Of a DNA stretch of 32,000 nt, positions 1 through 32,000 are shown piece after piece. The notes beneath the pieces were generated by a model. That model was not told the origin of the DNA, did not search any database, and saw only the letters and a list, made by a program, of their open reading frames with translations. The stretch spans positions 90,001-122,000 of the forward strand of contig NC_009932.1 in NCBI RefSeq assembly GCF_000018105.1. The letters are read 5' to 3'. Numbering within the stretch: the stretch's first letter is position 1; each line of letters opens with the position of its first letter. The DNA is from Acaryochloris marina MBIC11017 (GTDB taxonomy: Bacteria > Cyanobacteriota > Cyanobacteriia > Thermosynechococcales > Thermosynechococcaceae). The position numbers were made by a program, and so were the translations under genes.

Positions 1-174
1 GTAGCTCAGCGAACCCAGTCAGCGGAGAAAGTGAAGCTGTATGAGGACCGGGTATTGTCCAGGGCACAACATGAACTGAATCGAGAGAAGGTAGAACATC
101 GTCGATCTCAGCAAACGGATCAGTCCCAGAAGCAGAGTCAAAGGCAGTCTCAGTCACAGGATTTGGGGTTGTAA
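1..174 (+). CDS. 3' end of an ORF truncated by the window edge; Q/S/R-rich C-terminus, function unknown
   Basis: Frame 1 is open from base 1 to TAA at 172-174 (...KVKLYEDRVLSRAQHELNREKVEHRRSQQTDQSQKQSQRQSQSQDLGL*). There is no start in the window and no other support for coding. Confidence 0.3.
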   Translation, partial: VAQRTQSAEKVKLYEDRVLSRAQHELNREKVEHRRSQQTDQSQKQSQRQSQSQDLGL

Positions 175-182
175 AATACCTC

Positions 183-377
183 TTAATTTCCAAATTTACA
201 TGCTTGTGGATTATAAATAGGATGGCATCCGATGGCATGTAATTCGGCATTATGACTTTGCTCAATATTGAGCTTGTCACCGAAAGACTTTTCTGTGATG
301 TTTATTGAATTATTTATAGACATGAAGCCCATAGATAGACTCAACGCACTGGCAAGCCCAACTAAGCAGTATTTCAT
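183..377 (-). CDS. small (64 aa) putative secreted or membrane-anchored peptide with a C-terminal Cys pair; paralog of 446..628
   Basis: The N-terminus MKYCLVGLASALSLSMGF is hydrophobic and signal-like. The C-terminal part has C-x8-C (CHPIYNPQAC). The first ~10 codons are nearly identical to the neighbouring ORF at both DNA and protein level. Confidence 0.5.
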   Translation of the reverse strand: MKYCLVGLASALSLSMGFMSINNSINITEKSFGDKLNIEQSHNAELHAIGCHPIYNPQACKFGN

Positions 378-445
378 GAGGTGTTAATCCTTTGTTATTT
401 AAGTAACGGCAAATTCAAAGAAGGAAATATCTTGATTCACAGCAA

Positions 446-628
446 TTATGGGTAAGGATCACAAGGGAAAAAAGTACAGATAAATGCAACCTGATTAATG
501 TCTTGCGGATAATCAAATTTAAATGTTCTTTCGTCAGATTCTCTAGCTATTTCACTGGTGAAATTTATTGCTGTTAAACCTAGAGAAAGTCCAATAGTGC
601 TTGCAAGGCCAATTAAGCAATATTTCAT
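446..628 (-). CDS. small (60 aa) putative secreted or membrane-anchored peptide with a C-terminal Cys pair; paralog of 183..377
   Basis: The N-terminus MKYCLIGLASTIGLSLGL is conserved with the neighbour. The C-terminal part has C-x4-C (CTFFPC). The two genes are tandem and in the same orientation. Confidence 0.5.
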   Translation of the reverse strand: MKYCLIGLASTIGLSLGLTAINFTSEIARESDERTFKFDYPQDINQVAFICTFFPCDPYP

Positions 629-835
629 GAGATTAAAACTCTAAAACGATTTAGAAAAACGGTATCACTGCATCTAGAAAAATCATCAATATTTTACGTT
701 TATTGATACTAGCAACTTATATGAATTTCGATTGCCTATTTTTCTCTCTGCCCCAGAAAATTCTTTGATTTAGGTCTACGATCTCTCACCATCAGCACGA
801 TAGATAACAGTCTTCAAACCCAATCCTCACATAAC

Positions 836-899
836 GATTTGTCCCTCACAGGTCATCTTGCCTATGTTTCATAGGTAAACCTCGCGAGGGTTTGAAATG
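836..899 (+). promoter_or_regulatory. conserved leader/operator-like block upstream of ORF 897 (copy 1; copy 2 at 10938..11001)
   Basis: An ungapped alignment with 10938-11001 ends at the ATG in both copies. Hand count gives 36/48 identities over the first 48 nt. The block contains the inverted repeat CCTAT-gtttc-ATAGG (861-875) and possible -35/-10 hexamers TTGTCC / TATGTT. Confidence 0.5.
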
Positions 900-2420
900 T
901 CTACCTTCAAAGACCTATACAACACAGCGAAGGAGGCCGAGGATGTCGCCTTTGCCGTGTCCCCGATCCCCCTTGGATTCATCAAGAGTGGGATTCAAAA
1001 TGTGGGGGTGCCATTAGTCGTAGCGGCTGCGGCCACCCATACCCCCTTTGTTGCTCCCCTAGCAGGCACAGCAATCAAGTGGGGGAGTGATGCCTTCCAG
1101 TCTGGCACCCATTCTCTGGCCCAACAAGCCATGAGCAACTTTGGGGAATCCGTGATGTCTGGCCTGCCAGCCTTTGGCGGGATTCAAACCAGCTTTAATT
1201 GGATTTCATCAGAATCTTCTCAGGTGATATTGGCAGGCCAGGATATGGTCACCCATGCCGTGGGATCTGTGGGTACTTCTCTGATGTTGGGCCGCACAGT
1301 GGCGAATTCTGCCGTCGTTGCCTTTCAGAAGATTCGACCCATGACCATCAATGAAATACTCGCCAATGGTCAACAGGCATTAGAGCGCTCTCAAGAATTT
1401 CTCACCAGTGTCGCCAGTCATATCCGTCAAATCGGCATCCATGCTGAATTATTTGTAGAACAGGAGTTTGCAAAATTGTCTAACAGCGAAGAACAGACTA
1501 CCCAGGTTCAGCCCACTGAATCTCCAGAGCAAGCAACCGTCTTGGCTATGGATAAAACTCAAGTCGAAGCAGAACCCCAACTCAAAGCTGCGGCTCAAGT
1601 CGAGTCAAACGGCACCCAGCCTGAGATCAACGTTCAGCCCTCAGAGAATGGCAATGGTCAATCAGAGCGAGGGACACAGGCCAATATCTTTGAGGCGGCA
1701 GTGGAGACGGCTGCTAATATGGTCAATCCGATTCGTTCTGAATCTTCTCAAGAAGCAGAAGATTATGTATTGGGTTTAGTGGACAAGTTAGCCGCTGGCA
1801 ATATGAACGTGGATCGGCTGTATATCAAGATGGATGGCATTGATATCTTCAAAATGAAGAACGGTGCCCCAGATCCATCCACCTCGATCACGGACTCTCA
1901 ACGAGATGCCTTGCAGCAAGCCTTGGAAGACCCCGCAGCCTTTGGGGGGAATCTGGTGATTAAGCAGGGGAATAAAGTCTTACTGAATATCAAAAAGGGT
2001 CGGATACTGCATAACCCGATGGGTTTAGCCAAGCAATCTTTGAGCGCTGAAATGGAAACGAAGGAACACCTTCAACAGCAGCAGCCAGAGGCCAAACAAG
2101 CCACAGTTCCGAATAATCCAGCCGAGGGTCTGTGGTCCAAGTATGGAGCCAATGTTTCACCTGGCTTGAAAGGAGTCAAACTAGCCGCTGATAACGCCTT
2201 AAAAGATGGAATTAAGCCCAAAGAAGTGCGGGCGATGTTGGGTCAATCCGCTCACTTCAAAGGTCTCACGGCAGACAAAGGAGCCTCGGTTGCAGAAAAA
2301 GTGATTGCCCGCACGGTGAAGACAGCTCAGGCTAGGGTTGCCCAGCAACAGCGACCCAAGCAGAAAGTACAGCAGAAGGAGGAGCAAAAACAGGCAGCAG
2401 TGATGGCACCGGGCCTCTAA
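897..2420 (+). CDS. hypothetical protein, 507 aa: Gly/Ala-rich hydrophobic N-terminal third, acidic Q/E/P-rich middle, basic Q/K-rich tail
   Basis: Long uninterrupted ORF with GAGGG 8-12 nt upstream of the ATG. The nested alternative-frame ORF has a non-protein-like composition. I recognise no family motif. Confidence 0.7.
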   Translation: MSTFKDLYNTAKEAEDVAFAVSPIPLGFIKSGIQNVGVPLVVAAAATHTPFVAPLAGTAIKWGSDAFQSGTHSLAQQAMSNFGESVMSGLPAFGGIQTSFNWISSESSQVILAGQDMVTHAVGSVGTSLMLGRTVANSAVVAFQKIRPMTINEILANGQQALERSQEFLTSVASHIRQIGIHAELFVEQEFAKLSNSEEQTTQVQPTESPEQATVLAMDKTQVEAEPQLKAAAQVESNGTQPEINVQPSENGNGQSERGTQANIFEAAVETAANMVNPIRSESSQEAEDYVLGLVDKLAAGNMNVDRLYIKMDGIDIFKMKNGAPDPSTSITDSQRDALQQALEDPAAFGGNLVIKQGNKVLLNIKKGRILHNPMGLAKQSLSAEMETKEHLQQQQPEAKQATVPNNPAEGLWSKYGANVSPGLKGVKLAADNALKDGIKPKEVRAMLGQSAHFKGLTADKGASVAEKVIARTVKTAQARVAQQQRPKQKVQQKEEQKQAAVMAPGL

Positions 2421-2447
2421 TTAAGTGCCGTTGGCAAGCCTTTGAAT

Positions 2448-2483
2448 CTCTTGATCGAACAGCGATTGAGAGGTTTCTTTTTG
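2448..2483 (+). terminator. intrinsic terminator candidate after ORF 897..2420
   Basis: A 10-bp stem, CTCTTGATCG (2448-2457) with CGATTGAGAG (2463-2472), includes two G.U pairs. The loop is AACAG and the stem is followed by GTTTCTTTTTG. Confidence 0.5.
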
Positions 2484-2663
2484 CAATAAAAAGTATTACT
2501 TGAAGGAGTTGTAGGTGCTTTGCCGTAAAGATGTTTGTACTTCGACCACAAAGCTAAAACCAGATCTTAAAATCAAGATTGCTGCACATCTTAAAAAAAC
2601 ATAAAAATAAGATGTATAGCAATCAATGTATAAGCACCAATAGTATTAAGCGATTTTACTGCG

Positions 2664-2900
2664 ATGTCACCTCCTCTTCTCCGTCAACTCTGGCAAATGA
2701 TTGAAGAAATACCCCAGCACTCCCTGGAGAAGCTTGATGACTCAGGTTTGGTGGGATGGGTGTTGTCTCACCTAGAACAACACAAAAGTCTGCAAACAGA
2801 CGAACGAAAAGCTGCTGAGGACTATCTATATGACCACATACTGCTGATTCGCGATATTGCTGAATCGCACCAACTCCATCACTGCCCTCTCGCAGGCTGA
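2664..2900 (+). CDS. hypothetical protein, 78 aa
   Basis: ORF with a protein-like composition. No motif recognised and no clear SD sequence. Confidence 0.35.
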   Translation: MSPPLLRQLWQMIEEIPQHSLEKLDDSGLVGWVLSHLEQHKSLQTDERKAAEDYLYDHILLIRDIAESHQLHHCPLAG

Positions 2901-2904
2901 TGTA

Positions 2905-3078
2905 CTAGAAATGGATGGGGTGAAGGAGCAAGGTACATAACACTCCATCTACGCAAAACCGCCAGCGAATAAAACCGTAGAGACTCATAAACAGCCCTGA
3001 AAGGATAACAAACAAGATAGCAAAGAACCAAGTCAGTCTAGATATTTGATGGATCAGATCAGTTGTTTTGGTCACCAT
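2905..3078 (-). CDS. possible small membrane protein, 57 aa (below the ORF-track cutoff)
   Basis: Hand translation gives MVTKTTDLIHQISRLTWFFAILFVILSGLFMSLYGFIRWRFCVDGVLCTLLLHPIHF*, with one clear hydrophobic helix. It is convergent with 2664..2900. Confidence 0.25.
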   Translation of the reverse strand: MVTKTTDLIHQISRLTWFFAILFVILSGLFMSLYGFIRWRFCVDGVLCTLLLHPIHF

Positions 3079-3460
3079 TCACACGATATAGATTATTGCC
3101 TGGAGAATGCTAGCAACAGAAAAGAGCAAAACTAGCCATCTCTTTCAACGGCACAGCCTACTCAAGCGATTCGTTAAAGGAGAATTAGGTAACGAGTCGT
3201 AAATTAAGTACTAGCATTTATCTTGAATTCTTCTGCTTATTCCTAGCCTAAAAAAGGCATAAGAAAGTGCTGGAAAACTAAAGCGTCAATTATTGAAAGT
3301 AGGCCACTACAAGTTTAAATTGACATTAGTAAAACAGCTAGGTGCATAAAAATCTAATTATGAAAATAGTGTACAGCTAGTTCTTAACAAACTATAACTA
3401 AGTTAACTTTGTTTTCATAATATGTTGAATGCAAAGCGAGAAGTGCAGCAAGCTCATGAT

Positions 3461-3871
3461 TTATTTCAATGCAGCTAACACTTTTTCATTGGTAATTCCC
3501 TTTTCAGTGGCTAGGAATTGGAAAAACTTCTTGAGTGCTACTCGTAAATCACTTTCGGTTGAAGAATCCCAGACCTTACGTTTGTACCACTTCCTGAAAT
3601 GGCTATTGACCATGCCTTTAGTGATTTCGTCTATGGCTTCGACATCGGTATAGCCACAAATGAAGTGAATGAACAGCTCGACAATGTTGGTGTGTTTTCT
3701 AACGGTTTTCTTAGAGTACTTTTGAGAGAGGAAGCCAGCAAAGTCTCGATTGAGCTGTTCAAGGGACTTTCTAAAAGGTGCTCTGGCTTCTTCTGCGGCT
3801 TGCATGGCTTCCAGATATTCATTCATTTGATTCGCTGGGATGACCACTTTGCCAGTGTAGACTTTTGCCAT
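3461..3871 (-). CDS. stand-alone protein resembling the N-terminal SAM-like / core-binding domain of tyrosine recombinases; no catalytic domain
   Basis: The pattern ...SKKTVRKHTNIVELFIHFI...ITKGMVNSHFRKWY...STESDLRVALKKFFQFLATEKGI matches the helical core-binding layout. AGGAGG sits 8 nt upstream of the ATG at 3871 (MAKVYTG...). An upstream in-frame ATG at 3904 lacks an SD sequence. Confidence 0.55.
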   Translation of the reverse strand: MAKVYTGKVVIPANQMNEYLEAMQAAEEARAPFRKSLEQLNRDFAGFLSQKYSKKTVRKHTNIVELFIHFICGYTDVEAIDEITKGMVNSHFRKWYKRKVWDSSTESDLRVALKKFFQFLATEKGITNEKVLAALK

Positions 3872-3993
3872 TTTCCTGTCCTCCTGCGAGTGATCGTGGC
3901 TCATTTATGTGTTGATAACAGCAACTTAAGAGTATTGATAGTTCATTCCCCAATTTAGACTCTAGTAGTACAATAGAACTACTGCTTACAATT

Positions 3994-4022
3994 GCCTGTC
4001 CAGAAAAGAGGCAGGCATTTTT
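3994..4022 (+). terminator. + strand terminator-like hairpin with T-run, in a region where both convincing flanking genes are on the - strand
   Basis: The stem is GCCTGTC (3994-4000) with GGCAGGC (4010-4016). One pair is G.U only in + strand RNA. The loop is CAGAAAAGA, followed by ATTTTT. Confidence 0.35.
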
Positions 4023-4059
4023 CCTGGGCATACACCTACGAGATTGCTCACCTCAAATT

Positions 4060-7000
4060 TTAATACGACTGCCCAATATCAAAATTGATTTGCTCACTCT
4101 GTAATGGCGTGGGCTTTTCTTTGACAATCTGCAACTTGACCCGATTCTGCACCATCTCAGGCATCCGCTGATTGAAGTTAATCGGCTTATCTGAGTCCAT
4201 TAGCTCCTCATAGATGGGTGAGACTTTGTGAATCGCCAATAAATACAGCCGTTTCTGTTCTGGGGTGGCCGCCCGCATATGATCTGACTCTGAGATGAAC
4301 CGATAAGCATCATTGAGTTCCGTATGTTCCTTACAGTAGGCGTAAACCTCCAGGTCAACCCGCTCCTTGGGCATCTCACCTAAGCGTTTCTGGACCCGCT
4401 TGGCAATAGAGTTGTACTGGCCTTTGTAATGACGCTTGACTTCAGCATCTGGGGAAATTGCATTAGCAATGGCGGCATTGTAATAGCGTGGTCCCACCTT
4501 AGCGATCACATCATCCAACCCCTTGCCTAACTTCGGATTCCACGGTGCCAGTTTGCAGACGACCCCCTCAGCTTGTAGCAGTTCAATGGTGCGGACCAAA
4601 TCACGACGCACATTGAAGATGGCCGATAGCTTAGTGTCCTGGTCAAACGCAAAGGTGATTTTTCGTCCCGGCTTAGCTAATGCTTTGCCATATTCCGATA
4701 ACTCTCGCTGGGGTAGGCGATGGTCGAAATCATCTTTGGCTCGATACAAAGCGGTGACCCCCGGTAATCCTACCGTTAGATGTCCCTGACTGAGGGATGC
4801 CCAGGTTTTTTTGAGTCCTTCCGTCAACACAATGGGTAGGTTGTACTGATCGGCCACATACCAAACCCCCTTGGCCCGCTCCTCTGGAGTCGGACTGATG
4901 GCATTACGCTGATAGATCAGCTCTGTAATTTCATCCGGGATATGGGGCAAGAATACCTGCTGGTCAACGCCTTTGGGTGTCTCGTATTTCACTTCCTCAC
5001 CATCAAAGATTCGGGGCGTCTTCGGCTTTACCTGGCAATAGGAAGACGGTTGTGGGTTCCCCTCGATGACGGAGAGTAAATCAGTCCCCCCATAGCCAAT
5101 CCATCCCCCTCCCTCAGCAATACGGGTATAGGCGCGTTCAGGATCATCGACCCATTTGCCATTAACCTTGTGAGTGCCATTGAGCTTTCGCTTCATCTCG
5201 TGGGTGACTTCTTGGCCTGCCCCATATTTCGGTTTGGTAAACTCAGCTCCGAGTAACGCCTCTAGCAAAACGTTGTCTCGGATTGATGGTTCAGAACTCC
5301 CTGCCTCACTTCTCAGATGCTCTGGGGTTAACAAGCTGGGATGAATGCCACTGCTCTTCATCTCGGCCCAGGTGTCCATGTCAAGCTGCCAAGGTTTCTC
5401 CACTCCCGTATAGTCAGGGGTCCAACCTTCATGGGGGTCGAATAGGGTCTCAATCGCATTCTCTTGGGCGTTGGAGGTGGCGACCCACTCTTTCAAGTCT
5501 TCTAGAGATTCTGTAAATACAGAGATATGTTTGGTCCGATGGCGCGAAATACCGACATAGAAAGACTCCCTAGCAGAAGTGGGATTGAGACTGGCAATGT
5601 AGATCGTCTCGGAATTGGTCCCGCCTTGTGCCCGGTAGGTCGTCGTGGCCCAATCATGGTCAATTTGCTGGGGCTTACTGAGATCGAGCTGATGCACTTG
5701 GCCTTTGTTGCCTTGAACCGTAGCAATCCCCTCTTGAATACGGATGCACTCTAAATAGGCATGGGTATAGATCCCTTCCTTTTTATTCGTTGAAGTGAAT
5801 CTGAGCTTATCTCCTACGGCAATATGATTTTGCTTTGCAGTGAAGACTTCAGTTCTTTCATGTTGAGCGGGATTAATCTTGAATTGCCTGCCCCCTGGTG
5901 ACGTAACTCGTAGATGTTGACCTTCAACTGCCAAGACTTTGTAAGGGACATGGGTTTGCAGTTGGGTATAGGTGCGGTGCTTACGATGGAGGACGAGTAA
6001 ATCGCCTTTGCGGTAGTTCTCCGCTCGTTTCTTCTGGACCTTCGTGAGATTGCGATTCTTGAGCTGTGTGAATTCAGTGTTGTTGGTCAGCTTCCCTTCT
6101 TCGATCAGTCGAACTCTGAGTTGATCCGTGAAGGCTTCTCTCTCGGCATTGGTCCCGATCACCACTAAGGTTTTATCTCGTCGGCTTTGGGGTAATGAAA
6201 TGTACTGCTTGACTGCCGCTGAGATTTTAGTGTCAGCATCTTCGACCTCATGGATATGCCCCTGTTTTTCGAGGACATTGAGCGCTTCAATGCCATGTCC
6301 TTCAGCGATGAGCTTTACTGCCGTTTTCTGTTCCTTGTTTTGTTGTCTGATGATTTCACTGAGCTTATGGACAGTGGCCCCGCTATGCATGAGCATTCGG
6401 ACGGGTGCGCCTGCGGCGATGGCTCCATTCTGTCCAGTATCTCCAACAGCCCAGACCCGAGCGCCCACTTTGGTTGCTTTATTCATGACCATCTCAAAGT
6501 CATCAGAGCCAACCATGCCTGATTCATCGAGTATCCAGAGTTGGTTGGATTCCGTCGTGGGTTCACTGACGGCCAGTTGAGCGATAGTTGCGCCTTCCAG
6601 GTCAAAGGATTCAGCAATCTCGTTCTTGGCATTGTGGGTGGCCGCAAAGACTTTGATGACGGTTTCAGGGGGGAGCTGCTGTCGTGCAATTCCTAATGCT
6701 GTGGTCTTGCCCGTACCTGCGAGTCCTTTAAGGATTTGGTACTGATCTGGTGAGCTGAGCAATCGCTTCATCGCTTCAGACTGACCACTATTGAGGATGG
6801 TATGGCTGAAGTCAGCGATAGGATTGAGGGGAGTAACGCTATTATTGCCCTTGAGCCAGTGGTTGATGATGCGGATATCTCGATCCACTGCGGTCTGGGT
6901 GGTGTATCGACCATCCCAGGCAGTAAGTAGATCTGGGTGGTGATCAATCTCCTGGTTTAGGGGCTTTTCATCAAAGCTGCGGAGGTGAGAAAAGACGAAG

Positions 7001-7989
7001 CGCTGAATGTCTTCAAGGCTAAAGCTGGACTGGCGTTCTGCTAGATGGCCGATAGCAGCGTCAAGTAATTCTCTGGGTGTTTCAGTGCTTTTTGGGGTGA
7101 TCGGGTGGTTGGCGGGAGTGAGACCCGTGAAGCCAACTGCTTCCATCTCATGGCCCCATCGCTCCTGCTTCTGTTCTAGACTTTCCGTGATGTTCTTAGC
7201 GATTCGGGTTTCAAAGACGGCTTTCTGTCTGTTCGCTGGAGTATTGCTCCAGCCCTTCTCTTTGAGATAGTCTTCGATTTCCGTAGAGCGCTTACTAAAT
7301 ACTTCAATCTGCTCATCCGTTACACCTGCTAAATCAAACCCCGTGGCCGTCTCCCGGATTTCATAGCCCAATGCTTGGACTTTAAGGGCTAGTTTCTGGT
7401 GGTAGAGGTCACCGAGGACGCCACTATTGCGGAGGGGTTCGTACCATAAGGCCCGATACTCTCCGTCTGGACAGAGAGTGCCATTAAACAGCACAACATG
7501 GGTATGGACATGGGGGTCACCTGCCCTGGATTCATGGTGATTAACCAGAGTGGCAGCGATGTTACCCGTTTTGATGGCTTGGCGCTTTCCATTGGCCTGG
7601 ACTCGTGCCCCGGCATATCGGTTCTCAACAATCACCATCACTTCTTTGACGGCTTCCACATGAGCCTCCCAAAGGCGCTTGTCTCCGTTGGGTCCATGGA
7701 TTGCCATACTCAAAGACTTTCCAGGAACGGTGAATGTGAGGTCATAGGCTAAGCGTTCTTTGCCTTTACCATTGACTTCGCCCCTCATGCGTTGGCCGTT
7801 GGGGAGATCACCGTAGAACATCTTTGTGAAGCGTTCAGCGGAATAAGGTTCATTGGGTGCCATGCTGCCGAACCATTCTGATTCCGTCATTTCTTGAACT
7901 TCTTCATCCTGGCTGTAGTAGCTTTCCTCTTTGGTGTAGTAGCGGGCACCGTCTTTGATGTTGGAGTTGATGGTGGTGATGTCTAGCAT
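4060..7989 (-). CDS. conjugative relaxase, MOBF/TrwC-TraI type, fused to a RecD/TraA-like helicase and a C-terminal Toprim-like (DUF3854-like) domain
   Basis: The N-terminus has paired Tyr motifs (GARYYTKEESYYSQ...EWFG) and the His-triad HHESRAGDPHVHTHVVLFNG. Walker A is GLAGTGKTT and Walker B-like is LWILDESGMV. The C-terminal part has LTEGLKK ... ITFAFDQDT (Toprim Glu and DxD). Confidence 0.93.
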   Translation of the reverse strand: MLDITTINSNIKDGARYYTKEESYYSQDEEVQEMTESEWFGSMAPNEPYSAERFTKMFYGDLPNGQRMRGEVNGKGKERLAYDLTFTVPGKSLSMAIHGPNGDKRLWEAHVEAVKEVMVIVENRYAGARVQANGKRQAIKTGNIAATLVNHHESRAGDPHVHTHVVLFNGTLCPDGEYRALWYEPLRNSGVLGDLYHQKLALKVQALGYEIRETATGFDLAGVTDEQIEVFSKRSTEIEDYLKEKGWSNTPANRQKAVFETRIAKNITESLEQKQERWGHEMEAVGFTGLTPANHPITPKSTETPRELLDAAIGHLAERQSSFSLEDIQRFVFSHLRSFDEKPLNQEIDHHPDLLTAWDGRYTTQTAVDRDIRIINHWLKGNNSVTPLNPIADFSHTILNSGQSEAMKRLLSSPDQYQILKGLAGTGKTTALGIARQQLPPETVIKVFAATHNAKNEIAESFDLEGATIAQLAVSEPTTESNQLWILDESGMVGSDDFEMVMNKATKVGARVWAVGDTGQNGAIAAGAPVRMLMHSGATVHKLSEIIRQQNKEQKTAVKLIAEGHGIEALNVLEKQGHIHEVEDADTKISAAVKQYISLPQSRRDKTLVVIGTNAEREAFTDQLRVRLIEEGKLTNNTEFTQLKNRNLTKVQKKRAENYRKGDLLVLHRKHRTYTQLQTHVPYKVLAVEGQHLRVTSPGGRQFKINPAQHERTEVFTAKQNHIAVGDKLRFTSTNKKEGIYTHAYLECIRIQEGIATVQGNKGQVHQLDLSKPQQIDHDWATTTYRAQGGTNSETIYIASLNPTSARESFYVGISRHRTKHISVFTESLEDLKEWVATSNAQENAIETLFDPHEGWTPDYTGVEKPWQLDMDTWAEMKSSGIHPSLLTPEHLRSEAGSSEPSIRDNVLLEALLGAEFTKPKYGAGQEVTHEMKRKLNGTHKVNGKWVDDPERAYTRIAEGGGWIGYGGTDLLSVIEGNPQPSSYCQVKPKTPRIFDGEEVKYETPKGVDQQVFLPHIPDEITELIYQRNAISPTPEERAKGVWYVADQYNLPIVLTEGLKKTWASLSQGHLTVGLPGVTALYRAKDDFDHRLPQRELSEYGKALAKPGRKITFAFDQDTKLSAIFNVRRDLVRTIELLQAEGVVCKLAPWNPKLGKGLDDVIAKVGPRYYNAAIANAISPDAEVKRHYKGQYNSIAKRVQKRLGEMPKERVDLEVYAYCKEHTELNDAYRFISESDHMRAATPEQKRLYLLAIHKVSPIYEELMDSDKPINFNQRMPEMVQNRVKLQIVKEKPTPLQSEQINFDIGQSY

Positions 7990-8189
7990 TACCCTATTCC
8001 CAGAAATGGAGGTTCCGAGTAGAGGATAGGCAGATTGTTATGTGAGGGCCAAATGCTTGGAAGACATACAATCAACGACTAGCCAGATTGAGTAGTTCGT
8101 CTTTTTGACGAGAGCTATCAGCCCATCCAAGAAGATATTGGCTTAGGGTTATGCTGGTCGATAATGGAAATTTCTTTGGCTGAAAATCG

Positions 8190-10454
8190 ATGGTTTGTTG
8201 TCTCAACCCAGATTGTGAGAAGCCCCTGAATCAAGACTCGTCCAAGTTTTGTCAGTCTTGTGGCACGGAGCTAATACCATTACTTCGCCATCGATTCAAA
8301 ATCATCAAGCCGCTGGGTCGTGGAGGATTTGGGAAAACCTACTTAGCAGAAGATGCAGATAAGTTAAACGAAAAATGTGTGGTCAAACAGCTTGTATATC
8401 AAGCGCAAGGCTCCCATGCCAATAAGTTAGTGGTTGAGCTGTTTATGCGGGAAGCAGAACAGTTACAGCAGTTGTGGGAAAACCCTCAAATCCCCTCCTT
8501 ATTTGCTTATTTTGAGGAAGGAGGTTATTTATACCTTGTCCAGCAGTATGTAAAAGGTCAAGACCTTCTCAAGGAATTAAAAGAGCAAGGATGTTTCGAC
8601 GATCAAAAGATCCTTGCCTTATTGAAGGATCTACTACCTGTGTTTTCGGCGATTCACAGTCGCAAAGTGATTCACCGAGATATCAAGCCTGAGAACATCA
8701 TGCGCCGAGAGAATGATGGCAGGCTGATTCTGATTGATTTTGGGGTATCCAAACAACTCTCCAAGTCTATTGTGTCGATGGCCGGGACAATGGTGGGTTC
8801 TTTGGGCTATGCTGCCCCAGAACAGATGGAATCTGGCATTGCCCAACCTAATAGTGACTTATACAGCTTGGGGGCAAGCTGCTTTCATTTGATGACGGGG
8901 ATTAACCCTTGGAGTTTATGGCGGAAGCAGGGTTATGGTTGGTTAGCGGAATGGCGAAAACATTTGCAACAGCCCATCTGCTCTGAATTAGGAACCGTTC
9001 TAGATAAGCTTCTTCAATTAGAAGTCGAAGACCGCTACCAAAGTGCTGACGAAGTTCTAGCAGATTTAGACGGGGCTAAGGCCCAAGCAGAGGCTGAGCA
9101 ACTGCAGCGGTATGAGGCAGAGTTTAGTAATGCTGTGCAATCTGCCTATCCTTTGGAGGCCCATGTGCGAGACGGTCTCAAACAATTTCAGCAATCCTTG
9201 GGGTTAGCTGATGCTGAAGTGGATCAGATAGAACAGCCCATTCTCAAGCAAGCCGAAGCAAAACGACAAGAAAGAATCAAACAGCAAGCAGAAGTTCAAC
9301 GTCAAGCCCAACAAAAACAACACGAGAAAAAACTTAAGCAAGAAGCAGACCAGCGAGAAGAAAAAGCTGCCATACTCTCGACAAAAAACTTAGTCTCACA
9401 AACGCCTCGTTCTACCCGTAAAACTTTGATTAGTGTGGGCTTATTTGGATTGATTGTGGTGCCATTGAGCTTATATGGATTGTCCACCATCTCTCGTGAT
9501 CCAGATCCGATCCCAACTGTCTCATCTGACTTATCAACTACCTCAATCAACTTAAAAGGCTCTATAGCTATCGATGGTTCTAGCAGTGTTTTTCCCATTT
9601 CCGAAGTAATAGCTGAAGAATTTCAGTCTGTTAATAAGGATGTCAAGATTACAGTGGGTATTTCTGGAACTGGTGGGGGTTTCAAGAAATTCTGCTCTGG
9701 TGAAACTGAAATTAGTGATGCATCTCGCCCAATTAAGCAAAGAGAAATTGCTCTATGCGCTAAGAACAACATTGAGTACATTGAACTCCCGGTTGCCTAT
9801 GATGTGTTGTCTGTCGTTGTTCATAAAGACAATGATTGGGCTGACTGTATGACTACAAATGAGTTGAAAACTGCCTGGTCAAAGAGTGCTCAAGGCAATA
9901 TCAGTAAGTGGAATCAGGTCAATCCTAATTATCCAGATGTTCCTCTAACCCTGTACGGTCCAGGTACTGACTCAGGTACGTTTGATTATTTCAACGAAGC
10001 GATCACAGGTGAGGAAGGCAGCCGAGGCGATTTCGCCACCAGTGAAGACAACAACACCATTGTTCGGGGTGTTTCTGGTGATAAGAATGCGATGGGCTAT
10101 TTGGGCTATGTCTACTATGAGGAAAATAAAGATTCTCTCAAAGCGGTACAAATCGACGACGGTGACGGATGTATCGCTCCTAGCGATGAAACTATTTCGA
10201 AAGGGACCTATTCCCCACTAGCACGACCGATGTTTATTTATGTCAGCAAGGTTGCTATAGATCGCCCTGAAGTGAAGTCTTTTATCGAGTTCTATCTGAA
10301 TCCTAAAAACAGGCAACTCGTAGCTAATGTAGGTTACATCCCATTATCTGATGAGATTTATGCCAAAGCACTAGCCCGCTTTCAGGAAGGAAAAACGGGG
10401 ACTGTTTTTCCAAATGGGAAAACAAATAACGTTGAGCTAACTGACGTTCTCTAG
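8190..10454 (+). CDS. receptor-like Ser/Thr protein kinase: 4-Cys zinc-ribbon prefix, Hanks kinase, coiled coil, one TM helix, extracytoplasmic PstS-family (PBP-like 2) phosphate-binding domain
   Basis: The prefix is CLNPDCEKP...CQSCG. Kinase motifs are [25 protein letters not shown] and APEQ. The coiled coil is Q/E/K-rich. The TM helix is [22 protein letters not shown]. The C-terminal 300 aa carry PstS-like motifs [51 protein letters not shown]. Confidence 0.9.
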
Positions 10455-10630
10455 CTACTAAACGCAAAACTTAAGGCTTTGAATTATTACTTGGCTCTGG
10501 CTCCACCTCCATTCTGGCTGACTGTTGAGCTAGACTGCTGGATTACGAAGGAAGCGATCCCCTTTGGATATTCAGCAAGATTTTTCTAGAGTGTTTGGGA
10601 TAGATTCCACCAAAGTCAACAGAAAAATCT

Positions 10631-10725
10631 TGTAGTACAAAAGTTTCAGATGCACTACAACTCTGTAGTGTAAAAGTTTCAAACGTGTGACAGTTTTGTA
10701 GTCAAAATACTGCAAACGTGCTACA
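10631..10725. repeat. three 29-bp palindrome-ended repeats at exactly 33-bp spacing (candidate centromere or operator upstream of parM)
   Basis: The units are TGTAGTACAAAAGTTTCAGATGCACTACA (10631-10659), TGTAGTGTAAAAGTTTCAAACGTGTGACA (10664-10692) and TGTAGTCAAAATACTGCAAACGTGCTACA (10697-10725). Each has a TGTAG...CTACA-type inverted end. Confidence 0.65.
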
Positions 10726-10872
10726 AAAAACTGAAGTAAAAAATCCCACTGCAAAATTATGCAGCCCCAAGTAGTGGCGAATAGGTGTATCCAGGTGGGA
10801 CTCCCCCTCAGACGTCCTTCAGCAACCTCTTGAACCCGTGCGCAGCGTGGGATTTGGCCGTTGGCGAGCAGC

Positions 10873-10912
10873 TCGACTGTAATCAACTGTATTCGACTGT
10901 AACTGACTGTAG
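10873..10912. repeat. four helically phased 10-bp iterons (ACTGTA core), candidate parC-type centromere
   Basis: The iterons are TCGACTGTAA TCAACTGTAT TCGACTGTAA CTGACTGTAG. The ACTGTA cores start at 10876, 10886, 10896 and 10906. The array lies 87 bp upstream of the parM-like start. Confidence 0.65.
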
Positions 10913-10937
10913 AAAACCGTAAAAAAACCGGGTTTTT

Positions 10938-11001
10938 GGTTTGCACCTCAGAGGTCATTCTGCCTACGTTTCTTGGGTAGGTCTCAGAGGACAAAAAAAT
11001 G
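10938..11001 (+). promoter_or_regulatory. conserved leader/operator-like block upstream of parM-like gene (copy 2 of 836..899)
   Basis: It sits at the same distance from the ATG as copy 1. It contains the inverted repeat CCTAC-N9-GTAGG (10963-10981) and possible -35/-10 hexamers TTGCAC / TACGTT. Confidence 0.5.
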
Positions 11002-12054
11002 GTTTACACCTTGACCGTTGCCGCTGACATGGGCTCAAGTTTGGGCAAGGGTTGCTACACGATTGATAAAGGGCCACCGAACGATGCCGAGGGATTCGTG
11101 GGCGGATTCCAGCGGGACACTCCTCGCAAAGGCTGGATTACTCAAGCCAATGCCGTTGACGAGGAAAAGCACCGGGACTTAACCCCAGATAGTTGCACCA
11201 TTGAAGTCAGAGGTAAAGCGTGGACCGTGGGTGAATCAGCCCGATACGCCCTCCATGAAACTCGTGTCAGAGCAGCCAAATCTAACACCGCATCCATCCG
11301 GGTCTTAGGAATGCTCGGCAAGATTATTGAACAAGAAGACTTCACTGAGGGCAGTTTGGATCTGCGGGTGTTGCTGCCCGTGGGCGAAAGGAAAACATTT
11401 AAGCAACTCGAAGCCAACCTGACGAAAGCCCTCTATGAAGTCAGACTCAATGGCGTTAAACCCAGCTTGCGGATTAATCGAGTGCGGGTTTATCCAGAAG
11501 GGGCGGGGGTTGCTCAACGGGTCACCGTCCCTGATGCCCTGGTGCTGATGTTTGGTCATAAAGACATCTCCATCGTGCCCGTGAGGAATCAAGTGATTCA
11601 AGCTCATGCCTGTCAGACCATTACGGGTATGGGCATGATTGCCCTGATTAATGAGTTTCCCTGCTACATCAATGATGAATTGCTTTTAGCTGAGTTCTTA
11701 CACTTAGAAGCCGTGGGCAAGGGGGGACTCAAGCGGCTCGTGGGTGAAGACAGCCTAGAGAAAGCTCGCATGAACTTTGAGCAGGCCAAGAAACGGACTT
11801 GGCGACGCATCCTGCAACAACTCATGCTAGAACCCAAGGTCAACACCGTGTCCAAAATCTATGTGACGGGTGGCTCGATGCGAGTCTGGTTGCCAGAGCT
11901 AAAAGCAATCTTTGGGGGTCGTCTAGCCTTTTTTGCTGACTCTTTGAAGTCGATGATTGCCGCCTATCCCGATATGCAAGAACCCAAGAACAAGGAAATC
12001 AAACCCCGGTTCACCGATTCATTCTTGCTGATGGAGGGTGCAACCCATGGGTAG
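10999..12054 (+). CDS. parM: ParM/StbA-like actin-fold plasmid segregation ATPase
   Basis: Actin-fold motifs are present: AADMGSSLGKG (phosphate-1, DxGxxxxK), VYPEGAGVAQ, and IYVTGGSMRVW (adenosine/GGG-like). The size is 351 aa. Iterons lie upstream and a small overlapping gene lies downstream. Confidence 0.7.
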   Translation: MVYTLTVAADMGSSLGKGCYTIDKGPPNDAEGFVGGFQRDTPRKGWITQANAVDEEKHRDLTPDSCTIEVRGKAWTVGESARYALHETRVRAAKSNTASIRVLGMLGKIIEQEDFTEGSLDLRVLLPVGERKTFKQLEANLTKALYEVRLNGVKPSLRINRVRVYPEGAGVAQRVTVPDALVLMFGHKDISIVPVRNQVIQAHACQTITGMGMIALINEFPCYINDELLLAEFLHLEAVGKGGLKRLVGEDSLEKARMNFEQAKKRTWRRILQQLMLEPKVNTVSKIYVTGGSMRVWLPELKAIFGGRLAFFADSLKSMIAAYPDMQEPKNKEIKPRFTDSFLLMEGATHG

Positions 12055-12460
12055 ACGGACAATGAAGATTCAGCTCCAGTACCCAGACCAATCCCTCAAT
12101 GGTCGGAGGTTAGAAGCCTTGCGAGGCTACTTTGGCGACAACTTGGAGCGGGTGATGATTCAAGCGATGTGGTCCGTTGTGGGGCCACTTGGATCAACCT
12201 TGGCTGACTTGCCAGAGAAAGAGGTTCAAGGTCATATCAATAGCGGCAAACTCACCATTAAAGGCTTTCACCAAGAAGCCTTGGACATGATCGGGGGTGG
12301 GGGAGTTACTCCTGAAGTGACCCCAGAGGTAACTGAAAAAGTGCCCCCAGCAGTTACCTCTGAAGTGACCCAGGAACAACCACCGTCTGCTGCCCAGGAA
12401 TCCGTTTATTCAGCATCTCCCCCAGAACAAAGCGGCGATCCACTGAACAATTTATTCTGA
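12038..12460 (+). CDS. candidate ParR-like centromere-binding adaptor (RHH-like N-terminus, repetitive P/E/V/T linker)
   Basis: It overlaps the parM-like stop by 17 nt; alternative starts are at 12047 and 12062. The N-terminus KIQLQYP..RRLEALRGYFGDNLERVMIQAMW fits a strand-helix-helix layout. The linker reads GGGGVTPEVTPEVTEKVPPAVTSEVTQE. The call rests mainly on position. Confidence 0.45.
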   Translation: MQPMGRRTMKIQLQYPDQSLNGRRLEALRGYFGDNLERVMIQAMWSVVGPLGSTLADLPEKEVQGHINSGKLTIKGFHQEALDMIGGGGVTPEVTPEVTEKVPPAVTSEVTQEQPPSAAQESVYSASPPEQSGDPLNNLF

Positions 12461-12523
12461 TTTGCTGCTGACGATGCAATCTGCCTATGTTCCCATTAAC
12501 GCTATTTAAAGAAGGACAACGAC

Positions 12524-13213
12524 ATGCATAACATTGGTGACATCCTCGAAATCCTGAAGACCTCCAAGGAACATCTAGAGCCGATGTTGGAGGCTTGCGG
12601 CTGGACAGACCAGACCGAATTCACAGATGAGCAGGCCGAAACCCTATTGGCAATGAAAGTTAGCCATGAGGAGAAAGGCCGAGACTATATTGAGGGCTAT
12701 ACGCGGAATATCGCTCATAACGTTGGCATAACAGGCACCCAATTTGACGAGATTCACCAGTGCATTATTGATGCCGGGGGGAGTTTGATTGACTACCGGG
12801 AGCGGTTTGAGGAGATTTGCCAACTGGTGAATGATTGTGTCTCTCCCGCTGAGGCCATCATTCCCCCTCAGCCCGTGGTCGAGGATACGCACCCAGTCGT
12901 TGAGGCCGAGGCTGATCCTGAATCAGTCCAGATGGATAGATTCATTGATGAGCAGGCGAACGCTGCCATTGCGACCACGATCTCTCAAATCAAAGGGTTT
13001 GCAGATCTGGCCTATGAGGAACAGGAACGGCTGAAGACTCTATTTATGACCAAGTATCGGCAGGGCTTAGCTAAGGAACTCCTCTCCGAGGAATTCAAAG
13101 CTGAATTTATGGCGCGGATGACCGCTAGCTTGGAGGGCAAAGGAGCTGAAAAAAAGCAGGGAGAACTCACTGGAGTACAGAACCCTACGCCATTGTTGTC
13201 CAGCAGCAACTAA
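12524..13213 (+). CDS. hypothetical acidic protein, 229 aa
   Basis: ORF with GAAGGA upstream of the ATG. It is strongly E/D-rich. No motif recognised. Confidence 0.55.
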   Translation: MHNIGDILEILKTSKEHLEPMLEACGWTDQTEFTDEQAETLLAMKVSHEEKGRDYIEGYTRNIAHNVGITGTQFDEIHQCIIDAGGSLIDYRERFEEICQLVNDCVSPAEAIIPPQPVVEDTHPVVEAEADPESVQMDRFIDEQANAAIATTISQIKGFADLAYEEQERLKTLFMTKYRQGLAKELLSEEFKAEFMARMTASLEGKGAEKKQGELTGVQNPTPLLSSSN

Positions 13214-13221
13214 CGGCCCGG

Positions 13222-13488
13222 ATGGATGGCCTGCTTGCGGAAAACGAGAAGGCTATCAAACAGCGCATTGTTGATTTAAAGCTCAAAGACAAGGAAATCA
13301 GTCAGCTTGAAAAGCTCCAGCGCATTAAGCGGACAGAGAGGGAAATTAAACGAGAAGGGACATGGTTCAAAATCGCGTTTATTGGCATCGGCATTCTCAT
13401 TGGTCTTCCCGTTGGGGTCTTCCTCAATCACTTAGCTGGGCAGAATGCGGCTGTGTCTTCGCCCATTGAGCAGGTTTCGGGGAAGTGA
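13222..13488 (+). CDS. hypothetical protein, 88 aa, coiled-coil N-terminus plus one TM helix
   Basis: KQRIVDLKLKDKEISQLEKLQRIKRTEREIKRE is followed by WFKIAFIGIGILIGLPVGVFL. The gene starts 8 nt after the previous stop. Confidence 0.5.
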   Translation: MDGLLAENEKAIKQRIVDLKLKDKEISQLEKLQRIKRTEREIKREGTWFKIAFIGIGILIGLPVGVFLNHLAGQNAAVSSPIEQVSGK

Positions 13489-13495
13489 TTTCGGG

Positions 13496-13597
13496 GGTGA
13501 TGTTGGGGATTGTGGTTGTTGCGATGGTCGAAGACCGCCCTTCGGGCATCGCAAACTCCAATACCAATCCCTGACATCACACCTACTAATTCACTCA
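13496..13597 (+). repeat. intergenic cassette copy C: long imperfect hairpin plus box 1
   Basis: The 5' arm GGTGATGTTGGGGATTGTGGTTGTTGCGATG pairs with the 3' arm CATCGCAAACTCCAATACCAATCCCTGACATCAC, with an apical GCCC-TTC-GGGC mini-hairpin. CACCTACTAATTCACTCA follows at 13580-13597. Confidence 0.65.
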
Positions 13598-13622
13598 GTC
13601 TTTCAACTTTTCAAAATCTCTA

Positions 13623-13786
13623 TGGATTTTGTGTTACCTATCTGATTCCCCACCTATCTACTCAATACCAATGCTCTAACTTTTCATTTTCTTTGTGGAT
13701 TTTGTATTACCTATCTGATTCCCCACCTATCTACTCAATACCAATGCTCTAACTTTTCATTTTCTTTGTGGATTTTGTATTACCTA
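13623..13786 (+). repeat. 73-bp tandem direct repeat, 2.25 copies
   Basis: The unit is TGGATTTTGT[G/A]TTACCTATCTGATTCCCCACCTATCTACTCAATACCAATGCTCTAACTTTTCATTTTCTTTG. Units start at 13623, 13696 and 13769. Copies 1 and 2 differ at one visible position, and the third copy is truncated at about 13786. Confidence 0.9.
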
Positions 13787-13803
13787 ACTATAGGGACTCA
13801 GCT

Positions 13804-13890
13804 ATGAAAGTAACTCTAGACCAACCAGAACAAGAACTTGAAACCATCGCCCGAATGCTGACGGAAAACTACATTATGGAGGTTATCTAA
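13804..13890 (+). CDS. micro-ORF, 28 aa, acidic (MKVTLDQPEQELETIARMLTENYIMEVI)
   Basis: Hand translation. GGGA lies about 9 nt upstream. Its stop overlaps the start of the next micro-ORF (TAATG). Confidence 0.35.
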   Translation: MKVTLDQPEQELETIARMLTENYIMEVI

Positions 13891-14000
13891 TGAAAGGCCG
13901 TCTGATTGTTCTTCTGATCCTGATTACCCCCTTACTGATCCTCGCAGGCTCCATTGGTTGGGTCTTAGGGATTAGTGCCTGGATTTTGATACTGAAGTGA
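13890..14000 (+). CDS. micro-ORF, 36 aa, single-TM hydrophobic peptide (MKGRLIVLLILITPLLILAGSIGWVLGISAWILILK)
   Basis: Hand translation. Its ATG overlaps the TAA of the upstream micro-ORF. It has a basic N-terminus, a 30-residue hydrophobic core and a terminal Lys. Confidence 0.4.
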   Translation: MKGRLIVLLILITPLLILAGSIGWVLGISAWILILK

Positions 14001-14058
14001 GGTACTCCCATTCCCTCAGCGACCAAGCCACTTGATCAGGGTTGAAGGCACCCTAGCA

Positions 14059-14174
14059 TTTCATTTTCCAGGCAGATTCTGTATTGCCTAGATGTGATGA
14101 CATACGGTTGGTCGCAGACCATCGCAACTCCAATACCCATCTCCAATACCAACCTCCAGACTTCACACCTAACC
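14059..14174 (+). repeat. intergenic cassette copy D (box 2 first, then duplicated CCAATACC arm, then a box 1-like sequence)
   Basis: TTTCATTTTCCAGGCAGATTCTGTATTGCCTA lies at 14059-14090. ATCGCAACTCCAATACCC and ATCTCCAATACCAACC lie at 14121-14154. CACACCTAACC lies at 14164-14174. Confidence 0.5.
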
Positions 14175-14253
14175 AAATAAAACGACCCCTTAGCTCTTCC
14201 AGTCCAAGAGGTCGTTACCAATCCTTTCCCTAAATTATAACGAGGTCACCAGC

Positions 14254-14478
14254 ATGACGACTAACCCCTATTTTGGCCACTTCGAGCAAGCCTGGATAGA
14301 CCACCAGACCGACTACGGCCAGCACCCAGATCCATGCAAGGAATTCCCACCAGACCAGATCCTAGACCGGGTTGCGTCCTGGTTGAGTGAGTTCAATCCG
14401 CTGATACCACCTGAGTCTCAGCTATCTAAGGCTATCCGGGTGGGCATTGTCCACCGATTTTATGGGTGGCAGCTATGA
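14254..14478 (+). CDS. hypothetical protein, 74 aa
   Basis: ORF with GAGG upstream. Its stop overlaps the next gene's ATG (ATGA at 14475-14478), which suggests translational coupling. Confidence 0.5.
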   Translation: MTTNPYFGHFEQAWIDHQTDYGQHPDPCKEFPPDQILDRVASWLSEFNPLIPPESQLSKAIRVGIVHRFYGWQL

Positions 14479-15380
14479 CAAATACTCAAAACCATGATGA
14501 ATCTCCGGGTTGGGAGTGGGAGAGTTTAGCGATTGCATGTTTTATTGTCATCGCCATCTCAACCCTGGTAGGACTCATCGCTTTACCTAAAAAAGAAAGA
14601 GAAAACCTTTCTTGGTCCTTTTGGGCACTTACGATTCCATTTACGATATCTTTTTCTGTGGTTGGGTGCTGGTTGTTGAAACCTCGCGAAGGTTGTCCCC
14701 TGGAAGATAAAAAGCCCAACAGTGTAACTGGCAATTCTGAAGCCAGACGAGGGGCCAGAGCTGACGATCCGCAGGTGCATACTCATGCCATTCTGGATAC
14801 CTCGTTTGATGAAAAGCTTGCTATCGTCACCAAAGATGTAGCTGAAATCGCTCAACGAGTGGGAGCGCTGGACATGGCTCTAGTAAAGCGGGTCAGGCCA
14901 TTACAGACTAAAGCTACAACAGTAAGGGAAAAAGAACAGCAAGCTAGAACTGCCCTAATTGCAAGGCTGAGTGATTTGGGTACGGAGACTAGCCCCATAG
15001 ATGCTTTGCAGGGGGCTATCCAGATTTGCTCCGATGCTCGGCTGTGGGAGCATCCAGCAAGGATTGCAACAGTTCACATTGACACACAGCGGTTTTACAA
15101 CGAGGGGAAGATCTGGCCCACTATTCGAGACAATCATATCGTTTGGAGTCTTGACCCTGATCATGATCCACCAGACGAAACAGATGAAATTGAGCAAACG
15201 CTTTTCCGTCCCTTTCGTTGCTGCTCCCGGTGCAAATATATTGGCAAGTATTACGATTGCTGCGCGGTTGTGCCCTTCGATTGTGGCACGGGTAACCCAT
15301 CTGAGCAATGCCGGGAATTTGAGTGTGAGGACGGTGGTACTCCAATTCCTGAGCTAACGATTGATGACGTGCCGTTTTGA
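14475..15380 (+). CDS. hypothetical membrane protein: two N-terminal TM helices, a relaxase His-triad-like patch, and a Cys-rich C-terminal module
   Basis: The TM helices are LAIACFIVIAISTLVGLIAL and FWALTIPFTISFSVVGCWLL. The patch is EARRGARADDPQVHTHAILD. Nine Cys occur in CCSRCKYIGKYYDCCAVVPFDCGTGNPSEQCREFEC. The ORF track starts at GTG 14466, but ATG 14475 is coupled to the upstream stop. Confidence 0.6.
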   Translation: MTNTQNHDESPGWEWESLAIACFIVIAISTLVGLIALPKKERENLSWSFWALTIPFTISFSVVGCWLLKPREGCPLEDKKPNSVTGNSEARRGARADDPQVHTHAILDTSFDEKLAIVTKDVAEIAQRVGALDMALVKRVRPLQTKATTVREKEQQARTALIARLSDLGTETSPIDALQGAIQICSDARLWEHPARIATVHIDTQRFYNEGKIWPTIRDNHIVWSLDPDHDPPDETDEIEQTLFRPFRCCSRCKYIGKYYDCCAVVPFDCGTGNPSEQCREFECEDGGTPIPELTIDDVPF

Positions 15381-15458
15381 GTATTGGGGTTCGTACTGTG
15401 GCAATGAAATCGCAAACTCCAATACCAACTCCCGACATTGCACCTATTAATGCATCCA
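15381..15458 (+). repeat. intergenic cassette copy A: hairpin plus box 1
   Basis: GTATTGGGGTT (15381-15391) pairs with AACTCCAATAC (15415-15425). CACCTATTAATGCATCCA lies at 15441-15458. The cassette begins 1 nt after the stop of the upstream gene. Confidence 0.6.
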
Positions 15459-15519
15459 ATCTCTAACTTTCTGTTTTTCGACGAATAAAGTAAATCTTGC
15501 AAACTTACAGGTCAAATCA

Positions 15520-16062
15520 ATGCCATTACTAAACATACATTATCGAACAACGCTCGACCCTCTCACTGACCCCGACCATGCAGAAAAAGCCCTTAACGAA
15601 ATTAAGAAGTTCTGGGTCCTAAACGTACAATCTGATTTAGACAGTATCGAGACTGCATTTAAAGAAGAATTTCCCACTTACAAAATTTTTCTGCCTGATG
15701 TAGACCATTTGAAGCTTGCTCACCCGATCCCCGAGAAAAAAACGTTAGAGTACCAAAACTCTTTCGAGTACATCTCTAAGAATTATCTGGAGACTTACAC
15801 CGATACATACGACAAAAGCGAGTATCCTGATTTAATCCCTTGGGATGAGCAGTTTGCTTGGGACGGTAGTTATAACAGGAAGCCAGTAACCCATCCCCTT
15901 CATAAATACCCCCAGTGGGATAAGCTAGCCCTTTTAGTCGATGACGAGGAAGGCAAGGCTAACGATATATTTTTGAGAGGTCTTTTTGAGCAGGTGCTCC
16001 CCTGTTTAGATGATGAGGGTAATCCGCAATTTAAGGGTGATGACTACCATATTCTAGGGTAA
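15520..16062 (+). CDS. hypothetical, strongly acidic protein, 180 aa
   Basis: ORF with many D/E and few K/R residues. No motif recognised. Confidence 0.5.
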   Translation: MPLLNIHYRTTLDPLTDPDHAEKALNEIKKFWVLNVQSDLDSIETAFKEEFPTYKIFLPDVDHLKLAHPIPEKKTLEYQNSFEYISKNYLETYTDTYDKSEYPDLIPWDEQFAWDGSYNRKPVTHPLHKYPQWDKLALLVDDEEGKANDIFLRGLFEQVLPCLDDEGNPQFKGDDYHILG

Positions 16063-16149
16063 GGCCCAAGAGTGAGAGGGTTGTCTCTCACCAGGATTTT
16101 GAACCCTTGGCAAATGTGGTCTTTGTAATATCAAAGCTATATCTCTGGT

Positions 16150-16276
16150 GATGTGCCGTTTTGAGTGTGAGTTATTGGTATTGGGGTTTGCGATCGCACT
16201 CCAAAACCAATTCCCGATATCGTACCTATTAATTCACTCAAGTTTTTAGATTCCCTGTGGATTTTGTATTACCTAT
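16150..16276 (+). repeat. intergenic cassette copy B (orphan): gene-tail relic, HIP1-centred hairpin, box 1 and box 2
   Basis: GATGTGCCGTTTTGAGT (16150-16166) duplicates the 3' end of ORF 14475..15380. In ATTGGTATTGGGGTTTGCGATCGCACTCCAAAACCAAT the octamer GCGATCGC lies at 16190-16197. TACCTATTAATTCACTCA lies at 16223-16240 and CTGTGGATTTTGTATTACCTAT at 16255-16276. Confidence 0.7.
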
Positions 16277-16571
16277 ATCTGGAGACTGAACCAGGTCAGC
16301 AAAAACTATAAACCTGGATCGACTCTTCGGCTCTCTCAATCTCGCCAACACCATCCTTAACGGTGATTTCTCTGGGTTTGAGCTAGGCATCTTTTGCACA
16401 TGCAATTGCAGGCAGGTATTACTGTTAGCAGGTTTCCAAATAGATGAGGTAGAAAATGTTCGTGGAATACTTAAGCCTTTGAGTTGTCAATCCTCCAGCA
16501 TGAATAGCTCAAACAAGGTACACAACAAGGTAGTCTCTTTGGCAGGGTGTTGTGCTGGCCAAGGTTGAAGA

Positions 16572-16958
16572 TTGATGGAAGTCGTCCACCATTTGCAAGG
16601 CAACTTGGAAATCATCGTATCTTTTTTAGAAGTGGTACTGGAAACAGTAGCGGCTTTTTGCATTGTGTTGGGCCTGCTCGTGAGCATCAAGCTCTCAGTT
16701 GCTCTGCGCCGCCGTCGCAATAGTATTCAATTCCCCCTGGGGCGATTGAGGTTAACCTTTGGCCGATGGTTGGCGTTAGCCCTTGAGTTTCAATTGGGGG
16801 CAGATGTCTTAGCCACAACCGTAGCCCCAACGTTTGAGGCGTTAGGGAAACTGGGTGCTATCGCCATCATTCGTACCTTTCTCAACTACTTTCTGAACAA
16901 AGAGCTGATCGAGGTCTTTGAGATGCAAAAACACTTAGATGAAGACGAGACTAATTGA
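16572..16958 (+). CDS. small integral membrane protein, 128 aa; resembles the DUF1622 family from memory (unverified)
   Basis: There are hydrophobic helices and the motif ALALEFQLGADVLATTV...IAIIRTFLNYFL. The start is TTG 16572 or ATG 16575. Confidence 0.5.
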   Translation: MMEVVHHLQGNLEIIVSFLEVVLETVAAFCIVLGLLVSIKLSVALRRRRNSIQFPLGRLRLTFGRWLALALEFQLGADVLATTVAPTFEALGKLGAIAIIRTFLNYFLNKELIEVFEMQKHLDEDETN

Positions 16959-17290
16959 TCCAACTCCGATTAATAAGACCTGGATGCTAGATGGATAATT
17001 CAAAATTCGTAAGGATAGTTCAGAATCGTTGTTTTAGGAGGGCCACGATACCCCAAACAGCGATAATCCCATGCTTGAAATGCTGCTTAGGAAGCTCTGC
17101 AATCCTTCTGATGAAATACCGTTGAATGATTTTGAAGCTCTAAAATCTCAGATTCTGCAGGGGATTTATGTTGCCTAATACATCGTCAAGACTGAATTTT
17201 AGGGTGAGAATCTCTGGTAAGTCTTATTATGAAAGCCTTCTGAAGATTGTCTACCCTAATTTTTTAGCTTGACGCTGCACTGAGTAAAAT

Positions 17291-17387
17291 TTTCGAGGTT
17301 CGGGATTAGGGCTGGTATTCGGAAATGAGATCGCAACTCACGATTAAGCCTTATCTTTCATTTTCTCGATAGAATTCATATTGCCTA
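17291..17387 (+). repeat. intergenic cassette copy E (degenerate arm plus box 2), upstream of the kinase-like gene
   Basis: TTTCGAGGTTCGGGATTAGGGCTGGTATTCGG...GATCGCAACTC is followed by CTTTCATTTTCTCGATAGAATTCATATTGCCTA (17355-17387). The GGTTCGGGATTAGGG stretch resembles the 3' end of ORF 22409..22651. Confidence 0.45.
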
Positions 17388-17624
17388 GCTACTCTGACTA
17401 GGTCACTGAACCTCTTGAAGATAAGTTTTAAGTTATTTCAAGCCCAATGCGAAATATCCCGGAATATGATCCATTCGTTTGATATTGGGTAAGCTTGAAT
17501 GTTAGTTGATCGCCCCCACCTCTAAAAATGCCATCTTGTTCATTTCGAGTGGTGCGTCATCATCTGGTGTTATTGGGTGACTGGGTCAAGACTTGATTGG
17601 TAAGAGTGTCTTCAAAATAAAGCT

Positions 17625-18473
17625 GTGATGCTTATTCAGAATCAGTATCGAATCATCAAGCAACTTGGTGAGCAAAACGGTGGAATCACTTATTTAGCGG
17701 AGGATTTGCATCACCCCTCTAAACAGCTCTGTGTGGTCAAACAAACGAAACCGTTTGTCTTGAATCCTACGGTTAATCAGAGGACTCCTAAACAAATCAA
17801 ATTAGTTCAAGAGAGATTGAACCAAGAAGCGGTAAGCCTTGTGGAGGTTAGTAGCGAAAATGACCAAATCTCTAAGTTATATACCTGCTTCGAAAAAGAA
17901 GGACAATTCTATTGGGTTCGTGAATGGATTGAAGGCCAATCATTAGCTAAATGGGAATATCCTGTAGAACCAGGCATAATCATAGAAATTTTATGTCAGA
18001 CCTTGCTTGCATTGGACTCCCTCCACAGTCAACGCATCCTGCATTTGAATCTGAAGCCAAGCAATATCATCTGGCGAAAAGGAGACAGTAAGGTTGTACT
18101 GACTGATTTTGGAGTTTTTAAAGAAATCACCAGCCTCTTGAACCTTCATGATGAACCTGGCCCCCGTATTGTCCCGTTTAGCTACAGGTCTCCCGAGCAA
18201 TCCAAGGGCAGTAGAACGGGGCCTTTTAGCGACTACTATAGTCTTGGTTTAACCATGATCATCCTAATGATAGGGAATTCTTTTAACCAGTTCGAACAGG
18301 AATTTCACTTTTATGGGGAAGTGAGTTGGCGTCAATATGTACCAGAGATCAACCCTGTGCTAGCTGATATCCTCGAACGAGCGATTCACTATGATCCAGG
18401 GCAGCGGTTCGTCACAGCCCGTGAAATGCTGGTGGCTCTGCAGGAGGTTCCCGTTGAACCTTCCACCATGTAA
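17625..18473 (+). CDS. Hanks-type kinase-like protein lacking the catalytic Asp (predicted pseudokinase or atypical kinase), 282 aa, no other domain
   Basis: The kinase fold is recognisable: CVVKQ (VAIK-like Lys), QEA (helix C Glu), LTDFG and SPEQ. The catalytic loop reads HLNLKPSN instead of HRDLKPxN (Asn codon at 18048-18050). The Gly loop is degenerate (GEQNGG). Confidence 0.8.
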   Translation: MMLIQNQYRIIKQLGEQNGGITYLAEDLHHPSKQLCVVKQTKPFVLNPTVNQRTPKQIKLVQERLNQEAVSLVEVSSENDQISKLYTCFEKEGQFYWVREWIEGQSLAKWEYPVEPGIIIEILCQTLLALDSLHSQRILHLNLKPSNIIWRKGDSKVVLTDFGVFKEITSLLNLHDEPGPRIVPFSYRSPEQSKGSRTGPFSDYYSLGLTMIILMIGNSFNQFEQEFHFYGEVSWRQYVPEINPVLADILERAIHYDPGQRFVTAREMLVALQEVPVEPSTM

Positions 18474-19939
18474 GAATCTTCGTTGCTAGAATGCCCCATA
18501 ATGCCGGGTTGTCTGTTCCCGGTTCTGGCCTTGGTCGTGGTCTTCTGGGAAAATGACCTCAGTGATAGGTAATCCTAGCCGTAAAACTTGGTGGCGAAGT
18601 TGGAGGATGTAGTCTGCGGTCCTCCCGGTGAGGGTGATCATGGTGGGGTGGGGTAGTTAGCTGCATAGTATCAATTGAGTATTTAGGAGTTTGACTAGTA
18701 CTAAGCAGAACTTGGTTGGTACTTTTTGAAATCTTCTAACAGAACAGTTGTAAGCCAAGAGAAGATTCTGACCTGTCATTCAAGTCAGCCAAATTGAGCG
18801 GAAAATCCCCCCTGATTTGAACCATACATATCCCCACAGTTTCCTCAAAGTTAATGGATAACTTGATAGAGAGTCAGTTCATGACTCTATCGTATGAATG
18901 ATCAAATTCCTGTTAAACAGATCCACTCCCCTAGAGTCGCTGATGAGCTTTAGGGGAGTGTTCACTGAGATATTCTGAGGTTTACATACCATCTCAATTG
19001 GTGATGGAAGACTCCTAAGTTAACACATAGGTGCCTGAGATAATTCTTGTGTGTTTTGCTTTATCTTTGTCCTAAGAGCTGGCTTCATATCATACCTATA
19101 GACTCTATTTGCCCAAGGTTAAAAAGTATTCTCGTGGTGATGTAGAGGATTGATAAAATTATTTTAAATGGATAAATTAAGGCTCTAATAGGAGGATTAG
19201 CCTCAAACACTTGTCAGATTGAGAATCTACAGATTGCTATATGTAAAAGAATATTGAGTGATTACTCTTATAATTTTTTACTTTTACTAATCACTAAAAT
19301 ATAACAACTATAATTCTGGTAATATTCATAGAAAGTTTATAGACTCCATTTTTACTCACTCTAAAAGAAAAAGACTAAAGTACAACCGTGATTAAAGCTC
19401 AGTAAATGAATCATGGTCTACATTGATAGACCTGATTAGCCTGTGCTCATTTCTATCCTTAAAATCGCTAAATCATTTGATTGAAGATTCTACTAGCATC
19501 TAGCTTAAACATCTATAGCTAGATTATGTAGGAGTCTAAGAAAATGATTTCTTCAAGCGTTTAGGTCTGTGTGAGCAATAGATTAATGATAGTATTTGCT
19601 GTCTATCAGTGTTATTGAAGATTCCTCTCTATAACAGTGAGATAATAGTTATCATTAGACTTCTCTTAAGCAACCGCCTAGAGATGCTGTAATTGTATTC
19701 AGCATTCTCTTAGACAATAGAATATTTTCGTAATTATCCTTGTTGAGAAGGATATTTCACCATAGGCTATTCGCTTTCAGTAAAAACCTTTTTTTGCCAC
19801 AGCCTTATGAATTTTAACTGGACTATTTCTGTAGAAGGATAGTTTTAATTTTTATATTCCTTGGTGTCTGTTCTTTTTAGTTATTCAGTTTCGTTCGCTC
19901 TCTTGTTTATATCTGATTAATAGGAAGGAATTTATTCAT

Positions 19940-20383
19940 ATGCGACTATTCATCCGCCGCTTTGCTTTATTAACCTTAGTAGTAGCAAGTTGTTTAAGTT
20001 TGATGGGTTGGTTACAACCTGTTAGTGCTCTGGATATCCAAGGGCAATCCAACTCACCAGGTCTCCTGGCTGCTGCTTACCGTAATCCCGTAGATGCCAA
20101 ACTCGAAACGGACTATGGCCAAAAAATCGACTTGAATAATACGAATGTCATTGCCTTTAGCCAATATAAGGGACTTTATCCCACTATTGCGGGTAAAGTG
20201 GTTCAGAATGCACCCTATAGCAGTGTAGAAGAAGTATTAAATATTGATGGTTTAACTGAACCTCAAAAGAAATTGTTGCAGCAGCACATGGGTGACTTTA
20301 CGGTAACTGACCCAGATCCAGCTTTAGTCGGAGGTCAAGACCGCTATAACACAGGGGCTTATTACCCTGTCCGTCGTTCCTAA
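19940..20383 (+). CDS. psbU: photosystem II 12-kDa extrinsic protein PsbU precursor
   Basis: A signal peptide ([30 protein letters not shown]) is followed by the hallmark PsbU sequence [63 protein letters not shown]...FTVT...LVGGQDRYN. Confidence 0.9.
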
Positions 20384-20388
20384 GTTCT

Positions 20389-20426
20389 CTATAGGGATGG
20401 AATATGCTGCGATTCCATCCCTATAG
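20389..20426 (+). terminator. perfect 15-bp hairpin just after psbU (terminator or RNA-stabilising stem-loop; no T-run)
   Basis: CTATAGGGATGGAAT (20389-20403), an 8-nt loop, then ATTCCATCCCTATAG (20412-20426). Confidence 0.5.
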
Positions 20427-20528
20427 CGGCAAGGCCATGAACATTAAGAAGTAGTTTATAAGTCAGTCAATCCCAGGCTTGAAATAACTGATTTAACCCT
20501 TTGTGTCCAACAATTGGGTCCATCCACC

Positions 20529-21731
20529 ATGAAAAATTTTTTGGGCCAACTTTGGAATTCAATCTTCCATCGATTCACCTTATTGGTTGTCGGTATTATT
20601 TTTTCCTGGGGTGTCATGTCGATGGGCTGGCTAAACAATGATGTAGGAATTGGCTGGGCTGCTCTGCCTCAAGGGGATGCGTTCACTAATCCCATGAGTA
20701 TATTGAGGCTTGCTTTGCCTGTTGATAGCCAAGCTATTCATACTATTCATCAATATCTAGAAGAGATGCCACCTCAACTAGATGATCCCACAGCGCGGAT
20801 GCAACCCAAACAATGGTCTGAGGTGGGAAATCAGATATCAAAAGCAATTAAAACGTTTAATCGAGAAGCTTCAGACCTTCTTTCTGATATTCCCACTCCC
20901 TATCGGCCTCAAGCTTTAGTCCGCATGAATCAAATCAACGCAGCACTAGCCGATCTCAAAATATTGTCTGACGAGCAAAGTAAAGACCTATTCGTAGCTA
21001 AACGAACACAGGCTTGGAACTCTATCGATTTGTTAGCGGCTTCTATGGTGCCAGAATATTCTGTCAACATACCCGAGGACTATCAAACGCTACCGCAGCT
21101 CAATGGTCGAGCAGTTGTTGCCCTCGACACTAGCAAGGGACCCATCACTATCATGGTGGATGGCTATAACGCTCCAATCACCGCTGGTAATTTCCTAGAT
21201 CTTGTTCAGCGAGAGTTCTACGATGACCTCACGTTTACTCGTGAAGATGAGGCTTATGTGGTACAGACGGGGAATCCAGAAGGTCCCCAAGCGGGATTTA
21301 TTGATCCTGATACAGGGCAATATCGCTCTATTCCTTTGGAGGTAATGGTCAAAGGGGACTCTGAAGCTGTTTATGGGGCTACTTTAGAAGAGCTAGGTTT
21401 ATCGTTGTCTGAACCAGTCCTTCCTTTTTCTGCCTATGGGACTGTCGCCATGGGACATCCACAGGGCGACCCTAACGGTGGCTCGTCTCAATTTTTCTTT
21501 CACTTGTTTGAGCCTGATTTGACTCCTGCTGGATTAAACCTTCTAGATGGCCGCTACGCTGTTTTTGGATACGTGATTGCGGGCCAAGAGGTCTTAGCTC
21601 AATTACAGCAAGGTGACCTTCTACGTTCAGCTAAGGTGGTTGATATCTCTCCACCAAACGCCTTCACTTTCCGGTATCTAGATTGGATCCTTGTTCAAAG
21701 ACTTAGTAGCAGTTTAAAGGGCATGGCTTGA
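20529..21731 (+). CDS. cyclophilin-type peptidyl-prolyl isomerase with an N-terminal anchor/signal and helical domain (TLP40/CYP38-like lumenal PPIase)
   Basis: The C-terminal cyclophilin motifs are GRAVVALDTSKGPITIMVDGYNAPITAGNFLDLV...FYDDLTF.R...YVVQTGNP...GTVAMGHP..DPNGGSSQFFF...LDGRYAVFGYV. The N-terminal hydrophobic segment is FTLLVVGIIFSWGVMSMGW. ATG 20529 is preferred over the track's TTG 20514. Confidence 0.85.
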   Translation: MKNFLGQLWNSIFHRFTLLVVGIIFSWGVMSMGWLNNDVGIGWAALPQGDAFTNPMSILRLALPVDSQAIHTIHQYLEEMPPQLDDPTARMQPKQWSEVGNQISKAIKTFNREASDLLSDIPTPYRPQALVRMNQINAALADLKILSDEQSKDLFVAKRTQAWNSIDLLAASMVPEYSVNIPEDYQTLPQLNGRAVVALDTSKGPITIMVDGYNAPITAGNFLDLVQREFYDDLTFTREDEAYVVQTGNPEGPQAGFIDPDTGQYRSIPLEVMVKGDSEAVYGATLEELGLSLSEPVLPFSAYGTVAMGHPQGDPNGGSSQFFFHLFEPDLTPAGLNLLDGRYAVFGYVIAGQEVLAQLQQGDLLRSAKVVDISPPNAFTFRYLDWILVQRLSSSLKGMA

Positions 21732-21770
21732 ACTGCTGCAAATCGAATGACTGATTCAAATTGGCCCCTA

Positions 21771-22067
21771 CTATAAATGCAAACCCCACTCACAGACTAC
21801 TTGGCTGAACCCCTCGAAGCCAATCTCTCGGATCCATACCTTAGAGAATTGCCCCAAGCTTTTTCCTGGAGTCATCAGGCTTTCAAAGCCCTCACTGAGT
21901 TGGACAATGAATCCCTGCCTCCATCGGTCCCAATCGGTTTGCTTGGGATAGTCAATCTCGTCACAGTACTCGGTCCAGCTTTCTTGTTGAAACTCGGAAG
22001 CACATAAAGAAGTTCCTTTCTCTTGCACCTGTGTGAGTAAATCCAGGATGGTCTGTGAGTTATCCAT
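21771..22067 (-). CDS. hypothetical protein, 98 aa
   Basis: ORF with GGAGAAA upstream of the ATG. The composition is protein-like (W/E/Q-rich). No motif recognised. Confidence 0.4.
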   Translation of the reverse strand: MDNSQTILDLLTQVQEKGTSLCASEFQQESWTEYCDEIDYPKQTDWDRWRQGFIVQLSEGFESLMTPGKSLGQFSKVWIREIGFEGFSQVVCEWGLHL

Positions 22068-22408
22068 AAATTTCTCCTGGTATAGCGACTAGAAACATTG
22101 GATAGATCCGCTCAGCGTTCTCTGCCCTCTCTCGCTGAGGAACAGCCCCGTTAGCGAGTTGGAAGAGGTTTAGACTTCCTGATATATCCCGAGTGCATCG
22201 TCTGGAGGGTGGGTATTGATTGCCCCCACCGATGGGCTATGGACCTGATTAGTGCAGAGGATTGAGGGTTGTAGAGAAGTCCCTCTCATCCATGTCAATA
22301 ATATATCTAATTTTCCTATGCAGTGCGAGGGAAATTCAATCACTATAATTTATTTGTCTGAGGGGAGGTATAAGCAGATCCTAGTGTGATAGCATTGGCT
22401 CAAATCCC

Positions 22409-22651
22409 ATGCATTTCAGGGTATGGATAGAGACAATGAGTGGACATAAAACGAAACCCCTATCCCCTTTATTTAAGGCTCAGCGCTTTAAACCAGAGGG
22501 GGACGAACCCCGAACGGCTCAGGTGACGTTCAGACTGGATCAGCGGCTCAAGGATGCCATTGTGGAGCACGTGGATAATCAGTCTGAGTGGATGCGGATG
22601 GTCCTTGCCCAAGCGGCGAAAGAACAAGGGTGGTTACGGGATTGGGATTAG
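22409..22651 (+). CDS. ribbon-helix-helix (CopG/Arc-like) DNA-binding protein candidate
   Basis: The C-terminal half AQVTFRLDQRLKDAIVEHVDNQSEWMRMVLAQAAKE fits a strand-helix-helix layout. An internal ATG at 22436 is an alternative start. It is followed directly by a half copy of the intergenic cassette. Confidence 0.5.
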   Translation: MHFRVWIETMSGHKTKPLSPLFKAQRFKPEGDEPRTAQVTFRLDQRLKDAIVEHVDNQSEWMRMVLAQAAKEQGWLRDWD

Positions 22652-22683
22652 GGTGTTTTTGGGGTGGAGTTGGCTGCGATCGG
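22652..22683 (+). repeat. intergenic cassette copy F (5' arm only)
   Basis: GGTGTTTTTGGGGTGGAGTTGGCTGCGATCGG starts immediately after the stop at 22651. The 3' arm and both boxes are absent. The IS21-family element lies about 100-280 bp downstream (its left end is unresolved). Confidence 0.4.
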
Positions 22684-23091
22684 ATCTGTGATACTTGTTC
22701 ATAGGAATTAGGTGAATCTTGTTGGTAAGGGCAGCCCTAGACTGAATTTTCAGATTTATTTTCTATGGATTTCTTGTAGATAGATAATCCTGCGGAAGAG
22801 AGCTGAATGAGGAACAGACTACCCGGAAACCGATAGTGCTTAAGTGATGCTCAGATTTGATGCTTATTCGTGAAGCAGAGCGGCAATTCCTCAGATTATT
22901 AGACGACAATCGAGCTGACGGATTAATGACGATGTCACGTCGGCTATAGCTATGAAGAAACCAGGCATCCCCTGAGAAGGATAAAACTAGATCTCAATTC
23001 CCTAGAAATGATGTGTGAGATCGCGTTTCTAGAATTCAATCTCAAGAAAAAAGACACTTTTTACATCCCTAATCAATAGAGGGCTGTACAA

Positions 23092-24828
23092 GTGCCTAAC
23101 AAAAGAATTGATTCCTATCATACTCGTGTTTATATGAACGGAAGAGACCTCGGCTTGAAACAAGCTGATGCAGCTTACATTGCCGAAATATCTACAAGAA
23201 CCGGACAACGAATTGAGGCCGGCACCCATCAACCTAATCGCGGCCGCCTTCAGGACCAACGCACCGTTCCCGACCCCTTAGCTGATGTGTGGGAAGACGA
23301 GCTAGAACCAATGCTGCGTCGAGACCCACGCCTCAAACCCATGACCCTGTATGAGTACCTGCAGGATAAGTATCCAGGCCAGTATCCCCAAGTCCTGCGG
23401 ACCCTACAACGTCGGGTGAGAACGTGGAAAGCCTTACATGGACCAAGCCCTGAAGTGATGTTTGAATTGCGTCATGAACCCGGGGTACAAGGGTTTTCCG
23501 ACTTTACAGAACTCAAGGGCATCACGATTACCATTGCCGGCAAACCCTTTGAGCACCTGATTTACCATTACCGTCTGGGATACAGCGGCTGGCGATATGC
23601 CCAGATCATCGAAGGAGGCGAAAGCTTTGTCGCCCTCTCAGAAGGATTGCAAAATGCCTTTGCAGCCTGTGGAGGTGTTCCTACACAGCATCGTACTGAT
23701 AGTTTGAGTGCAGCCTATCGCAACATGGGCGGCCGCCGGTCCAAAAACCTCACTCGTCTGTACGACGAACTGTGTGACCACTATCGGCTAGAACCCACTC
23801 GTAACAACAAAGGTGTAGCCCATGAGAATGGCTCCATTGAATCTCCCCATGGTCATCTGAAGAACCGAATTAAGCAGGCGATCTATCTGCGCGGCAGTGC
23901 AGATTTTACGAGCGTTGCTGAGTATCAAGCCTTAATTGATGCACAGGTTGCCAAGTTGAATCAGCAGTGCCAAACCAAGTATGAGCAAGAGAAAGACCAT
24001 CTACAACCACTGCCCAAATATCGAACCCCTGACTATGAAGTGCTCACGGCTAAAGTCAGCAAACGCAGCACCATCGATGTTCGCTGCATTCTATACACCG
24101 TCCCTTCTCGACTGATTGGTCGTCAATTGGAACTGCATCTATACCATGACCGGATTGTCGGCTATCTGGAGCGACACCCGGTGGTGGAATTGCCGAGGAA
24201 GCGCGTCAGTGGCAAAGGCAAACGTCGCGACCGTTGCATCAACTATCGCCATGTTATTGGTTCAATGCGATTGAAGCCTCGTGCTTTTATCTATTGCACC
24301 TGGCAATCAGACCTACTTCCCAATCCTGAATACCGCCAAATCTGGGAACAGCTCAAAGCCCAATTTGACCTGGAGCAGGCTGCCAAGATCATCGTGGAAG
24401 CCCTGTATATTGCTGCGGTTCAAGATAAAGAACAGGCCGTAGCAGTGTACTTACAGCAGCAGCTTCGCTCATCCAGCCTTACCCTCAATCGCCTGAAAAA
24501 ACAGTTTGAGCCGCCTCAGATGAAGCAGGTTCCTGAACTCAGCATTGAACAACATTCACTTGAACTTTATGACAAACTCCTCCCCTCCTGCTCAGTCCCC
24601 GCTGAGCCCCTACCAGCACCTGAGCCTCTATTTAAAAAAGCTCAGGCTCTCCCACATGTTGACCCATTGGGAATCTATCGAATCCCAAGCCATGCAGGAA
24701 AACTGGTCTTATGCGGAATTCTTACTAGCCTTGTGCGAAACGGAGGCCCAACGAAGAGAACAAGCTCGTCTAAAACGTGCCCTCACCGAAGCCAGGCTCC
24801 CAAACGCAAAAAGTTTTACCAACTTTGA
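23092..24828 (+). CDS. istA: IS21-family transposase IstA (HTH plus DDE/rve core)
   Basis: It has an integrase-core-like region (...FSDFTEL...HRTDSLSAAYRN...NKGVAHENGSIESPHGHLK) and the IstA-typical C-terminal ...LELYDKLL. The ORF then stays open for about 75 more codons, overlapping istB. Confidence 0.8.
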   Translation: MPNKRIDSYHTRVYMNGRDLGLKQADAAYIAEISTRTGQRIEAGTHQPNRGRLQDQRTVPDPLADVWEDELEPMLRRDPRLKPMTLYEYLQDKYPGQYPQVLRTLQRRVRTWKALHGPSPEVMFELRHEPGVQGFSDFTELKGITITIAGKPFEHLIYHYRLGYSGWRYAQIIEGGESFVALSEGLQNAFAACGGVPTQHRTDSLSAAYRNMGGRRSKNLTRLYDELCDHYRLEPTRNNKGVAHENGSIESPHGHLKNRIKQAIYLRGSADFTSVAEYQALIDAQVAKLNQQCQTKYEQEKDHLQPLPKYRTPDYEVLTAKVSKRSTIDVRCILYTVPSRLIGRQLELHLYHDRIVGYLERHPVVELPRKRVSGKGKRRDRCINYRHVIGSMRLKPRAFIYCTWQSDLLPNPEYRQIWEQLKAQFDLEQAAKIIVEALYIAAVQDKEQAVAVYLQQQLRSSSLTLNRLKKQFEPPQMKQVPELSIEQHSLELYDKLLPSCSVPAEPLPAPEPLFKKAQALPHVDPLGIYRIPSHAGKLVLCGILTSLVRNGGPTKRTSSSKTCPHRSQAPKRKKFYQL

Positions 24829-25387
24829 CTTTAGCCATTGTCCCCAGCTCAATCCAGCTCCCTTGATGCAATTAGCCGCAGATCCGGGTTGGTTGGAGCG
24901 CGCCGAGAATTGCCTTATTCTGGGGCCCTCGGGTGTTGGAAAAACACATCTGGCCACTGGGGTGTCCAAAAAGATGCTGGAATTCGGTAAGCGGGTGAAG
25001 TTCTTTGCAGCCAACGCATTGGTCCAGCAACTGCAACAGGCGAAGCTCCAACTGCAGCTGCATCCAATGCTCAAAAAACTGGACCGCTATGATCTGTTGA
25101 TCTTGGATGACTTGGGCTATTGCAAAAAGTCGGAAGCGGAAACGTCCGTTCTGTTTGAATTAATTGCGCATCGCTATGAACGAAAAAGTTTGTTGATTAC
25201 AGCGAATCAACCCTTCAGCCAATGGGATGACATTTTCACTGATTCGATGATGGCGGTGGCTGCCATTGATCGCTTAATTCATCATGGCTTGATTATCGAA
25301 ATTCAAGCCGATAGTTATCGGCGCAAATCAGCGACTCAGAGAACGGCTCAAACTCAGTCTCAACCTCAAAAATCCCAGTCCAAATAA
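24545..25387 (+). CDS. istB: IS21-family helper ATPase IstB (AAA+/DnaC-like)
   Basis: Motifs are LKKLRLSHM..., FDF, Walker A GPSGVGKTHLA, Walker B LLILDDLGY, and LITANQPFSQW. The real start is probably ATG 24572 (MTNSSPP). Confidence 0.85.
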   Translation: MNNIHLNFMTNSSPPAQSPLSPYQHLSLYLKKLRLSHMLTHWESIESQAMQENWSYAEFLLALCETEAQRREQARLKRALTEARLPNAKSFTNFDFSHCPQLNPAPLMQLAADPGWLERAENCLILGPSGVGKTHLATGVSKKMLEFGKRVKFFAANALVQQLQQAKLQLQLHPMLKKLDRYDLLILDDLGYCKKSEAETSVLFELIAHRYERKSLLITANQPFSQWDDIFTDSMMAVAAIDRLIHHGLIIEIQADSYRRKSATQRTAQTQSQPQKSQSK

Positions 25388-25976
25388 TCGAGCGATCACT
25401 GGTTGTCATTTCGATCACGGGTTGTCGTTTTGTTCTGAAGGTATCGTATGAGGTCTGAAAAAGAGCTAACGCAAAGGGAGTGTACGCCAAATAATACGGT
25501 TCAAATTTGGGGGTTGATCCGCCTTGTGGTTGTCGCGACATCGCCTATGGGGTTGACATCCAATATCAGATAGTTGAACCAGGAGTCACCGCGCAGAATA
25601 CGATAATCATCTGAGATAATCTACCCTTGCTTATTGACGGCGATGACTTCATCTGAGCGCATAGTCAAGAGCTTGCAAGAATTTAAAAACATCACCAACA
25701 TAAGCACTGTCATCCTCGTGAATTCGGAGAGCAATTCCTTAGGATATTTCAGTCGTTCTAAGCATTGAGAGAATGTGATTACTCAAGCAGGGCTGATACC
25801 ACGATAAGGTCATTATTTACTAATATCAAGGAATTTAGGAATTTTTAGGTCAATATCTGTTGTGAGATTGAGGGTTCGCTTCTGGGTTGAGATCGAAAAA
25901 CCATTCTTTAACAGGTGCAATGAAATCTTGGATACAACCTCCACAATGCAGCTATGTTTTGTAAAATAGATTCCAA

Positions 25977-27282
25977 CCTTATTGGTGCAGAAAAGTCGTG
26001 AACACCATGCTAGGGAAGGATTACTAAGCCATTAGAGGGATGGAGTGAGACCTACAATGTGAGGCTTAATTACCTCACTTTCCTTCAAGCACATGTCAAC
26101 TCCTCTGCTGTACCGTCAACTGCAAACTCAACTGAGCCAATGGATCAGTCCCAAGGATCATCGTCACCTGACGGTCTTTTCTGAAAATATTGCCGCGATT
26201 CTACAAGCCCAGAGTGGCTGCATGAGCCATTGGCTGTCGTACTTGAGTCATCGGTCCTGCCAAGCTCGTAGTCAGATGGAACGCCTGAGCTATTTTCTTC
26301 ATAATCCCAGAATCCTCTCAGAGACTTTCTATGCACCATTACTCAAGCAATTTCTTCATGCTTGGGAAGGAATGTCAATGACATTAACCCTAGATACGAG
26401 CATGCTTTGGGACACCTATTGCTTGATAGAGGTCTGTTTAGCGTGGGGTGGACGTTCGTTCCCGTTAGCTCAAAAAGTCATGGAACATGGTAGTGCCACG
26501 GTTGCTTTTGTAGACTATTGCAGTGTTTTATCGATGACTCAAGGGGTGTTACCTCCTCGTTGCCACATCACGTTATTGGCAGACCGAGGCTTTGAGCACG
26601 GTGAGTTGATTCGCTGGCTCCGCTCATCTGAGTGGTCTTGGGCCATTCGAGCCAAATCTGATTTGCAGATTACCTTAGCTAATGGTCGCAGTAAACCAGT
26701 ATCCAAGCTACTCCCTGAAGTTGAGCAAGCGTCACTCTTTCGGGATGTCATGATCCTTGAGGATATTCACTGTCACTTGGCCACAGCTTCAGTCTCCACA
26801 ACACAGGAGGCTTGGGCGGTGATTACGGATACGCCGCCGTCATTGCAAACCTTTGCCGTTTATGGGCAACGCTTTGGCGGGATTGAACCCCATTTCAAGG
26901 ATTATAAGTCGGCAGCGTTTGAGGTACCTCGCTCTCACATCAGAGATACTGCAGCCTTAGAACGCTTACTGATGTTACTCGCTGCTGCAACTCTCATCGC
27001 GATCTCTGTAGCCTTTCAGGTGATCGCTCAAGATGCGCTCAAAACCATTGATTGGCATACTCACAGGGGATTAAGCTTTCTGCAAATCGGTTTGCGGCAG
27101 ATCAATCAGCTTTGCTACCTAAGATTACCCCTACCCCCGTTAGCAATGTTGCCCCGACAAAATCCGCCTCCTGCTTATGCCTCCCTAAAGAAACGAGCTG
27201 CTATGAAGACTTGCATTGAATTCGCTAAGGTAACTGTTATTTAAGCTTTTCAGCCTACTCAAAGTTTTCTGCACCACTAAGG
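25977..27282 (+). mobile_element. IS4-family insertion sequence with terminal inverted repeats and an intact target-site duplication
   Basis: IR-L is CCTTATTGGTGCAGAAAAGT (25977-25996). The reverse complement of IR-R is CCTTAGTGGTGCAGAAAACT (27263-27282), giving 18/20 identity. It is flanked by the direct repeat ATTCCAA(C) at 25970-25976 and 27283-27289. Confidence 0.85.
26093..27244 (+). CDS. IS4-family DDE transposase
   Basis: DDE-type blocks are LTLDTS..., LLADRGF, and the YREK-like YGQRFGGIEPHFKDYK. The gene lies between the inverted repeats. Confidence 0.85.
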   Translation: MSTPLLYRQLQTQLSQWISPKDHRHLTVFSENIAAILQAQSGCMSHWLSYLSHRSCQARSQMERLSYFLHNPRILSETFYAPLLKQFLHAWEGMSMTLTLDTSMLWDTYCLIEVCLAWGGRSFPLAQKVMEHGSATVAFVDYCSVLSMTQGVLPPRCHITLLADRGFEHGELIRWLRSSEWSWAIRAKSDLQITLANGRSKPVSKLLPEVEQASLFRDVMILEDIHCHLATASVSTTQEAWAVITDTPPSLQTFAVYGQRFGGIEPHFKDYKSAAFEVPRSHIRDTAALERLLMLLAAATLIAISVAFQVIAQDALKTIDWHTHRGLSFLQIGLRQINQLCYLRLPLPPLAMLPRQNPPPAYASLKKRAAMKTCIEFAKVTVI

Positions 27283-27361
27283 ATTCCAACTATTATCAGA
27301 CCTAAGTGAGCTTGAGTTTACATCAAGGCTTCAATCCAGTTAAGGTTTATCAAAATACATT

Positions 27362-28252
27362 TTAGACTCTGCTACAGGCATAACCTAATCGCTCCATCAT
27401 TGGTTCAATATAAGGAGTAATCCGACGGATTTTATTTGGATATTTTTTTCTCCATTTATCTTTTTGGGGAGGTGAAATAGTAGTACGGCTATGCGGATTG
27501 GAATTGAGATAGTTGATACAGTCAGCGGAGATAGTAAGTCCCGTATTTTTAGAGATAGCTTCTAGGACGGTTCTAGGATTTTCAATAAAGTTTTCATACC
27601 GTATTCTCATGTAGTTTGAAGACTTTTCTCTCTCAAATTCCTCCAAAACCACGCGATTATGCTCCACCCAGCTCCACGCACAAATCTCCTCTATAGAGTG
27701 TTTAACCTGAGATTGCCAATTTGGAGGCATCGGATATGACCAATGTTGGATCTTATTGCTATCACTGCTAGGCAAGTCAGCATTAACATTCACAATTTTT
27801 TCCCACCCTTCAATCATGGAAGATACATTTGCTCTACCATCCCTGACTAAATGGATATAGAAAGCATCAGGAAACATGCGTTTCAAGGCTTCCAAATGGA
27901 AACAATTTGCAATTGTCTTTTCTAGATAAGAATAGATTTGTCTTCTAAGAATAAAGTGATTAATGAGGATATTAGGTCTAAAAGTGTGGCGGTCATACAC
28001 TAACTTCAAAGCAAAGAATGTTCTTAGCTTCATTAAATTTCCAGAAGTACATTCCTTGGCGGATATATATTCCGACTGAGATACCAATTTTTTTGGCGGA
28101 AATACTCTTAGCCATAGTGGTGTATTTTCACGATCCAGCGAAATAGGTTCTTGCATGCGTCTTATCGTCTCAAATAGATTAGTTGAGCCGGATCGAGGCG
28201 CTGCTAAAATAAAGATAGGTCTAACAAATTGAGGGCAAATGAACTTAAGCAT
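27362..28252 (-). CDS. PAPS-dependent sulfotransferase family protein
   Basis: The 5'-PSB loop is ILAAPRSGSTNLFE and the 3'-PB-like motif is HLVRDGRANVSSM. ATG 28252 (MLKFICPQ) is preferred over the track's TTG 28264. Confidence 0.75.
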   Translation of the reverse strand: MLKFICPQFVRPIFILAAPRSGSTNLFETIRRMQEPISLDRENTPLWLRVFPPKKLVSQSEYISAKECTSGNLMKLRTFFALKLVYDRHTFRPNILINHFILRRQIYSYLEKTIANCFHLEALKRMFPDAFYIHLVRDGRANVSSMIEGWEKIVNVNADLPSSDSNKIQHWSYPMPPNWQSQVKHSIEEICAWSWVEHNRVVLEEFEREKSSNYMRIRYENFIENPRTVLEAISKNTGLTISADCINYLNSNPHSRTTISPPQKDKWRKKYPNKIRRITPYIEPMMERLGYACSRV

Positions 28253-28651
28253 TTTAAAAAGCAAGGATGTGAATTCAGCTATATAAATTTCAGCAGCAAA
28301 AGCTGCTGAAACTCCCTTTTTACCCCAAGGGAATCAGCTTTTGTCTAAATATTGTAATCGATTATACCTTTTTTGAAGGAAAAAACAAGTTAGTAGATGT
28401 CTTTAGTTATTTTTTCTTTACTTGAGTGCCTCTCCGGTGAGTAAGTTCAGGATGGTAGAGTTTATCAATTCCATAATTAGCCAGTATCAAAGAGGCTATT
28501 TGAGAATTTTTAGTATTCTTCACCTACCTATCTGGATCAGGTAATAGAATGGCTAACACTGTAACAATCGAAGACTGCAGAAATTTGGGTCGTGCATCAA
28601 CAAAGTGTGGGTTTGCTAAACCATTAGAGAGTTGAGTTATCCTATGCCTTG

Positions 28652-29029
28652 ATGCAATGTCCTCTATGTGGTCATCCAAAGACCCACAAACACGGTAAAA
28701 CCAGTAAAGGCAGCCAACGTTACCGTTGCCCCCACTGCCAGCAAACCTTCAGTGAGACCTTTGATACCCTCTATTATCGCCGTCAGATTTCTCCTCAAAC
28801 CATCCAGACCATCCTTCAATCTCATGTTGAAGGCATTAGTCTGAGGGGCCTATCTCGCATCACAGGTGTGGCGTATAACACCTGTGTGAGCGTGGTTCGT
28901 TCAGCAAGCCATAAAGCCCAAATGATTCACAATCAAGACGTTCAGGCTGTTTCGACTGACGTCATCAATGCAGATGAGTTGTGGTCTTTTGTCAAAAAAA
29001 GCAAAAGCACTGTGAACCGGAAGAATTGA
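28652..29029 (+). CDS. insA: IS1-family InsA (zinc finger plus HTH)
   Basis: It has CPLCGHPKTHKHG...YRCPHCQQTF and the HTH-like GISLRGLSRITGVAYNTC. It ends shortly after the A7 run. Confidence 0.8.
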   Translation: MQCPLCGHPKTHKHGKTSKGSQRYRCPHCQQTFSETFDTLYYRRQISPQTIQTILQSHVEGISLRGLSRITGVAYNTCVSVVRSASHKAQMIHNQDVQAVSTDVINADELWSFVKKSKSTVNRKN

Positions 29030-29481
29030 GTGTAGGCGATTGCTGGATAGCGTTGAGTCTTGCCAAAGATAGTGGCTTGGTGCTCAGTGGTCGCATTGGC
29101 AAACATACCGACGAACTCGCTCAAGAATTAATTGAGAATACTGAAGGCAAAACCGCCTGTCACCATTGGCAAACTGATGGCTGGGAAGGGTATTCACGAC
29201 AATTCCCCGATGAGGTGATTCATCAAGTGAGTAAAGCCTTGACCCAAAGGTTAGAGCGGACCAATGGCATACTACGTCAACAGACCGGGCGCTGGCATCG
29301 ACGACAGAATAAATTTGGCAAAGTCTGGCAACAGAGTGCAGTGACGTTAAGACTGGTGCTGGCTTATTTCAACTGGATCTGGCGCCACTCTCGATTCAAA
29401 AATACGGCTGCCCAACGTGCTGGATTGACGGAGCATCCTTGGGAATGGCAAAATTTAGCCACCTATCCCACACTTTGTTGA
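28981..29481 (+). CDS. insB: IS1-family InsB' frame, expressed as an InsAB' fusion by -1 frameshift
   Basis: A -1 slip on A7 (28994-29000) joins ...DELWSFVKK to KQKHCEPEELSVGDCWIALSLAKDSG...WQTDGWEGY..., which is a DDE-type IS1 catalytic region. The ORF has no independent start signal. Confidence 0.75.
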   Translation: MVFCQKKQKHCEPEELSVGDCWIALSLAKDSGLVLSGRIGKHTDELAQELIENTEGKTACHHWQTDGWEGYSRQFPDEVIHQVSKALTQRLERTNGILRQQTGRWHRRQNKFGKVWQQSAVTLRLVLAYFNWIWRHSRFKNTAAQRAGLTEHPWEWQNLATYPTLC

Positions 29482-29488
29482 TGCACAA

Positions 29489-30538
29489 TCAATTTTGTCT
29501 AGACTGCTCGGCTTCTACTATTTCCTGAAAAATGTTGTCCAGACTACGGGTGATTCCCCAATCAGGGAAATGAGACTTTAGCTTGCTCAAGTCCGAAATA
29601 TAGCAAAGGTGATCACCTATCCTATTGGTCTCAACATATTCCCACTGAACTTTTTGGCCAGTGATAGCTTCAACCCGATCAAATGCTTCCAGGACAGAAA
29701 CACTATTGTCACGTCCACCTCCCAAGTTATAGACTTCACCGGGCCTAGGATTTTTGCGATATGCCTCGAAGGCTTGAATTACATCGTAGCTGTGAATATT
29801 ATCTCGAACCTGCTTGCCCTGATAACCAAACACCTTATAGGTTCGTCCGCTGACAGCAACCTTCACCAGATAGGATAAGAAACCATGTAACTCTACCCCT
29901 GAATGAGACGGGCCAGTCAGGCAGCCACCCCTGAAAATCCCCACTTTCATGCCGAAGTACCGACCATATTCTTGGGCAACAATATCCGCCGCAGCCTTAG
30001 ATGCACCAAACAGAGAATGTAAACAGCGATCGACCCGACAAGTTTCTGGAATACCATTATGATCTTCTGGATTTGCATAGTCATACCGCTTCTCCAGTTC
30101 AATGCGTGGCACCTCATTGGGGGCATCCCCATAAACTTTATTTGTACTCATATGAATGAACACAGCCTCTGGGGAGAACTGACGGGTAGCCTCTAAAAGG
30201 TTAACAGTCCCTAATGCATTCACCTCAAAGTCAAGCAAAGGAATTTGACAGGCTTTATCATGAGATGGCTGAGCTGCACAGTGAATGATTAAATCGAATT
30301 TTTCTGCTTCAAATAATTCAAAAATACTTTGGCGATCACGAATATCGATACTGTGATGAGAAAAGTTCTGAGTACCCTCTTTAAGACGACTTAGATTCCA
30401 AAGCGTATCGCCTTGCGCACCAAAAAATTCGGCGCGCATATTGTTGTCAACTCCGAACACTTGACAGCCTTCGTGGTCATAATACTCAACTGCCTCTGAA
30501 CCAATAAGTCCACTAGAACCCGTAACTAATACCTTCAC
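29489..30538 (-). CDS. extended-SDR NAD-dependent sugar epimerase/dehydratase, CDP-paratose/tyvelose 2-epimerase-like
   Basis: The Rossmann motif is [12 protein letters not shown]. It also has MSTNKVYGD and a GKQVRDNIH block. The expected YxxxK reads FGASK (see findings). Confidence 0.85.
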
Positions 30539-30580
30539 ACAAACCTCCTATCACTCATCAAAAAAAACATTCAGAAAACT

Positions 30581-31837
30581 TTAAACAACAGCTGGCAACA
30601 CATTTGCTTCATTCAAAATTTCTGAAAAAACCGTGCGAATTTGTTCAATTGAATGCAACCGATAATAGCCTTCAAAGTCAGGATTTAGCTCACTCAAAGC
30701 CTGATCAGAGCAATCGCAAAGATAGCGCAACGCGTCAATACACCTCGCCACATCTCCTTCGGGCATGGTTACACCTAACCTAAATTTTTCAATCCGAGCC
30801 GCCATACAATAACCTTCACTGACAATGATCGGCTTTTTGAAGAGGGCTGCTTTTGTTAATAAGTTACTGCTGTAGGGGAAATTTTCATAGGCTGCGAATA
30901 AAACATCGCAGGTATCAATCATGCTATTAAAAGCATAACCATCTGGAACAAATTCAAAGTGAAAATAGCAGTTAGAGGGCGGTTCATCTCGCATTTTTTT
31001 GATCTGCTGAAATTCATCTCCAAACCGCTGATCAAAGTCTTGATGAAACATCGTTTCATCAAGTGCGCCCGCAAACACAAAAAACCAGTTTTCCTGAACC
31101 GACTGTCGCGCCACTTCCAGTAGAGTTAGGATCCCCTTGCGCTTGCTTAATGCACCAATGAGTCCGACAATCTTACGATCTCCTGCCTTTTGGCGAATTT
31201 CCTTGATCAGCTCATAGTCAGTCTGAGGTTGCGTTTCATCCGTAATGTCGGGGAAAGCAACCACAGTTTTTCCTAAATCCTCCTGTATATCATCCACCAG
31301 CTCTTCATTGAGCATTGCCAGAGCGTAACACCGGGGAGATCGGGCGATCGCATAGTGGGCTAAGGGTTTGCTAAGTCCCTTTAGGGAGCGTTGCCCAAAT
31401 CTCAAAATGCCTGGACGAAAATAAAGTCCAGCCCAATTGTAAGGAAATACCGCATCAATAATGTGGTGTACTAAGTAGTAGCTGAGGTAGTTGTCAAGCC
31501 AGTTAAAAAAAACGTAGTCAGGAGAGTGACCGATCTCTTCTGAAGCATTACGGATAGACTTTGCTAAGTGCTGCCACCTTTCAATCACCGCAATGGGTCC
31601 GGGAACAGTGCCTAACACTGGAACTCGCCGCCGCTTATGCTTATGCATCTCGAAGGTCCATAGACGATCACGATAGGCTGGGCAGTGCTCTTCAATCCAA
31701 TCGGTAAGATCTACAGGTCTAGGATAAAAAGCCATCACCTGATACTGCTGCTCAAGTAAAGTTTTACTGAATAACCTCAAATAAGTAAGGTGATGACCGT
31801 TTCCAGAATTAGTTTCAATTAACGCAATTGTTTTCAT
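30581..31837 (-). CDS. GT-B fold glycosyltransferase candidate
   Basis: The size and C-terminal pattern fit: GLIGALSKRKGILTLLEVA...FVFAGAL...ENFPYSSNLLTKAALFKKPIIVSEGY...G. ATG 31837 (MKTIALIE) is preferred over the track's upstream non-ATG start. Confidence 0.6.
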   Translation of the reverse strand: MKTIALIETNSGNGHHLTYLRLFSKTLLEQQYQVMAFYPRPVDLTDWIEEHCPAYRDRLWTFEMHKHKRRRVPVLGTVPGPIAVIERWQHLAKSIRNASEEIGHSPDYVFFNWLDNYLSYYLVHHIIDAVFPYNWAGLYFRPGILRFGQRSLKGLSKPLAHYAIARSPRCYALAMLNEELVDDIQEDLGKTVVAFPDITDETQPQTDYELIKEIRQKAGDRKIVGLIGALSKRKGILTLLEVARQSVQENWFFVFAGALDETMFHQDFDQRFGDEFQQIKKMRDEPPSNCYFHFEFVPDGYAFNSMIDTCDVLFAAYENFPYSSNLLTKAALFKKPIIVSEGYCMAARIEKFRLGVTMPEGDVARCIDALRYLCDCSDQALSELNPDFEGYYRLHSIEQIRTVFSEILNEANVLPAVV

Positions 31838-32000
31838 AATTAATAAATAGGCTCTAAGGTGTCGCCATCGGAGAGGAGTTGCCAGAGACAACAACCTTCA
31901 ATGGTCAATTGACGGCCAATCAGTGCGATTGCATTTAAGTAAAATTCAATGAAATATAATACAGACAGCGTTGATATTACATTAAAGGCTCATGTTGAGG

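Follow-up and report, generated by a model that had tools for sequence, protein, structure and literature searches.

In the global operator networks of plasmids (the KorA/KorB operators of IncP RK2, the omega heptads of pSM19035 and the repressor network of R388), shared operators provide plasmid-wide negative control and an expression burst on entering a new host. Mycobacteriophage stoperators are asymmetric 13-bp intergenic repressor sites, ∼30 per genome, that lack promoter hexamers and lie in one orientation with respect to transcription. The CUP (conserved upstream repeat) elements of the IncN plasmids (pKM101/R46) lie in the leading/maintenance region and control a regulon of same-orientation operons, in which every operon opens with a repeat that carries a promoter and an ArdK site (Delver & Belogurov 1997, as summarised in PMC5371602 and PMC6289460); the same sources report CUP-CUP recombination.

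We analysed a 32 000-nt stretch of Acaryochloris marina MBIC11017 (contig NC_009932.1, positions 90,001 to 122,000; hereafter the window). This conjugative plasmid carries several diverged copies of an intergenic unit, a long stem-loop ending one gene joined to a conserved promoter/operator-like sequence heading the next. Such a unit is apparently undescribed, though of a familiar kind. With a probability of about 0.6 we read it as a composite regulatory module of intergenic regions, specific to the lineage of Acaryochloris MOBF plasmids and made of a terminator-like hairpin and a promoter/operator. On our best reading the module stands in front of the small genes that follow the par operon, and it recombines readily; its role is most likely the common control of a block of small plasmid genes, by analogy with the CUP repeats of IncN plasmids.

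The repeats are genuine: they far exceed what chance would give. In the window the 3′ arm of the hairpin, ATCGCAAACTCCAATACC, has three matches (0.02 expected), Box 1 has three at the previously listed positions 13580, 15441 and 16223 (0.29 expected), the Box 2 core has five (0.08 expected) and the composite TTTCA-N16-TRTATTRCCTA has seven (0.12 expected), the last two on the + strand only. Repeat detection recovers the same families, including the 21-nt relic of a gene tail and a 73-nt tandem repeat. Two parts of the unit are separable: an imperfect long hairpin with a HIP1 apex, followed by Box 1, and a ∼73-nt unit that ends in Box 2. A search with a family model, proposed as a check in the initial annotation, finds further copies: a profile built from the window copies gives 19 in the window and seven related Acaryochloris MOBF plasmid regions, every full copy being co-oriented with the par operon. 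Other plasmids also carry the cassette; a BLAST search against PLSDB (72 556 plasmids) yielded matches to Acaryochloris plasmids alone. The features of the window are collected in Table 1.

Table 1. Features of the repeated unit and its surroundings (positions in the window)
Feature	Positions	Strand	Description
Hairpin C, long imperfect stem-loop	13491-13574	+	starts 3 nt past the stop codon (13486-13488) of an 88-aa gene
32-nt palindromic insert GCGATGGTCGAAGACCGCCCTTCGGGCATCGC	13521-13552	+	splits the HIP1 site at the apex of hairpin C
Conserved 3′ arm ATCGCAAACTCCAATACCAA, linker TCCCTGACAT and Box 1 CACACCTACTAATTCA of copy C	13548-13597	+	
Putative promoter/operator unit 1 of copy C	13600-13640	+	Box 2 13624-13640; −35-like TTTCA 13609-13613; −10-like TGTGTT 13630-13635
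Two more tandem 73-nt putative promoter units	13644-13786	+	each Box 1-like CACCTATCTACTCA, then Box 2 (13697-13713, 13770-13786)
Two overlapping small ORFs: 28 aa (MKVTLDQPEQELETIARM...) and hydrophobic 36-aa peptide	13804-14000	+	conserved in S15 p15 and pMB04
Putative promoter/operator part of copy D	14058-14090	+	Box 2 AGATTCTGTATTGCCTA 14074-14090; TTTCA 14059-14063; profile E 0.0034
Decayed hairpin part of copy D	14111-14171	+	apex-insert remnant, 3′ arm ATCGCAACTCCAATACC with partial duplication, degenerate Box 1 CACACCTAACCAAAT
Hairpin A	15378-15427	+	begins inside the stop codon of a 301-aa gene; apex HIP1 mutated to GAAATCGC
Box 1 TGCACCTATTAATGCA and degenerate promoter unit of copy A	15439-15492	+	28 nt 5′ of a 180-aa gene
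Relic of the 3′ end of a 301-aa-type gene (..DVPF*), gene absent	16146-16166	+	21 nt, 90% identical to 15362-15382
Hairpin B	16174-16211	+	intact HIP1 GCGATCGC at the apex, 16190-16197
Box 1 and one putative promoter/operator unit of copy B	16221-16275	+	Box 2 16259-16275; profile E 7e-18
Decayed 123-aa gene headed by copy B	16276-17177	+	ATG changed to AGG; middle replaced by 662 nt
Copy E	17291-17387	+	5′-arm remnant, truncated ATCGCAACTCA, intact promoter/operator-like unit; Box 2 AGAATTCATATTGCCTA 17371-17387
‘Half copy F’	22652-22683	+	G/T-rich tract with GCGATCGG

Of the six copies initially listed, three (A, B and C) are full, two (D and E) survive as decayed partial copies, and F is not a member. 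The hairpins claimed for the full copies do fold: C at −39.9 kcal/mol (z −4.12; matched by none of 200 shuffles), A at −16.6 kcal/mol (z −2.25) and B at −15.8 kcal/mol (z −1.72). The Box 2 core is confirmed as well; the Box 2 of A is degenerate, and a seventh site, at 17161-17177, had been overlooked.

Copy C has the longest array. The 3′ arm of its hairpin continues into GACATCAC, and the palindromic insert at its apex is a separate small dispersed element: a 36-nt copy, 100% identical, lies in an unrelated intergenic spot (19565-19600) of the L002 plasmid region, and L002, L004, L005 and L007 hold more. The two additional tandem units show 92% and 100% identity (profile E 1.6e-4 each). In the last one, −35 TTTTCA (13754-13759) and −10 TGTATT (13776-13781) lie 22 nt 5′ of an ATG at 13804 that is preceded by an AGGGA Shine-Dalgarno (ribosome-binding) motif. 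The two small ORFs that follow gave no family match; they would be driven by the predicted promoters of C.

Where Box 2 would stand, copy A (profile match over positions 1-84, E 4e-14) has CGACGAATAAAGTAAATC; TAAAGT is a −10 candidate there. Copy B had been described as an orphan carrying the relic of a gene tail; the relic is there, and B is no orphan, as downstream of it stands the decayed homologue of a 123-aa gene. The same ..DVPF* tail precedes the cassettes L005_15733 and L005_25386, where the relic is the product of an internal gene deletion. The replacement inside the decayed gene carries a DUF1622 gene (16572-16958), and the gene tail overlaps the terminal Box 2 variant GGGATTTATGTTGCCTA, which is conserved in L002, L003, L004 and L008.

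In copy D, whose Box 2 part lies 163 nt 5′ of a 74-aa/301-aa gene pair, the order is reversed: Box 2 comes first, followed only by a 3′-arm/Box 1 remnant. The copy has lost its 5′ arm and folds into no family hairpin (z −1.37), and its hairpin part matches the profile at E 0.17; this decayed part is orthologous to a segment behind a complete hairpin in pMB03 (L007). Copy E (profile E 0.076), 237 nt 5′ of a kinase gene at 17625, has lost its 3′ arm and Box 1 and forms no family hairpin; its 5′-arm remnant is homologous to copy L002_31857. If D and E function at all, they would do so without the hairpin. Candidate F was rejected, as it does not fold (z +0.20; 111 of 200 shuffles fold as well) and has no profile match at E ≤ 10.

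The 45-nt Box 2 consensus, TTTCA-n-ATTCT-n-TA-n-GGATTYTRTATTRCCTAG, comes from 43 distinct sites. It reads as a candidate sigma-70-like promoter (nTTTCA, 16 nt, TRTATT) on which conserved positions in the spacer and at +1, a putative operator, are superimposed. The −35 is weak (three to four of six positions), and a consensus promoter scan reported nothing at the boxes. Although 69–78% of the DNA is coding, 29 of 34 Box 2 sites are intergenic, and for 20 of the 34 the next annotated gene is co-oriented, typically 17–113 nt away. The other 14 have no annotated co-oriented gene downstream, and several of them face convergent genes, e.g. higA; a further group has conserved unannotated small ORFs downstream, with a Shine-Dalgarno motif at 17 nt. 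Overall, an ORF bearing a Shine-Dalgarno motif lies ≤130 nt downstream of 16 of the 43 sites; in the reverse direction the figure is 4 of 43. In other plasmids Box 2 is also seen by itself, and either strand may carry it (4 of 34 sites on the other strand), a solitary opposite-strand box being found exactly where the gene is on that strand; one solo site lies 40 nt 5′ of a MoxR ATPase gene in three plasmids. Such placement, intergenic, co-oriented with downstream genes and solo on either strand, is promoter/operator-like behaviour. The strand specificity initially noted thus holds for the copies in the window and is a by-product of gene orientation.

Two other accounts bear on Box 2. GTATTGCCTA resembles the R388 core GTATTGTCT/A, so Box 2 could be a relaxase nick site and the copies secondary oriT sites, one of the roles initially offered. 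Copy D agrees at 9 of 10 positions with what we take to be the R388 core, the string GTATTGTCT occurs in papers on the R388 nic site, and the architecture there is IR2 plus a single-stranded nic region; in the first C unit alone a 7-bp inverted repeat stands just 5′ of the core-like sequence. This repeat, which would define the site, is absent from all other copies, however, and there are >40 sites, on both strands, at fixed distances 5′ of start codons and kilobases away from the relaxase gene; for Box 2 the role fails, and we regard it as extremely improbable. The copies could also be functionless paralogous DNA, remnants of segmental duplication or inter-plasmid recombination of one ancestral intergenic region with its gene ends. 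Gene-tail relics do travel with the hairpin, copies exist in every state of decay (D, E and the Box 2 of A), covariation is not significant and tandem units come and go. Yet 43 distinct sites retain the 45-nt consensus, among them sites in non-homologous contexts, on either strand and in another Acaryochloris lineage of species level (L009). Their placement with respect to start codons is retained, and copy C shares 87.8% identity over its cassette core with an S15 p15 copy whose neighbouring genes are unrelated. We consider lack of function unlikely.

The hairpin has its own relation to genes. In the clear cases it opens 0–6 nt past a stop codon. Behind the 88-aa gene, which the window shares with three related plasmids, the distance from the stop is −1 to 6 nt, and in pMB03 the hairpin is present without Box 2. 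Its placement at stop codons, claimed for three copies in the window, is confirmed for C and A (at the stop or ≤3 nt from it); the third, at 22651, is the non-folding F. Most hairpin copies fold, at −25 to −54 kcal/mol. The absence of a U-tract was correctly noted: no T-run stands behind C or A. The statement that most arm mismatches pair as G.U on the + strand holds in part. G.T exceeds A.C in two possible pairing registers (19 and 30 cells vs 9 and 13), but other mismatches are numerous too, and the + strand gives the better fold in just 8 of 15 copies. Covariation, proposed as a check, gave no support: RNAalifold returned no consensus structure for the hairpin copies, and covariation did not exceed column shuffles. 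Pairing is 75–78% in both registers, above slid controls, and column shuffles equal it in 39–49 of 500 trials; therefore shared ancestry explains the pairing, and the argument for an RNA-level structure is weak.

The hairpins might instead act as DNA, as ssi-type priming sites for complementary-strand synthesis on the incoming single strand in conjugation, the priming possibly being done by the Toprim-like DUF3854 domain that the relaxase does contain. An oriT just 5′ of the relaxase gene is assumed, so that the + strand would be transferred and the hairpins would lie 5–9 kb from the nick. All 17 hairpin copies are indeed on the par-operon coding strand of their own plasmid, the predicted transferred strand, which also carries G.T where mismatches are biased, and the zone has the relaxase/par region on one side and ArdC-type establishment genes on the other. 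The hairpins, however, invariably share the strand of their neighbouring genes, which accounts for the orientation without any appeal to conjugation; 0 of 17 hairpins on the other strand is not significant given 4 of 34 Box 2 sites there (∼0.12 by our own estimate), and the hairpins sit exactly at stop codons. A function of this sort appears improbable. A single-strand promoter of Frpo type was rejected, since the stem does not include the −35/−10 elements and the hairpin shares its strand with the adjacent genes.

The modules are long, similar and co-oriented and are thus substrates for homologous recombination, of which the plasmids carry traces. One 73-nt unit was gained or lost between 99.8%-identical relatives, which have two tandem units at the position of copy B, where the window has one. 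The 180-aa gene, between two hairpins, is inserted relative to S15 p15, which has a single hairpin. Gene-tail relics derive from internal gene deletions, and different small genes stand between cassettes in different plasmids. Module recombination would change the number of tandem promoter units and add, delete or truncate intervening genes.

The variable genes, the two hairpins flanking the 180-aa gene and a report cited for HIP1-type palindromes and plasmid recombination in Synechococcus PCC 7002 (Akiyama 1998) also fit a cassette platform, where the HIP1-apexed hairpin is the target of a site-specific or hairpin-directed recombinase with integron-like insertion and excision; as with integron attC, imperfect hairpins follow the ORFs of variable small genes. 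Unlike attC, the copies have no GTTRRRY or RYYYAAC core, no integrase adjoins the zone and the junctions are imprecise (coding-tail relics, internal gene deletions, a replaced gene middle). The 5′ and 3′ arms match their own type in A and likewise in B, so no crossover at the apex is visible, and we hold such a platform to be very unlikely. A MITE-like non-autonomous element, with the arms as terminal inverted repeats and an outward promoter as in Correia elements, seems more doubtful still. The copies have inverted-repeat arms, an intergenic location and a promoter-like end, and Correia elements too are repeats able to supply a promoter; but sharp 5′ ends and target-site duplications are both absent, the conserved block runs ∼90 nt to one side only of the palindrome, the copies are 70–90% identical, not near-identical, and they are confined to one zone. 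Both readings, initially offered together as a MITE-like or recombination element that shuffles cassettes, fail on defined ends, target duplications and core sites.

Among the four roles offered in the initial annotation, the evidence favours a terminator/stabiliser plus promoter/operator module; ‘plasmid-wide’ was wrong, as all sites of pMB08 fall inside a 7-kb zone of the 80 kb scanned, and the U-tract of a canonical terminator is absent. In this regulatory module the hairpin and Box 1 would belong to the 3′ end of the upstream gene, whose transcript would carry a 30–80-nt imperfect stem-loop followed by the A/U-rich CCUAUUAAUUCA. We infer a transcript-end, insulator or stabiliser structure, which perhaps terminates weakly or, once the A/U-rich tract has been cleaved, blocks 3′ exonucleases. 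The ∼73-nt Box 2 unit would be the promoter of the next gene (−35-like nTTTCA, 16-nt spacer, −10 TRTATT), with transcription expected to start at or just past CCTAG. The invariant spacer positions (ATTCT..TA.GGAWT) and CCTAG, often palindromic (TTACCTAGGTAA), may form the operator of a shared putative plasmid regulator; no regulator for the sites was identified among the genes examined. If so, a single regulon would take in the small genes that follow the par operon, together with a few further backbone operons.

Like intrinsic terminators and the REP-type 3′ stem-loops that stabilise upstream mRNA, the Acaryochloris hairpin is a stable stem-loop right after the stop codon, on the transcribed strand and among same-orientation genes. 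Unlike them, it is followed by CCUAUUAAUU and not by a U-tract, its stems are long and interrupted with a register that varies between copies, and it is not dispersed genome-wide as REP-type stem-loops are. With stoperators Box 2 shares an asymmetric conserved site that recurs in short intergenic gaps, co-oriented with transcription; the Acaryochloris site, in contrast, overlaps promoter-like sequence and is confined to one zone. As in global operator networks, one short conserved site is repeated at the promoters of many backbone genes, whereas those networks place short sites in otherwise unrelated promoters and here the whole 45–90-nt promoter region is homologous between copies. On our best reading the module is analogous, not homologous, to the CUP-controlled regulon of IncN plasmids. 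Its sequence is not similar to CUP, as the PLSDB matches indicate, no homologue of ArdK was recognised, and its host is a cyanobacterium; the unit is also joined to a long hairpin at the stop codon upstream and often has two or three tandem promoter copies. The likeness lies in repeats that head several same-orientation small-gene operons beside the stability operon of a MOBF/MPF_T conjugative plasmid, in units that each have −35/−10 elements with a conserved putative repressor site, in deletions, inversions and rearrangements mediated by the repeats, and in ArdC-type establishment genes nearby.

The cassette, an imperfect hairpin with a HIP1 apex followed by Box 1 and then by a unit ending in Box 2, is real: it is a regulatory repeat of a familiar kind that appears to be undescribed and is restricted to a single plasmid lineage. 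The initial annotation had described a recurrent intergenic repeat, and the counts bear this out: the 3′ arm of the hairpin, Box 1 and Box 2 occur three, three and five times in the window, against 0.02, 0.29 and 0.08 expected, and the −35-like/−10-like composite of Box 2 occurs seven times, always on the + strand, against 0.12 expected. A repeat search recovers the cassette families, a 73-nt tandem array at 13605-13786 and a 21-nt gene-tail relic at 16146. With the family profile, copies A, B and C obtain E-values from 4e-14 to 1e-21, two extra tandem units of C obtain 1.6e-4 each, and the Box 2 parts of D and E score 0.003–0.08; a Box 2 that had been missed appears at 17141-17177 (E 0.18), and the search of the window returns nothing for F. 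Hairpin C folds well (−39.9 kcal/mol, z −4.1), A and B fold moderately, and D, E and F have no family hairpin. Profile and fold results thus indicate three complete copies, several partial copies and a false one: of the at least six copies originally counted, A, B and C stand as full copies, D and E as partial copies only, and F is dropped.

Further copies do exist, as had been anticipated. A profile built from A, B and C (nhmmer, cut-off E<1e-4) detects 19 of them in the window and seven related plasmid regions. In the aligned copies the conserved block opens with a variable hairpin whose apex is TGCGATCGCA, or TGCGATCGCA split by an insert of 24–60 nt, and continues 3′ of the hairpin as AAC-TYRATACCAA-YTCCCYGAYATCACACCTATTAATTCA-CCCAGTCTTTCAA-YYTTTCARATTCTC-N5-GGATTYTGTATTRCCTAG. 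The possibility that this small block is coding sequence was rejected, given stops in all frames and indels of 1–2 nt between copies, and a tRNA scan found none. In a BLAST search of 72,556 plasmids the cassettes matched Acaryochloris only; copies are also present in a metagenome-assembled genome (MAG) contig of another Acaryochloris lineage (L009), and a scan of metagenome contigs for the Box 1...Box 2 pattern gave just two AT-rich chance matches. Neither promoters nor sequence repeats are mentioned in the main text of a published study that compares Acaryochloris plasmids.

A palindromic element, GCGATGGYCGAAGRCCGC...CATCGC, sits inside the HIP1 sites at several hairpin apexes, and one 36-nt copy, 100% identical, lies in the S15 plasmid at an intergenic position unrelated to the cassettes. 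It resembles a dispersed insertion element of very small size, one that would target HIP1.

The window belongs to an Acaryochloris plasmid: all PLSDB matches to a 5-kb query around the cassettes are Acaryochloris plasmids, the best match being A. marina S15 plasmid unnamed15 (88% identity, MOBF/MPF_T), and the gene content is in keeping with this. In the window the 88-aa gene is followed by the cassette region and then by a second kinase, a psbU copy, a CYP38-like isomerase and insertion sequences. The seven related regions have the same layout, with mobF and a divergent ParM operon in which the 229-aa and 78–88-aa genes come last; 3′ of this operon lies a zone of small genes on one strand, with poor annotation, and beyond it are opposite-strand ArdC-like and HigBA genes and, in some regions, a sigma-70-family protein. 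The genes flanked by cassettes were assigned to no family in Pfam, NCBIfam and PADLOC searches. For the 229-aa family a PDB sequence search returned nothing, and a search of genome contigs with the 229-aa protein matched a single MAG contig, L009. The plasmid copies of psbU, which encodes a photosystem II extrinsic protein, and of the CYP38-like peptidyl-prolyl isomerase gene come after the regulatory zone and before the insertion sequences. The sequence upstream of the ParM-like gene contains a 23-nt inverted repeat, three repeats of ∼27 nt (TGTAGT..AAAAGTTTCA.A.G) and three 10-bp direct repeats (TCGACTGTAA/TCAACTGTAT), which are candidates for a centromere (parC) and/or accessory oriT sites.

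Locations of the features discussed (window coordinates unless a locus is named; L002–L008, related Acaryochloris plasmid regions, with L002 from the S15 plasmid and L007 from pMB03)
Feature	Location	Strand	Basis
MobF relaxase gene (TrwC + AAA_30 + DUF3854)	4060-7989	−	domain search
Candidate oriT, upstream of the relaxase gene	7990-8060		
Ser/Thr kinase gene	after the relaxase gene	+	domain search
Repeats upstream of the ParM-like gene	10560-10920		
23-nt inverted repeat	10576-10632		
Three ∼27-nt repeats	about 10623-10720		
Three 10-bp direct repeats	10873-10912		
ParM-like gene	10999-12054	+	domain search
140-aa, 229-aa and 88-aa genes	after the ParM-like gene	+	without family
Cassette copies A; B; C	15381-15458; 16150-16276; 13496-13641		
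Partial copies D; E	14059-14174; 17291-17387		
Proposed copy F	22652-22683		
psbU and CYP38-like copies	19940-21731		
IS21-like insertion sequence (istA/istB)	23092-25387		
DDE_Tnp_1 element, bounded by 30-nt inverted repeats	25965-27294		
IS1-like element, perfect 20-nt inverted repeats	28592-29486		
Palindromic apex element	13521-13552; L002 19565-19600, 36666; L004 15409; L005 14901; L007 16927		
higA-facing Box 2 copies	L004 2561-2577, 15278-15294; L005 25455-25471; L008 22490-22506		
sigma-70-family/AbrB-family/HU loci	L005 20049-20786; L003 14784-15590; L007 13092-13916; L013 30234-31520, 40604-42304		

Among the four roles suggested at the outset (terminator/stabiliser plus promoter/operator module, RNA processing sites, relaxase or initiation sites, and a MITE-like or recombination element), the first is the best supported. 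The consensus of 43 distinct Box 2 sites, TTTCA-n-ATTCT-n-TA-n-GGATTYTRTATTRCCTAG, is read as a putative promoter with a −35-like nTTTCA, a 16-nt spacer and a −10 element TRTATT; its likeness to sigma-70 extends to 4–5 of six positions at −10 and to just 3–4 of six at −35. A stricter consensus promoter scan found nothing at Box 2 sites, and the rules of this promoter/terminator scan leave out TGTATT and long interrupted stems.

As in sigma-70-type promoters, Box 2 lies upstream of genes, co-oriented with them and at a plausible distance. Gene context was assessed for 34 sites with at most two mismatches in five annotated loci. Despite 69–78% coding DNA, 29 of the 34 are intergenic, the next annotated CDS is co-oriented with Box 2 in 20, and several of the remaining sites precede conserved unannotated small ORFs with a Shine-Dalgarno motif 17 nt downstream. 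Of the 43 distinct sites, 16 are followed within 130 nt by an ORF that has a Shine-Dalgarno motif, compared with four of 43 in the opposite direction. Solitary Box 2 sites are also present outside the cassette zone, on one strand or the other, and in all loci scanned each of them stands upstream of a same-strand gene; examples in three plasmids lie 40 nt upstream of the MoxR-type ATPase gene and 67–83 nt upstream of the divergent gene. The + strand specificity initially claimed therefore reflects the orientation of the genes. A plasmid-wide regulon had also been proposed; in pMB08 every site falls within the interval from 12 to 19 kb (80 of 89.7 kb scanned), which makes the regulon local.

The CCTAG motif, often within the palindrome TTACCTAGGTAA, and the spacer positions are strongly conserved. 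Since a bare promoter would not be expected to conserve them, this suggests that Box 2 overlaps a putative, operator-like protein-binding site. Searches of Pfam/NCBIfam/PADLOC type recognised no regulator family among the neighbouring small proteins. Counted from Box 1 to Box 2, the unit spans ∼73 nt and often stands in two or three tandem copies. Sigma-70-family factors, AbrB-family proteins and HU proteins are encoded on the plasmids, and one of them could recognise this promoter class. Some Box 2 copies face the 3′ end of a convergent higA gene (HigBA toxin–antitoxin) and could drive antisense transcripts. Two overlapping unannotated small ORFs joined by a TAATG stop-start are present at 13804-14000 of the window; they encode 28 aa and a hydrophobic 36-aa peptide, and they are kept behind tandem promoter units, with a good Shine-Dalgarno motif, in S15 p15 and pMB04.

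The hairpins fit the terminator/stabiliser part of the module by position: a stable G+C-containing stem-loop stands at the end of a transcription unit, as in intrinsic terminators. Hairpins C, A and B follow the 88-aa gene, a 301-aa gene and a tail relic of a 301-aa-type gene, respectively. In the 88-aa-gene group the distance from the stop codon to the hairpin start is −1 to 6 nt, in the clear cases overall it is 0–6 nt, and hairpin A starts inside the stop codon; distances of this kind, when obtained automatically, are disturbed in several copies by spurious outer pairs. Fold energies range from −16 to −54 kcal/mol over the copies, most being −25 to −54 in a 119–121-nt window. No U-tract directly follows the stem in the aligned copies, in agreement with the original observation; the A/T-rich Box 1, CC(A/T)A(Y)TAATTCA, stands there instead. 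A terminator scan found none at the cassettes. The hairpin can occur apart from the promoter: in pMB03 a perfect copy follows a stop codon and has no Box 2, and the sequence behind this copy is orthologous to the decayed second half of copy D.

The argument that the structure acts at the RNA level proved weak. The arms are short G/T-rich and C/A-rich repeats whose pairing register varies between copies, RNAalifold gives 0 consensus pairs on a MAFFT alignment of 14 copies, and Rfam gives no match at the gathering threshold and only chance-level ones at E≤5. Two registers named by hand are 78.5% and 75.3% paired, compared with 34–58% in slid controls; these values are attained in 49 and 39 of 500 column shuffles, measures of covariation are unexceptional, and neither register shows significant covariation. 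Among non-Watson–Crick cells G.T is about twice as frequent as A.C, and the + strand gives the better fold in eight of 15 copies. The complementarity of the arms is thus real, but it is explained by common descent. Directly after the 80-aa ORF (window 22640-22672) four G-runs, GGGATTGGGATTAGGGTGTTTTTGGGG, form a G-quadruplex-type motif on the coding strand, and the G-run-rich 5′ arms of the family hairpins resemble them.

The family hairpins all lie on the strand predicted to be transferred. They might then be single-stranded DNA structures for conjugation or recombination (relaxase Toprim-like priming or hairpin-directed recombination sites) and not transcription signals, which with the portable promoter would make a gene-capture platform behind the par operon of cyanobacterial megaplasmids; we regard this as unlikely. 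Known elements of related kinds were also compared. In an Frpo single-strand promoter the −35 and −10 elements lie inside the hairpin stem of the transferred strand, which templates the genes; here the hexamers lie beyond the stem, 40–70 nt from it, and the hairpin and the adjacent genes share one strand, which excludes it. An integron attC site is excluded by the lack of an RYYYAAC/GTTRRRY (R''/R') core in hairpins A, B and C; no integrase domain was detected among the window ORFs scanned, where intI would be expected near attC.

Box 2 is similar in sequence to the nick core of R388. A MOBF oriT is one functional site per plasmid, beside the relaxase operon; Box 2 occurs upstream of genes at over 40 places, on both strands, with an inverted repeat in one copy only, and was rejected as a MOBF relaxase nick site. 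The MOBF nic site comprises an inverted repeat (IR2) and then a single-stranded nic core (PMC4176350). The stretch directly upstream of the relaxase gene carries the inverted repeat CCTATTCC...GGATAGG and then CAGATTGTTATG. It resembles the R388 nick region (IR2 plus ATTGTCT/AT layout), is a 72% inverted match to 12460-12488, and is a more plausible candidate oriT than Box 2.

MITEs have sharp terminal inverted repeats, a target-site duplication and dispersed near-identical copies. The cassette was ruled out as one: its 5′ boundary cannot be aligned between copies, conservation extends to one side only, and the copies are confined to one zone and are 70–90% identical. In assemblies 99.8% identical to 15380-16279, hairpin B is followed by two tandem promoter units, and the start of a 123-aa gene (MPAKTVNLDRLFG...) is intact. 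Compared with these relatives, the window has lost one promoter unit and the ATG of this gene, the middle of which is replaced by 662 nt with a DUF1622 membrane-protein gene (16572-16958) and the tail of which overlaps a Box 2 variant at 17161; judged by its sequence, the 123-aa gene (MTVNLDRLFGSLNLANT..., 16276-17177) is a pseudogene. Where S15 p15 has a single hairpin, the window has a 180-aa gene flanked by the 5′ arm of hairpin A on one side and the 3′ arm of hairpin B on the other. This gene has an ordinary-looking terminator of its own at 16070-16100 (stem GTGAGAG/CTCTCAC, then CAGGATTTTG), unlike the family hairpin and consistent with its later insertion. The '..DVPF*' tail relics come from internal deletions of 301-aa-type genes, for example in L005. 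The imprecise junctions argue for homologous and illegitimate recombination between long repeats and not for site-specific cassette exchange.

Acaryochloris has up to nine or more large plasmids, a sizeable share of the genome. For the control of their backbone genes, the shared 45-nt putative promoter/operator offers a handle for fishing out the regulator, predicts co-regulated small genes beside partition and ArdC-type establishment genes, and is a compact native candidate promoter for Acaryochloris genetic tools. The long repeated modules help to explain the mosaic gene content of co-resident plasmids.

The closest analogue of the Acaryochloris module is the CUP-controlled regulon of IncN plasmids, in which each of the same-orientation operons beside stb begins with a conserved upstream repeat that contains a promoter and an ArdK site, and in which the repeats recombine (PMC5371602, PMC6289460). 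On present evidence the Acaryochloris module would operate likewise. By the definition of that system (PMC5371602), the likeness is that the Acaryochloris repeats head several operons that share one orientation and lie in the leading/maintenance region of a conjugative plasmid. The differences are the restriction of cassette matches to Acaryochloris, without homology to CUP sequences, the absence of a recognised regulator family among the neighbouring small proteins, and the coupling of the Acaryochloris module to a stop-codon hairpin and its tandem promoter arrays. The module is thus not a member of CUP, given the lack of sequence similarity; what is suggested is an independent counterpart, in cyanobacterial MOBF plasmids, of the IncN 'conserved upstream repeat' layout.

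Follow-up and report, generated by a model that had tools for sequence, protein, structure and literature searches.

The window, a stretch of 32,000 nt, belongs to a 155-kb plasmid of MOBF type (contig C8) of Acaryochloris marina, whose assembly amounts to 8.36 Mb in 10 contigs; every plasmid that matched this region was from Acaryochloris. Two small ORFs lie side by side on its forward strand. ORF1 (13804..13890) encodes 28 amino acids, 6 of them acidic and 2 basic, and a longer version of 40 amino acids with a GTG start at 13768 is recorded in NCBI. ORF2 (13890..14000) encodes a hydrophobic membrane peptide of 36 amino acids, and the TAA of ORF1 (13888-13890) shares a base with its ATG (13890-13892) in the sequence TAATG. 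An earlier sequence-only reading had pointed out the pair, the overlap and the location directly after a set of 73-bp repeats, and all three were found as described, the repeats ending just upstream of ORF1. The Shine-Dalgarno sequence of ORF2, GGAGG at 13878..13882 on the same strand, stands 7 nt before the ATG and forms a duplex of -10.5 kcal/mol as compared to a plasmid median of -3.9, and the predicted opening energy at the start is 8.1 kcal/mol, the plasmid median being 8.8. ORFs of this kind (25-55 codons, ATG start, GGAG before the start, strongly hydrophobic product) occur once in the window and in 0 of 100 dinucleotide resamplings.

The surroundings are those of a conjugative plasmid. 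The gene for a MOBF (TrwC) relaxase-helicase (4060..7989, reverse strand; Pfam TrwC E=1.2e-72) is transcribed away from the side where a ParM/StbA-like actin gene and an overlapping small partner gene are found (10999..12460, forward strand; Pfam ALP_N E=1.2e-7, orthologues annotated ParM/StbA). The ParM-like gene points away from the relaxase, is followed by small genes separated by boxes, and together with its partner heads the region that holds the peptide cassette. The left border of the cassette is a box of tandem 73-bp units (13603..13786, forward strand) with cores at 13624, 13697 and 13770, and the right border is a degenerate copy of the box on the same strand (14053..14090). From this gene geometry the cassette is presumed to lie within the leading region; a search for oriT motifs gave nothing convincing. 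The cargo gene in the slot between relaxase and parM (7990-10998) changes from plasmid to plasmid, being a kinase-PstS fusion in the window and an FGE, TPR, pentapeptide or GNAT gene elsewhere. In pREC1 (L048 1-3940) the genes of a diversity-generating retroelement (RT, Avd and an FGE-type target) were observed just upstream of parM.

ORF2 is a member of a family of 20 full-length copies and one fragment, all from Acaryochloris: six copies and the fragment come from this genome, nine copies from three more Acaryochloris genomes of GTDB and five from additional plasmid records. The homology between the copies extends from about 30 nt upstream of the ATG to the stop codon, which makes -30 to +108 the travelling unit. 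In the coding frame the pN/pS of the family is 0.14-0.24, as compared to 0.34-11 in the other five frames, and the ORF statistics together with the purifying selection across the 20 copies put ORF2 beyond chance. It is a real gene, mostly unannotated and restricted to Acaryochloris, and the small membrane peptide that had been proposed for this conjugative plasmid is genuine and has a conserved frame. No homologue outside Acaryochloris was found among 1.84 billion representatives (2 matches, both family members), in 47 family genomes (one partial match, E=0.027, was rejected) or in the plasmid collection, and scanning genome and metagenome contigs for sequence patterns gave no outside relative either, a weak result as these scans also missed known copies. 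All evolutionary comparisons given here are between extant sequences.

The peptides of the family have GRAVY values of 1.9-2.2. ORF2 had been described as a single uninterrupted helix, which does not agree with the Pro14 and the G-P-I-G-W turn of the family, nor with the AlphaFold model, where helices 2-19 and 21-35 are separated by a break at Gly20 (pLDDT 83). Going by this model the peptide is a kinked helix or a hairpin, nearly without a soluble part. Its only cysteine, residue 4, is nearly invariant in the family; a VirB7-like lipobox is absent, as the residue after L-A-G is Pro, or Ser in the window, and the sole Cys is at residue 4. Foldseek returned nothing for the peptide, the best Atlas match being 0.77. 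A likeness to one transmembrane helix of VirB10 (T-P-F) was discarded, being equalled by 2.7% of unrelated hydrophobic segments and missing in other subtypes. In six of the copies described next as class I (L035, L026, L029, L030, L032 and L071) the stop codon is replaced by a polar C-terminal extension of 6-10 residues, D-S-G...N-D/N-Q.

In thirteen of the 20 copies (class I) the peptide gene closes a conjugation operon of the cyanobacterial MPF_C type and overlaps or abuts the stop codon of virB10. All 13 VirB10 genes of this clade (10 of them in GTDB genomes and 3 in Moss Beach plasmids) carry the peptide directly 3', and one class I peptide is recorded as RefSeq WP_255801511.1. The 480-aa gene before the peptide is TrbI/VirB10-like (Atlas 0.94; hhalign E=1.4e-4 to annotated VirB10), the VirB4-like ATPase of the operon has 123 cyanobacterial plasmid matches, and downstream lie genes for a wall hydrolase and for a coupling protein, VirD4, so that the operon matches the MPF_C class (PMC4027160). 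In 8 of the 13 copies the peptide is followed by a hairpin and a T-run. The class I start sites are predicted to be more folded, mostly with opening energies of 10-18 kcal/mol, as expected for a true coupling to virB10, and the starts of the remaining, class II copies are strong and predicted to be open. Since class I has the greater diversity and contains the most divergent copy, we infer that this context is the ancestral one.

Other MPF_C operons, which we reached via VirB4, have no peptide after virB10: it is absent in C3, C5-C9 and pREC4 and in the Leptolyngbya and Nostoc operons examined, and the window plasmid's own operon about 32 kb away is among those without it. This means that the peptide is not a universal MPF_C subunit, and judging from its distribution over the operons, it is probably not one of the profiles shared by all of MPF_C. 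The VirB10 query had no match outside Acaryochloris in the phylum samples. Between T4SSs whose VirB4, VirB6 and VirB8 share 28-48% identity (VirB6 28-36%) the peptide is 89-97% identical, which implies either lateral exchange or a conserved target. Comparing L072, the operon of C2, with L043, the C-terminus of VirB10, the peptide and the wall hydrolase are 78-92% identical and VirB4, VirB6 and VirB8 about 30%, a pattern that points to a recombination joint inside virB10.

The other seven copies (class II: the window, C1, C3, C5, S15, pREC1 and pMB04) form one clade with a bootstrap of 74. They are located downstream of a parM locus, with the relaxase, where in view, on the opposite side, and their host plasmids carry other T4SS subtypes than those of class I. 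In the sister plasmids C9, pMB06 and pREC4 the same box precedes different genes, which identifies an exchangeable cassette, and the cassette arrays neighbour ParM, ArdC-like and TA genes. The relocated copies are still under purifying selection, with a pN/pS of 0.14 (0.149 in class I) and, the window allele left aside, 16 synonymous changes against 1 non-synonymous (p=1e-8). Strain MBIC10699 keeps a relocated copy, and no VirB10 of the class I clade is found in its plasmid records. The arrangement resembles that of the CUP-controlled cassettes in IncN leading regions, small genes swapped behind a repeated upstream box beside relaxase and stb/par; the sequences are, however, unrelated, and any repressor or promoter activity at the box here would be putative. 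The chromosome carries a copy of this plasmid region beside IS21 (G000:C1 6234306-6241076), whose mosaic identity (blocks of 99% and of 86-93%) suggests repeated conversion between plasmid and chromosome. A 5'-truncated peptide fragment with the 3' flank of an L037-type operon was also observed on the window's own plasmid (L036; G000:C8 35680-35748).

ORF1 is a by-product, mostly a leftover of the relocation. Its last 30 nt (13860..13889, forward strand) have a mean identity of 59% to the 30 nt before the class I start, as compared to 33% for shuffled sequences, with background identity beyond -30, and its tail ENYIMEVI can be compared with the VirB10 end EIYFVEGV. ORF1 is composed of about 18 codons limited to these cassettes, a front part that has no homologue outside them, and the last ~10 codons of virB10, a 3' tail that was carried along with the peptide gene and bears the Shine-Dalgarno sequence of ORF2. 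Its pN/pS is 0.66, the changes are spread evenly over the codon positions (9/7/10), and 8 synonymous against 17 non-synonymous changes are not below neutral (p=0.2). In C3 there is a stop at codon 7, in pREC1 TTG replaces ATG and in C5 the ORF is missing, and all three have the same intact peptide. The frame conservation that had been proposed as a check for both ORFs was accordingly seen for ORF2 (pN/pS about 0.14) and failed for ORF1, which has no significant constraint at the protein level. Coupling to ORF1 thus appears dispensable for ORF2, although some coupling may occur.

The copy in the window differs from the rest of its family. Its private changes, C4R at 13899, P21S at 13950, I29S at 13975 and L34I, fall on near-invariant sites and comprise 4 residues and 5 bases with no silent change, as compared to 0 non-synonymous and 8 silent changes in the five sisters (Fisher p about 0.001-0.003). 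Two metagenome contigs keep the family residues at the first three of these sites (4, 21 and 29). The chromosomal copy in C1 is the same allele as in the window, an identity that we regard as uninformative because the homology there is mosaic. Relaxed selection is the simplest reading of the window allele, which may be a decaying copy, and an altered specificity is possible. It is conceivable that the window copy alone is an untranslated or functionless passenger while the family is functional elsewhere, and we give this slightly less than an even chance. The exclusively non-synonymous changes, the family residues retained in the metagenome contigs and the 5'-truncated fragment on the same plasmid all favour it. 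On the other hand, the start, stop, Shine-Dalgarno sequence and hydrophobicity are intact, an identical allele sits in the chromosome, though recent conversion may explain this, and a branch with only non-synonymous changes also fits a change of specificity. A passenger in the window is compatible with a role of the family in mating control.

Such a role is the explanation that we prefer, and our confidence in it is evenly balanced: the peptide may be a small inner-membrane accessory of Acaryochloris conjugative plasmids that controls mating in an exclusion- or immunity-like manner. Its probable ancestral place is the end of one MPF_C operon clade, where it is coupled to virB10 and in most cases has a terminator behind it. 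In other plasmids about 140 nt, the virB10 tail with the Shine-Dalgarno sequence plus the ORF, were moved to a position behind the repeat box, on the side of the relaxase where ParM is encoded, and this created the 28-codon ORF1. With almost no soluble part, the peptide would have to work through contacts between its helices and those of a membrane protein. Donors would make it together with the transfer operon, and the relocated copies would be expressed early in new recipients. Usefulness both in the donor and in the fresh recipient fits best with exclusion or with membrane protection during mating, and the job of the peptide in a plasmid-carrying cell would be to block redundant entry or to limit the membrane damage caused by mating or the T4SS. 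The idea builds on a peptide that is dispensable for MPF_C systems generally, nearly identical across T4SSs and under selection after leaving the operon. Its linkage to VirB10 in 13 of 13 cases, within a transfer operon, and its retention in MBIC10699, where the VirB10 of class I was not found, also speak for mating control.

Each classical Eex protein is specific to its own cognate TraG/VirB6, and in the known ones this specificity is carried by a soluble region. The peptide has no such region and does not co-vary with VirB6, being 89-97% identical between subtypes that share 28-36% in VirB6. The many coexisting replicons that bear it, 5 plasmids and the chromosome here and 5 class I operons in G001, also disfavour a strong and broad exclusion. 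It resembles the Eex proteins (TraS of F, TrbK of RP4 and pKPC_UVA01, Eex of SXT/IncC) in being a small membrane protein encoded in a transfer operon with a strong translation signal, and in being apparently dispensable for building the machine. Exclusion genes encode inner-membrane proteins in tra operons (PMC7690428), and that of pKPC_UVA01 is dispensable for transfer, dose-dependent and active across Inc groups (PMC8923210), a breadth that the peptide would share. The peptide differs in having no sequence homology to the TraS, TrbK and Eex families, only 36 aa and no soluble domain or lipobox cysteine, in its place after virB10 and not beside virB5/virB6, and in existing also as a stand-alone cassette of the leading region. 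It may work like Eex, but with the co-variation and homology tests negative we do not class it as such. A bolder version, which we find rather improbable, is that a purely intramembrane peptide of 36 residues gives broad exclusion or mating immunity across divergent T4SSs and was captured by rival plasmids against their competitors; a captured copy in the leading region would, as soon as the plasmid has entered, keep competing conjugative plasmids out or disarm them. If true, it would be a case of exclusion-gene theft, and we are aware of no earlier exclusion factor in the conjugation of cyanobacteria. According to a survey from 2014, experimental studies of conjugation systems in cyanobacteria were lacking (PMC4027160), and our literature searches brought up nothing later on this peptide. 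The reach is narrow, one genus, with a function that is inferred and a window copy that is possibly decaying; at the same time a strongly conserved small gene in two natural expression contexts offers a cheap handle on the control of entry between plasmids in Acaryochloris.

The perfect linkage and translational coupling to virB10, and the more structured class I starts that true coupling predicts, would also suit a structural or assembly role on the donor side. The peptide would then be a small subunit of this T4SS clade that stabilises the complex in the inner membrane and is made in step with VirB10, the relocated copies serving co-resident machines in trans. Ancestral copies do sit in an operon with VirB4 and VirB6-, VirB8- and VirB10-like genes, a wall hydrolase and VirD4, as in the MPF_C model pCC7120alpha (PMC4027160), but the peptide is confined to one Acaryochloris clade. 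Such a subunit seems unlikely with other MPF_C operons lacking the peptide, with a nearly invariant sequence facing putative partners of about 30% identity, and with conservation in a strain for which no VirB10 of this clade was found among the plasmid records. The extreme conservation regardless of T4SS subtype and the cassette array next to ParM, ArdC-like and TA genes would rather be in line with an establishment or anti-defence peptide that targets a conserved host membrane protein and has no direct role in mating control, and an enrichment of anti-defence and uncharacterised genes is a feature of leading regions (PMC11541004). The transfer operon, and not the leading region, is however the place of two thirds of the copies, the most divergent ones included, and we consider a host target quite unlikely.

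The interpretation favoured in the sequence-only reading was a mok/hok-like type I toxin module, a depolarising peptide with a mok-like leader, silenced by antisense RNA and active in post-segregational killing. The peptide is like the products of hok/mok/Sok, Fst/Ldr, BsrG and MsoT1 in size, hydrophobicity and basic N-terminus, it is multi-copy on plasmids, and this copy has a short upstream ORF. Other features speak against the module. A VirB10 gene of 480 aa takes the place of the upstream reader in 13 of 20 copies, and for a type I system it would be unusual to have the killer peptide coupled to a core gene of transfer. The leader is not mok-like, being unconstrained and dispensable, altered or absent in 3 of the 7 class II copies. 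The strong Shine-Dalgarno sequence of ORF2 is predicted to be open and not sequestered as in hok, and the folding of the region equals that of shuffles (z=+0.96). As the travelling unit consists of the Shine-Dalgarno sequence and the ORF, with downstream flanks at background identity, there is no room for a conserved antitoxin control, and a sequence-based look for an antisense unit yielded neither a promoter nor a terminator of consensus type, nor any match in Rfam. The peptide has no PxxxG (Fst) motif or charged tail, no toxin match in Rfam, Pfam, NCBIfam or PHROG and no homology to Hok, Fst/Ldr or other toxin families. The nearly invariant Cys4 is a point in favour of a toxin, since cysteines occur in HokB-type toxins (PMC8309996), and we leave the model a small chance because a two-helix type I toxin candidate, MsoT1, has been proposed in a cyanobacterium (PMC12390103). 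The earlier interpretation is thus partly supported: the two ORFs do not make up a pair of the mok/hok kind, and the small membrane subunit or exclusion factor that it named as a minor alternative is a better reading than the toxin.

It was also possible to observe some features of the T4SSs without the peptide. The eight large plasmids of this genome (C2-C9) each have their own divergent MPF_C operon, and three of the peptide-less subtypes have an extra multi-transmembrane gene of 157-178 aa between virB6 and virB8 (G000:C8 68026-68505, C9 98694-99167 and C3 213393-212857). The interval between virB6 and virB8 is a typical site of an entry-exclusion gene. Furthermore, a gene of 150-220 aa with a hydrophobic N-terminus before virB4 looks like a candidate for the pilin of MPF_C, which was left unidentified in the earlier survey (PMC4027160).
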